IMG/VR virus record: IMGVR_UViG_3300036846_000743
Coordinates: 62,001 to 126,000 of that record
DNA: 64,000 nt
Strand: one strand, 5' to 3'
The notes under the pieces were generated by a model. It was not told the origin of the DNA. It ran no database searches and was given only the letters and a program-made list of their open reading frames with translations. How positions within the stretch are numbered: position 1 is the stretch's first letter; each line of letters starts with the position of its first letter. Shown one piece after another: positions 1 through 64,000 of the stretch. The position numbers were made by a program, and so were the translations under genes.

Positions 1-778
1 TGAGTTGAAGACCGTTGCTGAGCGGATTGATCGTCAGGCAGCTATCACCGGTCAGGGAGAAGTCGCCATTGGGCAAGGGCGATACGCCGTTGATCCTGCG
101 GATCGGTGGACCGATAGTTCCCTCGCAGGCGCATTGCTCAGTCAAGCCAGCACCATCGATGGCATCAAAACGAACCTCGGCCGGGACAGCCGGCGAGGTG
201 TCAGTGGCCTGGGAGCCCGGGGTCACCGAGATCTGCATGTTGCTCCCTGACGACAGGATCACGTGCCCGGTCAGCCTGTCACTCAGTTCGCCGTTATTCA
301 GGACCCGGAGCGACTGGATGCCGCGGATCATCGGCCGGATGCAATCACTGTCGAGCCCGCCGCCATTGATGTCGAAGGAGAACTGCCCGGTCGGCTGAAG
401 ATCGATCGAACCGAGCTGGCCGATGACGAGCTTGCCCACCGAGTCATCGAACGGGTAAACCCCTGGCAGGGAATAGGTCGTGTTCGGTACATGCGTGACC
501 TTGCTGATGATGGCCGAGGCAACAATGGCCACGCCGTCGCTGCTGTTGTACCCGATCGAGATGTTGTAGCCGGTCGCGAAGATCGAGATCGAGGCGAGAA
601 AGAATTGATCAACGTCAACGTTGACCCCGGCATGCGCGGGGAAATAAAGCTCCAGGATAAAGTCATCGGGCAGCTTGAACGTGCCGGTGAGATCGGTCTT
701 GGTGGCATCATCGGACAGCGGATAGGACCGCTGCGAGTTATGATTGAGCCACTCCAGGTTCCAGATACCTACTGGCAT
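1..778 (-). CDS. Putative baseplate/tail-associated structural protein, 3'-truncated by window edge
   Basis: Not in the ORF track because it has no stop in the window. My translation from ATG 778 (AAGGAG at 787-792) is open to base 1: MPVGIWNLEWLNHNSQRSYPLSDDATK...PPIRRINGVSPLPNGDFSLTGDSC. Lies downstream of the baseplate cluster. Confidence 0.75.
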   Translation of the reverse strand, partial: MPVGIWNLEWLNHNSQRSYPLSDDATKTDLTGTFKLPDDFILELYFPAHAGVNVDVDQFFLASISIFATGYNISIGYNSSDGVAIVASAIISKVTHVPNTTYSLPGVYPFDDSVGKLVIGQLGSIDLQPTGQFSFDINGGGLDSDCIRPMIRGIQSLRVLNNGELSDRLTGHVILSSGSNMQISVTPGSQATDTSPAVPAEVRFDAIDGAGLTEQCACEGTIGPPIRRINGVSPLPNGDFSLTGDSCLTINPLSNGLQL

Positions 779-808
779 TTATTGGTCTCCTTACCAATAG
801 GTATCCGG

Positions 809-2716
809 TCATGGTCCAGTGACGAGCGGGACGGCCGTCAGGATGCCGGCGGGCCGCATGAGCCCTACCTCGCCGGGATAGCCGTCATTGCTGGTGCGCA
901 CCAGGTTGACGAGGATCGTATCACCGGCCGTCACAGGGATCGGCACGCTCTCGACCTGGACGTACTGGTCGGAATTGATCAACACGTGAGTGTTGATGGT
1001 CAGCACCTGCTCGTTGACCACCCCCGGCAGATTGATCGGTGTCGTCACCGGCGGTGCCGGCGGCGCTGGCTGCGTTGGCGCCAGCGGTGGCTGGTTCAAG
1101 ATGCGATAGGTCGCCGTCATGATCGGCAGTGTGCCGTTGACCCCGCGGCCGATGAGCTGCATCCGTAGCGCCACCTGCGGGGTGTCCGGTATGCCTTTGG
1201 CCGGGACATTGAACCGCATCCGGATGCTGGTATCGCGGCCGGAGTCGAAGCCGATGTAGGGGATCTCCATGTAGAACCGTTCTTCGGTCTGGGCCAGCCG
1301 GATCAATTCAGCTGGTAGCTCACGCTCGCCGGACACGGTGTCGATTGAGATCTTGACCGTCCCCTGGTGCAGGATGCTGCCGTCGAGCTGTGGCGTCGGA
1401 TTGGTCGAAAGCAGCTCACATCCACTGTTGGCATCGGCTTGCAGGCCCTCGACCACGAGTCCCTGCCGGAAGGTGATCCCATCCAGGCGCTTGAAAGCGA
1501 TGGGGCCGGTGACCAGGTTCTCCGTGTCGACCAAGAACTCCAGGTCGAGATGTGCATACAGATCGCCGGTCGTCGCGTCAGCGTCATTGCAGTCGGTGAA
1601 CCGCAGCTCCGGGCTGTCCGCCGCCGGCTGCAAGCTGGTCACCGTCGTGCGCTCGGTAGTGAAGACCATCATGGTGTAGGACAGGATGATCTGGAAGTTC
1701 TCGGTGCGCGGGCACTCAGGCCCGGTAGCAGGATTGCCGGTCTCGTCTTCGACGGGAGCAGTCCAGTCGCTGGGCCATGGTTGATCGCCGTCGCAATCGC
1801 TCATCCACCAGATGCCGAAGCGATCAACCGAGCACAGGCCGCCAGGGCCCGCTGGTATCAGCGTCCCGCCCAGATAGTTCTCGCCGCGATCGAGAAAGAT
1901 AGCAGCTCCCGAAGGCGGGATCGGCGGGAAGATCTGGGCCAGCTCGGGATGCATGGCCAGGTTATAGCCAAAGGCCGCGCCGGTCGGTATCGGAACGCTA
2001 AAGTAGGTCGAAGTGGCCGGCAGCCAACCTGAAAAGTTCGGGTTGGGATTCTGCACGAAGCGGCGAGCAGCACCGCTGGTGCTGCTGATGCCATTCTCTC
2101 CTGCCGGCTCGGCGAAGAGCTTGACCTTGTAGTGAATGTGATCTTCCAGGAAGTCCCGCTGGATTGGCTGGACGATCGCCATACCGTCGTCGGTATAGAC
2201 CAGCACCGAGACCGAGACGGGCGGCCGCTGCCGGACGATCACGCCAGGCGTAGCAGCGGAGAGATAGTACCTGCCCGGGATCGGGGTGTGCAGCACGGGA
2301 TCGATATCCGCAGGCCCGACAGCCTGCGTGATATCGACCTGCCGCCGGCCGGCCAGCAGGATGTCGGCCTTGGTGGCGTTGTACTTGAAGACGATAATGC
2401 CGACAGTGTCGCATGACGGCAGCGGCACCAGCGTCCCGCTTGTCGGATTGGCGGGATCCACCTCGACGCCGGCCAGGGCGCGCTCGTACTGGGCGGTGAC
2501 GGCGTTGCGGTAAACGGCCATGCCGATCTGCGCGGCCGACTCGACCGTCTCGCCGTACGCGCAGACCGCTTCGCCCAGCTCGGCGGCGTCGATGCGGCTC
2601 TTCAGATACTGGGTATTGCCTTCGAGAGCGCGGGTCGGCCGGCTGTCGATGGCACCATTGACGGGCTCGCCGTCGTTGACATGCCGGATCCGGTTGTTCC
2701 ACGTCACGCCATTCAT
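809..2716 (-). CDS. Putative baseplate/tail fibre attachment protein (635 aa)
   Basis: Long ORF at the end of the baseplate cluster; N-terminal VNDGEPV...RPTRALEGNTQYLKSRID resembles tail-fibre N-termini; function inferred from position. Confidence 0.55.
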   Translation of the reverse strand: MNGVTWNNRIRHVNDGEPVNGAIDSRPTRALEGNTQYLKSRIDAAELGEAVCAYGETVESAAQIGMAVYRNAVTAQYERALAGVEVDPANPTSGTLVPLPSCDTVGIIVFKYNATKADILLAGRRQVDITQAVGPADIDPVLHTPIPGRYYLSAATPGVIVRQRPPVSVSVLVYTDDGMAIVQPIQRDFLEDHIHYKVKLFAEPAGENGISSTSGAARRFVQNPNPNFSGWLPATSTYFSVPIPTGAAFGYNLAMHPELAQIFPPIPPSGAAIFLDRGENYLGGTLIPAGPGGLCSVDRFGIWWMSDCDGDQPWPSDWTAPVEDETGNPATGPECPRTENFQIILSYTMMVFTTERTTVTSLQPAADSPELRFTDCNDADATTGDLYAHLDLEFLVDTENLVTGPIAFKRLDGITFRQGLVVEGLQADANSGCELLSTNPTPQLDGSILHQGTVKISIDTVSGERELPAELIRLAQTEERFYMEIPYIGFDSGRDTSIRMRFNVPAKGIPDTPQVALRMQLIGRGVNGTLPIMTATYRILNQPPLAPTQPAPPAPPVTTPINLPGVVNEQVLTINTHVLINSDQYVQVESVPIPVTAGDTILVNLVRTSNDGYPGEVGLMRPAGILTAVPLVTGP

Positions 2717-2734
2717 CAGCCCCTCCCTGAGCGA

Positions 2735-3325
2735 TCATTTGAAGGTGATCGGGTACTGGATGCCGATCTGCCCCGACGGCACCTTGGGAACCTGGTTGGC
2801 CGGATCGTAATAGCTCCGGGCGAACACGACATCCTGGGACGGATCATTAGGGACCGGACCGGCCGCCAGGGCGACACCGAAGACCTTCGAGTGCACGCCA
2901 TCGGAGAAGGGCCGGCCGTGCACCCCCACCCCGGTCTGACTCTGGGCATAGAAGGTGCACATGTTGCCCTGGTCGGGCGTCAGGAATTCCTCGTAGCCGG
3001 GGGCAACGACGATGTCCGGGCATGACGTGACCGGCACCCGGAGGTAGTCGCGGACTGGGCTAGACGACAATCCCATGTAGTAGTCGATCCCGTCGCTCCG
3101 ATCGAACGACGGCACCGAGATCGTTCCCTGGTTGTTCTCGAACTCCAGGTAGGTATACGAGATCTTGTACCTGATGTCGCCCATCCCGCAGCAGCGCGCG
3201 ATGACGTTGCCCCAGGTGTAGAGCATCGTGTTGGGAGTGAACAGGCCGTGGATCGGGGTCCAGATCCCCGTCTTATCGTCAACGTGAAATGCGAGGTGCT
3301 TGCCGACGGCGATAGGTCCATCCAT
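2735..3325 (-). CDS. Hypothetical baseplate-region protein (196 aa)
   Basis: Co-oriented ORF filling the gap between neighbours; AAGGA upstream. Confidence 0.6.
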   Translation of the reverse strand: MDGPIAVGKHLAFHVDDKTGIWTPIHGLFTPNTMLYTWGNVIARCCGMGDIRYKISYTYLEFENNQGTISVPSFDRSDGIDYYMGLSSSPVRDYLRVPVTSCPDIVVAPGYEEFLTPDQGNMCTFYAQSQTGVGVHGRPFSDGVHSKVFGVALAAGPVPNDPSQDVVFARSYYDPANQVPKVPSGQIGIQYPITFK

Positions 3326-3351
3326 GCGACTGCGTCCTTGCTAGGTGTTCG

Positions 3352-3600
3352 TCAGACCGGAACCGCTTTCATCCTAGTGGGCGAGACCAGATGAGTGGCC
3401 CCCAGGAAAACTGCCTCACCGGTCTCCATGTTGATCGCCGCCCGAAAGTCCCATGGCTGATTGCTTTGCGGATCGGCACGGCCCAGATCCGAAGTCAAGT
3501 ACTCGCCGTCCTTCCCTTTCCACCTGGTCCGGAAGGTCTGGCCGGGCGACATCTCGCGGAAGATCTGGTCAGGACCAGCTGTGCCAGGCGTCGTTTTCAT
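3352..3600 (-). CDS. Small hypothetical protein (82 aa)
   Basis: ATGA overlap with the upstream gene stop at 3597-3600. Confidence 0.55.
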   Translation of the reverse strand: MKTTPGTAGPDQIFREMSPGQTFRTRWKGKDGEYLTSDLGRADPQSNQPWDFRAAINMETGEAVFLGATHLVSPTRMKAVPV

Positions 3601-5114
3601 CCAGCAAACTCCGCGTAACAGGTCCCAATGACGATGCCGCCAGTGATCGGGCCGTCGCCAACCATACTCACGGGATCGACGATCTCCACGATGGGCTCGG
3701 CCGCACTGAAAGATCCGAGCGGCGTATCATCAACGAGGTCCACTGTAACAGAATCCTCTACGACCGGCATCTCGATCACAGGGATGACAATCTCGTGCGG
3801 CGGCACGATCCGCCGCAGGTGCCTGAGCTGATCCAGGCCCAGGGCGTTCGGGCCGAATCCGCCGGTCCTGATCCTGACAAGCAAAGCGTTGTATCGCAAG
3901 TAGTTATCTGCCAGGAACTCCAGCGGATTGATCGAAGCGGGCAAGCTGGCTGCCGTCGGCTCGCCAGCCGGGTCTGGTCGAGTGTCGAGCGAGTGGGCCA
4001 GGGTTTGGCCACTGGCCACCCCGCGGCGGTGAACCTCATCCCAGAACTCGGCCACATCGGCTGGGAACCCGCCCAGGGACCAGCTTATCTTGGTGTAACC
4101 GTCAACGTTCGGCTCGACGATCAGGGGCGTGTCGGTGTTGCCGAACGTGATATCGGACATGTAGTTGGATGGCAGCATCCCGCCGCCGATCGACAGGGTG
4201 TTCAGCCAGTCCGGCACTGTGCCATGGTTCAGGTAATGGGTCTCGACCGTATTGACGATCGCGTCACCGGCGATAAGTGCATCGCCAACGTTCACGACTG
4301 GAGTACACGCAGGTGTATATCGATAGACATGGCTATCGGTTATCACGAGCAGCTCGTTCCCGCTGACGATGTCCTCGACGACCTCGTCGCCCAGGGCGAA
4401 GCCGCAGTCCGTCACGGCGGCCAGCATGCCCAGCACCTGCTCGGTCGCCGTGCAGCCAGTGATCGCGTCCAGGATCGCATTGACCAGATCTTTGTAGTTC
4501 TGCGACGACGGCAACCGGATGCCCATGATGTAGCCGAAATGGGTCCAGATAAACTCCTGATCGATCGCGGGACGGAACAGCCAGAGGGCCAGCTGGTTAT
4601 CGATCTCCAGCCCCTGCTCGTCCAGGACCGGGCTTGTGACGAAGCGTGGATCGGCAAAAGGATCATTGCGGAAGACCAGCCGGCCGTCGTCGATCACGAA
4701 GTCCAGGCTACGAGTCAGCGTGGCTGACGGGTCGTAGATCCGGTTCATGATCAGGTCGACCGAGGTGACCGGACAGTCCCATGAATACACCGGCGCGACG
4801 CTGCCGCCATAGATCTGGCCGTCTCCAAAGTCACCAGCATCCGGGCCGTAGCGCAGCGGGGCTACTCCCTTCAGGGACTCGAGCAGGTAGAAGCTGTACC
4901 ACTGCTCCGTGTGCTGGACCGGCACGGTGAGCCGGCCGACCGAGTTGATCGTCTCCTCCAGATCGATGCTGGCCTGGTAGCCGACCTCACCAAGATCGGC
5001 ACAGTACGCACTGACTTGGTCGACGCTCTGGAAGGTGTCGGCCCAGAAGCTGCCCAGCAAGGAGAGCAGCTTGCGGGCATTATGCAGATCACTATCGACG
5101 TACGTGTAGCTCAT
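3597..5114 (-). CDS. Putative baseplate wedge protein (505 aa)
   Basis: Follows the baseplate J-like gene; ATGA coupling at both ends; function by synteny. Confidence 0.55.
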   Translation of the reverse strand: MSYTYVDSDLHNARKLLSLLGSFWADTFQSVDQVSAYCADLGEVGYQASIDLEETINSVGRLTVPVQHTEQWYSFYLLESLKGVAPLRYGPDAGDFGDGQIYGGSVAPVYSWDCPVTSVDLIMNRIYDPSATLTRSLDFVIDDGRLVFRNDPFADPRFVTSPVLDEQGLEIDNQLALWLFRPAIDQEFIWTHFGYIMGIRLPSSQNYKDLVNAILDAITGCTATEQVLGMLAAVTDCGFALGDEVVEDIVSGNELLVITDSHVYRYTPACTPVVNVGDALIAGDAIVNTVETHYLNHGTVPDWLNTLSIGGGMLPSNYMSDITFGNTDTPLIVEPNVDGYTKISWSLGGFPADVAEFWDEVHRRGVASGQTLAHSLDTRPDPAGEPTAASLPASINPLEFLADNYLRYNALLVRIRTGGFGPNALGLDQLRHLRRIVPPHEIVIPVIEMPVVEDSVTVDLVDDTPLGSFSAAEPIVEIVDPVSMVGDGPITGGIVIGTCYAEFAG

Positions 5115-5593
5115 GAGATCTCGATCTCGACATCACTGTGCTGACAGCCATCAGGCACAAGGATCATGACCAGTGCCGGATCCAGGATCAGCCTGTCAAC
5201 TGGGAATTCCGTGAAGTTCTCCGAAAGTTCAAGCCCCGGCAGCTGCGGTGATGCCTGGAGCGACAACCCGACATAAATGCCACTGATCTCGAACTTGTAA
5301 CGGATCGCGAGCTTGTCCGGAATGTGCAGGTAGCAGCCGGTATTGGACACGCGCGCCCAGATATCGGCATGACCGTGGTTACGGCGCAGCTGGCCGGCCG
5401 GATGGGGACGCCAGGGCTCGGGCTCGACGGTCAATTCCTCATCGCGAGGCAAGTCGGCAACCTCCTCGTTGGTCAGACAGTCAGCCAGGTTGCCCATGGT
5501 CGGCCGGACCGACCCGGGATCCAGATGGGCCTCCAGCAGGGTATCGATGAACTCGCGGATACAGTGCCGGCGACCAGGGAGAGTGATCGTCAT
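5111..5593 (-). CDS. Hypothetical protein (160 aa)
   Basis: AGGAGG upstream; ATGA overlap with the next gene. Confidence 0.6.
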   Translation of the reverse strand: MTITLPGRRHCIREFIDTLLEAHLDPGSVRPTMGNLADCLTNEEVADLPRDEELTVEPEPWRPHPAGQLRRNHGHADIWARVSNTGCYLHIPDKLAIRYKFEISGIYVGLSLQASPQLPGLELSENFTEFPVDRLILDPALVMILVPDGCQHSDVEIEIS

Positions 5594-5604
5594 GGGGGAT
5601 CCTC

Positions 5605-7272
5605 CTAGATATCAGGCATGTCGGCGTCAACGACGGAAATGCCGATATTGTGTACATCAAGCATGAAAGCTACGGTGCGAGGCGTGACCATATTACCGGG
5701 CTCGTCGGGAATTTCGAGCACTTCGGTGCTGCGGATCCGCCGCATGGTACCGTCGGGCCGCCGGATGGTCCCGAACATGTCGATGGCTCCGGTATAGGCG
5801 CCATCAGGCAGCTGGTCCTGAACCAGATCGGCAAGTAGACTGGCATAAAGCTGACCGATAAAACCCAGCGAGTTGACCAGCTGCATCATGGAAGCCGCGA
5901 TGGCGTCCACGGTCCCCTGATCGACGACGACCGTGGCCCGCTTGCGGATGTCAAAGCTGATTGCCAGGAAGCAGGGAACCGGGGCCTTGACCAGGCAATC
6001 CCCGGCGGGCGCCCCGAAGGACCGGCCGGAAACAGTATCCTGCAAGTCGGCGATCAGGGGCATGGCCAGTAGCGAGACGGCATAGTCGGCCGTGGACTGG
6101 TTCACGATCAGACTGGCAACCGGCGTGTCAGTATCCAGGAACTGGATCGTCGTGGTCTGATAACGACTGTACGCGGCTTCAATGGGATTCACGATGTCGG
6201 GCACGAAGCCGGGGAAGTCGAGATCGAAGGAGCGGTCGTCGCTGGTGATCTCGTAGCCGGCGTCGTCCTGCGACCCTCCCGCAGGCCCGACCCGGTCGAC
6301 CTGGTAGAAGCCGGGGGCATCGGTCGCGGTGATCGAGAGCTGCCAGATTCCGCCAGCGGCGAGTTTCTGGACCAGTGTAGCTGTCTTCGTGACGGTGATC
6401 GATAGCGGCATGTCCTGGGTGCGGGCATAGAGATCGACGCGGCCGAAATGTGAGATCGGCATGACGGTGTGCCGGTCGCGGAGCATCTCGGGATCGCCAG
6501 CGCCGATGATCGAAGTCTGGAGGATCCGGGAGAACTGGTCCATGGCCCTGAGCGAGGCGTCGATCGTGACCCGGTTCGACCAGGCGCGGGCCGCCATGCC
6601 TCCCTGGAGCCGGTTGAGCATCTCCTGGTTGCTCTCGGGGTCGAAGCCGCCGCTGAAGTCGCTCTCGGCGTATGCCCGGTCGAAGTAAGGGATCGGATCG
6701 GTCATGGCCAGGGAGGCTCCCCGGCGGAGCATGCCAGCCGCGCCGGGATCGTCGGCGGTCACCGGGATCGAGAACGAGTAGGTGCCGTCACCTACCGGGC
6801 GGAGCACGCGGTCCGTATCCGTGGTAGCCGTGGCATCGCTGATCCGCGCCGCATAGGCTTGGCCGGGGGTGAACGTGATGCCCCCGGACACGAACTGGGC
6901 TGCCGCCGGCACGACCACCGGAGCCAGGGTGGTAAGAACGATGGTGATCGTGCCGGTCGCGTTCGATCCGGCACCACGTTCGATCCGGAAGTTGGACAGG
7001 GCCCGGTTGACGATGTCATCGTCGGCCAGGGCGGGGTTCTCGGAGATCGCCATCAAGCTGTTCGAGTCCCGCATCAGCTCCATGCGGGCCCGCTGCTCGG
7101 CGCCCAGGATCGATACCAGGTACAGGACGATGTCGTGAATTACGCCCCGCTTGATCTCCAGTTCGGGGAATTGTTCTGCCATCCGCTCGGAGATCTGCTG
7201 GTGCGCCTGGTCCACGAGGGCAGGATCGATCGTTGACAGGTCGAGCACGTCGAGGATATCGGCCATGGGCAT
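5605..7272 (-). CDS. Baseplate J / gp6-like wedge protein (555 aa)
   Basis: Pattern typical of baseplate J: ELEIKRGVIHDIVLY, RGAGSNATGTITI, PGAAGML, FSGGFDPESNQEMLNRL, GRVDLY; directly after a gp25-like gene. Confidence 0.75.
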   Translation of the reverse strand: MPMADILDVLDLSTIDPALVDQAHQQISERMAEQFPELEIKRGVIHDIVLYLVSILGAEQRARMELMRDSNSLMAISENPALADDDIVNRALSNFRIERGAGSNATGTITIVLTTLAPVVVPAAAQFVSGGITFTPGQAYAARISDATATTDTDRVLRPVGDGTYSFSIPVTADDPGAAGMLRRGASLAMTDPIPYFDRAYAESDFSGGFDPESNQEMLNRLQGGMAARAWSNRVTIDASLRAMDQFSRILQTSIIGAGDPEMLRDRHTVMPISHFGRVDLYARTQDMPLSITVTKTATLVQKLAAGGIWQLSITATDAPGFYQVDRVGPAGGSQDDAGYEITSDDRSFDLDFPGFVPDIVNPIEAAYSRYQTTTIQFLDTDTPVASLIVNQSTADYAVSLLAMPLIADLQDTVSGRSFGAPAGDCLVKAPVPCFLAISFDIRKRATVVVDQGTVDAIAASMMQLVNSLGFIGQLYASLLADLVQDQLPDGAYTGAIDMFGTIRRPDGTMRRIRSTEVLEIPDEPGNMVTPRTVAFMLDVHNIGISVVDADMPDI

Positions 7273-7277
7273 CTCCG

Positions 7278-7754
7278 TCAGATCGGGACCACGCCAGGCG
7301 TGGTCGAGATGGGCATGATCACCTTGCGGCTGGTACCGGCCAGGCTCCGGAGCGTGACATGCATGACAATGGTGCCCGACAGGATGGACACCGAGTCCAG
7401 CGTAGCCAAGGCATACCGCTCATCGTCCGGATCGGTAGCCAGCTCCTCGGCGGTGAGCGACAGCTCGAGATCGTTCAGGGCCAGATTGAAAGCGATGAAA
7501 ACATCGGTCTCGGTACGAAGATAGCCCTGACGAAACTGGATCATGAACGTGGTGCCGCGGCCTGGCAGGTAGAGCATGGAGCCCTTCTCGGTGAGCAGCT
7601 CCAGGACGAACCGCTGGGCCAGCTTCTGGACGCCGGTGCAGAGCTGGCCGGCAGCAGCCTCGGTGAAGAGGATCTGCTCAAGCCGGACCTCGCCCATAGG
7701 CTTGGCCCCCTGAAGCGCCAGAACGTCATAGATTCGCAACTCGCCGTTGCTCAT
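7278..7754 (-). CDS. gp25/GpW-like baseplate wedge initiator (start re-placed to ATG 7754)
   Basis: GVQKLAQRFVLELLTEKGSMLYLPGRGT resembles the gp25/GpW signature; ATGA overlap with the upstream gene at 7751-7754. Confidence 0.7.
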   Translation of the reverse strand: MSNGELRIYDVLALQGAKPMGEVRLEQILFTEAAAGQLCTGVQKLAQRFVLELLTEKGSMLYLPGRGTTFMIQFRQGYLRTETDVFIAFNLALNDLELSLTAEELATDPDDERYALATLDSVSILSGTIVMHVTLRSLAGTSRKVIMPISTTPGVVPI

Positions 7755-8215
7755 CCTTGCCCCGACTGTAATGCATCCTGCACATGCTTGAGCACGCCAC
7801 CCAGGAAGACGCCTGCGTCGTAGGAATGACCGAACCGCCGGCCCATCGCGTGAGCGATGCACCGGACCGGTGTGGCGTGCCTGGCACGGAAGGCACGCTC
7901 CATGATCGCGATATAGTCGCCCTGGGTCTTGACCGAGATCACGTCGCCGCAGGTCCCAGGATCGGTACCATCCTGGATCAGCTCGGCGTAATTGGTATCG
8001 ATGTTCTCGCGGTCAAAGCCAGCCGTGATGCCGGCGATATCGAGAAGATCCAGCGCCCCCGCATCCTTGTGCTTGGACTGCACGCTGGTCTCAGGGATGT
8101 TCCATTTGCGGGGCCCATAGCCGCGAGATGCTTTACCCTGCTGACCATCCTGCGTGGTCAGGTCCTTGAGATTGTTCGTGAAGACATCGTCGATCTTGCC
8201 CTTGCTCGCCATCAT
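7751..8215 (-). CDS. Hypothetical protein (154 aa)
   Basis: Translationally coupled on both sides (ATGA). Confidence 0.6.
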   Translation of the reverse strand: MMASKGKIDDVFTNNLKDLTTQDGQQGKASRGYGPRKWNIPETSVQSKHKDAGALDLLDIAGITAGFDRENIDTNYAELIQDGTDPGTCGDVISVKTQGDYIAIMERAFRARHATPVRCIAHAMGRRFGHSYDAGVFLGGVLKHVQDALQSGQG

Positions 8216-9003
8216 AGCACCTCCGAGTCCTCGAGTTCGTTCAGCATCCGCTGGATCCGCGCCGCCCGCTGGCTGACGGCCCCCGGCGAGATCCGCAGCC
8301 GGCGAGCGATCTGGGTGGCCGGCAGCTTGGGAGCACCGTTTAAGCCCATGCCGTACTCTAAGATCACCTGGTCATGCGGGTCGAGGTCATGATAGAGAAA
8401 CTGAGCCCTGAGCATAGATCGATCAGGCCCTTCGACGGCCGGCTCGAACCCGCCACCGCCACTCCCTTCTTCATCCTCATCGGACAGAGCGGCCATCCGG
8501 CCTTCAGGTATTGCCGGCCGGTAGCCCCTGATGTGTGCGATGCGTCGCCGGGACAGCCCTATGTGATCTGACAGCTCCATGTCCGACGGATCACGGCCCA
8601 GCTGATCACGCAGCTCGGTCTCGGACTCGGTCAGGTGCTGTTGATCAAGCGCCACCGCTTCAGGAACCTTGATCGTCTGTGCCTGCTGCGCACTGTAGCG
8701 GCGCAGCCCCTGAAGGTGGGCCATCAGGTGGGTCTTGAGGCTGGCCTTGGTCGGGTCATACTTCTTGGCCGCATCCAGGGCAATCATCCGCGCGCGGCTG
8801 CGCATCATAGGGTTGACGTTCCGGCCGCCGTAGACAGAAAGCCCTTCATCGATCACCGGATTGATCGCTTTCAGGAACTCGTCGGACTGGCCGGGACCGG
8901 GATTGGCTGACCACGCATGAAAGGCGGGAGCGTACTGTGACTCGAGCCGGTCCTTGGGCGCGGCGAAGCCGGGCTCGAGCTTGTACGGGGTGAAACCAGG
9001 CAT
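8212..9003 (-). CDS. Phage sigma70-family RNA polymerase sigma factor (263 aa)
   Basis: Region 2-like AAKKYDPTKASLKTHL, region 3 LGRDPSDMELSDHIGLS, region 4 HTH LDPHDQVILEYGMGLNGAPKLPATQIARRLRISPGAVSQRAARIQRML. Confidence 0.88.
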   Translation of the reverse strand: MPGFTPYKLEPGFAAPKDRLESQYAPAFHAWSANPGPGQSDEFLKAINPVIDEGLSVYGGRNVNPMMRSRARMIALDAAKKYDPTKASLKTHLMAHLQGLRRYSAQQAQTIKVPEAVALDQQHLTESETELRDQLGRDPSDMELSDHIGLSRRRIAHIRGYRPAIPEGRMAALSDEDEEGSGGGGFEPAVEGPDRSMLRAQFLYHDLDPHDQVILEYGMGLNGAPKLPATQIARRLRISPGAVSQRAARIQRMLNELEDSEVL

Positions 9004-9036
9004 CCCAGGGTCCTCAATACGCTGCGTAACGCTTGA

Positions 9037-10653
9037 CTACTTGATATCGACCAGGGGGCATCCCTTGAAAGTCTCCTTGTAGAGCGGATGCGCCTTGATC
9101 GAGGTCTTGTCGTCGCCATTCTCCTTCTCGCTGCGGATGTGCGACAGGTGAAACGACGTGCCGATCATGGGCTGCTCGCCATCCACGGCGATCGAGACCC
9201 GGGCCACGTGGGCGTAGAACGGGGCCGCGAACGCGTCGCCACCTATATGCTGCTCAGCCTCGTTCTCGATCTTGAGCACCGAACCAGGGGCAATATCCAG
9301 CCGGAATGGGCCAGAGCACACGGCCTGCCGGGTGCGGAGCTTCTCCAGGGCGTAGTGAGCCTGCGCATACTTCTTGAGGAACGGGTTGATGGCATCGGTC
9401 AGGCGCTTCTTCACGTCGCCCGGCACGTCGTTAACCTTCGGGCCGCCCGGCTGCACGGCAGTGCCAATGGCGTTGCCCTTGGCGCCGGCCGATGCGCTGG
9501 CGTACAGGCTGGGCGAGTAAAGCCTGGCTGTCCAGTCCGGGCCTTGCTTGACGATGATGACGCCCTTGCTGTCGGGATCAGGCTCGAAGTAGCCGCCGAC
9601 GCCGACCGCAGGCGGGGCACCCTGACCGGACTTCAGGGCCCCGGTCGACGCCGAGGCGAAGGCCATGATCCCGACGGCACGCAAGGGCCGGCCAAGTCCG
9701 CGCATCCATTCAACCTGGGTTTCCTCATTGGTCGTGATGGTGAGGTACTGCTCGCGGTAGCCAGCCATGAACGGCGCCGCGATGGCATCCTCAACGCGAG
9801 GCACAATGGAGAAAAGGAACTGGCTACAGAACATGCCGATCAGCATATCCCAGAGCGTCTGATGAGCAATCTGCGAAGCATGCGAGACGCTGCTGGCAAC
9901 CTGGATCCTGATGCTATTGGTGATATCCGCGTCCGTCTTCAGGTCAAGACCCAGCTTCTGCTGGTATGGGCCGCCGAACCGGTTGAGAGCTGCCAACGCC
10001 TGATCGTTCTTGCCGCCGGGCTCGACGGCCCCGCCGGGAACTCTCGCAAAGAAGTTATCCCTGTTGCAGAGCTTCGTGAGAAACTGCTTTACCGCATCAC
10101 CCCAGAAGTCACTCTCGATGGTTGAGCCGTTCACATACTTGTCAGCAAGGGAATAGGAATAGAAGTTAGCGCCACTGTCATCCACCGGACTGATGGCCCC
10201 ATAGGAAAAGTCACCGATATTGGACGGATGACTGCTCTTGGAAAAGACCGAGCTGAAAGCCATCTCCGACAGCCAGTGTTCCATCTGGATGGTGAACTGG
10301 GCGTTCCCCCGGGAGCGGCTGAAGCCGGCCGCCGTGACGAAGCCGTCGAAGATCCTGACTTCATCACCAGAAAGCCCCAGATCGCCCCCTTGCATAGCCG
10401 ATGAGCCGGACTGGCCCAGCGCATTGGGAGTGATGTAGATCTGGCACGGCGCCCGGTTGACGAAGTTCTCGATCAGTGTGTGAACTGGCGATGGCTGGTT
10501 CTTGAAGTCACGACCCACGGCGAGTGTCGCCGACGCCTGGGGGATCGCGTTCAACTCGTAGTCGACATTGCAGCGGACGCAGGGCATCTCCTGGCCGTCG
10601 ACGACGAGCCTGATCCGCGGATCATAACGTGCCCATGGTGCGGTCGACGGCAT
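9037..10653 (-). CDS. Putative baseplate hub protein (gp27/GpD-like, 538 aa)
   Basis: N-terminal VDYELNAIPQASATLAVG and C-terminal GPFRLDIAPGSVLKI...YAHVARVSI fit contractile-tail hub proteins; position after the tape measure. Confidence 0.6.
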   Translation of the reverse strand: MPSTAPWARYDPRIRLVVDGQEMPCVRCNVDYELNAIPQASATLAVGRDFKNQPSPVHTLIENFVNRAPCQIYITPNALGQSGSSAMQGGDLGLSGDEVRIFDGFVTAAGFSRSRGNAQFTIQMEHWLSEMAFSSVFSKSSHPSNIGDFSYGAISPVDDSGANFYSYSLADKYVNGSTIESDFWGDAVKQFLTKLCNRDNFFARVPGGAVEPGGKNDQALAALNRFGGPYQQKLGLDLKTDADITNSIRIQVASSVSHASQIAHQTLWDMLIGMFCSQFLFSIVPRVEDAIAAPFMAGYREQYLTITTNEETQVEWMRGLGRPLRAVGIMAFASASTGALKSGQGAPPAVGVGGYFEPDPDSKGVIIVKQGPDWTARLYSPSLYASASAGAKGNAIGTAVQPGGPKVNDVPGDVKKRLTDAINPFLKKYAQAHYALEKLRTRQAVCSGPFRLDIAPGSVLKIENEAEQHIGGDAFAAPFYAHVARVSIAVDGEQPMIGTSFHLSHIRSEKENGDDKTSIKAHPLYKETFKGCPLVDIK

Positions 10654-11438
10654 CAGCTGACCTTCCTGCGTACTTCGTCAGTCCGGGCTGCCACCGCCAG
10701 GAGCACTGCCCCCAGGCGATATGGCAGCGGCTGATCGGAATGCCAGAGATTGCTCCAGGTGGTGTACGGCTCCGCGGTGGCACCACCGAAGAGCCCACCC
10801 AGGATGTTGGCGCCAGCCACGCCGAAGTCGGCAGCGACCTGGCCCGGGTCCTTGGCGGGTGCCGCCAGGCAGTCAACGATCCAGGTAGCCCCGGCGGGGA
10901 TGCCGGCATTGAAGCGAGCCAGAAGCGGCGAGCCGTCCAGGGGAAACTCGGTCGAGAGCCCGCTGACGTAGCTGATCTGGTGCTCGGCATAGCCCTGGCT
11001 CGGGCTCCGTCGGGTCACGGCAACTGCCGGCCCGCCGATGAGCTTGACCTGCCACGAGAACGTCATCCGCCCGTCGATAGCCAGCGGCCGGTCGCCAATG
11101 ACATAGAGTGTGTAACCGTTTCCAACTGCCTGAACAGACGGCGCGAAGTCGAAGTCGGCCATGGCACGGTCGCCAGGCGTGTAGGTGATCCGCGGGTCCT
11201 GGACGGTGACGAACTCCGCCAGTTCGGTCGCGTGCAGCATCGCCATGTACTGACGGAGCCGGTAGTCGAGCATCGCGGCATCTGCGCGGGGCCCGAACAG
11301 GAGACTGCGCGCCTGCTGAAGGTATAGCGGGAGAGCCACCGTCTGGAAGGACGGCGGGACGTACTCACCCATGAGCGTTGTGGCCGATGCCGGCAAGTTC
11401 AGCAGGAGTGTTCGCACGTGATTGACCACTGTTATCAT
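10653..11438 (-). CDS. Hypothetical tail/baseplate protein (261 aa)
   Basis: Coupled ORF within the tail operon. Confidence 0.6.
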   Translation of the reverse strand: MITVVNHVRTLLLNLPASATTLMGEYVPPSFQTVALPLYLQQARSLLFGPRADAAMLDYRLRQYMAMLHATELAEFVTVQDPRITYTPGDRAMADFDFAPSVQAVGNGYTLYVIGDRPLAIDGRMTFSWQVKLIGGPAVAVTRRSPSQGYAEHQISYVSGLSTEFPLDGSPLLARFNAGIPAGATWIVDCLAAPAKDPGQVAADFGVAGANILGGLFGGATAEPYTTWSNLWHSDQPLPYRLGAVLLAVAARTDEVRRKVS

Positions 11439-11911
11439 CCCGACTTGGAGCTGGGCAGCGCGTGGAACTGCATACCGAACTGGACCAGTCTCGCTTCGGG
11501 GCGAGAGATATCGACATTCAGTTCAGTAAGGAAGCCGCGGAAGCGGCCGTTGTTGCTCGTGCCGATGGCGATCGAGATCGGATCCGCCCTGGCCTCGAGC
11601 CGGTTGGCCTCGTAATACGCCAGCAATGCTTCCACGCCAGTGCCACCCTGGCACAGCCGGGTAAAGGCCATACCGCTGGTGCGAAGCTGGCCGATCCGCT
11701 CGCCGAAGCTGTAGACATAGATCAGGTCCTTGAGGGTGTGCAGGAACTGATAATTGCCGGCTCGCTGGACGGCCAGCTCACAGAGAATGACGCCTCCTGC
11801 GCCACCGGCTGCGTTGAAGCCGTCGATGGTCAGGCGGAACGGATTCTCGTCGTCGGTGGTCGTGTTGAGTACCGTGACGATGCCCGGCCTGTTATTGAAG
11901 ATCTCGGCCAT
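11435..11911 (-). CDS. Tube-like tail initiator protein (158 aa)
   Basis: IYVYSFGERIGQLRTSG parallels TYYVGGRTQGNMTVG in the tube protein at 20231..20794; lies immediately after the tape measure. Confidence 0.55.
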   Translation of the reverse strand: MAEIFNNRPGIVTVLNTTTDDENPFRLTIDGFNAAGGAGGVILCELAVQRAGNYQFLHTLKDLIYVYSFGERIGQLRTSGMAFTRLCQGGTGVEALLAYYEANRLEARADPISIAIGTSNNGRFRGFLTELNVDISRPEARLVQFGMQFHALPSSKSG

Positions 11912-11913
11912 TA

Positions 11914-14900
11914 CTAACTTCCAGCAACAGGTGTCGTGTTCATGCTCCCACTGCCAGTAATTACAGCCCTGTTATCAGCAGTGAGTATCAATTCGCCTTT
12001 CATATCCAGCTGACCTCCTCCCGTTGTTGCCTGCTTGTTGGCCGCCTCGGCCGCTATGGCCGACTTGATCTGCGTATCACTCTGCTCGACCGCCTCAGTG
12101 ATCGTCCGCATCGAACTGAAGCCCATCAGCTCGCCGGCTTCTGCGACGAGTCCCTCGGCGCCCTTTGACTTCTTGAGTTCTTCCATGCTGATGCCAGTGA
12201 CTTGGGCGATGTTCTTGAGAGCCTTCCGGGCATCGATCTTCTTCTGCAAGGCATATCGCTTCTGTGCGGACTCGGGCCCTTCGCCCAGGACGTCTTTCAG
12301 CCTGGCCTCTTCCGCCTCGTCGCCCATGATCCCCATCTCACGAACCATGCTGGAGATGATCGCCTTGTTCTTGTCCGTGTCAGTCTGCGTCTGCTCGGCG
12401 AAGTACTCGGTCCATTCCTTCTTCTCGGCCTCCGGCATGGGCGTGCGCTTGTCGGCCGGCAACTGCATCCGCTCGGCCATCCAGTCGCGATCTCCGGTAT
12501 TGGCCTTCTCGAGCGCACGGACCTCGTCGCCAATTCCCTCCATGCCCTTGGGCAGCACGGCCGTACCCGCCAGGATGTCTTCCACACTCACCTTTGCTTT
12601 GGCGGCAAGACGAGCCATCTCGTCGTACCTACCCTTGATCGCCTTTGCCTTGGCGAAAGAACCTGCTCCGGCGCCTTCCAGCGAGCCCAGGTTCCCGAGC
12701 ATGTAGTTACTCGCCTGACGGCCAAGATCGTAACTGGCCTTAGCGTGCCGCTTGCGAATCGCGATCGCTTCGTCGCGCGCGGCCCCTTTCTCGCTGGGTA
12801 TGGCCGTCTTGCGTGCTTCGTCCAGCTCTTTCGTACGGGCTGATGCTTCGACCAGGTCCCGCGCACCAATCTTGGCCTTGAGGTCGATACCAGCCGCATC
12901 CCCCTGGACAGTCAGGCCACCGGTCAACTCGCCAAGCTGCTTGAGCCTTTCCCGATCGGCGGCAAAACGTGCGTCCTTCATTCTCGGATCGTCATCCATC
13001 TTGCCTTCCCGGATCAGATCGAAGTCCTTGTCCTCGAAGCCCATCTTCTTGTAGATCTCGTTCTGATCCCTGCGGATCTTCTCCTTGTCGGCAGCGCCGC
13101 CGGCAGTCGTGAAATATCCAACTCGCTTGCGCAATTCATCCGAGATGCCCTTGGTGGCAGGATCGAGGACCCGCTGCCTGGCAGCCTGGAATGCGGCCTC
13201 GTCGGCACCTTTGGCGAGAACACCGGCATCTTCCAGCACGCCTCTCAGTCGTTGCCTGGCCGTATCGCCGCCCTGCTGGATCGCCTCGATATCCCCCGTG
13301 ATCTCCCTGAGCCTGTTCGTCTTCTGCTCTGGTGTCAGCTTGGCATTGCCCTGGACTTCCCGGAATTGCTGCACTGACTCGACCAGGGCCTGCGACAGGA
13401 CGTTCAGCTTCTTCTTGGCTCCGAGCCCGCCTTCGGCTTCGAGCGCATTGACGTCGACCTTACCCAGACTCTTCAGGATGTCTTCCGGATTCACGCCGCC
13501 CATGACCTTCGCGACCGCCGCGCCCAGGTTCGGCGACGGCTGCTGGAACTCGTCCATCAAGCGTGCCAGCCATGGGGCCTGCGCCATACCGCCCAGTGCC
13601 GTGCGCAGCGCCACCTCGGCCTGTCGCTCTTCGCCGATGACCCGGGTGCGCTCCCGCACCTCCGGCCTGTTCAGGTCACGAACAGCAGCCCAGCTGGCAT
13701 AGCCGTATGGCGCTTCGATAACCCGCTGCGCGAGCAGGCCGGTGACACCCGCAGCCATCGTGCCAAACTTTCCCGCCGGGAACATGCTGTTGAACTGGGC
13801 GTTGGCCTGATCATCGGTCATCCCCGGATTCGTAGCCTTGAGCTGAGCCACCACAGACTCGCGGGCCGCGGTCCGCATGTTCGTATCGCGCTTCTTCATG
13901 TCAAGCCAGTCGGCCTGCGACATGTTCATTGCGGAGGTTGTCATGGCCAGGGTGGCATTCCTGGCGATATCTCGTCTCCGGTCCACATCCATGCCGGGAG
14001 CAGTCTCTTGCAGCTGGTTCAGAACAACGCCCTGAGTCTCCAGCGCCAGCAGCCCTGCGAGTTCTTCACCCTGTCGCGGCCGCACGAGATTCTGCCCGAT
14101 GTTGAACCGGTCGATGAACTCACGGTTGGCAGCCGGGGCCCGCAGATAGGCCCGCGCCATCGCCGGATCGACCTTGCTCGCCTGCATGAGCTGGAACCAC
14201 CGCTCCTCGGTCACATCCAGCGACTCTTGCTCGCCGCGCTCATTGATGAACGTCCTCGCGCCTGGCGTCCTGATCGCCTTCATCAGGTTTGCCAGCGGCC
14301 CCTGGACATTGCCCTGGCCAAGGCCGCGTTCCTGCGCCTCGAAGAGCCGGGCGGTGGCGCCCAGGCGATTGGCCATCGGCGAAGCCGCCGCGTTGAGCTG
14401 AAGCTCCCGCTCCATGATCGACAGCTCTTCGCGGCTGCGCCGGCCCCAACCTCCCAGGTCGCCTTCACCAACCTGACCGTAAGCAGCGCCGAATTCGGCA
14501 GCGGCCTGCGATGCGCGCAGACCGAAGATGGGCTCTATGCCCCGCGCCCTGGCCGAGGCGGCGCCGCCGGCCGCAAACGCCTCGAACGCCTGCATTCCCA
14601 GGCCACTGCTGCGGGCGATGACCTGGGTCGTGCGCACGGTCCGCTCCAGCTGCGCCGGGTTCATCGTCGCCAGGCCGCCCTGGGTCAGCTTGTCGAGACC
14701 GTCGATCAGCTCCTTCATCGGCGCGTTGGGCCGGCCGATATCACCGAAGATCTCCCGCATCGCCGACACGGCACCTGCCATGTCCTTGAGCCGGTTGCCG
14801 ACGCGATTGGCGTCGAACCCACGCAGAAGTGCGTCGAACTGGTTCGGAGTCTCCCGCTGAAGCGCCTCTACCGTTTGCCTGGCAAGCCCCGGGGCCGCAG

Positions 14901-15780
14901 CCAGCTGGCGAACCTGCTCATTGCCGGCGGCCGCGGCAGCAGCAGGCGTTGCGGCAAGGAGTGCGGCGAACCGTTCCGGATCACGCTGGCGGATCAGCCG
15001 GTACATGTCTTCGCGGCCGGCAGCCGTGCCGGTCAGCTCTTCGAACTGTCTGGCCCTGGACATGGTGCCGATCGATCTGCCCATCACTCCGTGAGCTTGA
15101 AGCTCGTCATACATGGCGCCGGCCTGGCCGGCAGTGATGCCACGCCAGGCGGCCAGGTCGGCACCCTCACCGAAGAACCGCCGGTGCATCTCGGCAGCCA
15201 GCGTGCCGGCCGATGCGCCCGACAGTCCGGTGCGGCCAGTCGTCGGATCCACGGCCTGGAGGCCGGCGCGGTGCAGAAACGAGGACATGACCGTCGCCGA
15301 ACCCCGGATGCCATGCGCGGCATCGAATACCTCGGGCATCGCCATGGCAAAGAACGGCGCCATCGTCGCCATGTCGCCGGCCATGACGTTGGCCGAGCGC
15401 TGCTGTTCCAGCCCCCAGGGCGTACCCTGCATCTGACCAATGCCGCGGATGATCCGGACATAAGTCTCGCGATCGGCCTGGGAAGCAGTCTGCATGGCCA
15501 GCTGCTTGCCCTGCCAGTATTGCTTGGCGCGATGCTGATCGTAGAAGCTCTGCACGGGCGCGAACTGGGCCGGCATCATGCCGCCGTGCCCGAAAAAGGA
15601 GCTGATCAGCGGCTGGAGCAGCATCGGGACGAGCGGGTTCGCCATGATCCCGCCGCCAAAGCCCTCGCCGATATTGAGATCAAGGCGCTGCTGAGGCTCG
15701 AGATTCGCACTGCCCCACATCCCGCGATACGTGAGGAGTTCTTGCCGCAGCTGTTCCTGATCCATGCCGACTGCCATCAA
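11914..15780 (-). CDS. Tape measure protein (1288 aa)
   Basis: Long Ala/Gly/Met-rich helical ORF directly after two chaperone-like genes and before the hub/baseplate genes. Confidence 0.75.
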   Translation of the reverse strand: MMAVGMDQEQLRQELLTYRGMWGSANLEPQQRLDLNIGEGFGGGIMANPLVPMLLQPLISSFFGHGGMMPAQFAPVQSFYDQHRAKQYWQGKQLAMQTASQADRETYVRIIRGIGQMQGTPWGLEQQRSANVMAGDMATMAPFFAMAMPEVFDAAHGIRGSATVMSSFLHRAGLQAVDPTTGRTGLSGASAGTLAAEMHRRFFGEGADLAAWRGITAGQAGAMYDELQAHGVMGRSIGTMSRARQFEELTGTAAGREDMYRLIRQRDPERFAALLAATPAAAAAAGNEQVRQLAAAPGLARQTVEALQRETPNQFDALLRGFDANRVGNRLKDMAGAVSAMREIFGDIGRPNAPMKELIDGLDKLTQGGLATMNPAQLERTVRTTQVIARSSGLGMQAFEAFAAGGAASARARGIEPIFGLRASQAAAEFGAAYGQVGEGDLGGWGRRSREELSIMERELQLNAAASPMANRLGATARLFEAQERGLGQGNVQGPLANLMKAIRTPGARTFINERGEQESLDVTEERWFQLMQASKVDPAMARAYLRAPAANREFIDRFNIGQNLVRPRQGEELAGLLALETQGVVLNQLQETAPGMDVDRRRDIARNATLAMTTSAMNMSQADWLDMKKRDTNMRTAARESVVAQLKATNPGMTDDQANAQFNSMFPAGKFGTMAAGVTGLLAQRVIEAPYGYASWAAVRDLNRPEVRERTRVIGEERQAEVALRTALGGMAQAPWLARLMDEFQQPSPNLGAAVAKVMGGVNPEDILKSLGKVDVNALEAEGGLGAKKKLNVLSQALVESVQQFREVQGNAKLTPEQKTNRLREITGDIEAIQQGGDTARQRLRGVLEDAGVLAKGADEAAFQAARQRVLDPATKGISDELRKRVGYFTTAGGAADKEKIRRDQNEIYKKMGFEDKDFDLIREGKMDDDPRMKDARFAADRERLKQLGELTGGLTVQGDAAGIDLKAKIGARDLVEASARTKELDEARKTAIPSEKGAARDEAIAIRKRHAKASYDLGRQASNYMLGNLGSLEGAGAGSFAKAKAIKGRYDEMARLAAKAKVSVEDILAGTAVLPKGMEGIGDEVRALEKANTGDRDWMAERMQLPADKRTPMPEAEKKEWTEYFAEQTQTDTDKNKAIISSMVREMGIMGDEAEEARLKDVLGEGPESAQKRYALQKKIDARKALKNIAQVTGISMEELKKSKGAEGLVAEAGELMGFSSMRTITEAVEQSDTQIKSAIAAEAANKQATTGGGQLDMKGELILTADNRAVITGSGSMNTTPVAGS

Positions 15781-16238
15781 CCCCTCCCCTTCCGTGGGCT
15801 TCCCGCTCCTACGTCTACCTGTCTGACTCGCCGGGGCTGCTGCCGGACGCTATTCCTGAGCCACTCTGCCGTCTCATTGATCCGCCGCTGGGTCTCAGGA
15901 TCATCCAGCTTGCCGAACCAGGACTCCCAGGCTTCACGCAACTTGACAGCTTGCTGCTTTCGTACCTCCTCGCGACTCACTTCGAGCCACGGGAACAAGA
16001 GCTTGATGATGCTGGTGATTCGCGTTTCCGAGTCGTCCAGTAAAAGTTCGGTTGACTCCTTCGTTAGGTTGGAGCGACTCAACATCGCCAGGATCCGGTC
16101 ATTGTACAGGCGATAGCACTCCTTGAGGTTCTGTCGCTCCAGCTGGTCCAGGATCAGGCGCAGGTACCGCCACCACTTGGGATCACGGGGATCGGCCCTA
16201 CCGAAGTCTATGACCCCGGCGGCGGCAGCCTGCACCAT
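15777..16238 (-). CDS. Putative tail assembly chaperone (153 aa)
   Basis: Charged helical protein just upstream of the tape measure; TGATG and ATGA overlaps. Confidence 0.5.
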   Translation of the reverse strand: MVQAAAAGVIDFGRADPRDPKWWRYLRLILDQLERQNLKECYRLYNDRILAMLSRSNLTKESTELLLDDSETRITSIIKLLFPWLEVSREEVRKQQAVKLREAWESWFGKLDDPETQRRINETAEWLRNSVRQQPRRVRQVDVGAGSPRKGRG

Positions 16239-17482
16239 CAGAGCTGCGGATCGATCCCTTGCCAGAAAGACTCCTCGTCCGCGTTGGCTGAGAGCTTCTC
16301 ACACATCCGTTGAAACCGCATGAAACCTTGCCCGACTGCTCGCCGCACGCTCTCGCTGTGCAGCACGTTAGTCAGCAAGTGCCCGAGCAGCGCCGGTAAT
16401 GGAGTGGGACTGTCATCGTCAGAGTCGATATCCTCAAGATCGACGCCTTCGTAGACGCGCCCCACGTTCTTGATGTCGATGAAGCCGATGCACTGGGCCA
16501 TTCGATAGTCCATCAGCCGCTGCAACCACTCGCCGTCACCAACAATCCGACTCTTGCGAATATCATCGGCGATCTGGGTCAACGCGGCATCGGCCTCATT
16601 ACCGGTCAGCTCGCGGTAGCCAACCTTGACGAACCCGCCCAGCATCGCGCCCTCGCGCTCGAAACGGTGACCTGGTCCGGCCAGGGCAGCCATCAGGTAG
16701 GCCCGCTTGTCCTCATCGTCAGGCTCGGTTGGATCATGTCTCGTCAGTTCCCAGCCGCAGTGCGGACAATTCGTGATACCGGCTGCCCCGGTGCTCGAGA
16801 GTTCGCCGATCGGCGGCGGGCCCGGCATGGACGGCTCTGGCTCCGGCGGCTTCTGTAGTTCTGGTTTACGCCAGCCTGATGGCTTGGGCTGTCCCGGCGG
16901 GTCCGATCGCGGCCAGCCTGCCTGCCTGGGCCTTGGTGACGGCTCTGCGCTTGCCTGCGCTGACTGATCGGGCGGCGGTCGATCATCGACGACGGCAAAG
17001 CCTGGCTGGCCCCGCGAGGCAGTGTCGGCAACCTTGATCGCACTGGCAACACCAGGAGGCAGGCCGCCGGCAGCTATCTGCTCCGCGGTGAATTGCTGCT
17101 GAAAGGCGGCAGCCTTTTCGAGCGCCTCGCGCAGCTCCTTCTGCTTGGCGGCAGGAAGCGTGCTGATGTCAACGGGCTTGGGCACCTGCAAGGGGGGCGT
17201 GTCGGCAGGCACTGGCAGAACAGTGCTGCTGGCGACAGCCTCCCTCCGGGCAGCCGCGATCACCTCGGCGGCATTGCCTGGAACCGGCATGCCTTTGCCC
17301 CAGCCGATCGACTCCAGTTGCTGCCGTTCAAACGGGGTCATGTACTTCGGGTCCAAGACCTGACCCGGCTGGAAAAGAACAGGCGCCAGCGTGTCCTCGA
17401 GCGTGGGCGAAAGCGTCGCGGCCGCCGGCTGTGCGGGCTGTGGAATATGTCTGCGCAGGTCAAGTTTCTTCTTTTCAGTCAT
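16238..17482 (-). CDS. Putative tail assembly chaperone/hub assembly protein with Pro-rich N-half and CxxC (414 aa)
   Basis: Pro-rich linker followed by NCPHCGW; position between spike and tape measure. Confidence 0.5.
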   Translation of the reverse strand: MTEKKKLDLRRHIPQPAQPAAATLSPTLEDTLAPVLFQPGQVLDPKYMTPFERQQLESIGWGKGMPVPGNAAEVIAAARREAVASSTVLPVPADTPPLQVPKPVDISTLPAAKQKELREALEKAAAFQQQFTAEQIAAGGLPPGVASAIKVADTASRGQPGFAVVDDRPPPDQSAQASAEPSPRPRQAGWPRSDPPGQPKPSGWRKPELQKPPEPEPSMPGPPPIGELSSTGAAGITNCPHCGWELTRHDPTEPDDEDKRAYLMAALAGPGHRFEREGAMLGGFVKVGYRELTGNEADAALTQIADDIRKSRIVGDGEWLQRLMDYRMAQCIGFIDIKNVGRVYEGVDLEDIDSDDDSPTPLPALLGHLLTNVLHSESVRRAVGQGFMRFQRMCEKLSANADEESFWQGIDPQL

Positions 17483-17491
17483 GCTTGATCC

Positions 17492-20170
17492 TCACACGAT
17501 GATCAGGTAGCCCTGAGATGGGGGCTGCGGATCTGGGTCCTTGAACTTGGGTTGCTCGTAGTCATTCTGGTTATCCTTCCGTGACTTGCTGACCCCATTC
17601 TCGTGGTCGTAGAGGCTGAGATCCATCCTCATGTAGGTATCGTCATCGTCCCACGGCTCCTTGCCGGGATAGGGCATGGTCTCTTCAGATGAACCGCCGG
17701 TGACCGCTGTTTCTTCCCACGTCTTCAATTCCTGGCCGCTGAGCCGGGCCATCTGCTGCCATCGATCCTCGAAGAGCTTGAAGTTCGTGGTGAGATACTG
17801 CTGCGGATTGCGGAAGGTGAAATGGACTGCGCTGATCGTATCGTCATTGCCGGCTCCCTTGTCCGCGTAGAGCCAGTTGGCGAAGATAAGTTGCCAGTTC
17901 TTCGATACAGCGGCCACAGCCTTGGCTTCGTCATCGATAACTGTCTCCAGGTCCTGGATGTCTAGTTCCAGGCTCTCCCCTATGATCGTGCCGACCTTGC
18001 CGTCGTAGTCCTGGGCCAGCGGGCTGCCGAAGTAGCCCGCCACCGACAGGAAGGACTCCAGGGCGAGAATGCCGCCCAGGAAGATGCCCCAGCCCTCGAC
18101 GGAGATCTCCGAGCCGATGATGTTGGACTGGGCCCCCCACACGTGGCTGGTCACGATATTCCCGTCGCTGCCGAAGTTGTCCGTGATCGAATTGGAGACG
18201 TAATTGAGGATCGAGCTGGCCTGCATCGTGATCACCTGCTGGCCCTTGGCGGCGTCGAGAGTGATGGTACCAGGCTGGACATCACCGCCGCCGGTGCGAA
18301 GGTAAATGTTCGTGGCCCAGATGACAGCGTCGCCATGGTCCACCTTGACCTGGAAGCCGCCGCTGCCTACCTCCTCGCCTACCTTGTCCTGGTAGTCGTA
18401 GGCTCCGGGGGCCTTGCACTCGATGAGCACGCCCCCGATATCGCCGGCGTTGCCTCCCAGGAGATGCAAGTTATGTTCGGCCTTGAGCCGCAGGTCCTTC
18501 TTGGTAGTCGACAGGTCCATCGAGTTGTTGGCGCGAAGAATAATGTCGTGGCCGCCCAGGGCATTGAAGTTCCGTCCCGGCTTGGCCCATATATCCCCAG
18601 GGGCAGTCAGGAAAATGTGCCCGCCGCACATCCTGATCTCGGCACCGTAACCATCGCCGAGGACCACTCCGCCATCATCCTGCATGCTCAGATAGGAATG
18701 GTTCGGAAAGTAGCTCACGCCAGGCAAACGATGATCGATCTTCTGCTGAACTGGATCCGGCCGGTTCAGGTAGAAGTTACCGGCCAGATCGCCAAACGTG
18801 ATCGGCGCCTCGACCATCCCGATGAAGGTGTCTTCCTCTTCCGCAATGTTCCAGTCTTTCTTGTGGTAGAAGAACGGGTGCGCGCCCAGCCAGTTGAAGA
18901 CCCAGGCATGGACATCCATGAGGCCGGCGACCTGCTGGAGATGCGGGACCTGCGAGTCGGCCTCGATCTCGCCCGTGATCTTGTGATCCGGGCCGTCGCC
19001 GACCGCGCCAGCAAACTTGTAGTTCTCGTCGGTATCGCCGTTGCCATCCTCGCACCGTTTCATCCGCTTCACTGCCGGGATGGCCGCCCACTTGACGATG
19101 TGAATCGACTTGGCCGATCGCAGCGAGTAACGGCCGTCGACCCCGATGTTCTCCTCGAACAGCGCCAGGTTGGTGTTATCCCCGCTGTAGGTATAGGCAT
19201 CGTCCTGATATGGGGCCTGGATCATCCGCTTGCCGCCTTGCCCCAGGTAGCCCCGGAACTGGAGCGAGCGGTGGAACGGCTGCTGGTCGTCTTCCCCGGG
19301 CTCCCAGGAAGCGTAGTGGGGCTTGCTGATCTGAACTTCCTGTGGCGAGAAGTCCTGGAAGGGATCATCGACCGCGACCATGACGCCGGTCTGTTCCCAC
19401 GGGTAGGGCGTGAAGCCGTCGTAATGATAAACCTCAGCCTGGTCGACAGCGATCTCAGACTCGTGGCCACCCGAGAACGCCTGCATGTTAAACCCGGCCA
19501 GCCGCAGCAGCTGATCGTGATAGAACGCGAAGACACCAGTCGCTTCATCGACGGCTAGCTGGACCATGAACGGATCGAGTAATACCCGCAGCCCGGTCTC
19601 GGTGATCGCGCCCCATTCGCACATTGACATCCCGTCGAATGGCCGGCCGTTGGACCAGTCGGCGATGCCGCCGCTGCTCTCACACCCGAACGGCGTGGAG
19701 TGGGTGTGATCGACCCGCAGGCCACAGCGGCTGGCCTGATGAACGAAGTCTGATAGTGCCAGGTTCGGGGCCGTCATCGCGATGGGAATTACGCCCAGGA
19801 TGATCCCGTAGTCACCAAACGGAGGCCGCAGGACGTAGACCTCGGACCCGGGGGCGATCGAGTTGATCGGGTGGGGACCAAGAGGCATGAGCCCGCCGGC
19901 CGCCAGGGCCGTACAGAGCACCACCCCGGCCTGGCGCTCGAGCATCACGCGGTAGCAGTGGGCGTAGGCGATGACGTCCACGACCCGGCCGCGAAAAATA
20001 GTGGGCCCGAAGCCCATGTTCTTGTAGAGATCGTAAGCAGTCCCCTGAGCGTCATCGATCGAGGACAAGAGCGAGGTGGGAGTGAGCTTCCGGTTCCAGT
20101 CCAGTCCATACGCTGCCTGAGACATCGGCCCGAACAAGGGCCGACGCCCCTGGTTATTCTGCGCCGCCAT
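17492..20170 (-). CDS. VgrG/gp5-like baseplate hub-spike protein (892 aa)
   Basis: N-terminal OB-fold-like RGRVVDV...APGSEVYV; C-terminal beta-helix-like LSMQDDGGVVLGDGYGAEIRMCGGHIFLTAPGDIW repeats. Confidence 0.65.
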   Translation of the reverse strand: MAAQNNQGRRPLFGPMSQAAYGLDWNRKLTPTSLLSSIDDAQGTAYDLYKNMGFGPTIFRGRVVDVIAYAHCYRVMLERQAGVVLCTALAAGGLMPLGPHPINSIAPGSEVYVLRPPFGDYGIILGVIPIAMTAPNLALSDFVHQASRCGLRVDHTHSTPFGCESSGGIADWSNGRPFDGMSMCEWGAITETGLRVLLDPFMVQLAVDEATGVFAFYHDQLLRLAGFNMQAFSGGHESEIAVDQAEVYHYDGFTPYPWEQTGVMVAVDDPFQDFSPQEVQISKPHYASWEPGEDDQQPFHRSLQFRGYLGQGGKRMIQAPYQDDAYTYSGDNTNLALFEENIGVDGRYSLRSAKSIHIVKWAAIPAVKRMKRCEDGNGDTDENYKFAGAVGDGPDHKITGEIEADSQVPHLQQVAGLMDVHAWVFNWLGAHPFFYHKKDWNIAEEEDTFIGMVEAPITFGDLAGNFYLNRPDPVQQKIDHRLPGVSYFPNHSYLSMQDDGGVVLGDGYGAEIRMCGGHIFLTAPGDIWAKPGRNFNALGGHDIILRANNSMDLSTTKKDLRLKAEHNLHLLGGNAGDIGGVLIECKAPGAYDYQDKVGEEVGSGGFQVKVDHGDAVIWATNIYLRTGGGDVQPGTITLDAAKGQQVITMQASSILNYVSNSITDNFGSDGNIVTSHVWGAQSNIIGSEISVEGWGIFLGGILALESFLSVAGYFGSPLAQDYDGKVGTIIGESLELDIQDLETVIDDEAKAVAAVSKNWQLIFANWLYADKGAGNDDTISAVHFTFRNPQQYLTTNFKLFEDRWQQMARLSGQELKTWEETAVTGGSSEETMPYPGKEPWDDDDTYMRMDLSLYDHENGVSKSRKDNQNDYEQPKFKDPDPQPPSQGYLIIV

Positions 20171-20230
20171 TGCAAACCACCTTGCGGTGAGGTTACGGGC
20201 ACAAGGCCCAGAAAGACAGACTGCTAACTG

Positions 20231-20794
20231 CTATGCGACTAACGTACCACCAAAGCCACCAAGCCCGCCGCCACCCGTGTTACTGCCGAAGTCGCCGACG
20301 AGAGCGTTAGCGCCGGCTGTACCGTCGTTGTTTGACATCTGGATGAACATCAGCTGGAGGTTCTCGTTGATCACCATGTCCTGCGCAGCGACGCTGATGC
20401 CGACGCTGGTGAGCACACAGTAGCTGAACTTGAAGTTGCCATTCTTGAACTTGTCGGTCGTGTAGCATCCGGTGCCGATGTAGAGCATGATCGTGTTCTG
20501 GCTGGCGTTGCAGACGTCGCCGAACCGCGAGTAGAACGCCGACATGATCACGCCCGGGCCTACAACCCGGCCAACCGTCATGTTGCCCTGGGTACGGCCC
20601 CCGACGTAGTAGGTCAGGTCCGAGCCAACTTCCCAGAGCCGGGTAACCTGCTGCTGGTAGTTGATGTTGACCTGTTGCACAAGCATCCCCGACCCCAGCA
20701 GATTGCCTGCCTGGCCAGAGAAGGTGAACACCGCACCGTCGGCGGTGAATGCCTTGCCGAACCCATTGGTCGCCTTATTGAAAATGTCAGGCAT
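20231..20794 (-). CDS. Tail tube protein (187 aa)
   Basis: Directly downstream of the sheath; LVQQVNINYQQQVTRLWEVGS...ENLQLMF is typical of contractile tubes. Confidence 0.75.
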   Translation of the reverse strand: MPDIFNKATNGFGKAFTADGAVFTFSGQAGNLLGSGMLVQQVNINYQQQVTRLWEVGSDLTYYVGGRTQGNMTVGRVVGPGVIMSAFYSRFGDVCNASQNTIMLYIGTGCYTTDKFKNGNFKFSYCVLTSVGISVAAQDMVINENLQLMFIQMSNNDGTAGANALVGDFGSNTGGGGLGGFGGTLVA

Positions 20795-20851
20795 TTCTGC
20801 TCAACCTCCGTGTCGTGGAAGCGGGTCAGGCACCCGCAGGTTGTGGTCCTG

Positions 20852-23632
20852 TTAGACGACCAAGTGAATCTCAAGGTTGTTCATCGGGTAGGGCAGCGTG
20901 ACATCGATGACGCACACGACCCGATCCGCGAGGATGGCGTGTTTCTGAAGGGTGATGATCGTGGCGTCGACCAGCTGAGCACCCAGTCGCGGGACATACC
21001 CGTTGGACTTCAGGAAGTCGATGCACGACTCGATCTCGGTACCGAGCACCAGCAAGGCCGTCGGCGTGACGTTCATCCGGCCGATATAGATCGCCAGCCG
21101 CTGCTGGAACAGGTACGAGATCGAATCCAGGTTGGACGTGACCATCTCCTCGGACGAGTTCACGTCGGTGTTGTCGGTGGTCAGCGCATGCCGGTTGTAG
21201 ACCGTCCCGTCCGGGGCCTGCGTCACGATCCAGGTCCCGGCGCCAGCCATGGTGTTGAGCTGAGCACCACCCAGGAAGTTGGTGGTGCGAGTCAGATCAT
21301 CAAAGCCCGCCACCGCGACATTGGTCAGGCCCTGATGCGGGACGACGCCCGATCGCAGGCCGGCCAGCGCCGCAGCCAGGTAATAGCCCTCCTGAAGAAT
21401 ACCACCGGAACCAACGACGTCGGGCCAGACTGCCTTCACGCGACGGCTGCTGAAGCTGCCGGCCTGCTGGGCGAGATCCTGAGCGATCTCGTCCTTGTTC
21501 AGGAAACGCCAGACTTCCATTTTCTGGGCCACCGTCACCGGCTGATCGGGCCCGGCCATGAGCAGAAGCGAATCCTCGTTGAGCACCTCGTCGATGACGT
21601 ATTCATCGAAGATCTCGTTGCCGCCACTATCGATCCCGTAATTGGTCCGGACCACATCGCCGGGCCGGACCAGATTGGCCAGGAAGTTGGAATTACCGGC
21701 GGGTACAGTCAGCAAGGTGAACTGATTGCCGCTGGCATTTGGATTGTCGGCAATCTCGGCCATGACGACGGTGCCGTCCGCCGAGGTCGCATCGGAGACA
21801 ACTGCATCCTGGCTATTGGCCTTGATCGAGCAGAACACCGCGCGCCAGTGAGCTTGTTCTGCCGCTGACTCGTCCTGGACGTGAGCCGCATACAGATCGA
21901 TGATATTGCGATCGAACGTCAATGGCACCAGGTTGTAGACGTCGTCGCGGCCGATCAGGAGTGACAGGCATGCAACCCAGCTATCGATGTCATCGGGATT
22001 GGCGATAGCCGTGAACTTCACCTCGGTGCCATTGGCGTTGGCGAGCGCCTTGTAGACGCCCCACTTGAGCGGGTTGTCGGGCGAAAGCGGGCCAGGGATC
22101 ATCGTGTCCAGATCGCCAACGTCGAAGATCGTGCCGACCTGGCTGGCTAGATCAGGGATCCAGGCACGATACTCGAGATAGACCAAGCCGGACTCGACCG
22201 GCAAAGGCCGCGGCTCGCCGCCGGCAGTGAACGTCTCGTCATAGGCTTCGACGCCGCCGTGAATGATGACCTGGGTATCTTCCTGCTCCCAGTTAGTGAT
22301 ACCATCGACCGTCTCGTCGACCATGATGTTGCGTTCGACGGAGAGGGTCAGGTCGAGATCGGTTGCCGGCGTCGGGGTCCAGAGCTGTGCCGGCAGGTTG
22401 TTGCCCAGGACTAGCGTGGACATACGGCCATCTTGCGCAGCGAGGACCTGGATATAGAAACGATCACCCTTGCGGATGCCAGCGCCGGCCGTGAAAAGGA
22501 TCGTCACGCCCTGTGTGCCGACCGGGTAAGGGCTGCCCAGAGTCGAGGTAGTTACCGGCAGCGGCTGGCTGCTATCGGTGCCGTGGATGGTGATAGCACG
22601 GAACTGCGGGCAGGCCGTGAGATCGTCACTGATGGTGCCGCCCCTGCTGAACTCGATCACGTAGGTCGTCGACTGGGTGCCACGATACACACCGCCCGAC
22701 ACGGCAGTTATGGTCGTGTAGTCGTCATTGACTTCGATCTCCCAGGCTTCACCGGCGAGTAAATTGGTGCCGCCTGTCGTCGTGAATGTCAGTGCCAGCC
22801 CGCGACGTCCCACCGGGAAGGACGTGCCGGAAGCTGCTGGAGATACCGCCGCGACATCGTCGTAGCCGCTGGCGGTCGTGATTCTCAGCGAGGCGGTTGT
22901 CAGGTCTCCGCCGACCGATGAATTGATCACTGTGACCGTGTAGGTATCGACCAGCACGCCGTCAGCCAGGGCACTGTAGTTGGTGGTACTAGCCGTCGGC
23001 ATGATCGTCGGCGGCGGAGTGCCGAGGCCGGTAACGACAGCACTGGCCGTCTGAGTCTGCCCGTTGGTCGGAGGCGAGTCTTCGGTCACCGGATCAACAG
23101 TTGCGCCGATCGGATCGGCCAGAATAGCTGTGACATAGCTGTCGATCGTGTAGCTCGTGCTCGATACCACACCGCGGATATGCACCCGGTCGCCTGGCTG
23201 CACATCGCGATCGTAGAGCGCAGGGTGTCGCGGATAACTGGCGCCGTTGGCCTCGAAGCCGTAGATCGAACCCTTGAGATTGATCTGATTGGCTGCCGTC
23301 GGCACCACGGTGACGGCGCCGGCAGCGTCACCGGACGCGGGAAGATCAACGCCGATCTTCTTCACGAAATACTGGAGCATCGCCTTGTCGATGTAGACCT
23401 TGGTGTAGCTCTGGTCGATGACTCCACCCGGAGGCCGCTGGGGCCATCCAGCAACGAGATCGTTGAGCGGATCGTACGCACCCACGTAGGCGAGCAGCTT
23501 CTCGTTGGGGTCTGCGTATCGGAGCAGGAATGCGTGCGGCCCTGAGATGTGTGCCCGCAGCTGGGTGATCAGCGCGGTCGGGACGACATCGAATTCCTGG
23601 AAGACAAGAACCTGCGGCAGAATGTAGGCCAT
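20852..23632 (-). CDS. Tail sheath protein (about 926 aa; start re-placed to MAYILPQV)
   Basis: N-terminal YILPQVLVFQEF; C-terminal sheath core (YNLVPLT, AAALAGLRSGVVPHQGLTN, EEMVTSNLDSI, VTLPYPMNNLEIHLVV); followed by the tube gene. Confidence 0.85.
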   Translation of the reverse strand: MAYILPQVLVFQEFDVVPTALITQLRAHISGPHAFLLRYADPNEKLLAYVGAYDPLNDLVAGWPQRPPGGVIDQSYTKVYIDKAMLQYFVKKIGVDLPASGDAAGAVTVVPTAANQINLKGSIYGFEANGASYPRHPALYDRDVQPGDRVHIRGVVSSTSYTIDSYVTAILADPIGATVDPVTEDSPPTNGQTQTASAVVTGLGTPPPTIMPTASTTNYSALADGVLVDTYTVTVINSSVGGDLTTASLRITTASGYDDVAAVSPAASGTSFPVGRRGLALTFTTTGGTNLLAGEAWEIEVNDDYTTITAVSGGVYRGTQSTTYVIEFSRGGTISDDLTACPQFRAITIHGTDSSQPLPVTTSTLGSPYPVGTQGVTILFTAGAGIRKGDRFYIQVLAAQDGRMSTLVLGNNLPAQLWTPTPATDLDLTLSVERNIMVDETVDGITNWEQEDTQVIIHGGVEAYDETFTAGGEPRPLPVESGLVYLEYRAWIPDLASQVGTIFDVGDLDTMIPGPLSPDNPLKWGVYKALANANGTEVKFTAIANPDDIDSWVACLSLLIGRDDVYNLVPLTFDRNIIDLYAAHVQDESAAEQAHWRAVFCSIKANSQDAVVSDATSADGTVVMAEIADNPNASGNQFTLLTVPAGNSNFLANLVRPGDVVRTNYGIDSGGNEIFDEYVIDEVLNEDSLLLMAGPDQPVTVAQKMEVWRFLNKDEIAQDLAQQAGSFSSRRVKAVWPDVVGSGGILQEGYYLAAALAGLRSGVVPHQGLTNVAVAGFDDLTRTTNFLGGAQLNTMAGAGTWIVTQAPDGTVYNRHALTTDNTDVNSSEEMVTSNLDSISYLFQQRLAIYIGRMNVTPTALLVLGTEIESCIDFLKSNGYVPRLGAQLVDATIITLQKHAILADRVVCVIDVTLPYPMNNLEIHLVV

Positions 23633-23680
23633 CGCTATCGGAGCCTCCATGCAGATCGAACGATGTACTCAGTCCATTGT

Positions 23681-24370
23681 TTATCCGGCCCCAGGGTTGC
23701 AAGCCCCGCAGAGCCAGCCGCCAAGATCCGTTGGCGAGAACATATTCGCCGATAGCACAAACCGCTTCAGCTTGGGCACATCTTGCTCGATGTCCCATGA
23801 CAGGTCTGAAGCGTACGCGACGGTAACTGGAACGGCGTAGTTCTCCGTCGACTCTTGTAGCTCACTGACCGGACCTAACTCTGAAACGGTGAACCGTTTC
23901 AGACCCAGCGTCCGGCGGATGAGAGAACCGAAACCTAGCAACTCTCGGAACACTTCAGCACCGAGGATCTCGACCTCGCCGCCTTCACCTGCCAGACAGA
24001 AGATGGTGTGAGAGCCACGCATTATCGTGTAATAATGCTCAAAGCCATCTGCCATGGGAGTCAGCCGATCGTCGATGGCGAGACGCTCGGGTTGCCATGC
24101 GTTCCGCTTGATGATGACCGCCGGCCGTTTTTCAACGGCCTGGGGTTTCCAGTCCGTAATGCTCGCGATCAGGATACCATTTCTGGTGTTAGCTCTCCAG
24201 AGAATGTCTCGCAACTCCGGATGCTCGATGTTCTCACGTGTAGCAAAGTGATCCCCCAGCCATTGGAGCAGGAAGCCGGTCATCAGGATTGGCGTGAGGC
24301 CAAATGAGCACGGGCTCGAGAAATGCTCGACCTTCAGCTCAGGATTGCCGTTTGAAGGGGTTCCGTTCAT
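23681..24370 (-). CDS. Putative tail terminator/completion protein
   Basis: Immediately upstream of the sheath; KRPAVIIKRNAW and YAVPVTVAY patterns; start uncertain (24370 ATG or 24403 TTG). Confidence 0.55.
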   Translation of the reverse strand: MNGTPSNGNPELKVEHFSSPCSFGLTPILMTGFLLQWLGDHFATRENIEHPELRDILWRANTRNGILIASITDWKPQAVEKRPAVIIKRNAWQPERLAIDDRLTPMADGFEHYYTIMRGSHTIFCLAGEGGEVEILGAEVFRELLGFGSLIRRTLGLKRFTVSELGPVSELQESTENYAVPVTVAYASDLSWDIEQDVPKLKRFVLSANMFSPTDLGGWLCGACNPGAG

Positions 24371-24432
24371 CGCGCTTGGCTTCCCTGCCTCCGGGTTCGC
24401 CAAGGAGCTTGTCGATCAGCTCCCGGTTTGGC

Positions 24433-25365
24433 TCATAGCTCATCATGCCCTTGGGCGTTATTCTCGGCAATAAGCGACCGCCCCGCCATGGCTGGGATTG
24501 GCTGGGGGGCCACGATGCAATGTCCTCTGGGTTGCTCACGGGTTAATGGAACCTCCACAGTGTAGATGACATCGCTGAATGGTGCCAGTCGCAACTCGGC
24601 CTGGGAGACCAACGGCACCATGCCGATCTCGGCCACATGCTTGACTCGATGGAAGTAGAACCGCAGATCGGACTGGTCGGCCACGAACCCATCCCAATGG
24701 GCCACCGGCGGGTCATGAATGATCCGGGCTTGCCGAACCAGCGAGTCATCGTCGATGGTACCACGCTCCTGGACCTCGTCGCGCTGCTCGTAGAGCCCGC
24801 CGGGCTCGGAATCCAGATCATAGGGTACAGGCGAATAGAAGCCGCCCAGGAACTCGGTCCCGACGGTAGCGGGATCGGTTGTCTTCGTGATCTCGCCGGT
24901 CAGATAGTCGGTGACCGAGTTCATGCGATCGGTCGGATCGGGGATGTCGCCGCGACGCTTCCGCTTGAGCAGCCAGCCTTTGACGACGCCCGCGACCTGG
25001 AACCGCAGCCGCTCCTTCTTGATGATCAGGCGGGCCTTGACCCATTGCTTGCTTTGCAGGGTACCGAAGACGCCCTGGGGTTGCGAGACATAGATACCCA
25101 CAGGCGTCATAAGCTGGACCCGGAAATGGGTCGTCAGATTGCGGCCGCCCGTCAAGACGGGATCGACGGTGATGGTCCACCAGTCAGGCAGCCAATCGGT
25201 CAGATTGTCCCACTCCGATGTCGACACGCCTGTATCGGAGACCTGCAACAGGAACTGCCATGGCTCGGGATCGCAGAACCAAGGTGCGATCTCCCAGGTT
25301 ATCCGGGTCTGGCCCAGAACCATGTGATCGATACGCAGCCGTTTGAAAACCGGATCTCGCATCAT
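24433..25365 (-). CDS. Putative head closure/neck protein
   Basis: TAATG overlap with the upstream stop; sits between the adaptor-like gene and the terminator. Confidence 0.55.
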   Translation of the reverse strand: MMRDPVFKRLRIDHMVLGQTRITWEIAPWFCDPEPWQFLLQVSDTGVSTSEWDNLTDWLPDWWTITVDPVLTGGRNLTTHFRVQLMTPVGIYVSQPQGVFGTLQSKQWVKARLIIKKERLRFQVAGVVKGWLLKRKRRGDIPDPTDRMNSVTDYLTGEITKTTDPATVGTEFLGGFYSPVPYDLDSEPGGLYEQRDEVQERGTIDDDSLVRQARIIHDPPVAHWDGFVADQSDLRFYFHRVKHVAEIGMVPLVSQAELRLAPFSDVIYTVEVPLTREQPRGHCIVAPQPIPAMAGRSLIAENNAQGHDEL

Positions 25366-26594
25366 TAGCAGTGGTGCCACCCGTAGTCAGAACCAAGCTC
25401 GGCCCAGCCCTGATCAAGATTCATCGAGATCTTCTTCTGCTGGGCCCATTGCCGGTACTCTTGCCAGTAAGCCTGGGCCGCCTGCTCGTACTGCTGAGCC
25501 TTCTGGCCGTGCTCGTCGAACGAGACGCCGCCAGCCGAATAGGCCGCCTGGTTCCTGCGATGCCACTCGGCGGCGATCCAGAAGAGCTGGGCCTTGGCGC
25601 CCCGCTTCCACCAGTACCTGTACGGGAAATTCTGCGTGGTATAAGAACCGATCGGCGGCAGCGACTCGTTCCAGTAGTCGACGACGTTGCGCAGCGCCAC
25701 AGCAATCTCGCTGTTGTCGAAGGCCACCGAGTCGTCGAGTAGATCGTTCTCGAGCGGAGAGCTATCCCGTAACTCCAGGCGCATCTCGGCCAGGCTGGGC
25801 GGTCCATGCCACTGGTAGTTCATGCCGAAGAGGCTTTCCTGGACATACAGGTAGAACTGGTTCTGGGCGGCGACGCAATCACCCGCAGCATCGAAGACGG
25901 CCATCTCGGCAACGTAAATGCCAGGCCCACCCAGCTGCGAAGGATCGATCTGGGCGACCATCAGCCCGGAGGCCGGGTCCGATGCGGTAGCCGGATAGTT
26001 GACGACGTAGTTGTAACAGTCGGGCGCAATATTAAGTGAACCCAGGACTTGGGCTGGATCGCCAGCCTCACACCCACTCAGATCGATCGGGCAGCCATCG
26101 CTGTCCACCATGATCCAGGCGATGGACGGGCACGGGCTAGACATGACCGTAACCGTCCTGAGCCTGGGCGTCACCGGCAGCGAATCCACCGTGCCGATAA
26201 CCGGCACGGCTGGAGGAGCTTCGCAATTCTCCAGGTAAGACGACGACCTGGCGAAGACGGGCGGTGGAGTCACGCGCGCCCGGGGAACAGCCCGGCGAAC
26301 CGGCGAGGTTCTCTTCACGGCGGCTGCCGTGCCGATCAGGATCGCGCCTTGCTCGGGCGTGACGTTGAAGGCAACAGTCTGCGGGCTGGGCCCACCCGTG
26401 TCCCAGACCAGCTGGCCACGGAAATGGCTGGGGTAGTCGACGACCGCACCGTACTGGCCGCTGCCCAGGTCCTCGATCCCCTGGGAGATTCGTGGGCCGA
26501 TCGGCTTGCCAGCCTTCACCAGTGTATAGCCGACGGCTCTCAGGCCAGCCTTGGCCGGTCCGAAGTCAACCCGCGTGTATGGTTCAAAAGCCAT
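25365..26594 (-). CDS. Putative head-tail adaptor/neck protein with Ig-like N-terminal domains (409 aa)
   Basis: C-terminal LRDSSPLENDLL...FDNSEI...AEWHRRNQAAYSAGGVSFD...YEQAAQ is adaptor-like; position before neck and sheath. Confidence 0.6.
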   Translation of the reverse strand: MAFEPYTRVDFGPAKAGLRAVGYTLVKAGKPIGPRISQGIEDLGSGQYGAVVDYPSHFRGQLVWDTGGPSPQTVAFNVTPEQGAILIGTAAAVKRTSPVRRAVPRARVTPPPVFARSSSYLENCEAPPAVPVIGTVDSLPVTPRLRTVTVMSSPCPSIAWIMVDSDGCPIDLSGCEAGDPAQVLGSLNIAPDCYNYVVNYPATASDPASGLMVAQIDPSQLGGPGIYVAEMAVFDAAGDCVAAQNQFYLYVQESLFGMNYQWHGPPSLAEMRLELRDSSPLENDLLDDSVAFDNSEIAVALRNVVDYWNESLPPIGSYTTQNFPYRYWWKRGAKAQLFWIAAEWHRRNQAAYSAGGVSFDEHGQKAQQYEQAAQAYWQEYRQWAQQKKISMNLDQGWAELGSDYGWHHC

Positions 26595-26650
26595 GAAGTA
26601 AGCCTCCGTGCCGCTTCGATCCTATCCTTCTGGTCCTGTTTGGTCCACTC

Positions 26651-29600
26651 TCAGCTTCCCGGAGGATACGGGGTCTGCCCCCGGACCGGCGGGACCGCAG
26701 CGTTGGTATCCACGTCGGCCTTCCAGGCTGTCGTCGTATCCTCGGCATAGATAGTCATCGGCAGGATCCCACTCGTTGCGCTCCAGTTCGTCGTCCATTG
26801 TATCAGCGACCGTGCTGCCTGGAGTATCGTTCGCCTGATCGTGGAAGCCGCGGAAGCGAAGCTCCGTGTCAGAGTCGCATCCGCGATGGCCGTGATCTCG
26901 GTCTGGGGCAGATCGATGAAGTCATACGTGTCGTAGGCTACGATGTCGAATTTGACATTGGTCGCCGGGAACCCTGGAACGACAGCCCTCAAGATGGTCT
27001 CGCCCAGCGTGCTGCGATCGGCAGTATCGCCGGCCAGCTGGTACCAGCCATCGCCAATCTCGCTGACGACCCCAGCGGCCGGCACCCAGCTTGTGGCCCC
27101 GGACTTCAGAAGCTGGACCGTCGGATGGGCGCCGAGGATCGGAGTGATCCGGTCGGCTTGGGTCATCAGGAAGCCGATCGGATAGTAAGTGATGGCTCGC
27201 GGATCGGCCCTGCGGCCCGCCACGGCCGACGACTTGCGATCCTTGCTGGCCATGGAGATCGGAATGCGGGTCCCGGTCCGGGGCGACATCGGCCGGCCCT
27301 GGATTGGATGGGGAGCGATATCGGTGATGGTATCGTGGCTGCGGACCCTGACCCGGCACACGACCGTGTCTGTCAGCTGCACGACTTCCGGCAGCTTCAA
27401 GAGCATCGTGTCGACCGTGTGACTCTCCTGGTACGACACCACTGCCAGAGTATCGGTCTGATAGGGCAGATCACGCCCGCCGCTGATCGTAGCGTCGGTG
27501 CTGTGCCAGAAGACATGGAAGTTGGCACAGACCGTGTCCGTACTGTGGTGATCGGTGAAGGTTCCTCGCTTCAGCCCCCAGGTGTAATGGGGCACCCAGG
27601 ACGAGGCTCGGCGCCCGGTGTCAGTACTGTGAGTCTTCGCCCGCGTCGCGTAGGCCAGCGTGTTAGTCGTGTGCGTGGTGATCACGGTCCGGAACGCTCG
27701 AAGATCAGTCTTGTGCGTCCGGGTTCGCGTGCCGTACTTCAGAGCATCAGTCTTGCTCGAGGCCGTGCGCACGGCGTAAAGCAGGCTATCGGTCGCGGAC
27801 GATCTCGCGAAGGTCGCACGGGCTCGCGTGTCGGTATTGTGGGCCCGGCTGCTCGTCCCTCGTTTCACCGTGTTGGTGGTATGAGTTCGAGTACTTGCCT
27901 TGAGCAGCAGAGCATCGGTGGCGTGGGTCACAACGGCCGTTTGCCGCAGCCGCGAATTCGTGGCATGGGTGCGTATGCTGGTGCCGCGGCACCGGATATC
28001 GGTACGGTGAGTGCAAGTCACCGCCCCGAGGCAATCAACATCCGTGGTGTGCGTCCTGAAGCCGACGCCACGCATCGACGGGAAGGAGTCAGCACCGTGA
28101 GCGATGATCGAACCGAGTCGGCAGCGCGTGTCAGTGCCGTGCGAACGCACCGAAGTGAGATAACGCAGGGCGCTGGTGGTGTGCGTCTTGATCCTAGTTC
28201 CGGCGCGGTCAACATCGGTCGAATGCACCTGCGTCGTTACGCTGCGTATTGCGGCACGAACGTCGGTGGTATGCGCCCAGACAACATTGAGTCGGCAGCG
28301 CGTGTCAGTGCCGTGCGACCGCGCCGGAGTAAGATAACGCCGCGTGTCGGTCGTGTGGGTTCGAGTCTGGCTCCCGGCGAGATCAGCATCGGTAGTATGG
28401 GCCTGGACGACGGTGCCGCGGAGCGCAAGCTGGCTATTCGTACTGTGAGTGATCGTATTGGCGCCACGAACCAGCGCATTGGTGCCATGCGGACGGCCCG
28501 CAACGGCGCGTTTCAACGCATCAGTCGTCTGGGTCCGGGTCGTTGACCCGGCAAGATCGGCATCAGCGAAGTGCGACTGGTATCCAACGCCAAGCTGGGC
28601 GAGCCAGCTATCGGTGTTGTGGCTGCAACTGTGGGTGTCAAGAAGCCAGGCATCGGTACTGTGCGTGCAGACGGCAGCGGCGAAAGTCCCGACATCAGTT
28701 GTGTGGCTGTGAGTGATCGCTCCGCCGAGATCGACGTCAGTCGTGTGAGATTGAAGCGCGACGCCAAGCTGAGCGGTCCAGCTAGCAGTGCTATGAGCCC
28801 GGCTGGAAGTAGCAAGGAGCCGAGCGTCGGTGCTGTGGATACGGACGGTGGTAGCGAAAGCCAGGGCGTCAGTCGCATGCGTCCAGGTAACCGACCCGTG
28901 GAGATCGATGTCGGTGTAGTGAACCCAGGAAGAGGTACTGAGCCTGGAAACCCGGCTGTCTGTGCTGTGAGTCCAGGTGACCGTCGTTGCCACCTGGACC
29001 AAGGTTCGCAGGACCAGCTGCGTCGCGCGCAGGTTGACACCAGTCGGCTGCACGAGGGTACGAACTGACAGCTGGGTATCACGCAGGTTGACACCAGTCG
29101 GCTGCACGAGAATGCGAACCGGCAGCTGAGTGTCGCGCAGGTTGATGCTAGTTGAAGTGCTGGTAGTGTGAGTCTTGGTCAGAGCGCCCTTGGCGTCCGT
29201 GTCGGTGACGTGAACCCGCGGGTAGCCCACCGGAGTCGCAACTATGCTGTCCGCGGTATGACTGGACAGTGATGACGCAAGGAGCAGAGCATTGGTGCCG
29301 TGATTGACAGTTCGAGACAGGTAAGTCGCACTGTCAGTCTTGTGAACCTGGAGCAGGGCTCCCTTGGCGTTCGTGTCGGTGCCGTGAACTCGCGGGTAGG
29401 CTGCCGAGATCGCGACCGTAGTGTCGGTTGTATGGGTTCGAGTCTGGGTCGCCCTGAGACTGACATCAATGCTATGGGTTTTCGCGACGGTGGTCAGCCG
29501 CGAAGTCTGCATATCAGTGCTGTGAGTCTTGATGGTCGTCGCGCGCACCAGAATATCGGTGCTATGAGCCTTCACGGCGATCCCTGCCGTCAAGGCAAGT

Positions 29601-32566
29601 GCATCGGCACCATGGGTTCGGGTCAGGGTCGCCCAGCGACCTGTATCGGTGGTGTGAGTCTTCACCGACGTTATGCAGGGCACAGCGTCGGTCGCGTGGG
29701 TCCGGGTCACGGGCCCCTTGAGATCGGCATCAGTCGCGTGAATCTTCGAGACAGTCGCCAGTACCACAGCCCGGACGTCTGTGGTGTGCGTATGGATGGC
29801 GACAGAGTAGGACCGAACATCGGTCGTATGGGTGCGAACAGCCGTGGCCTGGACCAGCGTATCGGTCGTCTGGATCTTGCTCGCCATGGCACGAGCCAGT
29901 GCATCGGTCGTTTGGGTCCTGCTTGCCACGGCGCGCGGCAGAACGTCGGTCGTGTGAATCCTGATCGTCGTGGCACGAACCAGAACATCAGTCGTCTGGG
30001 TCTTGACCGACGTAGCGCGAAGCAGAACGTCGGTCGTCTGGGTACGAGTCAAGGCCCCCTTGAGATCGGCATCGGTCGCGTGAGTCCTCGAGACAGTCGC
30101 CAGCAGAGCAGCCCGTACATCGGTCGTGTGAATCTTGGCGGCCGTACCACGGACCAGGCTGCTAGTGGCATGGATCTGGGTCTGCCCGCCAGGCAACAGA
30201 CTGTCGGTCGCATGGGCTCGAGTCGGGGCCCCCTTGAGGTCCGCGTCGCTGGCATGGGCTTTCGAGCTGGTAACCAGTCGCGAAGCCTGCGTATCGGTAC
30301 CATGAGTCTTGGTGGTCGTCGCGCGCAACAGAACGTTGGTAACGTGACCCTTGGCTCCTGCCACTACCGTTATTGCGCCGGTATCAGTGCCATGCGTCCT
30401 GCTCGTAGGCGTGACGTTGAACGGTTCATTGCCGCCGGCCAGGCTCTGGATCTGATCATTGTTAAGCGCGACGCCGTAGATCCGGACGTCATCGAGATCA
30501 CCGGTGAGATAGGTGGAAACGCCAGTGGTCGCACTCCGCCCAAGATACGTATGCATCGTCGGGCTGGGAGCAGGCACCTGAGCGCTCGTACTCGACTGAC
30601 GCCTGCCACCGACGAAGATGCGAGTGAAGGTGGGATAGACAATTCCAGTGACATGGGCCCAGACTCCAGCCGTCAGGGCCGCGTCGGCCTGCACCGTGGC
30701 GGTGCCGCCGTTGCCCGTCAACATGTACGGTATGCCGCTGGTCAGGCCCAGGGTCCAGCCCTGCGTCGCCGGGTTGTCCGTGTGACCTATGAGCGAGTAA
30801 TTACCAACAGCCGTAGGCCGGACCCAGGCCGATACCGTGAAGTTGGTAGTGAGGTTATGGGTCGGCTGAATCCCGGCGTCGAGATAGTTGGAGCCACCAG
30901 GAAAATGGCGAGCGCCTGGGTTGGTGAAGCCGTTAGGCAGAGGGCTGGTCGGCGCTGGAGTCGACGCGGTTGTGGTGCCAGGCGTATCAGTAGCATTGGC
31001 AACAGGCGGCGCCGAGTCGATCGCGACCTGAGCAGTTCCGGTCTCGTCGAGCGCCCAGTGGGCGATCAGAACGCCGAGCAGATTGCTGGAAGTGCCGTGA
31101 GTTCTGGTTACCGACGACTGTTGTACAGCGTCGGTGCTGTGCGTCTTGACTGTTGTCGCCAGCGAGACGGCATCGGTGGTATGAGTCCTGACCGGCGTTA
31201 CTCGTAGCGAAGCATTGGTCGTGTGGGTCTTGGTGGCCGTAGCGAGAGCCAGGGCGTTTGTCGTGTGAGTCTTGACCTGGACTCCCTTGGCATCTGCATC
31301 GGTAGCATGAGCCCTGGCCGCCGTCACAAGCGCCGAGACTTGCGAAGAAGTGCCGTGACTCGTGGTGTTTGCGGCACGAGCCAGATCATCAGTCTGATGC
31401 ACCCGGGTTGCCGTCGCCCTCGACAGCGCATTGGTAGTATGGGTCCGGACAGAGGTTCCCCGGAGCAGCATATCGGTCGAATGCGTCCTGACCGACGTCG
31501 CCCGCAGTGAAAGACTGGTACTGTGCGTGATCGAGCGACGGAAGACCAGCATCGAGCTGGTGCCGTGACTCGTGGGCACGCTGATATTCGCCTGGGAGAC
31601 ACCGCCCAGCCAGAGGCCAAAAATGCTCCTGTAGCCCGGTATGTGAACGCCAGGCGCCAGCTTCAGCAACGTACTGGTGCCGTGACTCCGGGAGGCCCAA
31701 GCATGTACGTAGGTCGCATCAGTCGTACTGGAGCGGGTCTGGGTACGCCGCGAGACGCCATCGGTCGAACTGGTACGAGTATGCGTTGCTGGTAGTAAAG
31801 CGTCGGTGCTGTGACTCGTGACGACGGTAGTGAGAATGAAAAGCCTGGTATCAGTGCTGTGAGTCTGGATCGTGGGTGTAGGCCCGGCGACCGTGTAGCT
31901 GCTGGTGCCGTGAGTCTTTGTCTGCGTTACCGGCGGAGGATTCAGTAATTCGAGTATGAAACCGACCCAGTTCCCGGTCGCATTGAAGGAGCAGGCACCT
32001 GTATAGTTTCCGGAGGTGGTCGTGACGTTGTAGGCACCCTGCGACACGGAAGTGGTGGCAGATACAATACCGCCCACTGCGACCGAAGTAGCCGGGGTCC
32101 CTGCCATGGCAGCTGTCGTCGGGGCAGCAACCGTCCCGAACGCCATGACGATGATCTCGGGACTGGGCAGGGACGGTATGACGATGGTCCCAGTGTTGGG
32201 CTTGGTACTGGATCCAGTAGAACTGTTGTACCCGCCCACCACATTAGCGAACGTCGTGGCAGTGCCCGAGACCTCGAAGACGTTGAGCGTGAGATGGTTC
32301 ACACCACCTGTGGCACCGAAGGTACCCGTAGTAGTCTGAGATGCCGAGTTCGCACGGACATAGCAAGCTACGCCGATGTTGGTGCCATTATCAGCCCGCG
32401 CTACCAGGGTCCAACCACTGGGCGTAGTCGGCGTTCCGACTGTTCCACCCTGCCAGAACAAAAAGGCAACGAGGCAGTTACCAGCCGTAGTGGCTGCGGG
32501 CCACGACGCACCGACTGTCGAGGTAGTAGAGCCATTCGTAGCAGTTTGGACGTAAGCAGCAGGCAT
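26651..32566 (-). CDS. Giant virion fibre/appendage protein: N-terminal beta domain, T-H-x-T-D repeat stalk, LamG domain, C-terminal anchor domain (1971 aa)
   Basis: Repeat stalk is visible in the translation; LamG signature AHWALDE...FTVSAWVRP...WAHVTG...LTGDLDDVRIYGVAL at about 30431-31075. Confidence 0.8.
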   Translation of the reverse strand: MPAAYVQTATNGSTTSTVGASWPAATTAGNCLVAFLFWQGGTVGTPTTPSGWTLVARADNGTNIGVACYVRANSASQTTTGTFGATGGVNHLTLNVFEVSGTATTFANVVGGYNSSTGSSTKPNTGTIVIPSLPSPEIIVMAFGTVAAPTTAAMAGTPATSVAVGGIVSATTSVSQGAYNVTTTSGNYTGACSFNATGNWVGFILELLNPPPVTQTKTHGTSSYTVAGPTPTIQTHSTDTRLFILTTVVTSHSTDALLPATHTRTSSTDGVSRRTQTRSSTTDATYVHAWASRSHGTSTLLKLAPGVHIPGYRSIFGLWLGGVSQANISVPTSHGTSSMLVFRRSITHSTSLSLRATSVRTHSTDMLLRGTSVRTHTTNALSRATATRVHQTDDLARAANTTSHGTSSQVSALVTAARAHATDADAKGVQVKTHTTNALALATATKTHTTNASLRVTPVRTHTTDAVSLATTVKTHSTDAVQQSSVTRTHGTSSNLLGVLIAHWALDETGTAQVAIDSAPPVANATDTPGTTTASTPAPTSPLPNGFTNPGARHFPGGSNYLDAGIQPTHNLTTNFTVSAWVRPTAVGNYSLIGHTDNPATQGWTLGLTSGIPYMLTGNGGTATVQADAALTAGVWAHVTGIVYPTFTRIFVGGRRQSSTSAQVPAPSPTMHTYLGRSATTGVSTYLTGDLDDVRIYGVALNNDQIQSLAGGNEPFNVTPTSRTHGTDTGAITVVAGAKGHVTNVLLRATTTKTHGTDTQASRLVTSSKAHASDADLKGAPTRAHATDSLLPGGQTQIHATSSLVRGTAAKIHTTDVRAALLATVSRTHATDADLKGALTRTQTTDVLLRATSVKTQTTDVLVRATTIRIHTTDVLPRAVASRTQTTDALARAMASKIQTTDTLVQATAVRTHTTDVRSYSVAIHTHTTDVRAVVLATVSKIHATDADLKGPVTRTHATDAVPCITSVKTHTTDTGRWATLTRTHGADALALTAGIAVKAHSTDILVRATTIKTHSTDMQTSRLTTVAKTHSIDVSLRATQTRTHTTDTTVAISAAYPRVHGTDTNAKGALLQVHKTDSATYLSRTVNHGTNALLLASSLSSHTADSIVATPVGYPRVHVTDTDAKGALTKTHTTSTSTSINLRDTQLPVRILVQPTGVNLRDTQLSVRTLVQPTGVNLRATQLVLRTLVQVATTVTWTHSTDSRVSRLSTSSWVHYTDIDLHGSVTWTHATDALAFATTVRIHSTDARLLATSSRAHSTASWTAQLGVALQSHTTDVDLGGAITHSHTTDVGTFAAAVCTHSTDAWLLDTHSCSHNTDSWLAQLGVGYQSHFADADLAGSTTRTQTTDALKRAVAGRPHGTNALVRGANTITHSTNSQLALRGTVVQAHTTDADLAGSQTRTHTTDTRRYLTPARSHGTDTRCRLNVVWAHTTDVRAAIRSVTTQVHSTDVDRAGTRIKTHTTSALRYLTSVRSHGTDTRCRLGSIIAHGADSFPSMRGVGFRTHTTDVDCLGAVTCTHRTDIRCRGTSIRTHATNSRLRQTAVVTHATDALLLKASTRTHTTNTVKRGTSSRAHNTDTRARATFARSSATDSLLYAVRTASSKTDALKYGTRTRTHKTDLRAFRTVITTHTTNTLAYATRAKTHSTDTGRRASSWVPHYTWGLKRGTFTDHHSTDTVCANFHVFWHSTDATISGGRDLPYQTDTLAVVSYQESHTVDTMLLKLPEVVQLTDTVVCRVRVRSHDTITDIAPHPIQGRPMSPRTGTRIPISMASKDRKSSAVAGRRADPRAITYYPIGFLMTQADRITPILGAHPTVQLLKSGATSWVPAAGVVSEIGDGWYQLAGDTADRSTLGETILRAVVPGFPATNVKFDIVAYDTYDFIDLPQTEITAIADATLTRSFASAASTIRRTILQAARSLIQWTTNWSATSGILPMTIYAEDTTTAWKADVDTNAAVPPVRGQTPYPPGS
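27350..31920 (-). repeat. Degenerate 14/16-residue coding repeat (T/S-H-x-T-D core)
   Basis: Example: ATSVRTHSTDMLLR GTSVRTHTTNALSR ATATRVHQTDDLAR; His spacing is 14 or 16; interrupted by the LamG domain. Confidence 0.9.
28995..29154 (-). repeat. 54-nt (18-aa) triplicated insert NLRDTQLxVRxLVQPTGV
   Basis: caggttgacaccagtcggctgcacgag occurs twice exactly; translation shows three units. Confidence 0.85.
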
Positions 32567-32576
32567 TTGTGGTCCG

Positions 32577-33137
32577 TCAGGTGGTCGGGCTCTGGCCTAC
32601 AATCGGATCGGCACCAGTCTGGCCGGTGGTGTTCATCTGCCAGGCCGTAGACGCATCGTCCTCGGTGCACACGGTGAGCAGGCCCGTGCCAGCGGCGATC
32701 GACCACTTGTTGCGCAGCAGTCGCATGGCCTGGAGCAGACAGCGGGCTGGCCAGCTCGCAATCTGTCGCCAGTCACGAGTCAGAACCGCGTCGGCGATGG
32801 CCGTGCGCTCGGCGGCCGGCAGGCTCACGGCGGCGAATGGATCGTACGAGACGACGTCGTACTTCTCGTCGTATGGGTCCGAGTTAGCGTCATCGACGTG
32901 GATCTTCAGCTCACCAAGCGTATCTCGATCAGCTGCGATGGGAGTCCAGCTGTACCAGCCATAGCCTGTCTCGCTGATGACACCGCTAGGATCCTTGGGA
33001 CCAAAAGCGGCACCATTCTTGGAGATCGTCAGACTGAGAAAAGCACTGCGCCCGGTGGCACCGGTGATGTGATCGGACTTGAGCACCAGCATGAACCCGA
33101 TCGGGTAATTGGTGCTGCTCTGCTGGCGTTCTTTCAT
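32577..33137 (-). CDS. Stand-alone paralogue of the C-terminal domain of the 1971-aa fibre (186 aa)
   Basis: YPIGF...GVISETGYGWY...DRDTLGE...YDVVSYD...TAIADAVLTR...LLQA...TAW...P aligns by eye with the fibre C-terminus. Confidence 0.8.
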   Translation of the reverse strand: MKERQQSSTNYPIGFMLVLKSDHITGATGRSAFLSLTISKNGAAFGPKDPSGVISETGYGWYSWTPIAADRDTLGELKIHVDDANSDPYDEKYDVVSYDPFAAVSLPAAERTAIADAVLTRDWRQIASWPARCLLQAMRLLRNKWSIAAGTGLLTVCTEDDASTAWQMNTTGQTGADPIVGQSPTT

Positions 33138-33173
33138 CGGTCTGTCTCCGAAACAAAGGAATGAACAGTCGTA

Positions 33174-34208
33174 TCAGGTCACTTTCTTGACGCCGAACTG
33201 GGCATTGTTGACTCCCGCAATAGTCCAGGCGAGACCGGTAGCCGGATCATGACCCTGGATGTCCGGATAGGCGTTGTAGGTTGTGGAACCGACGGGCTGC
33301 GCGCTTGTACCGTCGTAGTTGGTGCCACCGGATCGGTATTCCGGCACTGCCGTCGCGGTACCGGCCGAATCATTCTTGAGAATTGGGCAGGCCATTACCC
33401 CGTAGACGGTGCCTGCGGCCACCGGCAAAGCCGGGTAGGTATAGAGATCGATAGCCCCGGCGGCAGCAGTCTGGACGTAATTGGTATCGTCGTTGGCCGG
33501 GCTTTCATTGACCTGGGACCAGTTGGCGCCCGAGTCGGTACCGCCGCGGGTGAAACCGGTTACGAAACCGTTGCCCGTAGGCAGAGATGAGATCACCCGG
33601 CAGTCACCGCAGAAAATACCATCAGCACGACTGTAGAGATCGTCGAACCAGAGTTGCTGGCTGGCCTGGTTGCCGTCGAAAAACGTAAGCACGTTGGTAG
33701 TGGCGTTGGCAGTCGACTGCGTGTTGACACCAGTACCCGATACAACGACCACGCCATTGACTTTCAGCGTGAACGAACCGGTTGTACCGCTGCCGATCGT
33801 CGCCGAGAATTCGATGTAGTACCAGATATTGGCACTGAGTGGCTGCGTCGCTGTCCCGAGCGACGTGCCGTTACGGGTCACAAACAGCAGTCCAGTGGCA
33901 CTCAGCCGGACATCTACCTGATCCGCGCCGCTATCCTCGAAGATCAGGAAAGGCCCTCCGTTGATCTGGCTGAAACCGCTGGGCTTAAAGGCGAACCCGA
34001 CCGTGCGTGTCTGTTTGGACGGAAGCGTCAGTTTCACGTAGTCGGAGTAGCTGACGAGCATCAAACAGTTGCTGCCGTTGCGTCCACCGGAAGTGATCTG
34101 ATAATTACCAAAGACCGAAGTCCAGTAGCGGTTGATCTGTGCCGTGTTGTAGTCGTCGAATCCGTCGAAGTACTCGAGCGTGGTGTTGCTGACAGTGGAT
34201 ATGCTCAT
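33174..34208 (-). CDS. Concanavalin/LamG-like fibre-tip protein (344 aa)
   Basis: YFDGFDDY, TVGFAFKP, NIWYYIEFSATI, LKVNGVVV, WFDDLY beta-sandwich signature. Confidence 0.65.
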   Translation of the reverse strand: MSISTVSNTTLEYFDGFDDYNTAQINRYWTSVFGNYQITSGGRNGSNCLMLVSYSDYVKLTLPSKQTRTVGFAFKPSGFSQINGGPFLIFEDSGADQVDVRLSATGLLFVTRNGTSLGTATQPLSANIWYYIEFSATIGSGTTGSFTLKVNGVVVVSGTGVNTQSTANATTNVLTFFDGNQASQQLWFDDLYSRADGIFCGDCRVISSLPTGNGFVTGFTRGGTDSGANWSQVNESPANDDTNYVQTAAAGAIDLYTYPALPVAAGTVYGVMACPILKNDSAGTATAVPEYRSGGTNYDGTSAQPVGSTTYNAYPDIQGHDPATGLAWTIAGVNNAQFGVKKVT

Positions 34209-34211
34209 CGA

Positions 34212-34898
34212 TCATCCCTCATTGAAGGCGATGCCGCGCGTGCCCACGCGCTGGCTTCGGGACCGTGACGCCGCGATCCCCAGGGCAACAAGCGAGTCAG
34301 TCGAATATATGGCCGTTTTAGGTCCTGGCGTGTAGGTGCTGGTACCATGAGTCCTGGCCGTCGTTGCGCGCAGTGTACTACCAGTAGTGAAAGTCTTGGT
34401 TGCCGCGGCGGGCAGCAGAAAGTCGGTGGTATGGGTCCTGAGCTGCGTGGCGCGCAGCAGCAGATCCGTAGTGAAGATCCTGATCGACGTGGCACGCAGC
34501 AGCACATCGGTAGCATAGGTCCTGATCGACGTGGCGAGTGGCAGCGTACCGGTAGCATGGGTCCTGATCGACGTGGCGCGCAGCAAGACGTCAGTGCTGT
34601 GAGTCTTGGTTGTTCCTACCGTCTTCGGCAGGAGATCGGTAGTAAAGGTCCTGGTCGACGTCGCCCGACGCAGAAGGTCAGTACCATGCGTCCTGGTCGT
34701 CCCTACCGCCTGCCGCAGGAGATCGGTAGTAACGGTCCTGGTCGTCCCTACCGCCTTCGGCAGGAGATTGGTAGTAAAGGTCCTGGTCGACGTCGTGACC
34801 AGCTGGGCGCCGGTAGTATGTGTCTTGACGACGGTCGCCGGCCCGGTGGGCCCGAGAGCGGAAAACGGAACAGAAGCAAATGGTCGGGCAGCAAACAT
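34212..34898 (-). CDS. Short T-H-x-T-D repeat stalk protein (228 aa)
   Basis: Starts MFAARPFASVPFSALG, then about a dozen 14-15-aa repeats like those of the giant fibre. Confidence 0.75.
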   Translation of the reverse strand: MFAARPFASVPFSALGPTGPATVVKTHTTGAQLVTTSTRTFTTNLLPKAVGTTRTVTTDLLRQAVGTTRTHGTDLLRRATSTRTFTTDLLPKTVGTTKTHSTDVLLRATSIRTHATGTLPLATSIRTYATDVLLRATSIRIFTTDLLLRATQLRTHTTDFLLPAAATKTFTTGSTLRATTARTHGTSTYTPGPKTAIYSTDSLVALGIAASRSRSQRVGTRGIAFNEG

Positions 34899-34914
34899 GG
34901 GTTTTGCCCAACCT

Positions 34915-34962
34915 TTATGGCATCAGAACGGTCTGGGTCTCACAGCTCTTAACATTGGACAT
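34915..34962 (-). CDS. Possible 15-aa micro-ORF MSNVKSCETQTVLMP
   Basis: GGAGG 8 nt upstream of ATG 34962; TAA at 34915-34917; fills an otherwise empty intergenic gap. Confidence 0.3.
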   Translation of the reverse strand: MSNVKSCETQTVLMP

Positions 34963-35005
34963 GATCGCAACCTCCATGCTGCTGCATTCACGGAGCTGAC
35001 AGGTT

Positions 35006-36214
35006 TCAGCCAGGGAATGTCGTGTATAACCCGACGAGGCCGTAACTGGAGCCAAGATTGACAGTCGCGCTGTAATTGGCATTTTCCATCATAGCCATGA
35101 ATACGTAACCACCAGATAGTTTTGCTTGAACGTTAATTTGTAGCGAGAAGTTTATAGCGCCAGAGCCAGTATTGGCGGCACTGACAGACCAGTTGTTGGC
35201 AGTCGGAGTAGTATTGGGGGTTTGTACGAATGCTACCCCTGCGAACAAACCAGTATTGACAGGAAAACTGCCGGATAACGTACTGTTGACAGAGACGGGT
35301 TCTTCGTTGATCCCTCGCATCAACTCTATACCGTCATTCGGATAAACGGAGCCCCTGATAACACGGCTGACGCCGGAAGCATAAGTCCATGCTGCACTGT
35401 TATCGTACATGTAAGAGTCACGTATTACTCTATTGTTATAATTCCATACCATTCGCTTGCCGCCGGCGCCATTAGCGCCCCCGTTGCCTATGTCGTAGGC
35501 CACTCCCGCAGCATGCGTAAAGATACTGCCCAGGTACCGCCTGGTAGGATCAGTCGACTTGCAAATGAAGCCATTCTGATAAGTGAGCCCGACAGCGCTC
35601 CTGGTATTTGGACTGGTCCAGGCCACCAGCTCCAAGCCGAGAAGTCCAGACGTAGCGCGATAGCCAAAGACGTCATAAGCCGTGTTGGCCTGCGTATTGG
35701 CCCCGCCAGAAGTGAGGTTCAGGTTAGCCCCGGCAGGAAACTGCACAATCTCGATACCGTAACCGTTCCATAATGGAATTTTATCGTGAAGATATGGCGC
35801 ATAATACAACCAGTTACTGCCGTTCGTATCGGCCACTGGAGCATTTTGAGTCAGTGTCAACCGGCCGCCCGGCGCCGGATAAATGATGGACGTATCCGAC
35901 ATCGGAGCAGATCCGCACCGGACGTTCGTACTGAAGGTATTGAAGTAGTTGGGGCCGTTGGTGGAATCCGCCACAAGGTTCCTAGCCAGCGAGTTGTTAC
36001 TGCTGGAGTATGTGCCGTAACCGCGCTCCCATAGCCCAGTCGGGACCCCGTTGCTGTCCACGGCTTCGATGTAGTAAGCACAGGTATCATTATTGGCCAT
36101 GACACTGCTGAAGGTACGGAAGCCCGGCACCGCGCCTCCTAGCAGCACTCCACCTACCCCTGGAGAACTTGCAGACACTTCCAGTACCCGGTCTGAGCCG
36201 ATCAGATAAGCCAT
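35006..36214 (-). CDS. Tail fibre / receptor-binding-like protein (402 aa)
   Basis: N-terminal SDRVLEVS...LGGAVPGFRTF...WERGYGTY and internal GGRLTLT...DPTRRYLGSI motifs typical of phage fibre proteins; visibly lower GC. Confidence 0.7.
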   Translation of the reverse strand: MAYLIGSDRVLEVSASSPGVGGVLLGGAVPGFRTFSSVMANNDTCAYYIEAVDSNGVPTGLWERGYGTYSSSNNSLARNLVADSTNGPNYFNTFSTNVRCGSAPMSDTSIIYPAPGGRLTLTQNAPVADTNGSNWLYYAPYLHDKIPLWNGYGIEIVQFPAGANLNLTSGGANTQANTAYDVFGYRATSGLLGLELVAWTSPNTRSAVGLTYQNGFICKSTDPTRRYLGSIFTHAAGVAYDIGNGGANGAGGKRMVWNYNNRVIRDSYMYDNSAAWTYASGVSRVIRGSVYPNDGIELMRGINEEPVSVNSTLSGSFPVNTGLFAGVAFVQTPNTTPTANNWSVSAANTGSGAINFSLQINVQAKLSGGYVFMAMMENANYSATVNLGSSYGLVGLYTTFPG

Positions 36215-36244
36215 CTATCACCCCTCCTTGGACTGGAAGATCGG

Positions 36245-37048
36245 TCAAGACCCAGGCATCGCTGCACCGATCTCCCAGGAGTCCGCAGGAACGTAAACCG
36301 GGGCGTGGAACCAGGGATGGCTCTCCTGGAACGCGCCACCCATGACCAGCGACTCGTCGTTGATGGCGTAAACGATGTGCTGCACGTTGGAGTCTTGCCC
36401 ATTGGAAGACTGGGCTGTGAGCTGCCAGCCCAGCATGTTGACGACCGGCGGCGTGCCTACCGCCAGCCCGCCAGGGGCCTCGAACTTGCGGCGGCGGAAG
36501 ATCATCCGCTGGCCACGATCGAAGTACTGCTCGAACCAGGGCAGGCCGCCGTTGCCATAGAAGACCATCGACAGAAGCCGGCTGCGATCGAGCTGCTCGC
36601 TCGAGATCTCGGCGCGCGTGATCGGCTCGGTCTGGGGATCGGTCTTGCCGTCCTCGTAGTGGGCGATCCAGGTCAGGTCCGGAATGCGATCATCGACGCC
36701 CCGGACCACGGCGAACCAGGGAAGGCTTTCGTCGTAACGACCAGCCATGATGATCCGACCGTCTTCCGAGACATAGGCGATGTGCTGAACGCTGAAATTA
36801 CGCCCATCACGGATAAGCGTCTCCTGCCAGCCCAGCATGTGACAGGGAAAGCCGGTCAAAGGGGTATGCGGCAAGACGTGATAGATTGCCCGCTGCTGGG
36901 GCTCGAAGAGCTGTTCAAGAAATGGCCGACCCGAATGATCGGTGAGCTGGATGCTCTTGAGCGCGCTGGTATCGAGATTGAGCTGATCGCCACGGCGCTC
37001 TTGCGCAAAACCGCCATCTCGGTAGAAGGCGGTCCAGGTAAAAGGCAT
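36245..37048 (-). CDS. Hypothetical protein with a tandemly duplicated domain of about 130 aa (267 aa)
   Basis: FTWTAFYRDG...FLEQLFEPQQRAIY...MLGWQ...VQHIAY repeats as LTWIAHYEDG...WFEQYFDRGQRMIF...MLGWQ...VQHIVY. Confidence 0.8.
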   Translation of the reverse strand: MPFTWTAFYRDGGFAQERRGDQLNLDTSALKSIQLTDHSGRPFLEQLFEPQQRAIYHVLPHTPLTGFPCHMLGWQETLIRDGRNFSVQHIAYVSEDGRIIMAGRYDESLPWFAVVRGVDDRIPDLTWIAHYEDGKTDPQTEPITRAEISSEQLDRSRLLSMVFYGNGGLPWFEQYFDRGQRMIFRRRKFEAPGGLAVGTPPVVNMLGWQLTAQSSNGQDSNVQHIVYAINDESLVMGGAFQESHPWFHAPVYVPADSWEIGAAMPGS

Positions 37049-37134
37049 TGTATTGCCCTCCTGACCGGTTGCGGGCCGTAGGTGGTCGCCGGTAATTGTA
37101 TTCAGCGGCGGCCGGCCCTGTAGTTTTTGGTGGG

Positions 37135-37818
37135 TTACTTGTCCTCGTCCTCGTCCTCGTCTTCCAGGTCTTCAGCCTTGATCGTACCGACGTCGTCCTT
37201 GCCGATCGTCATCGTCTCCCGCCCGGAGGTATCCATGAGCGGGGTCTGCACCTGTGAGTGCTGCGGCCCGACGGTCATCTCGTTGTATTCTTCGAACTTC
37301 GACTCTGCTTCCTGCTTCTCCGTGGTCTGGCGGGCCTTATGGGCCTGCATGGCCTTCTCGTCCAGCACCTGGTCGGGCCGTACGTAGAGACAGTGGCCGA
37401 GCTTGCCCCGGCCGTCGCAGGTGTGACTGACGCCCCAGGGCTGGCCGTGCTCGTCTACGCCACCGATCGGCTCGGCGAACTCGACGCCGATCGTCTTGCC
37501 GACCTCGTTGGACAGCCGAATGACCTTGGCCTTGCGAGGCGCCGCCGGCGAATCTTCACTGCCAACGATCCAGTAGCTCTCGCCCTTCTTGAGCTTCCGC
37601 TCGACCTCAACGGGTGGGGCCTGCTCTTCCGGAGCCAGCGGCCGGACCGGCCGGGCGGCACCGCGCTTGGCGGCGGCATTGGGATCGCCTGCATGGATAC
37701 CTGCGGGGAGATCCTTGTGCTCACTGGGGACCGGACGCTCCTGGGGACGGCCGGCAGGCTGGGGTGCCGGCTGCCGGGACTGGGGCTGCCGAGATTGTGG
37801 GTATCGTGGATCGGGCAT
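37135..37818 (-). CDS. Hypothetical protein with a CAP-Gly/SH3-like central domain (227 aa)
   Basis: KVIRLS...IGVEFAEPIGG...HTCDGRGKLGHCLYVRPDQV; Pro/Gln-rich N-terminus, acidic C-terminus. Confidence 0.6.
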   Translation of the reverse strand: MPDPRYPQSRQPQSRQPAPQPAGRPQERPVPSEHKDLPAGIHAGDPNAAAKRGAARPVRPLAPEEQAPPVEVERKLKKGESYWIVGSEDSPAAPRKAKVIRLSNEVGKTIGVEFAEPIGGVDEHGQPWGVSHTCDGRGKLGHCLYVRPDQVLDEKAMQAHKARQTTEKQEAESKFEEYNEMTVGPQHSQVQTPLMDTSGRETMTIGKDDVGTIKAEDLEDEDEDEDK

Positions 37819-37819
37819 G

Positions 37820-38353
37820 TCAGGCTCCTTCCATGAACGAGGCTAACCAAGAACGGATGTCGAAGTCTGGGTTCTTGGTCTTCATGATCTTGATCATTGC
37901 ATCAACCACCATGTGGCAGTGGCGACAAGCAGCCCCCAGGTTGTCCTCGTCATGGCTACCTTCATATTCGCGAGGAACTAAGTGGTGAGTCTGGAGGTTC
38001 TTGGTACGGCCACAGAAGATACAGGCTTTATCCCGATCGATGATCTTGGTACTCAACTTTTCCCAGTTCTTGCTACGACCTCGTCTAAGTCTGAAGGCAT
38101 TATCGATCGGGGCTCGGTGTTTCTCGCCAAGACAAGTCAAGGAGCAGTAGATCACGGACGGCTTTCGACCGCTACGTCCTCCGGCCTCGAACTTGGTTCG
38201 GCATTGTGGACAGGTCTTCGTAACTCTCCGTTTGCGTGCCTCACAAGTTGCGCCTCGCCGTGAGTCGTGATAACACTTGCCCGAGCAGTGGACCATATCG
38301 GTTCTGGGTATGACCTTGCCGCAGGTACAGTAGCGAGTCGCGTGCTTGTTCAT
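37820..38353 (-). CDS. Free-standing HNH endonuclease with N-terminal Cys (Zn) repeats
   Basis: IIDRDKACIFCG...LQTHHLVP...HDEDNLGAACRHCHMVVD; CxC/CxxC repeats upstream. Confidence 0.88.
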   Translation of the reverse strand: MNKHATRYCTCGKVIPRTDMVHCSGKCYHDSRRGATCEARKRRVTKTCPQCRTKFEAGGRSGRKPSVIYCSLTCLGEKHRAPIDNAFRLRRGRSKNWEKLSTKIIDRDKACIFCGRTKNLQTHHLVPREYEGSHDEDNLGAACRHCHMVVDAMIKIMKTKNPDFDIRSWLASFMEGA

Positions 38354-38405
38354 CCCGCCAGGATACACAGATAAAGGCGGTCCTGACCACCTTCACCTGT
38401 CATAT

Positions 38406-38948
38406 CTACGTTTCATCATATTTCCATGTGAAGGTCTCTTGTGCGGTTGCTCCTGGCGTTGCTGTACTTGCGACCACTATTTGGTACACGAACCAGGACC
38501 CGAAGTCGCCGGTGGTCGGGTTCGCGATCGAGCCAGCCAGGCTCTTGGGTGACGCCGCCGTGAAGGTGAAGGGATCCACGGGCGTCGTGATCGTAGAATA
38601 GGCACCGGTGGTGAGCTGGATGCCGGTCTGACCAACCGTGCCGGTAGCCTGGACGTAGGTCGTGGCCTCGTTACCTATGGCCGTGATCCCGGTGCCGAAG
38701 TTATTGGCACCATCCGCGTACCAGCGCAGATTGTTGATGGTCCCGGCTGGCGATGTCCCGGCCGTCAGCCGGGTGCAGACCCAGAAGCTGTAATTACTGC
38801 CGGAGGCCGGGATCTGGACCGGGCTCGACGTGTCGGCCGTCGTATGCGAGTCCAGAGCGTTGGCCCGGGTATTGATCCCGGTGATGGTGCTCTTGACAGG
38901 CGCACCAGTGGCTCCGGTCCAACGCAAGATGTCAACGGTTGCTGCCAT
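38406..38948 (-). CDS. Putative virion structural protein (180 aa, Thr-rich beta)
   Basis: Strong RBS; Thr/Gly-rich beta composition; lies between the head and fibre genes. Confidence 0.55.
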   Translation of the reverse strand: MAATVDILRWTGATGAPVKSTITGINTRANALDSHTTADTSSPVQIPASGSNYSFWVCTRLTAGTSPAGTINNLRWYADGANNFGTGITAIGNEATTYVQATGTVGQTGIQLTTGAYSTITTPVDPFTFTAASPKSLAGSIANPTTGDFGSWFVYQIVVASTATPGATAQETFTWKYDET

Positions 38949-39003
38949 GGGGAACTCCCTTTCCTCGAATGACCTCCGTGCGGGCCACGGGTATTAGGCG
39001 CCG

Positions 39004-39032
39004 ATTCTACGGCCTGACTAGATCAACTGCAA
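39004..39032 (-). promoter_or_regulatory. Candidate sigma70-type promoter TTGCAG-N17-TAGAAT
   Basis: -35 at 39027-39032, -10 at 39004-39009, 17-nt spacer, upstream of 38406..38948. Confidence 0.45.
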
Positions 39033-40289
39033 GCCTGGGTGGCGTTGACCTTTCAAGGCTACGAGATCAGCGTACACGTATTTTAACTCTTGCAGCTTGT
39101 GCCAGTCACTCGGATAGCACTCCCAAACCCGCACGGCCTGAAAGCGACAGATGATCTCCGGGCAATACGCTGCGTAACGCCGATCACAATAATACCGAAA
39201 GCTCAAGTCATTCCAAAAGGAGGCATGGGTCGGATCGCAAAAAGCCCCCTTGCCGCCCGTCGAGGGCGTGCGGCTGATGATCCAGCCGCCCGGCACCAGG
39301 CAGCGCCACAGATCGTTCATGACCGGGATGACGTGCTCCCGGGGGATATGCTCCAGGAAGTCAGCCGCCCGGAAGATGCCGACCGAATTATCCTCGAACG
39401 GTAGCCCCTTGGTCACGTCACAGATGATATCGGCATCTCGCAGGTCGATCGACTTGTAGCCTTCGGGACAGTCAATCCGGCCGCCCAGATCGAACCTGGG
39501 AAGCCCGTTGCGGCGGGACCATTCATGCGCCAGCTTCCAGGTATACCGGTTCTGGTTCCTGTGATGGACTTTTTCCAGAGTCCCGTCTTCGCGGAAGGTA
39601 CGGAAGCTATTCTGCGCCTCCTCCGCCACGTTGATGCGCTCCCGGTACATATAGAGTGGCCGCGGGACGTGATGGAAGGGCACTTCAGCCAGGTACATGC
39701 GGCAGATCATGTCGTGATCGTCGCAGATGGGCAGTTCCGGGTCATGACCGTCGACGAGGGCGTAAGCGGTCTTGGTCCAGGCCCGGACGTGATTGGGAGC
39801 ATAGTAGATCTGGCGGAGACTTGAAGCTGTCGGCTCGAAGGCGCTCGTCGCCATGTAGGACCGGCCGGCATACTGGAACGGGTAGCTCCGCCATCCCTGG
39901 TCCTCGCCGAAGGTATGACTGCTGTGGTCGACCCAGAATTGGATGAAGTCCGAGTAGACGAACGCTGGCTGTTCCGGATCATACACTGCTGCCGCCACTT
40001 CGGTGAGGCAATCGGGTGTCAGCATGTCATCGTGATCCAGCTCGACGATCACTGGTCCAGCAGCCTGATTGCAAAGCTGCCGCTTCAGGGCCCCGACATT
40101 ACCGACCATGGTCCAGTCTTCAGGCAACACCTTGACGCGAGCATCCGTCATGATGCGCGCAGGGACCCTGGCACCACCATTGGGCAAGAGCAACCAGTCC
40201 CAATCCGTATGTGTCTGTGCCTGTAGGCTGGTCCATGCATCGTCCAGCCAACTTATATCGTGGGTCGGCGTCACAACGGTCAAATGCAT
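39018..40289 (-). CDS. GT2 glycosyltransferase fused to a class I SAM methyltransferase (start re-placed to MHLTVVTPTH)
   Basis: GT-A: TVVTPTH, LQAQTHTDWDWLLL, VELDHDD, DDHDMICR, LYMYR. MTase: RFDLGG, DIICDVTKGLPFEDNSV, DFLEHI, MNDLWRCLVPGGW, DPTHASFW. Confidence 0.9.
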   Translation of the reverse strand: MHLTVVTPTHDISWLDDAWTSLQAQTHTDWDWLLLPNGGARVPARIMTDARVKVLPEDWTMVGNVGALKRQLCNQAAGPVIVELDHDDMLTPDCLTEVAAAVYDPEQPAFVYSDFIQFWVDHSSHTFGEDQGWRSYPFQYAGRSYMATSAFEPTASSLRQIYYAPNHVRAWTKTAYALVDGHDPELPICDDHDMICRMYLAEVPFHHVPRPLYMYRERINVAEEAQNSFRTFREDGTLEKVHHRNQNRYTWKLAHEWSRRNGLPRFDLGGRIDCPEGYKSIDLRDADIICDVTKGLPFEDNSVGIFRAADFLEHIPREHVIPVMNDLWRCLVPGGWIISRTPSTGGKGAFCDPTHASFWNDLSFRYYCDRRYAAYCPEIICRFQAVRVWECYPSDWHKLQELKYVYADLVALKGQRHPGLQLI

Positions 40290-40326
40290 CCTGCGGGCTC
40301 CGCGGCCAACCCTTATCCGAGCAACA

Positions 40327-40689
40327 TCACGTTGGCATCTTCGGAGGATCGATTGGCTCGGGCCAGGTCGGATCGACGCCGCCGAGTACGGCGCCGGGAT
40401 AGCCAATGGCCTGGGGATCGAGCACCACGCCCAGTGCCTTGGTGTTGTCGTAGACGAACACCGAAGGTGTCGCGATGATGGTCAGAAGGCCAGCGGATAC
40501 GGCCGCCTCCATCGCCTTGAACTGGCGATTGCTGGACTTGGCGGCCAGCCGATCGACAAGGTTGCCGGCGACCGTCAGCTGCTCCTGGGGAGCCATGGTC
40601 TTACCATGAGGCGGGATGAAGCTGAAAATGATCTCCCGCCCGCTGGTGTTCTGGATCGTGGTGTAGAGATAATTAAGTGCGGCTGGCAC
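40327..40689 (-). CDS. Hypothetical protein, possibly head-associated (120 aa)
   Basis: GTG start with AAGGAG upstream; downstream of the capsid genes. Confidence 0.6.
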   Translation of the reverse strand: MPAALNYLYTTIQNTSGREIIFSFIPPHGKTMAPQEQLTVAGNLVDRLAAKSSNRQFKAMEAAVSAGLLTIIATPSVFVYDNTKALGVVLDPQAIGYPGAVLGGVDPTWPEPIDPPKMPT

Positions 40690-40712
40690 GGCGATGTCTC
40701 CTTGTCCTGGGC

Positions 40713-41141
40713 TCAGCCTGCTTGCTGCTGAGTCAGATATAGTTGATACGCCAGGGCCGCAGCCCGAACGCGGGGATCCTTGGTCAGCTCAGCCGCCGCA
40801 GTCTTGACCAGCTGATCATTAGCCTGAGTCTGTGCGGTCCGGCCGCTGGCCTGCTTGCCCATGAGCAGCCGAAGACTGCCGTGGGCCTGGTCAATGAAGC
40901 CGCCCTGTGCATTGGCCTGCTTCTCCTGGCTCTGCCGCTCGGCCGCGAACAGATCAGCGCCCATCTCCAGAAGTTGCGTGGCCTCAGCCTCATTACGAGG
41001 GACGATACTGTAGTCCTGGGCGAGCTTGGTGAAGAAGACCGGAGCGTGGATCTGGCCGTACAGGAAGTCGTACGCCGTATCCGCCGGCAGGACCTGGACC
41101 TCGTTGCCAGCCGCCCGCTGGCTTTGGTTGTTACCGGCCAC
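40713..41141 (-). CDS. Hypothetical protein (GTG start re-placed to 41141)
   Basis: AGGAGGAGG 7 nt upstream; contains EKQA and VKTAA motifs. Confidence 0.65.
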   Translation of the reverse strand: MAGNNQSQRAAGNEVQVLPADTAYDFLYGQIHAPVFFTKLAQDYSIVPRNEAEATQLLEMGADLFAAERQSQEKQANAQGGFIDQAHGSLRLLMGKQASGRTAQTQANDQLVKTAAAELTKDPRVRAAALAYQLYLTQQQAG

Positions 41142-41202
41142 CGTTTGCCTCCTCCTGGACCACTTGTTTATATGTGTAGGTAGAAACTCAAGACACGAGT
41201 GA

Positions 41203-42144
41203 TCAGGCGAAGTCAGCGCGGGCGAGGCCGCCGGTGTGGCCGATCGTGCCACCCATGGTCTCGTAGGCGAAGAACTCGAGAAGATATGCTTCTCTCTTTA
41301 TATACATCGTCGTGTCTTCCAAAACATACATTTTCCCAATAAACTTCGGATCAGCATACATGAATATGGTATCCGTAGGCACCAGATCATGTTTGATGCT
41401 GATGATCCAACGCTTATCGAGAAAGTCGGTCTCGCTCCAGCCATTTCGCAGCACGTCCTGGCTGAAGTCACCGCCCATCTCATCACGGCCCCACTTCATG
41501 ACCTCCTTGATGGAGATGTTGTTGATCAAGACGGTCGCGGCTTCGAGCCGCGCATCAGTGCTCGGCATGATCTTGAGCGAATCCAGCACCGAGTCGCGCG
41601 TGATGCCGCCATGGATCGTGACCCATTGGGGAATGCCCGACCAGGGCACGTTCAAGTCAGCGCCCATGAGCGCTAAGTTGGTTGCCCCTATGAGTTTGCT
41701 ATCCTCTTCCGCCAGCATGTCCTTGATAGCATTGTCAGAAAGGACCTGCCGGATGTCCATGATCCAGGTGCGGAGTTCGTCGACGTCCTTGGTGAACCGT
41801 GGTGTCACGATGCGATCGAACGCAACGCGATATCGCGGGCCGCGGATGTAGACGTTGGTGGGCAGGGTAGCGAAGGGAATGGAAATGGCAGCCGGCGAAT
41901 CCGGCTCTTTGTCCACAATCTTCACTGGTTTGTCGGTATCAACCTGCCGGTCCAGCTCATCATTGGCGATCTGGAGCGGCGGCATGATGCGTCGTGCGAA
42001 TCCATCTTCACGCATCTTGATGCGAGTGAAGTCGTTGACCGCGTCGATCGCGGTCTTGATCATCCCCGGGTTCGTCAGGTTAGCGAAGAGCGTCTCATTC
42101 ATGAGCTGCACTTCGGACCTGGTCATGATGGCGCCAGCTGCCAC
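41203..42144 (-). CDS. Major capsid protein, HK97/encapsulin-like fold (about 313 aa)
   Basis: REDGFARRIMPP...RYRVAFDRIVTPRFTKDVDELR...DIRQV...DMLAEEDSKLI...LEFFAYETMGGTIGH; GTG 42144 with GGAGGAG; follows protease, scaffold and decoration genes. Confidence 0.82.
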   Translation of the reverse strand: MAAGAIMTRSEVQLMNETLFANLTNPGMIKTAIDAVNDFTRIKMREDGFARRIMPPLQIANDELDRQVDTDKPVKIVDKEPDSPAAISIPFATLPTNVYIRGPRYRVAFDRIVTPRFTKDVDELRTWIMDIRQVLSDNAIKDMLAEEDSKLIGATNLALMGADLNVPWSGIPQWVTIHGGITRDSVLDSLKIMPSTDARLEAATVLINNISIKEVMKWGRDEMGGDFSQDVLRNGWSETDFLDKRWIISIKHDLVPTDTIFMYADPKFIGKMYVLEDTTMYIKREAYLLEFFAYETMGGTIGHTGGLARADFA

Positions 42145-42196
42145 TTTAGTCTCCTCCGTGAATGGGTATCCTGACGAACAAACGACGACGATTGAC

Positions 42197-42814
42197 TCAA
42201 GTGCACTTGGGGACGTAAACCGGCCAGAACGACAAGACCGGCACCCGATGGTGATTGATGTGATCAGCACGACTGACAACGGCACAGATCCCATTGGTCA
42301 AGTTGGTGACCGCAGTGCCCGGAGCCGGAAATGCCGTCCAGAACGCGGTAGCACCCAGCTTGCCAGCGAAGGATCGATCGACGCCGGTACCGACCGGGAA
42401 CATGGCCTCGGTGGGTGCGGTCAGCTGCTGACCAGGGGTGTAGTGGACGGTGGGATTCTGCGTGGGATCGCCCTGGAAGAATTCCGTCGTCTCCAGCTCG
42501 AAGCCGCCGGCGGCGACCAGGCCGGACATCTTGCCCGTGGGCGCGATGGCGGTCCAGTTATTCCCGCCAGGGTTCTGAACATCCAGCTCATGGGACCCCT
42601 GGAGCAGGAAGATCCCCATGTTGCTGGGGCCGAGACCCAGCTCGAACTCACCAGCTGCGTTGACATGGACGACGCTCCCGCCATAGACGGGATCAACCGT
42701 CACGTTGGCCGACAGAAACGCGTCGAAGTCAAGGGCAGCCTCATCGGGCCACCCTTTGAGTTCATCGAGGCAATGCTCGAACATCAGAATTGGACCGGTG
42801 TAAGCGGTAACCAT
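42197..42814 (-). CDS. Capsid decoration/cement-like protein (205 aa)
   Basis: Immediately upstream of the MCP; beta-rich, with GGFELETTEF and YTPGQQLTA. Confidence 0.55.
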   Translation of the reverse strand: MVTAYTGPILMFEHCLDELKGWPDEAALDFDAFLSANVTVDPVYGGSVVHVNAAGEFELGLGPSNMGIFLLQGSHELDVQNPGGNNWTAIAPTGKMSGLVAAGGFELETTEFFQGDPTQNPTVHYTPGQQLTAPTEAMFPVGTGVDRSFAGKLGATAFWTAFPAPGTAVTNLTNGICAVVSRADHINHHRVPVLSFWPVYVPKCT

Positions 42815-42868
42815 AGTTTTCCTCGTTGCCTCCTTGAATGTGCCTCGATGCCGTGGTATCCGTTCCCC

Positions 42869-43282
42869 TTAGTTACCCATGAGTCGCTCGCGAAAGACAC
42901 GAAAACTCTCGGGTTCTTCCCCTTCGCCATGACGACGCCCAGCATAGGGGCCTGCCCCGGCGTTGGCTCGCTTCTCGGTCCCGTTCGTAGCCGGATGGCC
43001 GAGCGTGATCGAGTTGTCTTCTTGCTTGGCCCGCGCTGTCTTGATCAGGATCTGGAGCGTACGCACCGGATCCTTGAGCGCGGTGATCGCGGCCTGCTTC
43101 TCCTCCGGGTCGATGAGTTTGGCTTTGAGCAACTCATCGACGGCCGCGGGGATCAGGTCAGCGGCCTGCTTCTCCATCGTTTCTTGCCGCGAGAGGATCG
43201 AGGCCGCCTTCTCCGCCATTGCAGCGGACATGTCGACGAACTCGAGCACCTTCTCAGGAATGGTCTTGGGTTTTGAGGCCAT
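42869..43282 (-). CDS. Putative scaffolding protein (137 aa)
   Basis: Helical and charged; lies between the protease region and the capsid genes. Confidence 0.5.
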   Translation of the reverse strand: MASKPKTIPEKVLEFVDMSAAMAEKAASILSRQETMEKQAADLIPAAVDELLKAKLIDPEEKQAAITALKDPVRTLQILIKTARAKQEDNSITLGHPATNGTEKRANAGAGPYAGRRHGEGEEPESFRVFRERLMGN

Positions 43283-43323
43283 CGATGATCTTCCTCCGTG
43301 ACTAGACGGGCTCCCTTACATGG

Positions 43324-44676
43324 TCAGCTGCCGATGACCTCGGCGAGATATTGCCGCATCTCGGCCCGGATCTGCTGGTCCTGCGGGCTGCTGGCTACCT
43401 TGTAGCCGAGCTTTCCGGAACGTCGTTTGGTCTTGACCGCCTCGGCAATCTTCAACAGGGTCTCTCGCTGATCGGCAGCGACCTTGGGGGCAGCCGATTG
43501 CAGCTCTTCGGGCGAAACGCCCATTTCATGCATGGCGCCGCTCAAGTTCTCAGTTGGATCACTGCCGCCGCCACCGGGTGGGCCGCCGGGTGGGCCGCCA
43601 GGAGGACCGCCAGGAGGACCGCCAGGAGGACCGCCAGGAGGACCGCCAGGGCCACCGCCGCCACCGAGAAGTCCGCCTTGTTCCACGGCAGCTACCAGCT
43701 GCTGCAAGACTTCCGGCGGTAGCTGTGCCAGGACTTCCATGGGATCTTGCCCACCGGCGCCAGGCGGGCCTGCTGGCATGCCACCGCCGCCCATGTCCCC
43801 AGCTGGGCCGCCACCAGCCGTAGCATCACCACCGCCAGGTGGCATTGCTTCAGCTTCCGTGGCAGCCGGATCGGCGGCTTGCTTGACGGTACGTGCGAAG
43901 CCGTCAAGGTACTCGGCAACCCTGTCGGCCTGAAACTGTGCTTCCTTGATGATGGTCTCGACCATCGCCGAGACCTGAGCGTCAGCGGCACCGTCGTCCA
44001 GCCCCAGCGCGGCGGCCAGTTTGTAGCCGGCGGCTGCGGCCTGCTTGGTCTCCTCGCTGACTTCACTGTCATCGGCCTCCTTCGCCTTTGTCGCGGGCGG
44101 AGTCACCGATTGTGCGTGGCGAACTGGCTTGGTCTCGCCACGACTGTGAACCATAGCGCTGCCGGGGGTGGCTCGCTTCTCGCTGAGCTTGCCTTGCCCC
44201 AGGTCGGCCATCAGCTCGTTGCCGAGCTGGCCAATCGCGACGGCGAGCTTCTTGAAGTGCCACTCGCCGTACTTCTCACCGTCGTCGGCTTTCATGACCG
44301 ACGTCGTACCCGGGTCTTCCTTGGTGCCTTTGAAGTCGTCTTCGGCGGACGGATCCTCGCCGGTCGGGGCGTGCTTGACCCCGATCTGCATCTCGTACTG
44401 CATCTGGTCGCTGGGCCCGCCCTCACCCTCGACCGATGGTGCGCCGATCTCTTCCTTGACGTCCTTGGTGTTCTCGGAATACCGAGCACCGGTCTGCTCG
44501 GCGATGAGACCATCATCGACGTTCTTGGAGGGATGGGTCGTTGCGCCACCGATCGAGCCGGGTTCGCTCAGTGGCTCGCCCGTCTTCACGGCAGCCTGTT
44601 TCTCGTCGTTGATCTCGTCGAAGAACGAGCGAAGGCTGGAAAAGACCGCGTTCTTCGGAGTTTTCAGAGTTGACAT
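43324..44676 (-). CDS. Scaffold-like/internal head protein with PPGG repeats (450 aa)
   Basis: Acidic, low-complexity; several K-x-A motifs; directly after the protease. Confidence 0.55.
   Translation of the reverse strand: MSTLKTPKNAVFSSLRSFFDEINDEKQAAVKTGEPLSEPGSIGGATTHPSKNVDDGLIAEQTGARYSENTKDVKEEIGAPSVEGEGGPSDQMQYEMQIGVKHAPTGEDPSAEDDFKGTKEDPGTTSVMKADDGEKYGEWHFKKLAVAIGQLGNELMADLGQGKLSEKRATPGSAMVHSRGETKPVRHAQSVTPPATKAKEADDSEVSEETKQAAAAGYKLAAALGLDDGAADAQVSAMVETIIKEAQFQADRVAEYLDGFARTVKQAADPAATEAEAMPPGGGDATAGGGPAGDMGGGGMPAGPPGAGGQDPMEVLAQLPPEVLQQLVAAVEQGGLLGGGGGPGGPPGGPPGGPPGGPPGGPPGGPPGGGGSDPTENLSGAMHEMGVSPEELQSAAPKVAADQRETLLKIAEAVKTKRRSGKLGYKVASSPQDQQIRAEMRQYLAEVIGS
43574..43655 (-). repeat. 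12-nt tandem repeat encoding (GGPP)n
   Basis: ccgccaggagga units seen directly. Confidence 0.9.
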
Positions 44677-44807
44677 GGAGGGTCACTCCCTTGACCAGTA
44701 GTGGCCGCCGTGCCGGACGTTAGCTGCTTAGCCTACACGATGACGCCATACGGTGCTAGATGTTGTCAAGATCTCTTGCCCAGTTCAGCCCGCATTCCCG
44801 TTCCCCG

Positions 44808-46307
44808 TCATGCTACATAGTTCTGGCGTATAAGCAAGTTCATGATTGTCGTTTCGGACTGATCTGCGGTCGCAGGGATTGCTGACGCCAGAGCCAGTTT
44901 GTAAAGAGCATACTGCCGGGCAAGCCGCTCGGCACCGCCCATGTCAGCCGCTTGTTTGCGCATTCCCTCGCCATGGCTGCGATGCCGGGGGGAGGGCAAA
45001 CCACGGATCACGTGCAGGGAAACGCGATCCTGAAGATGCTTCGGTTGCAGTCCGGATGACATGGCGAGCTTGGTTGCCCAGCGCTGCATGCTCATCGGCG
45101 GCTCAGCCCCATGGCTATTGATCGCGTAGATGCTGTCCCGGACCTGGACATCCAGAGCCGGACTTCGTGTAAGTCTACCGTAGATGCCCGGCAACTGCGC
45201 TGCCACTTCTTCGTAGGCATCACTGGCTTGCTTCTCGTCCCCGGACACCAGAACCAGAAAGTCACGAAGTGGAAGGGCTACTTTTTCTTGCGATAGTGCT
45301 CCGAGCATGTGTTCGAGCCGGTTGCGGGTATGCAGCTCGCTTGGGAATTCACGGACTGGATCCTGGACCATGAGATCGAAGGCCCTGTCCGTATTGCGCG
45401 GGCCTTCCGCCTCCACCTGCCGCTCAATCTCGGCCAGCCGGTGGGCTACCTTGACGTGCTGGGCAACCCAGCCTGGCATGAATGGATCAACCATCAATTC
45501 CGTTGGCATCGTCAGGCCGATCTCCTCGGCCAGTGCCGCACCACCCAGGCCAATCACGCGACCACCGGCGGCTGCCGCTTTCTCCAGGCGACCCAGGCTC
45601 CAGGCGATCCGGTCGGCTGGCTTGTGAACATGCGAGTCATCGAACCAGACCGGGCTGGGGTTTCTGGCGTGGAGGGTGTGTCCATCGTCGAAGGTACGGC
45701 CGATGTTGTCCTTCAGGCCACCGTACTTGCACATCGTATTGTCGCAGTACTCCTGCCGGGTACGAGCCTTGTTGCCACAACCCGAGCAAATATCGTGGGC
45801 AACCTTGCAGGCCATACTCGTGGGGATGTCATCCCCGCGCTCAAGCAGCTCCAGCTCCTTGTCGGCGACGAGCCCACCATTGGCCTTGGCGGTCTTCTCA
45901 CTACCGTTCAAGCCGGCCAGTAACTCGATCCGCTTCATGGGCTCGTTGAAGGCCGTGTCCAGGAACCGGCCGTAGCTCTTGTCGGGGTCTTTGTTGGCAT
46001 GGTTCCGGTAGAACCGGCCATACTTCTGGAAGGTTCCGTGATGTTGCCGGCATTCACTACGATCGAAGCCGTCGCCATTCCGGTTCGGACCATAGTCTTC
46101 GGTGGCACCCAGTCCGATGATGTGCACCGGGACTTCGTCCTGGGCCAGCTTGATGCGCCGCAGCTTCTCGACGAACTCCACTCCGGCGCGCTTCTCGAGC
46201 ACGGAGCGATCATTGGGCCCCAAGCGACCGTCGCGGCGGAGCCGGACCAGCGCCACGGTCGGTTCGCCGAAGTCATAAGCATGGATACCAGAGCACTTGA
46301 GCATCAT
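44808..46307 (-). CDS. Prohead (capsid maturation) protease-like protein (499 aa)
   Basis: NRNGDGFD...HGTF...YRNHANKDPDKSYG...TSMACKVAHDICSGCGNKA...EYC...DDSHVHKPADRIAWSL resembles herpes/HK97-type phage head proteases; position upstream of scaffold and MCP. Confidence 0.7.
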   Translation of the reverse strand: MMLKCSGIHAYDFGEPTVALVRLRRDGRLGPNDRSVLEKRAGVEFVEKLRRIKLAQDEVPVHIIGLGATEDYGPNRNGDGFDRSECRQHHGTFQKYGRFYRNHANKDPDKSYGRFLDTAFNEPMKRIELLAGLNGSEKTAKANGGLVADKELELLERGDDIPTSMACKVAHDICSGCGNKARTRQEYCDNTMCKYGGLKDNIGRTFDDGHTLHARNPSPVWFDDSHVHKPADRIAWSLGRLEKAAAAGGRVIGLGGAALAEEIGLTMPTELMVDPFMPGWVAQHVKVAHRLAEIERQVEAEGPRNTDRAFDLMVQDPVREFPSELHTRNRLEHMLGALSQEKVALPLRDFLVLVSGDEKQASDAYEEVAAQLPGIYGRLTRSPALDVQVRDSIYAINSHGAEPPMSMQRWATKLAMSSGLQPKHLQDRVSLHVIRGLPSPRHRSHGEGMRKQAADMGGAERLARQYALYKLALASAIPATADQSETTIMNLLIRQNYVA

Positions 46308-46308
46308 A

Positions 46309-47412
46309 TCAGTAGCTGGGTTCGGTGGCCTTCATGTACGCGGGCAAGAGGAAAGGCGAAACGCGCAGGGCCAATCCGCCCCATCGCTTCGTGCGGCTCA
46401 GGGGGTTCGCGGTCATGTCCCGCATGCCGCGAGCGATCGTATCCCTGACGTGCGATCCTTCGATGTAATTCTTGTAGTCCGCCAAGCCGCGCGGCGGCAC
46501 ATTCCCCGGTTGGCCTGTCGGCGTGTTCTTGCGCAACTTGCCGACTATGCGGCCAATCCTGGACTCCTGGAATCCCCTGAATGGATTGGGAGCATCCCAG
46601 GTTCTCCTGGACATCTCATCGTGGAGCAACCTGGTGGCTTCCTCCGGTGTATATCCCGGCGTAGTGCGGGCAGGATCGACGGGTTTCAGATCCGCAGCAC
46701 CCCTGCGGAATGCTTCCGCGAGCCTGGCGTTATGCTGTCTCCGCCAGATCTCGCCGGAGAGGCCGGTAGCTCCCACCATCGCTGTGCCGACCGTCCACGG
46801 TCGATCACTGGCCCCAGTGACCGTGTTGACTCCTTGGCCTACGGCAGAGGCGCCCTCACGGGCTGCCTGTCCGATGTCCTGGCCCCAGCCACCCTTGTCC
46901 TTGGCCGTCTGAGGAACAGCAGCCGCACCAGCCGCACCAGTCGGTGCTATCTTCGTGGGATCAACCGTGATATCCGATCCCGTTGCCCTTGCATAGAGCT
47001 TCTGCGCGCCCGATGCCTCATTCCAGGCTTTATCCGCCGCAGCTTGCTGATCAGCGACTCGCTGCGCCTGTGTAGCCGACGGTCTGGAACTCAGCTGGTT
47101 CCAGGCCCTCCATGCCTCGGGAACGGCACCACCCGCAACACCGCCCAGAACGGCACCGGTCAGCGCCGACGTCAGCGGGTTCTTCTTCCGCTTGGAGAAC
47201 AGGCCAACCCCCAGGCCACCGAATCCGCCAATACCGGCACCAATGGCGGCATGGGTGAGAACTCGTTGCAGGTTAGGATCCAGCGCAGGCATACCCTGGG
47301 CCGTCTTGATGAATCCACCCACGGCGCGGCTGGCGACAGCCGTGCGCGCCAGGAACTGGGCAGCCTCGGCCGGATCCCTACTTAGCCAGTACACTGGTTG
47401 ATGCTGATCCAC
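46309..47412 (-). CDS. Glycine-zipper hydrophobic protein (367 aa), possible ejection protein
   Basis: AAIGAGIGGFGGLGVGLF and ALTGAVLGGVAGGAV segments; start uncertain. Confidence 0.6.
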   Translation of the reverse strand: MDQHQPVYWLSRDPAEAAQFLARTAVASRAVGGFIKTAQGMPALDPNLQRVLTHAAIGAGIGGFGGLGVGLFSKRKKNPLTSALTGAVLGGVAGGAVPEAWRAWNQLSSRPSATQAQRVADQQAAADKAWNEASGAQKLYARATGSDITVDPTKIAPTGAAGAAAVPQTAKDKGGWGQDIGQAAREGASAVGQGVNTVTGASDRPWTVGTAMVGATGLSGEIWRRQHNARLAEAFRRGAADLKPVDPARTTPGYTPEEATRLLHDEMSRRTWDAPNPFRGFQESRIGRIVGKLRKNTPTGQPGNVPPRGLADYKNYIEGSHVRDTIARGMRDMTANPLSRTKRWGGLALRVSPFLLPAYMKATEPSY

Positions 47413-48772
47413 CCTTGCCCCCAGGTGATTGCGTCGCGGTTGGTGGCAGAGGAATGCCGCCGACTTCCCTCAGTCCTTGCTCGGTCTTGACGACGTCACC
47501 TACGTCGAATGGATCGATGGCGCCCTGCTGGAGCCGCTTCCGCAAGAGGCCGCTCATGAGCAAGGGCTGCTGGCTGGCCCGCGGGGCCAGCTGGCTGACG
47601 TCGTTGAATGCATTGAGTACTTCGTCCCGGTGAAAACCTTTGAGGACCGGGTCGTGAGACAGCATCTCCTCAAGCATCGCCCGGGTCTTGATGTCTCGCA
47701 GCGCCTGCTCGTGCTCCGGAGTGGCGATCTGATTGAGCTTGCTCTGGACGAGCTTCTCCTTCTCGGTCGGCACCAGGCTCATGAGCATCGGCGTGGTGAT
47801 GTTGCTGGCCATGAGTGCGTTGAAGTTGGGCCAGAACCCCGTGTCGGCTGCTGCCTTAGTCCCAGGTAAGGGCAGCGGATCTAGGATGGAGCCGCGCGGG
47901 GCCACGACAAAAGGGCGCTCAATCTCCGCAAGAACGGCACCTCGATCGGCCGCTCGCTTTTCATTGTCAGTGACGACCTGGCGGAGCCGGCCCGCCAGGT
48001 CGACCAGTCGCGAGAAGGTGTGATAAGGCTCGCCCATCGCCGAATGGAACCGGCCGGTACCTGCCTGCTTCATCAGGTTAGGGCGAGTGCGACGAAGCTG
48101 GTTGTAGACCGCCACGCCCTCTCTGCCGAAGAGGGTCTCGACGTTCTCGCGAACGTCGTATATCGACAGGTTGCCAGGTGTGGCGAAGTAGTCGGCTAAC
48201 TTGGCGAAGCCATCCATGATCTGGTGCTGAACCCGCACCGTCTCCATACGATCCGCCTCTTCGGCCTGAGCGGCCTTCTGGCGGGCAATTACGACGCGTT
48301 CGCCAGCCTGCTCGTCGCGGACCGTCGGGTAGGCCGGGACCGGCTTGTCGGCCAGTCGCCAGTCGGTCGCTGCCGCCGCTTTCTCCATCTGGGCCTCCTG
48401 TGAGGCCCGGACGTACCACGACGGCGACAGCGAATAGGCGACATGGACTCCGGACTCGCGCTCGACCGCGGCGGCTGACTTGACCTGGGATGGGTACAGC
48501 CGCTCGAGGATCGCCGGCGCGTCGGCGATCGGGAAGTCCGCTGCCTTGTCCAGCAGCGAAGAGTGCGACTCCCGGTGCCGGGTGGTCCGGCCCGTGTTGT
48601 AAGCAGCGACCATGAGGCCGATGTGGCCAGGCGGGATTGCACGCTGGGATGCCACCTTGACGATGGCATCGTCGGGATCGGTGCCCCTGTTGACCAGATC
48701 AACGATGTTGTCGAGGGCTTCGCGTAGTCGCGATTCGCCCTCCTTGGTCATCCTCGGCATCATCCTGGGCAT
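47378..48772 (-). CDS. Hypothetical protein (464 aa), K-x-A motifs
   Basis: Long ORF with good RBS; VKVAS, DKAAD, VKSAA, EKAAA, MKQAG, EKRAA, TKAAA. Confidence 0.7.
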   Translation of the reverse strand: MPRMMPRMTKEGESRLREALDNIVDLVNRGTDPDDAIVKVASQRAIPPGHIGLMVAAYNTGRTTRHRESHSSLLDKAADFPIADAPAILERLYPSQVKSAAAVERESGVHVAYSLSPSWYVRASQEAQMEKAAAATDWRLADKPVPAYPTVRDEQAGERVVIARQKAAQAEEADRMETVRVQHQIMDGFAKLADYFATPGNLSIYDVRENVETLFGREGVAVYNQLRRTRPNLMKQAGTGRFHSAMGEPYHTFSRLVDLAGRLRQVVTDNEKRAADRGAVLAEIERPFVVAPRGSILDPLPLPGTKAAADTGFWPNFNALMASNITTPMLMSLVPTEKEKLVQSKLNQIATPEHEQALRDIKTRAMLEEMLSHDPVLKGFHRDEVLNAFNDVSQLAPRASQQPLLMSGLLRKRLQQGAIDPFDVGDVVKTEQGLREVGGIPLPPTATQSPGGKGGSASTSVLAK

Positions 48773-49740
48773 CAGTCTTGACCCTCCGTGGCCTGATCGC
48801 CATTGCGGCTGGGAAATGCCAGCAGCTGTAACATTCCTGCGGCGGGAACCTCCTGCCCAGCTGACGCGGCCATGACCTCTTCATACCGAAGGTCGGCCGC
48901 CAGATCATCGTACCGGTCCATCGGCGCGGAGTCCACATGGATGGCCTGATGGCCTACCGCGAACGGGAGCGAGATCAGCATCGCATGCACGTTCTGCTTC
49001 ATGGCCTCGGCGGCAATTCCGGCGCCTGAGCCGCCGGTGCGCTCCAGCTCGACCAGCTTCAGGAAGTTATTGATCAGCTCGACGGCATTAAAAGAGTTAA
49101 TTCTAAGAGTTTTCAAGGCAACCATGGCGACCCGGCGCAGATCGTTCTGGGCAATGTCAGCTACGAAGTACTTCAGATCGCCGGCGCGATCGGGGCGTGC
49201 GTGTCCCACGGACTGGTCGATCATGAGGTCGACCGCCAGGGGCCCGCCGAGCAATCCGAAAAGTTTCCACAGAAGGTCATACTCGCTGGCCTGGAAGCCC
49301 AGATGAACTGCCGGCCCCAGGACGCAGTGCATCAGGTAGCCCCTGTTATAGAGCCGCTCGCGAACGTTGAAGAACAATCTCTCGAAAGCCTCGATGACCT
49401 CGACGCTGGTGGCTATCCGTCTCGCGATGTTCTCGACGGCGTCATCAGCTAGTAGACGTGCTTCCACCTCAGATCGCATCGGGTTGCCCACATCTTCTTT
49501 CTGGGTGTGCCAGATATCGTGAGCCCAGAAAATGACCGGATGGTTCTCTTCCAGCTGGGCCATGTCCATTTCGGTCTGACAGTTTGCCTGGTCACGGAGA
49601 AACCTGGCAGCGCGGCCGACCCAGACATCGCCGTCGCGGCGCCGTGATAATGGGTATTTGTTCTCTGCGGCCAGCGAAGCTCGCTGCCATCGCCAGTCCA
49701 CCGGTCTGCGGGGGTTTCGCGGGGAGTAAGTCTGGAGCAT
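48772..49740 (-). CDS. Hypothetical protein (about 322 aa)
   Basis: Start re-placed to MLQTYSPRN to avoid overlap with the upstream gene; TGATG coupling downstream. Confidence 0.7.
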   Translation of the reverse strand: MLQTYSPRNPRRPVDWRWQRASLAAENKYPLSRRRDGDVWVGRAARFLRDQANCQTEMDMAQLEENHPVIFWAHDIWHTQKEDVGNPMRSEVEARLLADDAVENIARRIATSVEVIEAFERLFFNVRERLYNRGYLMHCVLGPAVHLGFQASEYDLLWKLFGLLGGPLAVDLMIDQSVGHARPDRAGDLKYFVADIAQNDLRRVAMVALKTLRINSFNAVELINNFLKLVELERTGGSGAGIAAEAMKQNVHAMLISLPFAVGHQAIHVDSAPMDRYDDLAADLRYEEVMAASAGQEVPAAGMLQLLAFPSRNGDQATEGQD

Positions 49741-49756
49741 AGCGTTACGCTGCGTA

Positions 49757-50200
49757 TTAGTCGCCTTTGGTCTTGATCGTGATGAAGATCCCGAAGGTCC
49801 CGGTACCGCCTGCAACGAACTTCAGGTATAGCTTCCCTTGCGCGGTAGTAGGACTAGCGCCATCGGCATTGATGTACGGCGTAGGAAAAGACCAGCCGCC
49901 GTCCGAGCCGTCGGCCAGCAGGTACCGGTCGGCGGCCGTGGCTACCGACCGGACGGGGCCTATCTGGCCCGCATACTCGACCATGGGGTCGACCGTCGCG
50001 TCGCCACTGGTAGTAGCCTGGCCCGGCGGACAGCTCGCGGCCGCGTTGTACATCGCGAACGAGAAGGTGCTCTTGCTGCCGCCGGTCTGGATGCACTGCA
50101 TCTGGATGATCTCGCCCCGCGGCGGCGCATTGAGCGCCATGCGATAGGTCTGACCAGCAGTGACGTTGACATTAGGTGCAGCGATGCGAGTGACGCCCAT
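49757..50200 (-). CDS. Hypothetical beta-rich protein (147 aa)
   Basis: GGAGGA upstream; co-oriented. Confidence 0.65.
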   Translation of the reverse strand: MGVTRIAAPNVNVTAGQTYRMALNAPPRGEIIQMQCIQTGGSKSTFSFAMYNAAASCPPGQATTSGDATVDPMVEYAGQIGPVRSVATAADRYLLADGSDGGWSFPTPYINADGASPTTAQGKLYLKFVAGGTGTFGIFITIKTKGD

Positions 50201-50215
50201 GGACCATCCTCCCTG

Positions 50216-52807
50216 CTAGTCGTTGGTATCGCTCTTGAAGTCGGTCCGCTGCATGGCCGCCTCGGGATCAGCCTCGACCGTCTTCTGCTTCAGATCCAGT
50301 ACCAGGTCACCCATGTCCTCGAACGAGTTTCTGAGCATGTCCTCCAGCTCGGGCACGTGGCTCTTGCCGTACCGTTCTTCGAATGCCTCACGGTGCCAGT
50401 AGAGCTGGAACAAGATCCGGCCGATCCGGTCCATGCCCTTCATGAGATCGCCCAGGTAACGATCCGTGAGCTGGTCGTCCCGGGTGGTCTTCAGGAGGCT
50501 CCCCAGCATGGACGTATCGAAGATCTCGCGCTGGCCAGTGGCGGCTGCTTCAGTTGCGGCCTGGGCCGCGCCGGGGTCCGGGCTGGCGGAATTGTTATTA
50601 CGCCATGGCGGATCGGGGTCCAGGTTCGTGTTGGGCCGCTGTAGCTCCCGATTGGCCGGGTCGGGAAACATGCCATCGACCGGGATGGACTCCGACTGCG
50701 GGTCCTGCGACGGGTAGTCGGGGTTCATGAAGTTGCCCGAGCTGTAAGTAGGGTCCGGAATGGCCGGCGCGGTCGGTCCCTCGTCGGTCATGTATGGCCC
50801 CCTGGCCTGCTTGACCCAGGGGGCATACTCGACCCGGAATTCCAGCGCAGGTCCGGGCTTCTTGAAGCGGTTCTCCTCGGCCATCTTGAGCATGTTCCGG
50901 GCGACGCCTTCGGTGAAGCCGTGATCACGCACCAGATGCACGATCGCCTGCTTCTCGGTCATGGATCGCCTGCCGTTGACCGCAGCCCGGCTGCCGTCGA
51001 AAGCAATTGCGATGCGATGATGCGGGATCGTCGAGCCGACCTTGTCGCGCCACATGCCCATCTCGATGCTCATGACGTGGGCCGTGCTGACCGGCGGCGT
51101 CTTGCTCTCACCCTTGCCGCCGGTCAGGCTCTTGATCGGCCGGGTGACCTTGGTCAGGTCCTCCTCGGGCACGTCCCACTGATCATCGTCATAGTCGGCT
51201 TTCTCGACCGTGAAGAGCTTGGAGCCCTTGGGCATGAACAGATCACCCATGCGGCTTCGTACTTCAGAACCAGTCGGAGCGCCGAGATGAATTCGTTCGC
51301 CGTCGTTCCAGCGATCGTAGAAGTCAACGGGATCAGAAAGCCTTGACTTGTAGTACGACCACAGCGTGATGCCTCTATGCGATGCTGGCCGTGGTCGGGC
51401 CGCGAACATATCGAACCGGACGTTCAACATCTTGTAGCCTTCGTTGCTGCCAACGCTCCCCTCGACGATGAATGGCAGCGTACCGTCGGGCCGGCCCGGC
51501 CCGACGACGATGTACTGGCCGTCGCTGTCACCAGTCAGTGTGTCAGCATCCGGCAGGCTCTCAACCCAGTTCTTCCAGTCTTCGTCGGAGTACTGCTTCG
51601 CCGCCCAGAGATAGGACGCGTGGACATTGATCCAGCCCTTGGGCTCACCTTCGACTCGTGCCACTGTAGCGAAGACCTTGCGGCCGTCAGGCCCATGCGG
51701 CCCGATGATCACCAGCATCTTCTCGAGCACGTCAGGCTTGACCAGGATGTCGTAGAGCCCGGTCGTGTCAGGGTTGACCATGGCCTGCCGCATCTGGACC
51801 TTGTAGGCGACGGACTTGTCCGCGACCTCGCGCTGGTCCTTGATCAGCATGCCGTTTTCAAGCAGGTTCTCGGTATCGGGCACGGTCAAGGTCTTGGGGA
51901 GCTTCGAGAGCGCGTTCGGGTTGTAAGTGTAGACCTGGAGTGATCCCTTCTTGATCGGATGCTCTGGACCAACATCGCCCAGCACGGAATCACCGCGTGC
52001 CCATCCCGGCAGCGGACGGTACGGCGGTACGTCGAGCCCGGACAGGACCGACACCGCTGCGGCAGTTTTCTCACGCTTGAGATCAGCCAGCAAGTCCTGG
52101 ATCAGCTTCAGGTCGTAAAACTGATCGAGACCGCGGGCGATCCCCGGATATGTCTGAGCGTACTTGAGCAGTGCGCGAACAGTCTTGATACCGCCTTCCT
52201 TGAGCAGCGTGGGCAGGGTGCGCACGTCCTTGTAGCGGGGATCGGTGTAAGGGTTCGTGGTCGCGGCGTAGGCCAGGGCCGGCAATCCCTGCTGGAGCCA
52301 GCCGGGCATGGCCGAGGCGAACTTGCTTGGCGAGTGCACGATGCGGCTTAACGTGGGCGCCCGCACGCCGATACGCCGTAGGTCCTTGTGCACGCCTTCG
52401 CCCAGGGAGAGCGGCTTCTTCTTGAGCAGATAGTTGATCCAGTTCTCTTTCAAGGGCACGAACTGGTCATCGTTCTTAATGTAGAGTAGCTCGTTCCCTT
52501 TCAGGTCTCCGTCGATGAAGAAGACGGGGGCATACAGGATCTGGGAACCAACCTTGAAGCCACGCACGCCGACGGCCTTTGAATTGTCTTCATTGCGGTC
52601 GAGCAGCTGGAAGCCGACTTCGTAGTCGAGCAGCCCGGGCGCTTTGTCCTTGAGATAAGCATGAGCCAGATTCGCAAGCGCTTGTTCATACGGTTGGTCT
52701 TGACCATCGCCACCAAGCTCCGCGTGTTTGACAATGTGACTCTGAACTGCTGCTCGCCAGCGGGCTACTTCACTCCGTCCCCGTTGGCGATCAATGATCG
52801 TGGGCAT
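50216..52807 (-). CDS. Large hypothetical protein (863 aa), likely virion-internal
   Basis: Long ORF with AAGGAGG RBS; VKHAE, SKFAS, EKTAA, VKQAR motifs. Confidence 0.75.
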   Translation of the reverse strand: MPTIIDRQRGRSEVARWRAAVQSHIVKHAELGGDGQDQPYEQALANLAHAYLKDKAPGLLDYEVGFQLLDRNEDNSKAVGVRGFKVGSQILYAPVFFIDGDLKGNELLYIKNDDQFVPLKENWINYLLKKKPLSLGEGVHKDLRRIGVRAPTLSRIVHSPSKFASAMPGWLQQGLPALAYAATTNPYTDPRYKDVRTLPTLLKEGGIKTVRALLKYAQTYPGIARGLDQFYDLKLIQDLLADLKREKTAAAVSVLSGLDVPPYRPLPGWARGDSVLGDVGPEHPIKKGSLQVYTYNPNALSKLPKTLTVPDTENLLENGMLIKDQREVADKSVAYKVQMRQAMVNPDTTGLYDILVKPDVLEKMLVIIGPHGPDGRKVFATVARVEGEPKGWINVHASYLWAAKQYSDEDWKNWVESLPDADTLTGDSDGQYIVVGPGRPDGTLPFIVEGSVGSNEGYKMLNVRFDMFAARPRPASHRGITLWSYYKSRLSDPVDFYDRWNDGERIHLGAPTGSEVRSRMGDLFMPKGSKLFTVEKADYDDDQWDVPEEDLTKVTRPIKSLTGGKGESKTPPVSTAHVMSIEMGMWRDKVGSTIPHHRIAIAFDGSRAAVNGRRSMTEKQAIVHLVRDHGFTEGVARNMLKMAEENRFKKPGPALEFRVEYAPWVKQARGPYMTDEGPTAPAIPDPTYSSGNFMNPDYPSQDPQSESIPVDGMFPDPANRELQRPNTNLDPDPPWRNNNSASPDPGAAQAATEAAATGQREIFDTSMLGSLLKTTRDDQLTDRYLGDLMKGMDRIGRILFQLYWHREAFEERYGKSHVPELEDMLRNSFEDMGDLVLDLKQKTVEADPEAAMQRTDFKSDTND

Positions 52808-53448
52808 TGAGGAGCCTCCTTGCTCAATTGGTGAGGACAGGTCCCGAGCAAATGGATTGCGATGTTGCAGTTGGAACAGAGAACCCGGTAACCGGGCGGA
52901 CAGCCATTCCTGTGCAGCCAGTGATAAAAGTTCTGCCCGCCGTACTTGCCAAGCGCCTTGCGTTCGGCCCTCCCGCCGCCATCAATATGGTCGATCTCCA
53001 GGAACACTGGCTCCGTCTCGTCGCAGCAAGCGCAACGGTACCCGCCGTACGCCGCAAAGACCTCGTCTCGCATCTTCTGTCGCCGCGCTTTCGCGTTGGC
53101 GAGACAGGCCGAACATTCCGCGGTCGTATTGCTGTGCGGATTGTGACATGTAACACAGAACCCGGAAGCGACCAACGCCGCCTTCTTTGCTCGCCGCTTG
53201 CACTGACAGGAAGAACAATATCTGTCCCTGGCATAGGCATAACGGCGCGAACCATTTTCGTCGCGATCCCTGTGAATGACCACCGCGCCGCCGACGGCTG
53301 GATGCGTCTTGCAGCCGACGCAGATACCGGCGGCAACCAGCCGATCGTACCTCTCCCTCTCGCGTTCGATGCATCCATTACATTGGACCCTGCCGGGAAA
53401 AACTGGCCAGCGCTTGCACCGAATACACACGATCCTACGATGTTTCAT
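52765..53448 (-). CDS. Free-standing HNH endonuclease with multiple CxxC repeats
   Basis: RDEVFAAYGGYRCACCDETEPVFLEIDHIDGGG...YRVLCSNCNIA; overlaps the next gene start by 43 nt; lower GC. Confidence 0.85.
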   Translation of the reverse strand: MKHRRIVCIRCKRWPVFPGRVQCNGCIERERERYDRLVAAGICVGCKTHPAVGGAVVIHRDRDENGSRRYAYARDRYCSSCQCKRRAKKAALVASGFCVTCHNPHSNTTAECSACLANAKARRQKMRDEVFAAYGGYRCACCDETEPVFLEIDHIDGGGRAERKALGKYGGQNFYHWLHRNGCPPGYRVLCSNCNIAIHLLGTCPHQLSKEAPQCPRSLIANGDGVK

Positions 53449-53522
53449 GATGGTGGCCCCTTGCACGGGTCATCGTCACGACTCGGCGCTGGACCCCAAT
53501 CCGGCGCCGAGTCACGTTCACG

Positions 53523-54047
53523 TCACGTGACTCTCCCCTTCAAGATATTTTGCAGGTTCGCGCCACCGCTGCGACCAAAGTCAGCCGCCGCGGCAAACAG
53601 TGGCATCCCGCCCATCCCCAGGGCTGCTTCGGTGAACGGCTTGACCGGCCCGCTGGTGAGCAGATTGGCCATGCCAGTCGGGCTTTTCATGCCACTGAAC
53701 ATTCCACCAAGCATGCCGCCGATCCCGCCGCCAGCCGGCGCAGAAGCAACGGGAGCACCAGGTCTGATTGCCGTTGCCTGGGTCGTGGTAGGAGCGGTTG
53801 CCACCGGAGTGGGCGCAGTCGGAGCGGACGTTGTCGGTGCAACCTTCGGGACAATCGGCCCGATGGAAGCGTTCTGAACCGGCTTGGCGCCGAAGGTGGT
53901 TGCTGACGACGCGCCACCGGTCGTGGGCTTGGCCCCGGCCGATGGCGTCGTCGAGAGCGATGAAGACGACGAGATTGTCGCCGGATTCACCGCAGCCAAC
54001 TTCAGGTGTAGAAGAGCGGCTTGCCGCCCTAACTCACGCGCGTTCAT
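53523..54047 (-). CDS. Hypothetical Thr/Pro-linker, Gly-rich hydrophobic protein (174 aa)
   Basis: GGAGG RBS; HLKLAA motif then a T/A/P linker and GGGIGGMLGGMFSGM. Confidence 0.65.
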   Translation of the reverse strand: MNARELGRQAALLHLKLAAVNPATISSSSSLSTTPSAGAKPTTGGASSATTFGAKPVQNASIGPIVPKVAPTTSAPTAPTPVATAPTTTQATAIRPGAPVASAPAGGGIGGMLGGMFSGMKSPTGMANLLTSGPVKPFTEAALGMGGMPLFAAAADFGRSGGANLQNILKGRVT

Positions 54048-54071
54048 CCGGATCCTCCGCTACACGATGCT

Positions 54072-54341
54072 TCAATCTTCAGGATCGACTGACTCGGTTG
54101 TTTCAAAGTCTTCATCGTCAGCATCTTTGCCAGGCGAGTGTGCTGGTGCCGGTTTCCCTGGCTGTCGCCCTGGTTGTCCTGGTTGGCCTGGCTGTCGCCC
54201 TGGTTGCCCTGGTTGGCCTGGCTGTTGCCCCGGTTGCCCTGGTTGCTGCCCAGGCTGTGTTGGCTGCTTTCCAGGCTGCTGCGCTGGATGTTCGCCCGGA
54301 TCATCTTCTTCACGGTGCGGTTTACCTGCTGCACTCATCAT
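54072..54341 (-). CDS. Small (QPG)n repeat protein (89 aa)
   Basis: GGAGG upstream of ATGATG; QPG repeats with acidic ends. Confidence 0.55.
   Translation of the reverse strand: MMSAAGKPHREEDDPGEHPAQQPGKQPTQPGQQPGQPGQQPGQPGQPGRQPGQPGQPGRQPGKPAPAHSPGKDADDEDFETTESVDPED
54156..54287 (-). repeat. 9/12-nt tandem repeat encoding QPG/QQPG
   Basis: cctggttgc/cctggctg units seen directly. Confidence 0.85.
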
Positions 54342-54388
54342 CAGGAGTTTCCTCCAGTAAAGCCAACGGCTTTCGCCACATCATAACA

Positions 54389-56365
54389 TCAACTGCCGCC
54401 ACGCCAGGTAGCAGCGCCTCCGTGGACCGGCATTTTGAGTCGGTCCACTGATGCATCATGACCATCCAGGTCGTCGTTGTCGACATCCCAGGATCCGTCG
54501 TCAGGATCCCAACCCTTGGTCAGGCCCTGCCGCCCGAAGTGAGTGCGCTCGGCCAGCGCGGGCACGTAGCTCGTACCGGCAACGTCACTGGTAGCGCCCC
54601 GATGCGCCGCCTGCAACGTGGCCTTCTCAAGGCCGGACCCCAGATGCCGGGTCATGAAGTCGGGATCATGCTGGAGGTTGTACATGCCCCGGACCATCAT
54701 GGGTTCGAAGGGCGGCGGCTCGTCATGGACTTCCAGATTGTTCACTCCGAACTCCCTGAGTTCGGGAAGCATCCCCTGGCGGACCTTGGTGCCTATGGTG
54801 TGATGCAGGACCGGACGCTCGAGATACTTGCCCACAGCCGATGGCAGCTCGACCACACGGGACCCTTCCCGGGGACGCCAGTTGTTCTCGACGTGTGAGT
54901 ACGGCACCACGTCATCCTCCACGTGATCACCGAATTCGTCCGTGACCCGAACGTGATCGATCAGGCCGCGGGCCAGCAACTCGACATTGCGCCGGTGGCT
55001 GCTCATGCCCGAGTTACGATAGGCGTCTCCGAATGCCCCGACGAAATACCGGCGGCCCTCGCCAATGCCTTTGTGCCGAACGACTTCGGCAGGGTTGGGT
55101 ATCCCGTCCGAGAGCACGTCGCCAGCCTCGACACTATCGCCGATCTCGACCTTCGGGTCCATACCGGCGGGGACGTAGTGCTGCTCGGATCCGACCATGA
55201 CGTACTTGCCGCCCTGGGGAGCGTCAGTGATCGCCGAGACCTTGCCGTCGAGCTGAGCATGCGTGGCCCCGCCCTTGAAGGTCTTGGGCACCTGAATTAA
55301 CTGGTTGATATGGGCAAACCCAGAGACGGCTTTGTCGGCCCCGGCGACGCCGCCGGTATGCCGGGCCGAAAGCTGGCCCTGGGAGAGCTTCTCCGAAACG
55401 GCCTGCGCAGCAGCCAGGCCCACGTAGTCGCCCAGCGGGGGTAAACCGCCCCGCTCCCGGATGCCGACATCCCGGGCATAGACGCCTCCCTGGGGCGGCC
55501 CGCCAATCATGGGCGATCGGACCAGGATACGACCATGCCCCTGAGCCTGGAGGTCCTTGAGGACCTTGGGCGTCAGGGTCGTATTTCGCTTGTAGGGGCC
55601 GATGGGGCGAGCCAGCAGGGCACCTTCGTTATCGGGATCATCGGTCGCGACTGGCAGGCCGCGCACCGAGGTCGTATCGTCAGGGCCGTCGTGATCGGTC
55701 ACGATCAGACGGTGCACGACCTGGTTGAGCTGCTTGCTCAGGAAGCCAGCGTCCTGGGTGGCAAACTTGGTCGAGACAACGCCCTTGCGAGCACCGAAGG
55801 CACCGGCCCAGTACTCGGCAGGCGAAAGACCATGAGGGTACGAGTTCAGGACAGGGATCGGGATCGGCCGGTCGTGATGATCGACGTACATCAGGTCGGA
55901 GCCCATGAAAGACTTCAGGTTCGTCTTGCTGCCCCGCGCGCCTGAGAGCACCTGGCGGACAAACGGATTGTCAGCCGCCTTGGCCTCGTCGAAGATCGCG
56001 TTCTCCATGTGATCACGGTACTTGTCCACCGCGGCAACGATCGCCTGCTCTTTTTGGTCGTCAGTTGTCCGGGTGTTGGCCTGGATCATCTGGACTTCGC
56101 GGCGAATCTGTTCCTTGATCCGCTCGCCAGTCTTGCTGGGCCGCATGTCTTCCAGAGCGACCGAGAAGCCGCCGGTGGAATATGCTACATCACGACCAAC
56201 GTCAGAAAGCCGCTTGGCAACGTCGCGGTAGATCTCGGGGCGGCGCTCGGCGATGTCCTGGAAAAGTTGCCTGATACCTTTGGCGTCGAGAACGCGATTG
56301 TAGTCTTTGAGTTCAGGCGGTAAACTTTCGTTCACCATCAAATTCCCTAGAGTTGTCCGGAGCAT
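54389..56365 (-). CDS. rpoC: RNA polymerase beta' subunit, C-terminal part
   Basis: SGARG; bridge helix EYWAGAFGARKGVVSTKFATQDAGFLSKQL; trigger loop AAQAVSEKLSQGQLSARHTGG; RRNVELLARGL. Start 56365 (or 56392). Confidence 0.92.
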   Translation of the reverse strand: MLRTTLGNLMVNESLPPELKDYNRVLDAKGIRQLFQDIAERRPEIYRDVAKRLSDVGRDVAYSTGGFSVALEDMRPSKTGERIKEQIRREVQMIQANTRTTDDQKEQAIVAAVDKYRDHMENAIFDEAKAADNPFVRQVLSGARGSKTNLKSFMGSDLMYVDHHDRPIPIPVLNSYPHGLSPAEYWAGAFGARKGVVSTKFATQDAGFLSKQLNQVVHRLIVTDHDGPDDTTSVRGLPVATDDPDNEGALLARPIGPYKRNTTLTPKVLKDLQAQGHGRILVRSPMIGGPPQGGVYARDVGIRERGGLPPLGDYVGLAAAQAVSEKLSQGQLSARHTGGVAGADKAVSGFAHINQLIQVPKTFKGGATHAQLDGKVSAITDAPQGGKYVMVGSEQHYVPAGMDPKVEIGDSVEAGDVLSDGIPNPAEVVRHKGIGEGRRYFVGAFGDAYRNSGMSSHRRNVELLARGLIDHVRVTDEFGDHVEDDVVPYSHVENNWRPREGSRVVELPSAVGKYLERPVLHHTIGTKVRQGMLPELREFGVNNLEVHDEPPPFEPMMVRGMYNLQHDPDFMTRHLGSGLEKATLQAAHRGATSDVAGTSYVPALAERTHFGRQGLTKGWDPDDGSWDVDNDDLDGHDASVDRLKMPVHGGAATWRGGS

Positions 56366-56401
56366 GGCAACGTCACACCCCCGCTTCACCATACGCTTTC
56401 G

Positions 56402-56656
56402 TCAGACTTGCCAGTCGTAGTCCTTGACGCCGTTAGGCTTGATCGTGTCGATCTGGACCCGGTCGAGGCCGAGATTGGCCAGGATGCGGTTGAAGTGCGG
56501 GTCCCTGGCGTGCGCCGCCGTGACATGCGTTCCGTTGGTATCGCCCACCCATTCCACGACCACGGCCAGCGGGGTCCCGTCACCGCTCTTGACGACCACG
56601 CGGGTGGCCGGGATCACCAGCGGATTGCCCAGGCCGTCGAGGATCTCCAGGATCAT
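56402..56656 (-). CDS. Hypothetical protein (84 aa)
   Basis: ATGA-coupled to the upstream gene. Confidence 0.65.
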   Translation of the reverse strand: MILEILDGLGNPLVIPATRVVVKSGDGTPLAVVVEWVGDTNGTHVTAAHARDPHFNRILANLGLDRVQIDTIKPNGVKDYDWQV

Positions 56657-57456
56657 GCATCACCACTTTTGAGCGATCGGGACAGGGCAGCCAGGGCGCC
56701 CGCCTTGCTGCGAACCGTACGTAATTCATCGAGCGTGTACTCATTACCGACATCGAACGACTGGCGGCGATGATCCTCGCCGAGAATTCTGGAGATCCCT
56801 TGAACACCCGAACCCGCTCTGACCGAGGCCGCCTTGGCGCCGCCGCCAATGGGGCCCTGGTCGGGAGTCAGCGGCGGAATTGGGCCAGGACCAGCCCCGC
56901 CACCCGGAGGCGCACCGCCGCCCGGAGGCGCGCCGCCGCCCGGAGGCATACCGCCTGGTCCCGGCATGGTGGTACCACCACCGCCAGGTGCTGCCTGCTC
57001 CGCCTGTGCCTGTTGCTGCATCATCGGATCAGGCGGCGGACCGACCACGATCGATGGCGGCACCTGGACGTTCAGGGCCTCGCAGACCTTCACGAGCAGG
57101 AACTGGATCGTCCAGAGCTTGGTGTCCAGTAATTGCTGCTCGGCCTTCTTGCCGCCACCCTTGCCAGCAGGCCCGCCGGCCATGCCGCCGGCGCCTTGAG
57201 CTGCCTGGGTGATCTGGGCCAGCGTCGCCGGATCGAGCGGTCCTGGAGGCGGAGCTGGTGCTCCACCCATAGCACCGCCCCCGCCGGCCATCGCGGCTGG
57301 ATCCGGCATGGGCGGCGGAGCGCCGCCAGCCATTGCGCCCGGATCAGGGGGCTGCGCGACCTTCTCGAACTCGTTGTTGTCCAGTACGTCGTTGTCGACC
57401 CGCCATCGTGCTACTGCCCGCAGGTGTGGATTGATGAGCGGAAGTGTCGCTGACAT
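56653..57456 (-). CDS. Pro/Gly/Ala-rich hypothetical protein (267 aa)
   Basis: Low-complexity PPGGG repeats; EKVAQ and AKAAS motifs. Confidence 0.65.
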   Translation of the reverse strand: MSATLPLINPHLRAVARWRVDNDVLDNNEFEKVAQPPDPGAMAGGAPPPMPDPAAMAGGGGAMGGAPAPPPGPLDPATLAQITQAAQGAGGMAGGPAGKGGGKKAEQQLLDTKLWTIQFLLVKVCEALNVQVPPSIVVGPPPDPMMQQQAQAEQAAPGGGGTTMPGPGGMPPGGGAPPGGGAPPGGGAGPGPIPPLTPDQGPIGGGAKAASVRAGSGVQGISRILGEDHRRQSFDVGNEYTLDELRTVRSKAGALAALSRSLKSGDA

Positions 57457-57648
57457 GGTTCACCGTCCCTGATGAGTGGGTTCCCGGTCCCTGAGTCGAC
57501 AGCCGGCTTCACGCCGTCATCTTAACGCGAGTCAGCCTTCCCGAGCAACGCAGCGGCTAAAGTTCGCCGCTGTTCCCGTCATATACCAATGCAAGACGCC
57601 TGGTTGTCAGGCATCCCGATCTGTCCATCACGATGAAAGGGTTTTCTG

Positions 57649-57747
57649 ATGGGAACTGTTCTGTTCTGGCTCTTCGTGCTCTTTTGTCTTGCAGCCGCAG
57701 GACGTAGCGCTTGCAGCTGTACCAATCACTATCACTACCGGAGGTGA
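57649..57747 (+). CDS. Possible 32-aa hydrophobic peptide MGTVLFWLFVLFCLAAAGRSACSCTNHYHYRR (antisense to the operon)
   Basis: GAAAGG upstream; one TM/signal-like segment; followed by hairpins and a U-tract on the + strand. Confidence 0.4.
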   Translation: MGTVLFWLFVLFCLAAAGRSACSCTNHYHYRR

Positions 57748-57756
57748 TCGACCCGC

Positions 57757-57821
57757 CGGAAAGCTAACCCACCCTAGCTTTCCGATGGGTCGGAAGACCC
57801 GTCGGACTGTCTTTTCTTTTT
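57757..57821 (+). terminator. Two adjacent hairpins followed by a T-rich tract (intrinsic terminator-like on +)
   Basis: CGGAAAGCTA-8nt-TAGCTTTCCG (57757-57784) overlaps TCCGATGGGTC-GGAA-GACCCGTCGGA (57781-57806); then CTGTCTTTTCTTTTT. Confidence 0.6.
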
Positions 57822-57826
57822 AGCTA

Positions 57827-59815
57827 TCAGCGATCCATAACGATCTCGACGGGCTGATCTGCGCTAATATCACCCCGCCGGTAAGCCGCCAGGGCATCGG
57901 CCTTGGTAGCGAAAGTCCGCGGTCGCTTACCGGACCGTCCGGCCGTGGCCGCGTAGAGCCCGGCGGCGTATTCGCGGCTCGGAAGTTGATGCGCTTTGAA
58001 AGATGCTGCCGCAAGCAGGTTCCGGCTGGGAAGCATCTTCTCATAAGCGTCCCTGACCGCTTCCTTGGTAACCGGGACGTGGTACTGCATGGCGTCGCCA
58101 TCGAAGTCAGCGCCGAAGCCGGTGACGATCATGGGCGACACGTGCAGGGTCTCGCCCTGCTCGAGCCTCGGGCGGAAAGCCATGATCCCGTACCGGTGCA
58201 GGACTGGTGCTCTGTTGATGATCACCGGCCGGGAGTCCATCTCGTGCATCATCTCGGCGCGCGCCGACGGCTTACGCTCCTTGACCGCCCTGACGGCATC
58301 GATACGAGCCATGCCGCGCTGAACTAACCGGCGAACGATAAAAGGCTGGTAGACATCCCAGGCCCGGTTCTCCGGCAGGCCGACCTGATCCATGTCCAGA
58401 TCGGGATTGGGCACTATAGTCGCTCGACCCACCAGGTCCGTGGCGCTGGAGAGCAGCTTGCGCTGGACCATGCCCGTCTTGGGGCTATTCCCGAAAACCT
58501 GCTTGAGCACGCCCCGGACCCCTCGCTCCTGGTTCTTGGGATGAAGCGGATCACCGAGGCCAGTCACAGCCTTCAGGGTCTGGTAAGCAGCCAGCCGCTC
58601 CTCCGAGACGTCGTTGACCTTGGTCTTCATGTCCCGGAGGTTATCACGAGCATCGATCAGTTCTTTGTAAAGATAATTGGCATCAGCCACCATGGGCAGC
58701 TTGGAGCCAGCCATCGTCGAGACCGGCCGGAACATAGGGGGCAGCACAGGGGCTTTATCGAGCATCCAGTCCCTGGGATGCAGCCCGGCTTTCTGGGCAC
58801 CCTTCAGGTAGCCCAGCTTGCGCACGGCCGTATCACGGGCACCCTTACGTCCTGAGCGAATATCAGCTCGGGCCTGGTTGATGGCCTGATCGAGCTTGAT
58901 CCCATCCAGCGCCTTCGAGATCGCTTCGGAGCCCGTCCGGCCATTGAGTTCCTCCTTGCCGGACAGCACGGACAGGAACTTCTTCTCGGTCATGCCCAGC
59001 ATCCGCCGGATCGGTTCTTCCATCGCTGGGTTGGGTAAGGGCTCGGCCAGCTTAATATGCGCCCACCTGTTTCCCCCGTGACCACCGGTCAAGGCTTCGT
59101 CGAACAAGCCTCCTTTCAGGGGCTTCAGGCCCTCTTTCCAGTCGACCGTGTCGCCGTGGGTGATCTCGCGGTCGCCAGATAATTCATCGACATCTTTCCC
59201 TGAAAGAGCCATCGCATTCAGCCTGGTACCTTGGCGGACGACGTTAATTCCGCCGGCCTTGAGCATGTTGATGAACTTGTCATAGACCATGGGCGTCTTG
59301 GGCGTCGGCAGCGGCCGGCCGGACATGAACTGCGCCCAGAATTCGGGATGCTGCTGGCCCCGAACGGCACCAGCATCACGAAGCACTTCGGTAGCTCCAT
59401 GCGAGAGCAGCGCGTTCACGTCCATGAGTGATATTCTCTTGGAGCCGGCTTCGCCGCCACGTGCTGGGGCCCCCTCGGCCGTGTAGCCGCCGGTGCCGCG
59501 GCCCTGGCCCTTGGATTCGCTGGTGTGGTGAAGTTTCATGAACCAGCGGTTGCCCGTAAGTATGCGCGGGATATCGCGCCCGGCGACCGGATCCTTGATC
59601 GTCTCGGCCGATGTCATGCCATGCCGGGCCAGCTCCTGGATGGCCCATTCGTTGTAGTCCCGGCCGTCGAAGTCAGGAACACGATAGGGCCTGCCGGTCT
59701 TCTCGGCAATCTTGCCCAGAGCGGCCTCGATGCTCTGGGCCGGGTTCGTGCGGGTGATCACACCTAAAGGATTCAACAATACTTCATACGGCCGACCTTT
59801 CATATCTTGTGGCAT
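57827..59815 (-). CDS. rpoC: Fused RNA polymerase beta C-terminus + beta' N-terminal (catalytic) part; conserved coding extends upstream to 59857 without a start codon
   Basis: beta: MPQD...VLLNPLGVITRTNPAQ, MKLHH...KGQGR, KRISLMDVNALLSHGA. beta': GGLFD, VLPPMFRP, DLVGRATIVPNPDLDMDQVGLP, NRAPVLHR, GADFDGD at 58094-58114. Confidence 0.93.
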   Translation of the reverse strand: MPQDMKGRPYEVLLNPLGVITRTNPAQSIEAALGKIAEKTGRPYRVPDFDGRDYNEWAIQELARHGMTSAETIKDPVAGRDIPRILTGNRWFMKLHHTSESKGQGRGTGGYTAEGAPARGGEAGSKRISLMDVNALLSHGATEVLRDAGAVRGQQHPEFWAQFMSGRPLPTPKTPMVYDKFINMLKAGGINVVRQGTRLNAMALSGKDVDELSGDREITHGDTVDWKEGLKPLKGGLFDEALTGGHGGNRWAHIKLAEPLPNPAMEEPIRRMLGMTEKKFLSVLSGKEELNGRTGSEAISKALDGIKLDQAINQARADIRSGRKGARDTAVRKLGYLKGAQKAGLHPRDWMLDKAPVLPPMFRPVSTMAGSKLPMVADANYLYKELIDARDNLRDMKTKVNDVSEERLAAYQTLKAVTGLGDPLHPKNQERGVRGVLKQVFGNSPKTGMVQRKLLSSATDLVGRATIVPNPDLDMDQVGLPENRAWDVYQPFIVRRLVQRGMARIDAVRAVKERKPSARAEMMHEMDSRPVIINRAPVLHRYGIMAFRPRLEQGETLHVSPMIVTGFGADFDGDAMQYHVPVTKEAVRDAYEKMLPSRNLLAAASFKAHQLPSREYAAGLYAATAGRSGKRPRTFATKADALAAYRRGDISADQPVEIVMDR

Positions 59816-59858
59816 CTCATGATCAGGAATGATTGCGGAAACTACGCCTTTATCGCCT

Positions 59859-62800
59859 TCAACCGTACCGGCCGCTGTTCAGCGACCAGTACGTTTTGTC
59901 CTCTCTTTTGCAGTAGACGATATGGTTGGGGACTGTGACGCAGTAAACGTCACCCGAATAGTCGACCATCCTTTCTTCGTTCGCCTCGTAGATCCCGATC
60001 CGGCCATGTTTGAACCAAGGACGCAAATGCTTCCGATTGACACGACCCCGCCAATGCGGCTGTTTCTGCCAGTTATCCGTCCGCTCCGTCCGTTTGAGCG
60101 TCACGGCCCAGCCTAGTTTCAAGCAAATGATCTGGATATCGACAGCTAGCTGTTCAGACGAAGAACCGTATTCCCATGCATCGCCTTGATGACCATCGCC
60201 GGCCATGTAAGCGTCAAAGAAAATGCGGAGCTGCCGCGGGCACAACTCCTGAACGTAGTCTGGAATGTACTTGGTATAGCTATCGCCTAACAGCGCCAGA
60301 ACCCCGTAGAGCCATTTGCTGGTAATCTCGAACCGCTGATCGTCGCTATTGTAGGTGAAACGAATCCCTAGCCGAACTAGGCTATCGTAGATCGCTTGCC
60401 AGTGCGGTGAGTTACGGAACTGGGCAATCTTCACCTTGAAGCTACCATTGGCCTTATTGTAGTCGCACCAACCTTCAGCCAAGTAATAGCCCAGAAACTC
60501 GAGCCAGTCGTCCATTCGGACCTGCTCATAATACTGCTCGCGCGATGTGTATTGCGCGTATGGCTCGAACTTGATCCATTCTTGCTCGATGCCAATCCAG
60601 CGGCAGTCTTTCTTGAAATTCCATTCGCCTTTCGACTCGTAAAATGCCTGTGCCGTGATCGGCTGATAGGACTTGCCTGGCCGTGCTACCCAGAGTCGGT
60701 GCTCGGGCGTGACCAGCATGTTGATGTGCTTGGTGTTCAGGTAGTACATCAATCCATCATGACGATACCGATGCAGATGAGTCGGCTGCTGATATTCCAG
60801 CGCATCCGTCTCAGGGTTGAGAGTTGTCAGCTCGTCATCGGTCACAACCTCCGCAACCGGTTTCCAACCCCGACGGGTCAGAAGCCAGGTCGCCGGGTCG
60901 TAGCACATCTTGTCGCCGACTTCCATGGGGTTCAGGCTCTTGACCGAGACCACGATACCCTTGGGCGTCTTCTCGACGTCGGTAACTTCGCCAGGTGCAT
61001 GATGGTTCCAGGTCTCAGAGTGATCGGCCCACGCCGCTTGCCGGCCCCGGGAGAGCGACCCGTGGGTCCGCTCGCGTTCCTTGACGGCCAGGATCAGCGG
61101 ATCGCCGTGATTGACGATCGTGCCCGGCCTGACCACGCCCTCGTCGTCAATGGTATCAAGCATCTTGCGGTCGAATACACCTGGAAAAGTCGCGATGTGG
61201 GCGCTCTTGCCCGGCTTGACCTCGCCGTCGTGCTCGAGCGAGTGCTGATACATGTGCTCCGAGGAGAACCGCTTGGCCATCGCCTCGCTGATGACGATCG
61301 CGTCCTCGAAGTTCAGGCCGCGGAAGGGGATGTAGGCCGTGCGGGCGTTCTGACCCAGGGCCGATACACCGTGTTCGTCGGTGTAGTTGGACCTGGCCAG
61401 CAGGCTGCCGGCAGCGATCCGGTCGCCAGGCTTGACTACCGGAGTCTGGTGAATATAGGTTTTCCGGTTGTAAGGATAGTTCACGTAAAGCTCGTGCTCG
61501 CGGGGCTTGCCGTCGTCGCCCTGGACGGTGATCTTGCCGTCCTCCACCCTGGTGACGATACCGGGAGCGTCACTGTGCATGGCGCCGAAATGCCGGCCAT
61601 AGCGGGACTCGTAACTGTCACCCTGGCTCCCCCTGACGCCGGCCTGCACCAGCGGGGCCTGGGGATCCTTCACCGGCAGGGCCTGGGTGATCATGCGGCC
61701 GGCCATGACCTCACGCTGCCCCTTGACGGTCGACTTCATCGGCACCAGGTTCGAGATCGAGCTGAAGGCATCGTCCATGTTGGGCAGCTCGTACTGGACC
61801 TGGTTCCGCGGCACGTCGCGGGTCTTGCCGCCGGCCAGCGCCGAGACGTAGGGCTTGACCGTCTGTAGCTCGCCCGGAAAGGCAATCACCGAGTCGGTCA
61901 GGTCCTGCGCGCTGCGGTGTTCGAGCCGGCCAGTACGCACGTTGCGAAACGGCGCGTAGAGCCGGCCGTCGGCCCCCTTGAATGTCCCCTGGGCCACACG
62001 GCCGTCGACACCGGCATGAAAGCTCTCCGGGGTGACCAGGGGATCGATCAGGCCGAAGTGCGACGGCTGAACGTTGCGAGCTTCGGCGGGGATTGCATCA
62101 AGCGAAGGAATCCCTCCAGTGCCCAGCCGGCTGACCCGGGCCTGCTGGTCGAAGATCATGGCCGGGTTAATTCCCTCGGTGGGCTGGCCCAGGCCGCTGG
62201 ACTGGATAGCGGCGTTGATATTCCGGGTCAGTAACTCGGCCGGGATGTGCTTGAGGCTCCCGGTCATGGACGCTTTCCAGAGGACCTTGCCCAGAAGCAT
62301 GCGGTCCTTGCCGACCCGCTCGGATAACAGATCTTCGGGACCCATGGCGTACATGTAGGCCAGGTGATCACGGTCATCGGGTTCTGCTTCTTGTTTGTTT
62401 ATCGCAGCCAGTTTCCTGGTGGTATCCAGCATCTGATCCAGCGAGACCTTGTCGTACGGCTTACCGAGGGTCCGCCTGGTGACCTCTGGGTCGAGCTTCA
62501 TGGCCTCGAACGCTTCGCGGACTTCCTGCTCCTGGGTCTTGGTCGGATCAGGTTTGCGAACCAACCGGCTATGCAGCTTACCGATGACCGATGGATCATC
62601 CTTGAGCATGTTGGGCTGGTAGAGATCACCCCAGGCTTCGCGAAGCTGCTTGTCGCTGGCCCCCATGGCATGGAGCAAGGACGTCAAGGGCATCTTGGAC
62701 TGACCGACTTTGAGGCGGAACACGCCGGTCTCGGGCTCCATGAAGATCCGGTGCGCGGCACCCTGGCCGGGCATGACGTTCACATGGGCTTCGAGTTCGC

Positions 62801-63329
62801 CGTTGGCCTGGCGGCGAGTAAAGACGCCGGGCCGGAGCCTGAGCTGGTGAGCCAGCGTATATTCGGACCCATTCTGGATAAAAGTCCCGTGATCGGTCAG
62901 GTACGGGATCGTAGCCACGGTGGATCGTTTCTGATCGATGACCGCGCCGGTCGCGTTATCACGCAGCGTCCAGGTGCCCCGGAGCCGGGCCCCCAGACTG
63001 CGGCCTCCCAGGATGGCCTTCTTCCAGTCGGCCTTGCCGTACCGCTGCGCGCCTTCATAGCCGACGTCGTCAAGGGTCAGGGTGTGTCGCTGGTTCGAGA
63101 CCGGCGGGATCTTGCCAGCTGCCTCCTTGACGCGATCGAAGATCCGGCTCCGGATCGCGGCCGCATCGCCAAAGGCACGAAGGCCGGCCGGAGCGTGTGC
63201 CGGCAAGGCGGGTGATCGCTCAACACCCTGTTCCTTGTGCGTGCCGTCGTTGATCCTGCCGTCGCCGTCACCGTCTCGCGGGACGCTGGACAGCGATCCC
63301 AGGGCCGACTCTGCCAGAACGCTAGGCAC
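59859..63329 (-). CDS. rpoB: RNA polymerase beta subunit, N-terminal/major part, intein-containing
   Basis: GTFIQNGSEY...LRPGVF, SRLGTGG...ARNVQPSHFGLIDPLVTPE, MAGRMITQA, LGQNARTAYIPFRGLNFEDAIVISE, VGDKM. GTG 63329 with AAGGAGG. Confidence 0.93.
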   Translation of the reverse strand: MPSVLAESALGSLSSVPRDGDGDGRINDGTHKEQGVERSPALPAHAPAGLRAFGDAAAIRSRIFDRVKEAAGKIPPVSNQRHTLTLDDVGYEGAQRYGKADWKKAILGGRSLGARLRGTWTLRDNATGAVIDQKRSTVATIPYLTDHGTFIQNGSEYTLAHQLRLRPGVFTRRQANGELEAHVNVMPGQGAAHRIFMEPETGVFRLKVGQSKMPLTSLLHAMGASDKQLREAWGDLYQPNMLKDDPSVIGKLHSRLVRKPDPTKTQEQEVREAFEAMKLDPEVTRRTLGKPYDKVSLDQMLDTTRKLAAINKQEAEPDDRDHLAYMYAMGPEDLLSERVGKDRMLLGKVLWKASMTGSLKHIPAELLTRNINAAIQSSGLGQPTEGINPAMIFDQQARVSRLGTGGIPSLDAIPAEARNVQPSHFGLIDPLVTPESFHAGVDGRVAQGTFKGADGRLYAPFRNVRTGRLEHRSAQDLTDSVIAFPGELQTVKPYVSALAGGKTRDVPRNQVQYELPNMDDAFSSISNLVPMKSTVKGQREVMAGRMITQALPVKDPQAPLVQAGVRGSQGDSYESRYGRHFGAMHSDAPGIVTRVEDGKITVQGDDGKPREHELYVNYPYNRKTYIHQTPVVKPGDRIAAGSLLARSNYTDEHGVSALGQNARTAYIPFRGLNFEDAIVISEAMAKRFSSEHMYQHSLEHDGEVKPGKSAHIATFPGVFDRKMLDTIDDEGVVRPGTIVNHGDPLILAVKERERTHGSLSRGRQAAWADHSETWNHHAPGEVTDVEKTPKGIVVSVKSLNPMEVGDKMCYDPATWLLTRRGWKPVAEVVTDDELTTLNPETDALEYQQPTHLHRYRHDGLMYYLNTKHINMLVTPEHRLWVARPGKSYQPITAQAFYESKGEWNFKKDCRWIGIEQEWIKFEPYAQYTSREQYYEQVRMDDWLEFLGYYLAEGWCDYNKANGSFKVKIAQFRNSPHWQAIYDSLVRLGIRFTYNSDDQRFEITSKWLYGVLALLGDSYTKYIPDYVQELCPRQLRIFFDAYMAGDGHQGDAWEYGSSSEQLAVDIQIICLKLGWAVTLKRTERTDNWQKQPHWRGRVNRKHLRPWFKHGRIGIYEANEERMVDYSGDVYCVTVPNHIVYCKREDKTYWSLNSGRYG
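59877..60905 (-). mobile_element. Intein with LAGLIDADG homing endonuclease (343 aa) at GDKM|S of beta
   Basis: Block A CYDPATWLLTRRGW; block B LVTPEHRLWV; LAGLIDADG FLGYYLAEG and FFDAYMAGDG; block F/G VYCVTVPNH...WSLN followed by +1 Ser; lower GC. Confidence 0.95.
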
Positions 63330-63339
63330 AGGGCCCTCC

Positions 63340-64000
63340 TTACTTGGGGTGCGGCTGTACCAGTTGCTGTCCAGCGACGCGGCCCAGCGATCCAGCCAGG
63401 CTGGGTAATTGCGGCGGGGACGGCTCTGCCGGCTTCTCGGGCTTCGCCGGCTTGCCATCGGTCGGCGTCATGAGCCGGTTCCAGACGGCCATCTGATTGG
63501 CCTTGATCCGGTTCAGGAATTGGTCGGCCGCCTGGCCGACACTGGCGTGCTTCTCTTTCTTCGCCGGCTCCTCGTCTGGTTCCTTCCTGGCCCCGAACGC
63601 ACGGTGCCAGATCGACGGCTTCGGCCGCATGATCGGTGTCGGCATCGGGATCGCCATGATCGGGCTCGGGGCCTGCTCGGCAATCTGGGCCTGCCGCCGC
63701 TTCACTGCCTCCTCGACGGCCTTGTCCTCGGCCGTTGATCTGGCCCAGTGATAACCACCCAGGCCGGCACCCAGCATGAGGCCGCCGCCCAGCGTCAGGG
63801 CACCACCCATAAGCGGACCGTACCAGCCTTCTGCCTGCTTCTCGTAGAGACTGGCCAGCACATCGAGCGAGCTGGGCTTCGGATCTGCCGAAGCCAGCTT
63901 GCGCCGGCCGGCCAGCGCACTCTCGTAGCCCTTGCGCGCCTCTTCCAGCTCACTCTCCTGCTCGGCCGTCCGGGTCTTGTCGAGCAGATAGTCAGTCAGC
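63340..64000 (-). CDS. Glycine-zipper hypothetical protein, 5'-truncated by window edge
   Basis: The track ORF 63340..63861 stays open upstream to base 64000 (LTDYLLDKTRTAEQ...); MGGALTLGGGLMLGAGLGGY; EKQAE and EKHAS motifs. Confidence 0.7.
   Translation of the reverse strand, partial: LTDYLLDKTRTAEQESELEEARKGYESALAGRRKLASADPKPSSLDVLASLYEKQAEGWYGPLMGGALTLGGGLMLGAGLGGYHWARSTAEDKAVEEAVKRRQAQIAEQAPSPIMAIPMPTPIMRPKPSIWHRAFGARKEPDEEPAKKEKHASVGQAADQFLNRIKANQMAVWNRLMTPTDGKPAKPEKPAEPSPPQLPSLAGSLGRVAGQQLVQPHPK

Follow-up and report, generated by a model that had tools for sequence, protein, structure and literature searches.

Jumbo phages that encode their own multisubunit RNA polymerase (RNAP) are generally described as lacking sigma factors, so what is a sigma-70-type gene doing among the baseplate genes of a phage that carries such an enzyme? 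The gene lies in a 64,000-nucleotide window (positions 62,001 to 126,000) of IMG/VR record IMGVR_UViG_3300036846_000743, a 226-kb, 61% GC soil phage. A preliminary description, made from the sequence alone, held that a complete region 2-3-4 sigma factor is ATGA-coupled inside the tail operon, 45 kb from the phage RNAP. It also inferred that the factor either drives late promoters by positive feedback or is packaged with a virion RNAP for early transcription, and that a phage with its own core and a bacterial-type sigma would be nearly autonomous in transcription, whereas phiKZ-type enzymes use highly diverged sigma-like subunits.

The observation itself is confirmed. The open reading frame (ORF) spans window positions 8212-9003 on the minus strand and encodes a 263-aa protein, P0001, with an ATG start, a GAGGA motif 7 nt upstream and a GC3 of 0.75 like that of its neighbors. 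Plus-strand bases 8212-8215 read TCAT, which is ATGA on the coding strand, so that the TGA stop of the sigma gene overlaps the ATG of the next ORF. All of the genes discussed here are on the minus strand, a point that the preliminary description did not mention.

Identification as a sigma factor rests on profiles and on a predicted structure; the protein falls below every curated family cut-off. Pfam gives no hit to Sigma70_r2 and only sub-threshold hits to Sigma70_r3 (17.2 bits; cut-off 25.3) and Sigma70_r4 (13.8 bits; cut-off 24.1), and 19 NCBIfam sigma models match, all far below cut-off. However, 125 homologues were found, and a profile made from 31 homologues matches solved SigA, RpoS and SigB chains from region 2.2 to region 4.2 (E 4e-13 for SigA), with one match (S. 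aureus SigB, 8x6g_H) starting at profile position 13. An AlphaFold2 model (pLDDT 82) searched with Foldseek hits only sigma factors, over about 250 columns, with the full length aligned to sigma chains. “Complete region 2-3-4” is therefore right at the fold and profile level. The family is essentially restricted to phages, with only 4 hits in 185,579 species genomes, all of them in MAGs.

Degeneracy of regions 2 and 4 had been named in advance as an outcome that would count against the interpretation. The sigma2 domain (8680-8931; residues about 25-108, regions 1.2/2.1-2.4) corresponds to helices in the model, and regions 2.2-2.4 align to SigA. However, the classic aromatic residues of region 2.3 that are used for −10 melting are not conserved: the equivalents of Y430, W433 and W434 of E. 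coli sigma-70 are H92, A95 and H96, although those of T429, Q437 and R441 (T91, Q98 and R102) are kept. The sigma3 domain (8524-8661; residues about 115-160) has three helices in the model, aligns to region 3.0/3.1 of SigA, includes the sub-threshold Pfam hit at residues 127-155 and carries a nearly invariant GRDPS motif. It is followed by an acidic, low-confidence linker that resembles region 3.2 (8422-8523; residues about 161-194), with pLDDT below 50 at residues 168-191. The sigma4 domain (8227-8421; residues about 195-259) aligns to region 4 and has Pfam Sigma70_r4 and helix-turn-helix hits at residues 224-251; G241, A242, Q245 and R246 are invariant across the family, and V243 and S244 nearly so.

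The gene is embedded in a baseplate module. Upstream is a 538-aa gene (9037-10653) that resembles gpD/Mu gp44/VgrG baseplate hubs, although this is only a lead, from feature and structure look-alikes in the ESM Atlas (gpP/Mu gp44-like, late control D and VgrG). Downstream are the overlapping 154-aa ORF (7751-8215), which gave no family hit and nothing usable in the ESM Atlas, and a 194-aa ORF (7278-7862), also of unknown function, whose true start is probably later. These are followed by a 555-aa baseplate wedge gene (5605-7272; Baseplate_J, PF04865, E 1.9e-9, above cut-off; PHROG 6, E 9e-13), which is homologous to the structural protein gp13 of Salmonella phage Arash. A 932-aa tail sheath gene lies at 20852-23650 (PHROG 279, E 3.3e-9). 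RNAP, head, sheath and baseplate genes all lie in one co-directional 64-kb block, and sigma, between the hub and wedge genes, lies in this late/structural block. The order hub, sigma, 154 aa, 194 aa, Baseplate_J is kept in about 70 of 77 loci, down to about 30% sigma identity: the hub-like gene is syntenic in 69 of 77 loci and the 154-aa and 194-aa ORFs in 67 of 77 each. Junctions are tight, and the gap between sigma and the downstream gene is 24 nt or less in 65 of 67 loci.

The RNAP genes lie at 54389-63458, 45.4 kb away, and encode a bacterial-type enzyme made from a beta::beta'N fusion and a separate beta'C, with no alpha or omega found. In this genome, the fusion gene is interrupted. Its first part (59859-63458; Pfam Rpb2_6, Rpb2_3 and LAGLIDADG_3) encodes residues 1-851 of beta, followed by a 343-aa LAGLIDADG intein (59877-60905), then SGRYG and a stop created by a 7-nt insertion. 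The second part (57827-59815, 662 aa; Rpb2_6, Rpb1_1 and Rpb1_2) encodes the C-terminal end of beta fused to the N-terminal half of beta', including the clamp helices and the ADFDGD active site. It matches bacterial beta' with E 3e-74, and its catalytic D570, D572 and D574 are invariant. The C-terminal half of beta' (54389-56392, 667 aa; Rpb1_4 and Rpb1_5) is homologous to Arash gp216. A group I intron was considered for the insert, but Rfam found nothing, and comparison with intein-less relatives showed that both junctions are in frame, starting with Cys and ending Asn|Ser, so the insert is an intein. An assembly error was considered for the 7-nt insertion, but a Logan contig assembled independently from the likely source run, which is not an independent sample, reproduces it exactly. 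The integrity of the partner enzyme in this phage is thus uncertain. Pfam, phmmer and tblastn searches found no second RNAP core that would make a virion/non-virion pair as in phiKZ.

The sigma family accompanies this RNAP. Among IMG/VR records carrying the sigma, 31 of 34 also carry the phage beta', including 25 of 25 records that are at least 90% complete, although co-occurrence within one clade may simply reflect shared ancestry. Arash and Vibrio phage D181 share the fusion-type RNAP and carry the sigma, while RHph_Y65, Va2 and EP_H11 have a more distant beta' and lack it. Megablast found no similarity to catalogued phages, and tblastn with P0001 found only Arash; published work on moraphage and PaBG concerns unrelated lineages. 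A family profile found no paralogue of P0001 in the genome. However, a second, more canonical sigma, which the preliminary description missed, is encoded outside the window. It is not universal in the clade: a second sigma was detected in 5 of 25 relatives with Pfam r2 and in 1 of 25 with the protein itself.

Modeling the contact between sigma and the beta' clamp was one of the tests suggested beforehand. P0001 is modeled onto the phage beta'N with an ipSAE of 0.76 against a best control of 0.04, a mark that was reached by 58 of 80 solved complexes and 2 of 110 mismatched pairs. The three runs agree in at least 91% of contacts, and partner pLDDT is at least 80. The predicted interface joins sigma residues 37-44 and 61-76 to beta'N residues 364-434, which correspond to the clamp-helix region by the alignment of phage residues 275-660 to E. 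coli beta' 159-550; sigma residues 160-172 and 186-192 also contact beta'N in the model. The interface is thus canonical, but the model may recall solved sigma/beta' complexes and does not distinguish phage core from host core, which leaves the question of core binding undecided.

Presence in virions, another point raised in advance, can be seen only in a distant homologue. Arash gp10, annotated “RNA polymerase sigma factor” (OQ632216), is homologous to P0001 (hhalign probability 99.3%, E 1.5e-20), although only about 22% identical, and sits in the same context, between a structural/cell-wall-hydrolase gene and baseplate genes. Mass spectrometry of Arash particles (PMC10585845) detected gp10 with 24 unique peptides and 467 spectra. 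The beta::beta'N protein gp206 was the top protein, with 128 peptides and 3516 spectra, and the beta'C protein gp216 had 40 peptides and 1210 spectra. By our arithmetic, the counts per residue are about 2.0, 2.3 and 2.0, respectively. However, that preparation listed 116 of about 270 proteins, including nucleotide-metabolism enzymes, and its authors allow for carry-over of abundant intracellular proteins; no expression, proteome or binding data exist for the soil phage or its close relatives. The second Arash sigma, gp196, is not listed. The Arash paper listed gp10 but did not propose a phage holoenzyme.

How the gene is regulated is less clear. The 33-nt spacer upstream of it holds a palindrome-type element, GTTACGCAGCGTATTG (9015-9030, minus strand), 26 nt upstream of the sigma ATG. 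The genome has 8 exact 13-mers of it against 0.006 expected, and about 14 sites, mostly intergenic. The palindrome, GTTACGC-N-GCGTAAC, lies just upstream of sigma, the portal gene and other genes whose function was not determined, and is kept at this position in the 3 closest relatives. Its function is unknown, but it hints at separate regulation, so that sigma may not be a purely passive member of the operon, a point that the preliminary description missed. No RNA run holds the locus, and no transcription start-site or in vitro data exist. Within the 18-kb block around sigma, no sigma-70-type promoter or terminator signal exceeds chance. K-mer enrichment yielded only the palindrome and a weak AAACCTGT...CTAGATCC pair at two sites, and no promoter could be assigned to the sigma.

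The current thinking is that P0001 is the cognate initiation factor of the phage's own RNAP. In this view, the gene is expressed late, together with baseplate genes; sigma assembles with newly made phage RNAP; and the holoenzyme is packed into virions and injected with the DNA, so that early phage promoters can be read without the host polymerase. Sigma2 would sit on the beta' clamp helices, while the conserved sigma4 helix-turn-helix and regions 2.4/3.0 would read a phage-specific promoter. The analysis establishes that the protein is a three-domain member of the sigma family, that its position in the baseplate module is deeply conserved and that it co-occurs with the phage RNAP. Late expression, binding to the phage core, packaging and a role in early transcription are inferences from indirect evidence; neither expression timing nor dependence of early transcription on host RNAP was measured. 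We consider this model more likely than not, but no more than that. The earlier interpretation is thus partly supported: the core idea of a phage RNAP paired with a bacterial-type sigma stands, and of its two alternatives, the packaging route fits better.

The alternative that survives best, although it appears unlikely, is that sigma serves the phage RNAP only inside the cell, as a late factor that directs newly made enzyme to structural-gene promoters, including its own operon, without being specifically packaged. Its place in the late structural block agrees with this, the repeated palindrome could mark late transcription units, and the Arash proteome may include carry-over of abundant late proteins. 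However, a sigma encoded only inside the operon it activates needs another way to start, and most relatives show no second canonical sigma that could do the early job. Moreover, Arash gp10 and the RNAP subunits were detected with many unique peptides at near-equal per-residue counts, unlike the 2-peptide metabolic enzymes. Positive feedback of this kind is not excluded.

Less likely still is that sigma redirects the host RNAP to phage promoters, as T4 gp55 and SPO1 gp28/gp34 do, and that the phage RNAP uses some other specificity factor or none. The architecture is canonical, with a region 2.2-like helix that could also fit a bacterial core, and reviews assign phage sigma homologues to host RNAP. 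Against this, the family is found, by the counts above, only with the fusion-type phage RNAP, no other sigma-like partner for the phage core is conserved across the clade, the docking model fits the phage beta', the gene is placed late and the Arash homologue is virion-associated. A degenerate sigma-fold protein with a non-initiation role (a structural virion component, a DNA-binding regulator or a decoy for the core enzyme) would agree with the missed cut-offs and the lost region 2.3 aromatics, but is very unlikely given that all three domains are retained, with strong conservation of the sigma4 recognition helix and the region 2.4/3.0 motifs across more than 100 homologues, and that the predicted holoenzyme-like contacts include the region 3.2 linker.

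Among described systems, Arash is the closest, with the same RNAP type, although it is a 181-kb enterobacterial phage. Bacterial group 1-3 sigma-70 factors (SigA/RpoD, RpoS, SigB/F, FliA) share the sigma2-sigma3-linker-sigma4 architecture, and the clamp-helix contact predicted for P0001 matches theirs, but P0001 has no region 1.1. The phiKZ gp68 and AR9 gp226 proteins are also phage-encoded promoter-specificity subunits of multisubunit RNAPs that lack alpha and omega, but they serve non-virion enzymes, and reviews describe them as having no recognizable sigma-70 sequence similarity, whereas P0001 is a recognizable family member paired with a much less diverged core. The virion RNAPs of phiKZ and AR9 and that of N4 follow the proposed logic of a polymerase made late, packaged and injected to read early genes, but use either a second dedicated multisubunit enzyme or a giant single-subunit enzyme, with no sigma-70 factor. 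T4 gp55 and SPO1 gp28/gp33-34 are phage-encoded sigma-70 family members that set temporal classes of transcription, but they act on the host core in phages that have no RNAP of their own and are not encoded inside the baseplate module; gp55 is a minimal, sigma2-only factor, unlike the three-domain P0001.

Reviews up to 2026 state a clear rule: jumbo phages with multisubunit RNAPs lack sigma homologues, and phage sigma homologues serve the host polymerase. This lineage breaks that rule, pairing a bacterial-type core, tethered as a beta-beta' fusion, with a recognizable sigma, and since cultured members exist (Arash and D181), the question can be addressed directly. A bolder, tentative proposal, to which we give slightly less than even chances, is that a widespread and essentially undescribed lineage of roughly 180-230-kb myophages, comprising soil and aquatic metagenome contigs plus Arash and D181, packages a complete bacterial-type holoenzyme consisting of the beta::beta'N fusion, beta'C, the baseplate-module sigma and possibly an SNF2-like helicase, and injects it to start infection. 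This would be the first sigma-70-dependent virion RNAP and a single-core alternative to the two-polymerase strategy of phiKZ and AR9. If the holoenzyme is packaged, it offers a simple, tractable model of host-independent transcription, a minimal bacterial-type holoenzyme for structural work and a possible evolutionary intermediate between cellular RNAPs and the highly derived phiKZ-type enzymes.

The record of 226,073 bp, of which the window covers bases 62001-126000, is an IMG/VR virus genome with 61% GC that is rated 100% complete by CheckV, and its sequence is present in a soil-metagenome run. Almost all convincing genes lie on the minus strand. The preliminary description, which placed a sigma-70-type open reading frame among baseplate genes, holds up: the ORF at 8212-9003 (minus strand) is real and encodes a protein of 263 aa, P0001, with an ATG start preceded by GAGGA 7 nt upstream. 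Its TGA stop overlaps the ATG of the next ORF (7751-8215) as ATGA. Only genetic code 11 was used in translation.

Curated libraries barely see this protein. Pfam yielded sub-threshold Sigma70_r3 and Sigma70_r4 hits and nothing for r2, PHROG 351 (“RNA polymerase sigma factor”) matched at E 9.5e-7, and 19 NCBIfam sigma models matched, all of them far below cut-off. More sensitive tests settle the identity. A profile made from 31 of the 125 homologues found matches solved SigA, RpoS and SigB chains from region 2.2 through region 4.2, with a best E of 4e-13, and the match to S. aureus SigB starts at profile position 13. An AlphaFold2 model (mean pLDDT 82) shows helical bundles at residues 25-108, 115-160 and 195-259, joined by a disordered acidic linker, and a Foldseek search with this model returned only sigma factors, aligned over about 250 columns. 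P0001 is therefore a three-domain member of the sigma-70 family, most like groups 1-3 and not like the ECF sigmas. However, in the profile alignment the equivalents of E. coli Y430, W433 and W434 are H92, A95 and H96, although the T429, Q437 and R441 equivalents are kept. The sigma4 recognition helix (G-A-V-S-Q-R) is invariant or nearly so across the family.

Downstream of the sigma gene are two small conserved ORFs of 154 and 194 aa, followed by a Baseplate_J wedge gene (5605-7272) that scores above the Pfam cut-off. The upstream gene (9037-10653) resembles gpD/Mu gp44/VgrG baseplate hubs, although this is only a lead. Further along are a tail sheath gene (20852-23650), a 1971-aa protein in the structural block (26651-32566, minus strand) with a Laminin_G_3/concanavalin-like lectin domain (Pfam E 6e-22) and no other recognisable domain, a major-head candidate (41203-42294) and the RNA polymerase (RNAP) genes (54389-63458). 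The RNAP, head, tail, sigma and baseplate genes form one uninterrupted co-directional block that spans the whole 64-kb window, and no sigma-70-type promoter or terminator signal exceeds chance between 3 and 21 kb. The distance from the sigma gene to the nearest RNAP gene is 45.4 kb, in agreement with the 45 kb given previously.

A palindrome, GTTACGC-N-GCGTAAC, is repeated at about 14 mostly intergenic sites in the genome, with 8 exact 13-mers against 0.006 expected. Within the window it occurs at 9015-9030, 28236-28250, 39166-39178 and 49744-49758, and sites elsewhere in the genome include those at positions 1928, 13534, 38962, 127808, 156480, 163597, 173962, 197315 and 219342. One copy lies 26 nt upstream of the sigma ATG and another lies upstream of the portal gene. 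The function of the element is unknown, and it could be an operator for a dimeric regulator, a promoter element or an RNA hairpin. The copy before sigma is kept in the three closest relatives but not in distant ones. Outside the window, two AT-richer intergenic regions around genome positions 9441 and 12329 (minus strand) share a bipartite motif, AAACCTGT, followed after 16-19 nt by CTAGATCC. AACCTGT is also enriched in intergenic DNA, with 7 occurrences against 0.7 expected. There are too few sites to call the motif a promoter.

The genome has only one RNAP core set, and no alpha or omega subunit was detected. The enzyme is clearly bacterial-type: the beta'N profile matches bacterial beta' at E 3e-74, aligning phage residues 275-660 to residues 159-550 of E. 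coli beta', and the catalytic Asp triad (D570, D572, D574) is invariant. In relatives, the beta gene is fused in frame to the N-terminal half of beta', giving open frames of about 1460-1500 aa, and the gp206 protein of Salmonella phage Arash (1525 aa) has the same arrangement.

In the present genome, however, the fusion gene is interrupted (59858-60905, minus strand). A 343-aa LAGLIDADG intein (59877-60905; C852...N1194|S), which starts with Cys and ends Asn|Ser, sits inside the conserved GDKM|SGRYG motif and is directly followed by a 7-nt insertion (59858-59864) that creates a stop, so that the remainder is a separate ORF of 662 aa starting at an internal Met. The enzyme might work as a split, be rescued by frameshifting or be defective, and the data examined here do not discriminate between these possibilities. 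Close relatives lack both features, and two of them were found to have the uninterrupted sequence, while an independent Logan contig of the probable source run reproduces the insertion exactly. Among the relatives designated G002, G005, G009, G014, G022, G024, G028 and G030, the open frame holding the beta' active-site domain is in several cases 1825-2515 aa instead of about 1470 aa, and in a few others it is short (163-636 aa), which suggests that intein or endonuclease insertions and splits are frequent in this RNAP gene across the lineage.

The sigma family is abundant in metagenomes and in IMG/VR contigs of about 190-216 kb. In 77 loci examined, the order hub, sigma, 154 aa, 194 aa, Baseplate_J is kept in about 70, down to about 30% sigma identity, and the junction to the downstream gene is tight, with a gap of 24 nt or less in 65 of 67 loci. 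Of 34 long records carrying the sigma, 31 also carry the phage beta', including 25 of 25 records that are at least 90% complete. Among cultured phages, the family profile finds the sigma in Arash (E 2.9e-25) and in Vibrio phage D181 (E 2.5e-21), which share the fusion-type RNAP at 33% identity, but not in RHph_Y65, Va2 or EP_H11, whose beta' is more distant. In 185,579 cellular species genomes, the family appears only four times, always in MAGs.

A second, more canonical sigma factor of 289 aa is encoded outside the window, at genome positions 20153-21019 (minus strand; 1006-1872 of locus L010). It passes the Pfam Sigma70_r2 cut-off in hmmscan, whereas r4 clears its cut-off only in the whole-genome scan (25.5 bits) and scores 22.9 against 24.1 in hmmscan. 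This protein is weakly similar to Arash gp196. A counterpart was detected in only 5 of 25 complete relatives, so it is not the clade-wide factor.

A complex model of P0001 with the 662-aa beta-C/beta'N protein passes its controls, with an ipSAE of 0.76 against a best control of 0.04. That mark was reached by 58 of 80 solved complexes and 2 of 110 mismatched pairs, although these calibration counts hold only roughly since alignments built in this study were used. The three runs agree in at least 91% of contacts, and partner pLDDT is at least 80. The predicted interface is the canonical one, in which sigma helices at residues 37-44 and 61-76 sit on beta'N residues 364-434, the stretch aligned to the clamp-helix region, while the region 3.2-like linker contacts further beta' elements. 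The model shows likeness to known holoenzymes; it does not show binding, and it does not separate phage core from host core.

The strongest outside evidence comes from the published virion proteome of Arash (PMC10585845). Arash gp10 is homologous to P0001 (hhalign probability 99.3%) and sits in the same gene context, and it was detected with 24 unique peptides and 467 spectra. The top protein was gp206 (beta::beta'N), with 128 peptides and 3516 spectra, while gp216 (beta'C) had 40 peptides and 1210 spectra and the adjacent helicase gp217 had 38 peptides and 1148 spectra. When the spectra are divided by protein length, gp10, gp206, gp216 and gp217 give about 2.0, 2.3, 2.0 and 2.4, respectively (calculated here), which fits a near-equimolar complex. 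The authors themselves caution that abundant intracellular proteins may be carried over. The metabolic enzymes in the list mostly rest on 2-3 peptides, although some rest on more (for example, the RNA ligase Gp143, with 14), and the second Arash sigma, gp196, is not listed. In the present genome, a protein of 2977 aa encoded outside the window (134681-143614, minus strand) has a C-terminal part of about 470 aa that is 32.5% identical to gp217, which is encoded next to beta'C in Arash, and it may be an RNAP-associated SNF2-like helicase.

Reviews state that RNAP-encoding jumbo phages have no sigma homologue and that phage sigma homologues act on the host core, and phiKZ gp68 and AR9 gp226 have no recognisable sigma-70 sequence similarity. 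Literature searches found no description of a phage multisubunit RNAP paired with a sigma-70-family factor. The Arash paper lists the proteins but does not draw that conclusion.

The reading favoured here, which is more likely than not but by no means certain, is that P0001 is the cognate sigma of the phage RNAP, made late with the baseplate proteins, packaged with the enzyme and used for early transcription after injection. The family membership of the protein, its conserved position and its co-occurrence with the RNAP are results of the analysis, while its late synthesis, its pairing with the phage core, its packaging and its early role are inferred. The earlier interpretation, which offered either positive feedback on late promoters or packaging with a virion RNAP, is supported in part. 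The foremost alternative, a sigma for the phage RNAP that acts only inside the cell as a late factor, is possible but considerably less likely, and a sigma that serves the host RNAP is more doubtful still. A role other than initiation is very unlikely. Phage sigmas and packaged phage RNAPs are each already known, but their combination is not.

What the first reader, a model, noticed from the sequence alone, without database searches (positions are those of the whole stretch)
26651..32566. 1971-aa fibre with a periodic T-H-x-T-D stalk (several tens of His at 14/16 spacing)
Seen: two long stalks of His-centred repeats flank a LamG lectin-like domain, with separate N- and C-terminal globular domains. 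Known: trimeric T4 gp37 needles coordinate metal via periodic His. Inference: an intertwined beta-stalk with axial His/Asp metal sites, forming a very long neck or head whisker carrying a mid-stalk glycan-binding domain. I do not recognise this repeat family.
Basis: partly seen in the sequence, partly recalled or inferred. Interest (0 to 1): 0.65.

Follow-up and report, generated by a model that had tools for sequence, protein, structure and literature searches.

The report
Jumbo-phage fibre with new His repeat
A soil jumbo phage encodes a 1971-residue virion fibre whose stalk is made of about 80 copies of a 14-residue His-Thr-Thr-Asp repeat that no curated family or solved structure covers. 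The stalk carries a lectin-like domain, most likely for sticking to host surface sugars; the proposed metal-binding core is untested.

Summary
Window 26651-32566 (minus strand) is one intact 1971-aa ORF with about 80 repeats of 14 (sometimes 16) residues, consensus T-H-T-T-D-A-L-L-R-A-T-x-T-K. Of 92 His-to-His spacings, 58 are 14 or 16, against about 4 in shuffles. The layout is: N-terminal globular domain, stalk, Laminin_G_3 domain, stalk, three 18-aa repeats, stalk, C-terminal globular domain.

The host record is a complete 226-kb soil jumbo myophage. The gene lies between the capsid gene and the sheath gene, about 20 kb from the baseplate genes.

The repeat matches nothing in Pfam, PHROGs, NCBIfam, PDB sequences or cultured phages. 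A profile of it finds 818 metagenomic protein clusters. These combine it with lectin, Kelch, CBM, glycosidase and C1q/BclA-like domains.

The C-terminal domain is an Ig-like plus helical module with a weak fold-level resemblance to BppU_N and adaptor domains. It is also encoded as a free 186-aa protein next door. It is the conserved end, so it is probably the anchor.

A gp37-type metal core is not supported. There are only 2 HxH motifs, and His is replaced by Gln, Tyr or Phe in some units. Trimer modelling gave no answer.

Verdict: a real, uncharacterised fibre-repeat family. Its fold, oligomeric state, metal binding and place on the virion remain open.

The parts
26651..32566 (-). Whole gene: 1971-aa fibre protein (P0001), stop codon at 26651-26653
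   Evidence: Logan contigs tile it with 0 differences
31922..32566 (-). N-terminal globular domain, aa 1-215. No family match. Shared with P0004 (36% identity). A similar hydrophobic N-terminal motif appears at the start of many distant family members. Proposed distal tip.
   Evidence: atlas look-alikes are viral hypothetical proteins
31061..31915 (-). Stalk segment 1, aa 218-502: about 18 His-centred 14/16-residue repeats, with an irregular stretch at aa 265-333
30398..31060 (-). Mid-stalk LamG / concanavalin-like lectin domain, aa 503-723 (Pfam Laminin_G_3 covers aa 557-707)
   Evidence: 35-53% identical copies occur 2-7 times per protein in relatives
29147..30397 (-). Stalk segment 2, aa 724-1140: about 29 repeats, including the Gln-for-His units at aa 842, 856, 884 and 898
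28973..29146 (-). Three copies of a different 18-aa repeat (N-L-R-D-T-Q-L-x-V-R-x-L-V-Q-P-T-G-V), aa 1141-1198. The same repeat forms the N-terminus of relative P0005.
   Evidence: (DNA period 54)
27467..28972 (-). Stalk segment 3, aa 1199-1700: about 35 repeats
27200..27466 (-). Linker, aa 1701-1789. It corresponds to the conserved C-terminal tail of the split fibre class plus the start of the free 186-aa protein.
26654..27199 (-). C-terminal Ig-like sandwich plus helical module, aa 1790-1971. Proposed virion anchor.
   Evidence: AF2 model has pLDDT above 90 over the sandwich. TP901-1 ORF48 N-domain: Z 7.5, rmsd 2.5 A, 92 residues aligned. BFVD BppU_N and tail proteins: E 1e-6 to 1e-4. 51-55% identical in orthologues.
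32577..33137 (-). Free-standing 186-aa paralogue of the C-terminal module (38% identity to aa 1790-1967). Proposed adaptor for the split fibre.
   Evidence: conserved position in relatives L004 and L005
34212..34898 (-). 228-aa mini-fibre of the split class: about 12 repeats with His alternating with Phe, Tyr or Val, and a conserved C-terminal tail (S-R-S-R-S-Q-R-V-G-T-R-x-x-A-F-N-E)
33174..34208 (-). 344-aa protein (phrog_2448, function unknown) inserted between the mini-fibre and the adaptor. Absent at this place in relatives. Link to the fibre system is conjectural.

Best explanation
The gene encodes a long, flexible adhesin fibre of the virion of an uncultivated soil jumbo myophage. Its shaft is about 80 copies of a previously uncatalogued 14-residue repeat, [T/S]-H-[T/S]-T-D-[A/S]-L-[L/K]-R-x-x-x-T-x. 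In this repeat the invariant His and Thr sit two residues apart, so they would lie on the same face of a beta-strand, and residues 10-13 form a loop of variable length. The shaft is most likely an all-beta homotrimer. The conserved C-terminal Ig-like plus helical module fixes the fibre to the particle, most likely at the neck or head rather than the baseplate. The variable parts, the N-terminal domain and the mid-shaft LamG domain, point outward and bind host surface polysaccharide reversibly, which enlarges the capture radius before the baseplate engages. The phage carries a second, split version of the same system: a short His-repeat fibre whose conserved C-terminal tail is proposed to dock on the free 186-aa copy of the anchor module. 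Shown here: the repeat and its statistics, the domain order, the LamG membership, the fold of the anchor's sandwich, the synteny, the family size and the partner domains. Inferred: trimer, polarity, virion location, sugar binding and adaptor docking. The conserved His is read as a packed, hydrogen-bonding planar core or groove residue, not necessarily a metal ligand.
For: Phage structural context. The record is a complete 226-kb virus. All genes are co-oriented, in the order major head gene, fibre genes, three unknown genes, sheath, tape-measure-like protein, baseplate wedge. Repeat statistics. LamG. Partner domains in relatives are lectins, sugar-binding modules and glycosidases: LamG, Kelch, CBM_4_9, GH18, GH8, GH5, F5/8-C. 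Trimer hint: one member carries a BclA_C/C1q-type head, which is a trimer-forming fold, apparently at its N-terminus. Polarity: within the jumbo clade the C-terminus is conserved at 51-55% identity while the N-terminus and middle vary freely, and the siphophage-like clade likewise shares its own C-terminal end. Most family members are an N-terminal globular part followed by repeats running almost to the C-terminus. Anchor fold. The same module brackets a long central insert with a beta-helix-like look (by eye, untested) in the protein encoded a few genes after the capsid gene of a 40-kb phage. Location: the fibre is encoded upstream of tail genes in two unrelated phage types. Loop at positions 10-13: the 15- and 16-residue variants insert G/N/D-rich residues there.
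Against: There is no direct evidence of virion incorporation: no proteomics, no cultured relative. The trimer model gave no answer and the AF2 monomer had pLDDT 57, so fold and stoichiometry are unproven. The anchor's fold match is only moderate (Z 7.5, TM 0.37-0.49), generic Ig-like folds score similarly, and the BppU_N and SU10_adaptor HMMs do not match the genome. BppU-type anchors normally sit on tails and baseplates, which argues against a head location. Gene order is weak evidence in jumbo phages. In the siphophage-like relatives, genes with tail-protein PHROG hits also lie upstream of the fibre. The proteins between the fibre and the sheath have no recognisable family.
Confidence: 0.55

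Rival explanations
1. One reading: an intertwined trimeric beta-stalk whose axis is lined with metal ions held by the periodic His, with Asp or Thr, as in the T4 gp37 needle.
For: His is the most conserved residue of the repeat: 91.5% of 1774 units detected without using His. The invariant Thr two residues on would face the same side of a strand, as the second His of an HxH motif does. Three chains could therefore give 3 His plus 3 Thr per layer.
Against: The defining HxH motif is absent, with 2 instances in 1971 aa. There is no sequence relation to any known fibre family or solved chain. Substitutes for His are Gln, Tyr and Phe. Four Gln units fall within five consecutive repeats at aa 842-898, and in the 228-aa paralogue His alternates with Phe, Tyr or Val. 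Phe cannot bind metal, so the site tolerates loss of any ligand. In a strand, Asp at position +3 faces the opposite side from His. No usable model was obtained.
Confidence: 0.25
2. It is a conventional long tail fibre attached to the baseplate or distal tail, and is the phage's main receptor-binding protein. Its gene simply lies away from the baseplate cluster.
For: The anchor's nearest structural look-alikes are BppU N-domains, baseplate components, tail fibres and tailspikes. Jumbo phage structural genes are often scattered (my own general knowledge). No other obvious long fibre gene was recognised in the window.
Against: The gene is about 20 kb and more than 10 genes upstream of the baseplate wedge gene, directly after head genes. 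This placement recurs in syntenic relatives and in an unrelated siphophage-like clade, where it lies upstream of the connector and tape-measure genes. Other atlas look-alikes are portal-proximal adaptor and head-closure families.
Confidence: 0.3
3. The shaft is a single-chain beta-solenoid or beta-roll, one 14-residue coil per repeat, as in some ice-binding proteins. It would carry a stacked His/Thr ladder and be only about 40 nm long.
For: A repeat of 12-15 residues can form one coil (Tenebrio, spruce budworm and Lolium ice-binding proteins; my own knowledge). The Thr-rich composition (19% Thr) resembles those proteins. Ladders of identical residues are typical of solenoids.
Against: AF2 usually models single-chain solenoids confidently, but here it gave pLDDT 57 and a meander whose strands run through the loop that varies in length. 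There is hardly any covariation between adjacent units (z at most 3.2). A trimer-forming C1q/BclA-type head occurs in the family.
Confidence: 0.15

Closest known systems
T4 gp37 / R-pyocin fibre needle (HxH metal-binding triple beta-helix)
   Same: Long phage fibre with periodically placed His; probably beta-rich and possibly trimeric.
   Different: One His per repeat in an H-x-T context instead of HxH. There are about 80 regular 14-residue units rather than a few metal sites. No sequence similarity. His can be replaced by Gln, Tyr or Phe.
Adenovirus / reovirus sigma1 / PRD1 P5 triple beta-spiral shaft (about 15-residue repeats)
   Same: Repeat length of 14-16 residues, a conserved short turn motif and a loop of variable length. 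The shaft carries a distal globular head.
   Different: The alternating hydrophobic pattern and the Gly/Pro turn of the beta-spiral are not evident; the core positions here are His and Thr. No profile match to any solved chain.
TP901-1 BppU (ORF48) N-terminal domain, Pfam BppU_N; also SU10 adaptor
   Same: The Ig-like sandwich of the C-terminal module superposes on it (Z 7.5, rmsd 2.5 A, 92 residues). BFVD hits are BppU_N and tail proteins. The proposed role as an attachment domain is the same.
   Different: It lies at the C-terminus instead of the N-terminus. It is followed by a helical sub-domain. The Pfam HMMs do not match. The phage is a jumbo myophage.
T4 fibritin (wac) whiskers, T4 Hoc, phi29 gp8.5 head fibre
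   Same: Accessory fibres encoded with head and neck genes that aid adsorption. Hoc is also anchored by its C-terminal domain (my own knowledge).
   Different: Fibritin is a coiled coil, gp8.5 is a helix-turn-helix supercoil (PMC6542822), and Hoc is a string of Ig domains. None has this repeat.
BclA-type collagen-like filaments with C1q-like heads
   Same: One family member combines the shaft with a BclA_C/C1q-type head, the same logic of a trimeric head on a repetitive stalk.
   Different: The stalk here has no Gly-x-y triplets, and the head is apparently N-terminal.

Membership tests
T4 gp37-type His-metal needle | Periodic HxH motifs supplying six His per metal site | tested here: not met
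   Only 2 HxH in 1971 aa, at aa 925 and 1286; the repeat motif is H-x-T-D.
T4 gp37-type His-metal needle | Sequence or profile similarity to known tail-fibre families or solved fibres | tested here: not met
   Pfam at E up to 1 gives only Laminin_G_3. PHROGs gives none. The repeat profile against PDB sequences gives 0 hits at E up to 10.
T4 gp37-type His-metal needle | Bound metal on the trimer axis | not testable with these tools
   The trimer job gave no answer. Replacement of His by Phe, Tyr or Gln argues against an obligatory site.
Triple beta-spiral shaft (adenovirus type) | Repeat of about 15 residues with alternating hydrophobic core positions, a Gly/Pro turn and a variable loop | tested here: inconclusive
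   The period of 14-16 and the variable loop at positions 10-13 fit. The core pattern (His, Thr) does not. No reliable model.
Laminin_G_3 (PF13385), concanavalin-like lectin/glucanase superfamily | Pfam HMM score above the gathering threshold | tested here: met
   78.8 bits against a cut-off of 27.6, E 6e-22, aa 557-707, full-length model match.
BppU_N (PF10651) attachment domain | HMM match | tested here: not met
   No match in the whole genome at E up to 10; the control genomes did respond.
BppU_N (PF10651) attachment domain | Fold of the N-terminal Ig-like sandwich | tested here: inconclusive
   3uh8: Z 7.5, rmsd 2.5 A, 92 aligned. BFVD BppU_N proteins: E 7e-5 to 8e-4. Generic Ig domains score nearly as well.
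T4-type neck proteins near the gene (gp14 PF11649, gp15 PF16724) | HMM match in the genome | tested here: inconclusive
   No match, but the control genomes gave no signal either, so the test has no power.

The most novel reading that the evidence does not exclude
The H-T-T-D 14-residue repeat is a new fibrous protein fold. It would be a trimeric beta-shaft with a continuous His/Thr ladder that binds metal or senses pH, and phages would use it to build whiskers up to about 100 nm long on the neck or head. These would be anchored by the C-terminus through a plug-in Ig/helical adaptor and strung with exchangeable lectin and glycosidase beads.
Probability: 0.3. Interest if true: 0.75.

Novelty: new variant of a known kind. 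Interest (0 to 1): 0.55.

Why it matters
Phage fibres decide what a phage sticks to. Their shafts have repeatedly yielded new protein folds, such as the beta-spiral, the triple beta-helix and the gp8.5 supercoil. Here a regular repeat found in at least 818 protein clusters is missing from every curated library searched and from cultured phages, so a whole class of virion appendages is currently annotated as hypothetical. The family is modular: shaft units, lectin or enzyme beads, and a fused or separate anchor. That makes it a good system for studying how host range evolves in soil phages, and a possible scaffold for displaying binding domains. If the His ladder binds metal or titrates with pH, it would be a new way to stiffen or switch a fibre.

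Tried and rejected
1. Trimer prediction of 11 repeats (aa 1505-1658) with an in-register alignment: after six busy refusals the job ran and returned 'no answer' (score 0.00, own fold uncertain). It is no evidence either way.
2. AF2 monomer of the same segment: pLDDT 57, a 12-residue-strand meander. I rejected it because it puts the variable-length loop (positions 10-13) in mid-strand.
4. The search for related loci with the repeat alignment failed because no sufficiently conserved 7-10-column stretch exists.
5. tblastn against 50,697 cultured or deposited phages found nothing with the whole protein, two repeat segments, the 186-aa protein or a distant homologue. P0092 hit only two uncultured records.
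6. Literature searches for the motif and for jumbo-phage LamG fibres found nothing relevant. The phi29 head-fibre paper (PMC6542822) and the phage 7-7-1 paper (PMC12796354) gave comparison points only. PMC3064346 is not held.
7. Read-through or recoding of the three in-frame upstream ORFs with TGA stops was considered and rejected. Relatives have separate genes in differing frames, and the fibre-A protein of a relative ends at the same place. No alternative genetic code was used.
8. PDB sequence searches for the N-terminal domain, the two proteins encoded next downstream (409 and 315 aa) and a relative's 739-aa neighbour found nothing meaningful.
9. Covariation analysis of 1209 units showed only local coupling among positions 7-12 (sub-types of unit) and nothing that fixes the fold.
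10. CRA_rpt Pfam hits in Lys-rich relatives are judged compositional coincidence.

Full report
**1. The observation**

Window 26651-32566 holds one uninterrupted 1971-codon ORF on the minus strand. The protein is 19% Thr and 4.7% His.

- It has 93 His. Of the 92 consecutive His spacings, 41 are exactly 14 and 17 are exactly 16. Shuffled versions of the protein give 4.4 such spacings on average and never more than 14.
- Autocorrelation peaks at 14, 28 and 42 in aa 216-500, 716-1140 and 1196-1700, and shows nothing in the three globular parts.
- Printed in register, the protein shows 76 units with consensus T-H-[T/S/G]-T-D-A-L-L-R-A-T-x-[T/V]-[R/K].
- A matrix built only from relatives, and ignoring the His position, still finds 54 units here against about 1 in shuffles. 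Of these, 44 carry His, 6 Gln, 3 Ser and 1 Thr.
- Pfam finds one domain, Laminin_G_3, at aa 557-707 (E 6e-22).
- Between stalk segments 2 and 3 lie three copies of an unrelated 18-residue repeat.
- Contigs made by a different assembler from a soil metagenome run tile the gene without a single difference and at even depth. That run may be the source sample, so this checks the assembly and is not an independent occurrence.

Two points are added: the strand is minus, and the post-LamG stalk is in two pieces.

**2. Where it sits**

The window is bases 62001-126000 of a 226,073-bp viral record rated complete. GC is about 61%, there are no tRNAs in the window, and all long ORFs are on the minus strand.

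In the direction of transcription the order is:
- a major-head-protein-like gene (41203-42294) and an HNH endonuclease;
- a 228-aa His-repeat protein, a 344-aa phrog_2448 protein and a 186-aa protein;
- the 1971-aa gene;
- three unknown genes of 409, 315 and 240 aa;
- a 932-aa sheath and a 187-aa gene;
- a helical 1288-aa tape-measure-like protein;
- a baseplate-wedge gene at 5605-7272.

The fibre gene is therefore at the head/neck end of the structural block, about 20 kb from the baseplate genes. The sheath's only relatives among deposited phages are distant (27-29% identity; Salmonella phage Arash and Vibrio phages).

**3. Relatives and the two fibre classes**

A word-based search found 45 relatives. 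The closest lie on contigs of 220-250 kb.

Two of these contigs were fetched and are syntenic. Each shows: a fibre ending in a conserved tail (S-R-S-R-x-Q-R-V-G-T-R-x-x-A-F-N-E), then a 183-186-aa gene, then a fibre with a fused C-terminal domain, then genes of about 409, 315 and 229 aa, then the sheath.

- The free 186-aa protein is a paralogue of the last 180 residues of the 1971-aa protein (38% identity).
- The linker of the 1971-aa protein resembles the tail of the first fibre plus the start of the free protein.
- So there is a split fibre (class A plus adaptor) and a fused fibre (class B).
- In this phage class A is only 228 aa, and a 344-aa gene has been inserted before the adaptor.
- The three ORFs happen to share a frame, with TGA stops between them. 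Relatives have them in other frames, and a relative's class-A protein ends at the same residue. I read this as coincidence and claim no recoding.

**4. How big the family is**

The repeat has no match in Pfam, PHROGs or NCBIfam. An 11-unit profile has no match to any PDB chain sequence at E up to 10, and no cultured phage matches.

The same profile, run against 1.84 billion representative proteins, finds 818 clusters at E up to 1e-3, 440 at 1e-10 and 175 at 1e-30.

From 1209 units of 14 residues, the family logo is [T/S]-H-[T/S]-T-D-[A/S]-[L/N/F]-[L/K]-R-K-x-x-T-[K/V/R/L]. Variants of 15 and 16 residues carry their extra residues, rich in Gly, Asn and Asp, at positions 10-13. That segment is therefore a loop.

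Most members have an N-terminal globular part of 200-550 aa, followed by repeats that run almost to the C-terminus.

Partner domains are LamG, Kelch propellers, CBM_4_9, GH18, GH8, GH5, F5/8-C and an apiosidase-like domain. One member (P0135) has a BclA_C/C1q-type domain, apparently at its N-terminus.

**5. The ends**

Within the jumbo clade the C-terminal module is 51-55% identical among class-B proteins, and the class-A tail is likewise conserved. The N-termini range from a globular domain to bare repeats, 18-aa repeats or other domains. The siphophage-like clade shares a different C-terminal end. Constant C-terminus plus variable remainder is the usual signature of anchor versus receptor-binding parts, so I infer C-terminal anchoring.

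AF2 with a 30-sequence alignment models the C-terminal module with pLDDT above 90 over an Ig-like sandwich, followed by two helices and a poorly modelled tail.
- In PDB the best phage match is the N-terminal domain of TP901-1 ORF48/BppU (Z 7.5, rmsd 2.5 A, 92 residues), alongside the 80alpha and NF5 baseplate proteins. Generic Ig domains score close behind.
- BFVD returns BppU_N-containing proteins, tail proteins, baseplate components and tailspikes at E 1e-6 to 1e-3.
- The ESM atlas returns viral clusters, including the SU10_adaptor, BppU_N and HCP families, at TM 0.36-0.49.
- The Pfam HMMs for BppU_N and SU10_adaptor do not match the genome.

So the module works like an attachment domain but is not a member of those families.

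In a 40-kb phage (L011), a 646-aa protein is encoded a few genes after the portal, scaffold and capsid genes. Its C-terminus matches the helical sub-domain (43% identity over 68 residues). By eye its N-terminus resembles the sandwich, with a long central part that looks beta-helix-like between them; neither of these two impressions was tested.

**6. Location on the virion**

Only gene order bears on this. In the jumbo clade the fibres lie between the head genes and the sheath. In four siphophage-like contigs the His-repeat fibre lies upstream of a gene of about 730 aa, one of about 250 aa, the connector genes, the major tail gene and the tape measure. In both cases this is not where distal tail fibres are usually encoded.

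This favours a neck or head fibre. The BppU-like anchor, and the tail-protein PHROG hits upstream in the siphophage-like contigs, keep a tail location open. My estimate is about 45% neck/head, 30% tail/baseplate, and the rest undecided.

**7. The His and the metal idea**

His and the Thr two residues later are the invariant pair, so on a strand they share a face. Asp at +3 would face the other way.

The gp37-type HxH motif is absent. Across 1774 units detected without using His, position 2 is His in 91.5%, then Gln 2.5%, Tyr 1.4% and Phe 1.2%. In this protein four Gln units fall within five consecutive repeats. In the 228-aa paralogue His alternates with Phe, Tyr or Val.

A position that accepts Phe is a packing site for a planar side chain, not an obligatory metal ligand. 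Metal binding at the His-bearing layers is still possible, and I put it at about 25%.

The only support for a trimer is indirect: the C1q/BclA-type head in one member, and the general habit of phage fibres.

**8. Verdict**

This is a real member of a sizeable but uncatalogued family of phage fibre proteins built on a His-Thr-Thr-Asp 14-residue repeat.

The best reading is an accessory adhesin fibre, anchored by its C-terminus, that presents lectin-like domains to host polysaccharide. It is a new variant of a known kind of thing, the phage fibre. Its shaft fold, stoichiometry, metal content and attachment site are still to be determined.

Noticed in passing
window 32577-34898 (-): Three consecutive ORFs (228, 344 and 186 aa) lie in one reading frame, separated only by TGA stops. 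The first and last are paralogues of parts of the big fibre. Relatives lack the middle gene and use other frames, so this is judged coincidence, not read-through.
   Followed up: yes
window 33174-34208 (-): A 344-aa protein of phrog_2448 (E 2e-32, function unknown; weak Polysacc_lyase hit, E 0.037) is inserted between the mini-fibre and its putative adaptor in this phage only. It could be a separate receptor-binding or depolymerase subunit.
   Followed up: partly
window 37820-38368 (-): An HNH endonuclease gene sits inside the structural gene block between the capsid and fibre genes. A relative has a LAGLIDADG gene and another an Endonuclease_7 gene at about the same place (L005, L004), suggesting a hotspot for homing endonucleases.
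   Followed up: no
window 8212-9003 (-): A 263-aa ORF among the baseplate genes hits a PHROG annotated as an RNA polymerase sigma factor (E 1e-6). This is an odd place for a regulator.
   Followed up: no
window 11914-15780 (-): A 1288-aa, largely helical, Ala/Gln/Arg-rich protein with a TTG start is probably the tape measure. Its region has the strongest AT skew in the window (-0.25).
   Followed up: partly
P0010 (locus L004 7267-12936) and P0002 (L005 10001-17476): Relatives carry 2-5 copies of an unannotated domain of about 150 aa (starting F-V-Q-R-D-N-W-R-N-G) between His repeats. No Pfam match is on record. It is another bead type worth folding.
   Followed up: no
L006, L026, L027, L028 (siphophage-like contigs): A distinct clade of 65-106-kb phages carries His-repeat fibres of 1161-3125 aa with Kelch or CBM heads and a shared small C-terminal domain. 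The gene is always just upstream of genes of about 730 aa and about 250 aa and the connector genes.
   Followed up: partly
G000:C1:134681-143614 (outside the window): The genome's largest ORF (2977 aa) and several others of more than 1200 aa lie outside the window. None carries the His repeat.
   Followed up: partly

What the first reader, a model, noticed from the sequence alone, without database searches (positions are those of the whole stretch)
39018..40289. Glycosyltransferase-methyltransferase fusion between capsid and Thr-rich fibre genes
Seen: a GT2+SAM-MTase fusion inside the morphogenesis operon, next to extremely Thr/Ser-rich appendage proteins. Known: some actinobacteriophages glycosylate their virion proteins with phage-encoded GTs. 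Inference: virion decoration with methylated glycans rather than DNA modification.
Basis: partly seen in the sequence, partly recalled or inferred. Interest (0 to 1): 0.6.

Follow-up and report, generated by a model that had tools for sequence, protein, structure and literature searches.

The report
Phage sugar-and-methyl enzyme tied to collagen-like fibres
A jumbo phage carries, among its virion-building genes, a fused sugar-transferase/methyl-transferase whose relatives in hundreds of bacteria and phages sit next to glutamine-rich collagen-like proteins, so its likely target is the phage's collagen-like tail fibre, not its DNA or the threonine-rich proteins next door.

Summary
Window 39018..40289 (minus strand) is one 423-aa gene. 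It has an N-terminal GT2/GT-A glycosyltransferase with an intact ELDHDD motif and a C-terminal class-I methyltransferase fold. It lies between the major head gene and the tail sheath gene of a 226-kb jumbo myophage.

The fusion is not unique. At least 585 viral contigs and 539 bacterial species genomes encode full-length relatives.

The new result is its conserved partner. In 67 of 79 bacterial loci a collagen-like (Gly-X-Y) gene lies within 3 kb, against 4 of 70 for the distal parts of the same loci (p = 2e-24). So do 25 of 78 viral loci. All six phage records that are nearly complete or complete and carry the enzyme, this one included, encode collagen-like tail-fibre proteins.

These partner collagens are of an unusual type, with Gln at 55-57% of Y positions. 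Control collagens from genomes without the enzyme are Thr-type (Thr 60%).

The virion-decoration reading is therefore supported and DNA modification is not. The likeliest substrate is the phage's 312-aa G-X-Q collagen-like fibre, about 45 kb downstream, rather than the neighbouring Thr-rich proteins.

The chemistry is unresolved: the acceptor residue, the sugar, and whether the methyltransferase domain is active.

The parts
39018..40289 (-). GT2 plus methyltransferase-fold fusion gene, 423 aa. This is the finding.
   Evidence: ORF and start codon. Pfam. PHROG methyltransferase. AF2 model at pLDDT 92.7. More than 1200 full-length homologues.
39585..40289 (-). N-terminal GT-A/GT2 glycosyltransferase domain, residues about 1-235. 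The ELDHDD metal/nucleotide-sugar motif is at residues 83-88 and the DD at 190-191.
   Evidence: PF00535 at 27.3 bits, above the cut-off. Foldseek and VIA hits to K4CP, SpsA, WrtF, TarS, RmlT and GalNAc-T at Z 17-21.8. Invariant columns.
39021..39584 (-). C-terminal class-I methyltransferase-fold domain, residues about 236-423. It has a non-canonical motif I (FDLGGR), a conserved acidic residue after beta2, RAxDFLEH, and a near-invariant TPSxxG+GA++DPTH block (G.GA..DPTH in the broader sample of alignment A2; here TPSTGGKGAFCDPTH).
   Evidence: Alignment A2. Profile against PDB methyltransferases, E = 3.6e-6. VIA Z 11.8-12.7 over residues 250-414. Methyltransf_11 at 20.9 bits against a cut-off of 21.2.
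41203..42294 (-). Probable major head protein. The real start is probably the Met at about 42126.
   Evidence: phrog_2522 major head protein, E = 2.9e-7. Translation. The syntenic 313-aa gene in relative L006.
40327..40689 (-). 120-aa ORF directly upstream of the fusion gene, function unknown.
   Evidence: no family hit.
38406..38948 (-). 180-aa Thr-rich protein (19% Thr) directly downstream.
   Evidence: Composition. Translation. No family hits. Syntenic 182-aa gene in L006.
37820..38368 (-). HNH homing endonuclease inserted in the module.
   Evidence: phrog_1271, E = 2.8e-16.
34212..34898 (-). 228-aa protein with 25% Thr, built of 14-15-aa tandem repeats.
26651..32566 (-). 1971-aa Thr-rich (19%) protein with a Laminin_G_3 (ConA-like) domain, probably an appendage or fibre protein.
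20852..23650 (-). Tail sheath gene. It marks the tail end of the module that holds the fusion gene.
   Evidence: phrog_279, E = 3.3e-9.

Best explanation
The gene encodes a soluble, two-domain enzyme made late in infection, together with the virion proteins, and it modifies a structural protein after translation.

By the company its relatives keep, the substrate is most probably the collagen-like (Gly-X-Gln-rich) region of a fibre protein. In this phage that would be the 312-aa collagen-like tail-fibre protein at G000:C1:56004-56942. It lies about 5 kb beyond the low end of the window, on the same strand, about 45 kb downstream of the enzyme gene.

The proposed mechanism is as follows. The N-terminal inverting GT-A domain, with its DxD motif and a divalent metal, transfers a sugar from a nucleotide-sugar to the unfolded or folding collagen chain in the cytoplasm. 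The fused C-terminal SAM-dependent domain then methylates that sugar, or possibly the protein itself. The decorated fibre is then assembled into the virion.

What is shown: both folds, intact GT catalytic motifs, position in the structural module, and the family-wide genomic linkage to G-X-Q collagen-like genes. What is inferred: that the linkage means enzyme and substrate, the acceptor residue, the donor sugar, activity of the methyltransferase domain, and that the distant collagen-like gene is the target in this phage.
For: 1. Folds and motifs.

2. Structural-module position: major head upstream, sheath and baseplate downstream, all on one strand. Synteny is kept in 67-79%-identical jumbo-phage relatives.

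3. Partner in bacteria: 73 of 79 loci have a Gly-X-Y run of at least 10 triplets within 10 kb, and 67 of 79 within 3 kb, mostly directly upstream on the same strand. The distal parts of the same loci give 4 of 70 (odds ratio 92, p = 2e-24). Pfam Collagen is confirmed on the representatives, whose non-collagen domains differ (a Kelch propeller in one, no Pfam match in the others), so the collagen region is the only part they share.

4. Partner in phages: 25 of 78 viral loci have such a run within 3 kb, on Collagen + Peptidase_S74 fibre proteins. All six records that carry the enzyme and are at least 84% complete or are complete genomes have collagen-like genes, and the 50%-complete close relative G001 has a 316-aa one about 49 kb away, as here. 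The three negatives are fragments 58-73% complete.

5. The phage's own collagen-like protein hits tail-fibre PHROGs and Pfam Collagen.

6. Specificity: partner collagens have Gln at 55-57% of Y positions. S-CRM01's three tail-fibre collagens have 54-67%. Twenty control collagens from Mucilaginibacter genomes without the enzyme have Thr 60% and Gln 17%.

7. Precedent: C. difficile SgtA, a GT-A domain plus an accessory domain, is encoded next to collagen-like bclA3 and glycosylates its repeats (PMC7157674).
Against: - In this phage the enzyme gene is not next to the collagen-like gene (about 45 kb apart). Its own neighbours are non-collagen Thr-rich proteins.
- Genomic linkage is not proof of an enzyme-substrate relation.
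- Four partner collagens have almost no Ser or Thr in their repeats, so ordinary O-glycosylation of the repeats cannot be general. Lys is at most 2% of Y positions, and no 2OG oxygenase is encoded here, so the animal hydroxylysine route is out.
- Motif I of the methyltransferase domain is non-canonical, and Pfam Methyltransf_11 falls just under its cut-off. The domain could be a binding module only.
- No phage-encoded nucleotide-sugar epimerase or dehydratase was found.
- Collagen-like genes are fairly common in large phages, so the 6-of-6 co-occurrence has no proper background rate.
Confidence: 0.55

Rival explanations
1. The enzyme O-glycosylates the adjacent Thr-rich virion proteins (the 180-aa, 228-aa and 1971-aa proteins) and/or the capsid, and methylates the glycan, as mycobacteriophages decorate capsid and tail-tube subunits.
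For: The gene lies directly between the head gene and three proteins with 19-25% Thr. This arrangement is conserved in relatives. GT-A enzymes that act on Ser/Thr of proteins (GalNAc-T) are structural neighbours at Z 17. Virion glycosylation by phage glycosyltransferases is documented (Freeman et al. 2023, as cited in PMC12619734 and PMC10877033).
Against: Family-wide, the conserved partner is a Gln-type collagen, not Thr-rich proteins. Thr-type collagens occur without the enzyme. No similarity to any mycobacteriophage glycosyltransferase at E <= 1e-5 in 50,697 phage records. High Thr is common in beta-rich fibre proteins and is not itself evidence of glycosylation.
Confidence: 0.2
2. The enzyme remodels a host envelope glycan (LPS O-chain or another polysaccharide) during infection, for example to block superinfection. 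This is how glycosyltransferases in the tail-fibre regions of pelagimyophages have been read.
For: The nearest solved structures are polysaccharide and teichoic-acid GT2 enzymes: K4CP, SpsA, WrtF, TarS, RmlT. That interpretation is published for aquatic myophage glycosyltransferases (PMC7029224). Source annotations of homologues say 'O-antigen biosynthesis' or 'cell wall biosynthesis'.
Against: The bacterial homologues are not in polysaccharide gene clusters. They form a two-gene unit with a collagen-like gene. The gene is in a late structural module of a lytic-type jumbo phage. No membrane segment or other pathway genes lie nearby.
Confidence: 0.08
3. The enzyme glycosylates (and methylates) phage DNA bases to evade restriction.
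For: Phage glycosyltransferases often do this. The genome has a thymidylate-synthase-family gene (C1:198105-198995) and three other GT2-like ORFs elsewhere.
Against: The gene is in the morphogenesis module, not with the replication or nucleotide genes. Hundreds of chromosomal bacterial homologues pair with collagen-like genes. The ThyA-family hit is full-length at 228 bits and consistent with ordinary ThyA. No Tet/JBP search was made.
Confidence: 0.03
4. Only the GT domain is catalytic. The methyltransferase-fold domain has lost SAM chemistry and serves as the substrate-recognition module for the collagen chain, as the TPR domain is thought to do in SgtA.
For: Motif I is DLGG/DLCGG/DLGAA, not GxGxG. 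Pfam Methyltransf_11 matches only its C-terminal half and falls below the cut-off. The most conserved block (DGRGAFQDPTH) lies outside the SAM-binding motifs.
Against: A Gly-rich loop after beta1, the acidic residue after beta2 (at least 90% conserved) and the motif IV-like RAxDFLEH are all retained. The profile aligns DLGGA with DVGCG of solved methyltransferases. The whole domain is under strong conservation.
Confidence: 0.14

Closest known systems
C. difficile SgtA / BclA3 (a glycosyltransferase encoded next to a collagen-like exosporium protein)
   Same: A GT-A (WcaA/GT2-like) N-terminal catalytic domain followed by a C-terminal accessory domain. The gene is adjacent to a collagen-like protein gene. 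The enzyme is soluble and metal-dependent and acts on the collagen repeat region (PMC7157674).
   Different: SgtA's second domain is TPR, not a methyltransferase fold. Its acceptor is Thr in Thr-rich repeats, whereas the partners here are Gln-rich and often lack Thr. Sequence homology between the two was not tested because no SgtA sequence was held. In this phage the two genes are 45 kb apart.
Mycobacteriophage virion glycosylation (Che8-type glycosyltransferases; Freeman et al. 2023)
   Same: Phage-encoded glycosyltransferases that decorate virion proteins.
   Different: No detectable sequence similarity: tblastn against 50,697 phage records at E <= 1e-5 found only S-CRM01 and one uncultured megaphage. 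The substrates are different (capsid and tail-tube C-termini). The paper itself could not be read here; its content is known only through citing papers.
GT-methyltransferase fusions that build methyl-capped protein glycans: chlorovirus PBCV-1 A064R and Geobacillus WsaE (recalled from my own knowledge, not tested here)
   Same: Glycosyltransferase and methyltransferase domains on one polypeptide, acting on the glycan of a capsid or S-layer protein. This supports the 'sugar, then methyl cap' logic.
   Different: Different domain order and number. No homology test was run. Their substrates are not collagen-like.
Animal and Mimivirus collagen glycosylation (LH3/ColGalT1, Mimivirus L230)
   Same: Post-translational glycosylation of Gly-X-Y chains before triple-helix formation by GT-A enzymes. 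LH3/ColGalT1 is a structural neighbour at Z 11.9.
   Different: Those systems need hydroxylysine at Y and a 2OG oxygenase. Here Lys is at most 2% of Y positions. This genome has no 2OG-FeII_Oxy_3 gene, and such oxygenases accompany the family in only 17 of 80 viral loci and about 0-1 of 80 bacterial loci.
Synechococcus phage S-CRM01 gp90 (SCRM01_090c, annotated 'glycosyl transferase' or 'methyltransferase')
   Same: The only cultured-phage member of the family: full length, 35% identity. That phage also has three Gln-type collagen-like proteins in its tail-fibre module, about 50 kb from the enzyme gene.
   Different: In S-CRM01 the gene sits among early and auxiliary genes (psbA, hli, nusG), not in the structural module. 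It is uncharacterised experimentally as far as the papers searched show.

Membership tests
Glycosyltransferase family 2 (GT-A fold, inverting) | Match to Pfam PF00535 above the gathering score | tested here: met
   27.3 bits against a 23.3 cut-off, residues 4-107; 29.1 bits in the genome scan.
Glycosyltransferase family 2 (GT-A fold, inverting) | GT-A Rossmann-like fold | tested here: met
   AF2 model at pLDDT 92.7. VIA Z 21.8 to K4CP, 21.4 to WrtF, 19.6 to SpsA. Foldseek E = 4e-12.
Glycosyltransferase family 2 (GT-A fold, inverting) | DxD metal/nucleotide-sugar motif and a downstream acidic catalytic residue | tested here: met
   E83, D85, H86, D87, D88 and D190, D191 are invariant in 43 sequences.
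Glycosyltransferase family 2 (GT-A fold, inverting) | Sugar transfer activity, donor and acceptor | not testable with these tools
   Needs an enzyme assay.
Class I SAM-dependent methyltransferase | Seven-strand Rossmann-like methyltransferase fold | tested here: met
   Residues 250-414 match 3sm3, 1vl5, 1xxl, 5ufm and 6mro at Z 11.8-12.7.
Class I SAM-dependent methyltransferase | Pfam methyltransferase model above the gathering score | tested here: inconclusive
   Methyltransf_11 scores 20.9 against 21.2 and covers only profile positions 48-94. A family profile hits PDB methyltransferases at E = 3.6e-6. PHROG 6636 methyltransferase, E = 9e-6.
Class I SAM-dependent methyltransferase | Motif I glycine-rich loop (E/D-x-G-x-G-x-G) and an acidic residue at the end of beta2 for SAM binding | tested here: inconclusive
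   Motif I is D-L-(G/C)-(G/A)-(G/A), here FDLGGR, so canonical GxGxG is not met. The beta2 acidic residue is conserved in at least 90% of sequences.
Mycobacteriophage virion glycosyltransferases | Sequence relatedness to the glycosyltransferases of glycosylating actinobacteriophages | tested here: not met
   tblastn of the whole protein against 50,697 phage records: 4 records, none an actinobacteriophage.
Collagen-like-protein modification module (SgtA/BclA3-like two-gene unit) | Enzyme gene adjacent to a collagen-like protein gene | tested here: inconclusive
   Met for the family: 67 of 79 bacterial and 25 of 78 viral loci within 3 kb. Not met in this phage, where the only collagen-like gene is about 45 kb away at C1:56004-56942.
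Collagen-like-protein modification module (SgtA/BclA3-like two-gene unit) | Thr (or Ser) acceptor in the repeats | tested here: not met
   Partner repeats have Y = Gln 55-57% and Thr 17-18%. Four partners have under 5% Ser+Thr. Thr-type collagens occur without the enzyme.
Collagen-like-protein modification module (SgtA/BclA3-like two-gene unit) | Demonstrated modification of the collagen-like protein | not testable with these tools
   Needs mass spectrometry or an in vitro assay.

The most novel reading that the evidence does not exclude
The family is a dedicated modifier of a distinct class of prokaryotic and phage collagens, the 'G-X-Gln' collagens, and its acceptor is the Y-position glutamine itself. 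The modification would be N-glycosylation and/or N5-methylation of the side-chain amide. This would be a collagen post-translational modification with no known counterpart, playing the stabilising or masking role that hydroxyproline or glycosylated Thr play elsewhere. Gln is the only non-Gly residue present in the repeats of all 111 partner collagens examined. Some partners have no Ser, Thr or Lys in their repeats.
Probability: 0.2. Interest if true: 0.85.

Novelty: new variant of a known kind. Interest (0 to 1): 0.62.

Why it matters
Phage-encoded decoration of virions is known from only a few systems. Glycosyltransferases found in the tail-fibre regions of aquatic myophages have usually been read as host-LPS or DNA modifiers.

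A family of more than a thousand proteins, shared by jumbo phages, T4-like aquatic phages and diverse bacteria, is here tied to a specific Gln-type class of collagen-like proteins. That gives those genes a concrete, testable function. It also points to an undescribed modification of bacterial and phage collagens, which are of interest as recombinant biomaterials precisely because they are thought to need no modification.

Cultured carriers make the test straightforward: S-CRM01, Mucilaginibacter flavidus, Thiothrix eikelboomii, and many Streptomyces and Micromonospora strains.

For phage biology, modified fibres could change host recognition, stability or antibody recognition.

Tried and rejected
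- **Hydroxylysine or hydroxyproline route.** 2OG-Fe(II) oxygenases sit near the gene in 17 of 80 viral loci, but in about 0-1 of 80 bacterial loci and not at all in this genome. Lys is rare at Y. Rejected as the general mechanism.
- **Direct sequence searches.** The search against PDB gave only marginal methyltransferase hits. NCBIfam gave nothing useful.
- **DNA similarity.** Megablast of 10 kb against the phage collection found no match.
- **Promoter and terminator scan of 36000-43500.** Counts were within about two standard deviations of the shuffled sequences and there was no clear operon boundary.
- **Neighbour annotation.** PHROG and Pfam scans of most neighbours gave no hits.
- **Freeman et al. 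2023** could not be opened.
- **Literature.** Seven searches found no paper linking this fusion family to collagen-like proteins. This is absence in the held library only.
- **Genome-level co-occurrence in high-GC actinobacteria.** Not attempted, because alternative reading frames give spurious collagen hits there.
- **Tree.** The maximum-likelihood tree is the quick version; the careful search did not finish.
- **Unpublished genome.** The 62-of-81 collagen tally in Mucilaginibacter includes one unpublished genome, G016. No sequence was taken from it, and without it the tally is 61 of 80.
Full report
**The gene**

The minus-strand ORF 40406..39018 most plausibly starts at the ATG at 40289, 35 nt after the stop of the upstream 120-aa ORF.

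Pfam places Glycos_transf_2 on residues 4-107, above its curated cut-off. It places the C-terminal half of Methyltransf_11 on residues 289-338, 0.3 bits under its cut-off. A PHROG methyltransferase family matches residues 244-337.

An AlphaFold2 model built on 43 homologues is confident (pLDDT 92.7, pTM 0.91). Residues 1 to about 260 superpose on GT-A/GT2 enzymes: K4CP at Z 21.8, WrtF, SpsA, TarS, RmlT, and GalNAc-transferases at Z 17. Residues 250-414 superpose on class-I SAM methyltransferases at Z 11.8-12.7.

ELDHDD (residues 83-88) and D190-D191 are invariant across the family, so the glycosyltransferase looks catalytically intact.

The C-terminal domain is less clear-cut:
- It keeps a glycine-rich loop after beta1, but as D-L-(G/C)-(G/A)-(G/A), here FDLGGR, rather than GxGxG.
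- It keeps an acidic residue after beta2 in at least 90% of sequences.
- It has an RAxDFLEH motif and a near-invariant TPSxxG+GA++DPTH block (G.GA..DPTH across the broader sample; here TPSTGGKGAFCDPTH).
- A profile of the domain hits solved methyltransferases at E = 3.6e-6 and aligns DLGGA with their DVGCG.

The observation 'GT2 + SAM-MTase fusion' is therefore confirmed as an architecture. Methyltransferase activity is plausible but unproven.

**The genome and the module**

The window is bases 62001-126000 of a 226,073-bp IMG/VR virus record that CheckV rates as complete. It has about 61% G+C, and nearly every gene is on the minus strand.

Upstream of the gene lie split multisubunit RNA-polymerase genes and a weak but specific major-head match at 41203..42294. 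Downstream lie a tail sheath (20852..23650) and a baseplate wedge (5605..7272). The gene therefore sits in the late morphogenesis block of a jumbo myophage.

Relatives at 67-79% identity on contigs of 103-231 kb keep the same gene order. The homing endonuclease next door differs: HNH here, LAGLIDADG there.

**The family**

The fusion is far from unique.
- A word-based search found more than 1200 full-length proteins with the same architecture.
- They also confirmed relatives in 539 of the species-representative bacterial genomes.

The nearest cellular relatives, at 44-51% identity, are in Betaproteobacteria (Casimicrobiaceae, Sulfuricella), Thiothrix and Thiolinea, and Polyangiaceae. Micromonospora, Streptomyces and Mucilaginibacter follow at about 40%.

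In a quick maximum-likelihood tree, the jumbo-phage clade (support 100) falls in a well-supported half together with the proteobacterial and myxobacterial sequences. The actinobacterial sequences and most T4-like phage sequences fall in the other half.

Among 50,697 deposited phage genomes, the only full-length relative is gp90 of Synechococcus phage S-CRM01. No actinobacteriophage matches.

**The conserved partner**

I called ORFs in the 80 bacterial and 80 viral loci and clustered the neighbours. In bacteria one neighbour family dominates: it is present in 67 of 80 loci, usually directly upstream on the same strand. It is a collagen-like protein.

I then counted Gly-X-Y runs of at least 10 triplets in any frame:
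- 73 of 79 bacterial loci have one within the 10-kb flanks, and 67 of 79 within 3 kb of the enzyme gene.
- Only 4 of 70 loci have one in the part more than 5 kb away. The odds ratio is 92 and p = 2e-24.
- Many bacterial contigs end 1-3 kb upstream of the enzyme gene, inside such repeats. This explains most of the apparent misses.

Pfam Collagen is confirmed on the representatives. Their non-collagen domains differ (a Kelch propeller in Mucilaginibacter, no Pfam match in the others), so the collagen region is the only thing the partners share.

In the viral loci, 25 of 78 have such a run within 3 kb. These lie on Collagen + Peptidase_S74 fibre proteins, next to T4-type neck and terminase genes, a second GT2-DUF6445 gene, and in 17 loci 2OG-Fe(II) oxygenases.

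Where the collagen gene is not adjacent, it is elsewhere in the genome:
- All six phage records that carry the enzyme and are at least 84% complete or are complete genomes have collagen-like genes. These are this genome, G003, G004, G006, G007 and S-CRM01.
- The half-complete close relative G001 has a 316-aa one about 49 kb from its enzyme gene.
- The three negatives are fragments 58-73% complete.

**This phage's collagen-like gene**

A six-frame scan of the whole genome finds a single collagen-like gene, at G000:C1:56004-56942 on the minus strand. It encodes 312 aa with about 40 Gly-X-Y triplets. It lies about 5 kb beyond the low end of the window, downstream of the baseplate genes. It matches Pfam Collagen (E = 7e-13) and tail-fibre PHROGs (E = 3.6e-15).

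**What kind of collagen**

The partner repeats are unusual. Gln occupies 55-57% of Y positions and Thr 17-18%, while Lys is at most 2%. Every one of the 111 loci with repeats has at least 14% Gln at Y, with a median of 57%. Four have under 5% Ser+Thr in the repeats. One example is the Streptomyces-type GAQGAQGDAGAQ repeat, and another is the Mucilaginibacter GNQGFQGDKGDQ repeat.

As a control I searched 81 Mucilaginibacter genomes. Collagen-like genes are common there (62 of 81, one of them an unpublished genome from which nothing was taken), but the enzyme is present only in the query species. Twenty collagen-like genes fetched from genomes without the enzyme have Thr 60% and Gln 17% at Y. 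The two collagens next to the enzyme have Gln 78% and Thr 0%.

The literature value for bacterial collagens in general is Thr 31.6% at Y (PMC8968730). S-CRM01's three collagen-like proteins, which sit among tail-collar and tail-fibre-assembly genes, have Gln at 54-67% of Y positions. This phage's own collagen has Gln at 13 of 37 Y positions.

The enzyme therefore goes with Gln-type collagens specifically, and Thr-type collagens do without it.

**Interpretation**

The linkage across distant bacterial phyla and several phage groups, the shared collagen region, and the precedent of C. difficile SgtA all point the same way. SgtA has a GT-A domain plus an accessory domain, is encoded next to collagen-like bclA3, and adds GlcNAc to its repeats (PMC7157674). 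Modification of a collagen-like structural protein is therefore the best-supported function.

It moves the likely substrate away from the Thr-rich neighbours and onto the G-X-Q collagen-like tail fibre.

The chemistry is open. Ordinary Ser/Thr O-glycosylation cannot be the general reaction inside the repeats. The hydroxylysine route is excluded here. Glutamine is the only universal candidate residue within the repeats. If the acceptor really is Gln, this would be a new kind of collagen modification, which I rate at about 0.2.

The methyltransferase domain may methylate the sugar. From my own knowledge, not tested here, that is what happens in other GT-methyltransferase fusions such as chlorovirus A064R or Geobacillus WsaE. 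It may instead methylate the protein, or serve only as a binding module.

**Rivals**

- Host-envelope remodelling is the published reading for glycosyltransferases in aquatic myophage fibre regions (PMC7029224). It is weakened by the bacterial contexts, which are not polysaccharide clusters.
- DNA glycosylation is weakened by the same contexts and by the gene's position. The genome's three other GT2-like ORFs and its ThyA-family gene lie elsewhere.

**Limits**

- All functional statements are inferred from folds, motifs and gene neighbourhoods.
- My ORF calling in the loci was crude. The Gly-X-Y counts do not depend on it.
- There is no proper background rate of collagen-like genes in phages that lack the enzyme.

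Noticed in passing
window 54389..56392, 57827..59815, 59859..63458 (all minus strand): Split multisubunit RNA-polymerase genes lie directly upstream of the structural module. One is a beta-like gene (Rpb2_6) with a weak LAGLIDADG_3 match near its C-terminus. One fuses the end of Rpb2_6 to Rpb1_1/Rpb1_2. One is a beta-prime C-terminal piece (Rpb1_4/Rpb1_5). This is typical of RNAP-encoding jumbo phages; the possible homing-endonuclease or intein insertion was not examined.
   Followed up: partly
window 37820..38368 (minus strand); L006:11884-12393: An HNH endonuclease gene sits two genes downstream of the fusion gene. A 78%-identical relative carries a LAGLIDADG_1 endonuclease at the same position, so two different homing endonuclease families occupy one site.
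   Followed up: no
window 34212..34898 and 29861..30041: The 228-aa protein with 25% Thr is made of 42-45-nt tandem repeats (T-x-T-F-T-T-D-L-L-x-x-A-x-x-T-type units). A 42-nt array of about 4 copies also lies inside the 1971-aa Thr-rich gene.
   Followed up: partly
G000:C1:153099-154146 and 168108-168446 (outside the window); C1:198105-198995: Three further GT2-like ORFs and a full-length thymidylate-synthase-family gene lie elsewhere in the phage genome. Their roles, including any DNA modification, were not examined.
   Followed up: no
L098, L100-L102, L107, L109, L129, L131, L140, L142, L151, L165, L168 and others: In many Thiothrix and Micromonospora draft assemblies the contig ends 1-3 kb upstream of the enzyme gene, inside the collagen-like repeats. 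The repeats break short-read assemblies and hide the partner gene from annotation.
   Followed up: partly
viral loci such as L083:1157-2845, L059:4703-5278, L068:7556-8290: In T4-like aquatic phage contigs the fusion gene is often preceded directly by a second enzyme (GT2 + DUF6445, 24 loci) and accompanied by 2OG-Fe(II) oxygenases (17 loci). This suggests a larger fibre-modification cassette in those phages that is absent from this genome.
   Followed up: partly
L135:7831-9963 and L134:8053-9978 (Mucilaginibacter): The partner collagen has a long, near-perfect GNQGFQGDKGDQ repeat fused to a Kelch beta-propeller domain, an unusual architecture for a bacterial collagen-like protein.
   Followed up: no
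window 7233..8211: The only sizeable plus-strand ORF called in the window (7233..7823, 196 aa, low GC3 of 0.60) and a gap of about 400 nt interrupt the otherwise all-minus-strand baseplate region. Not examined.
   Followed up: no
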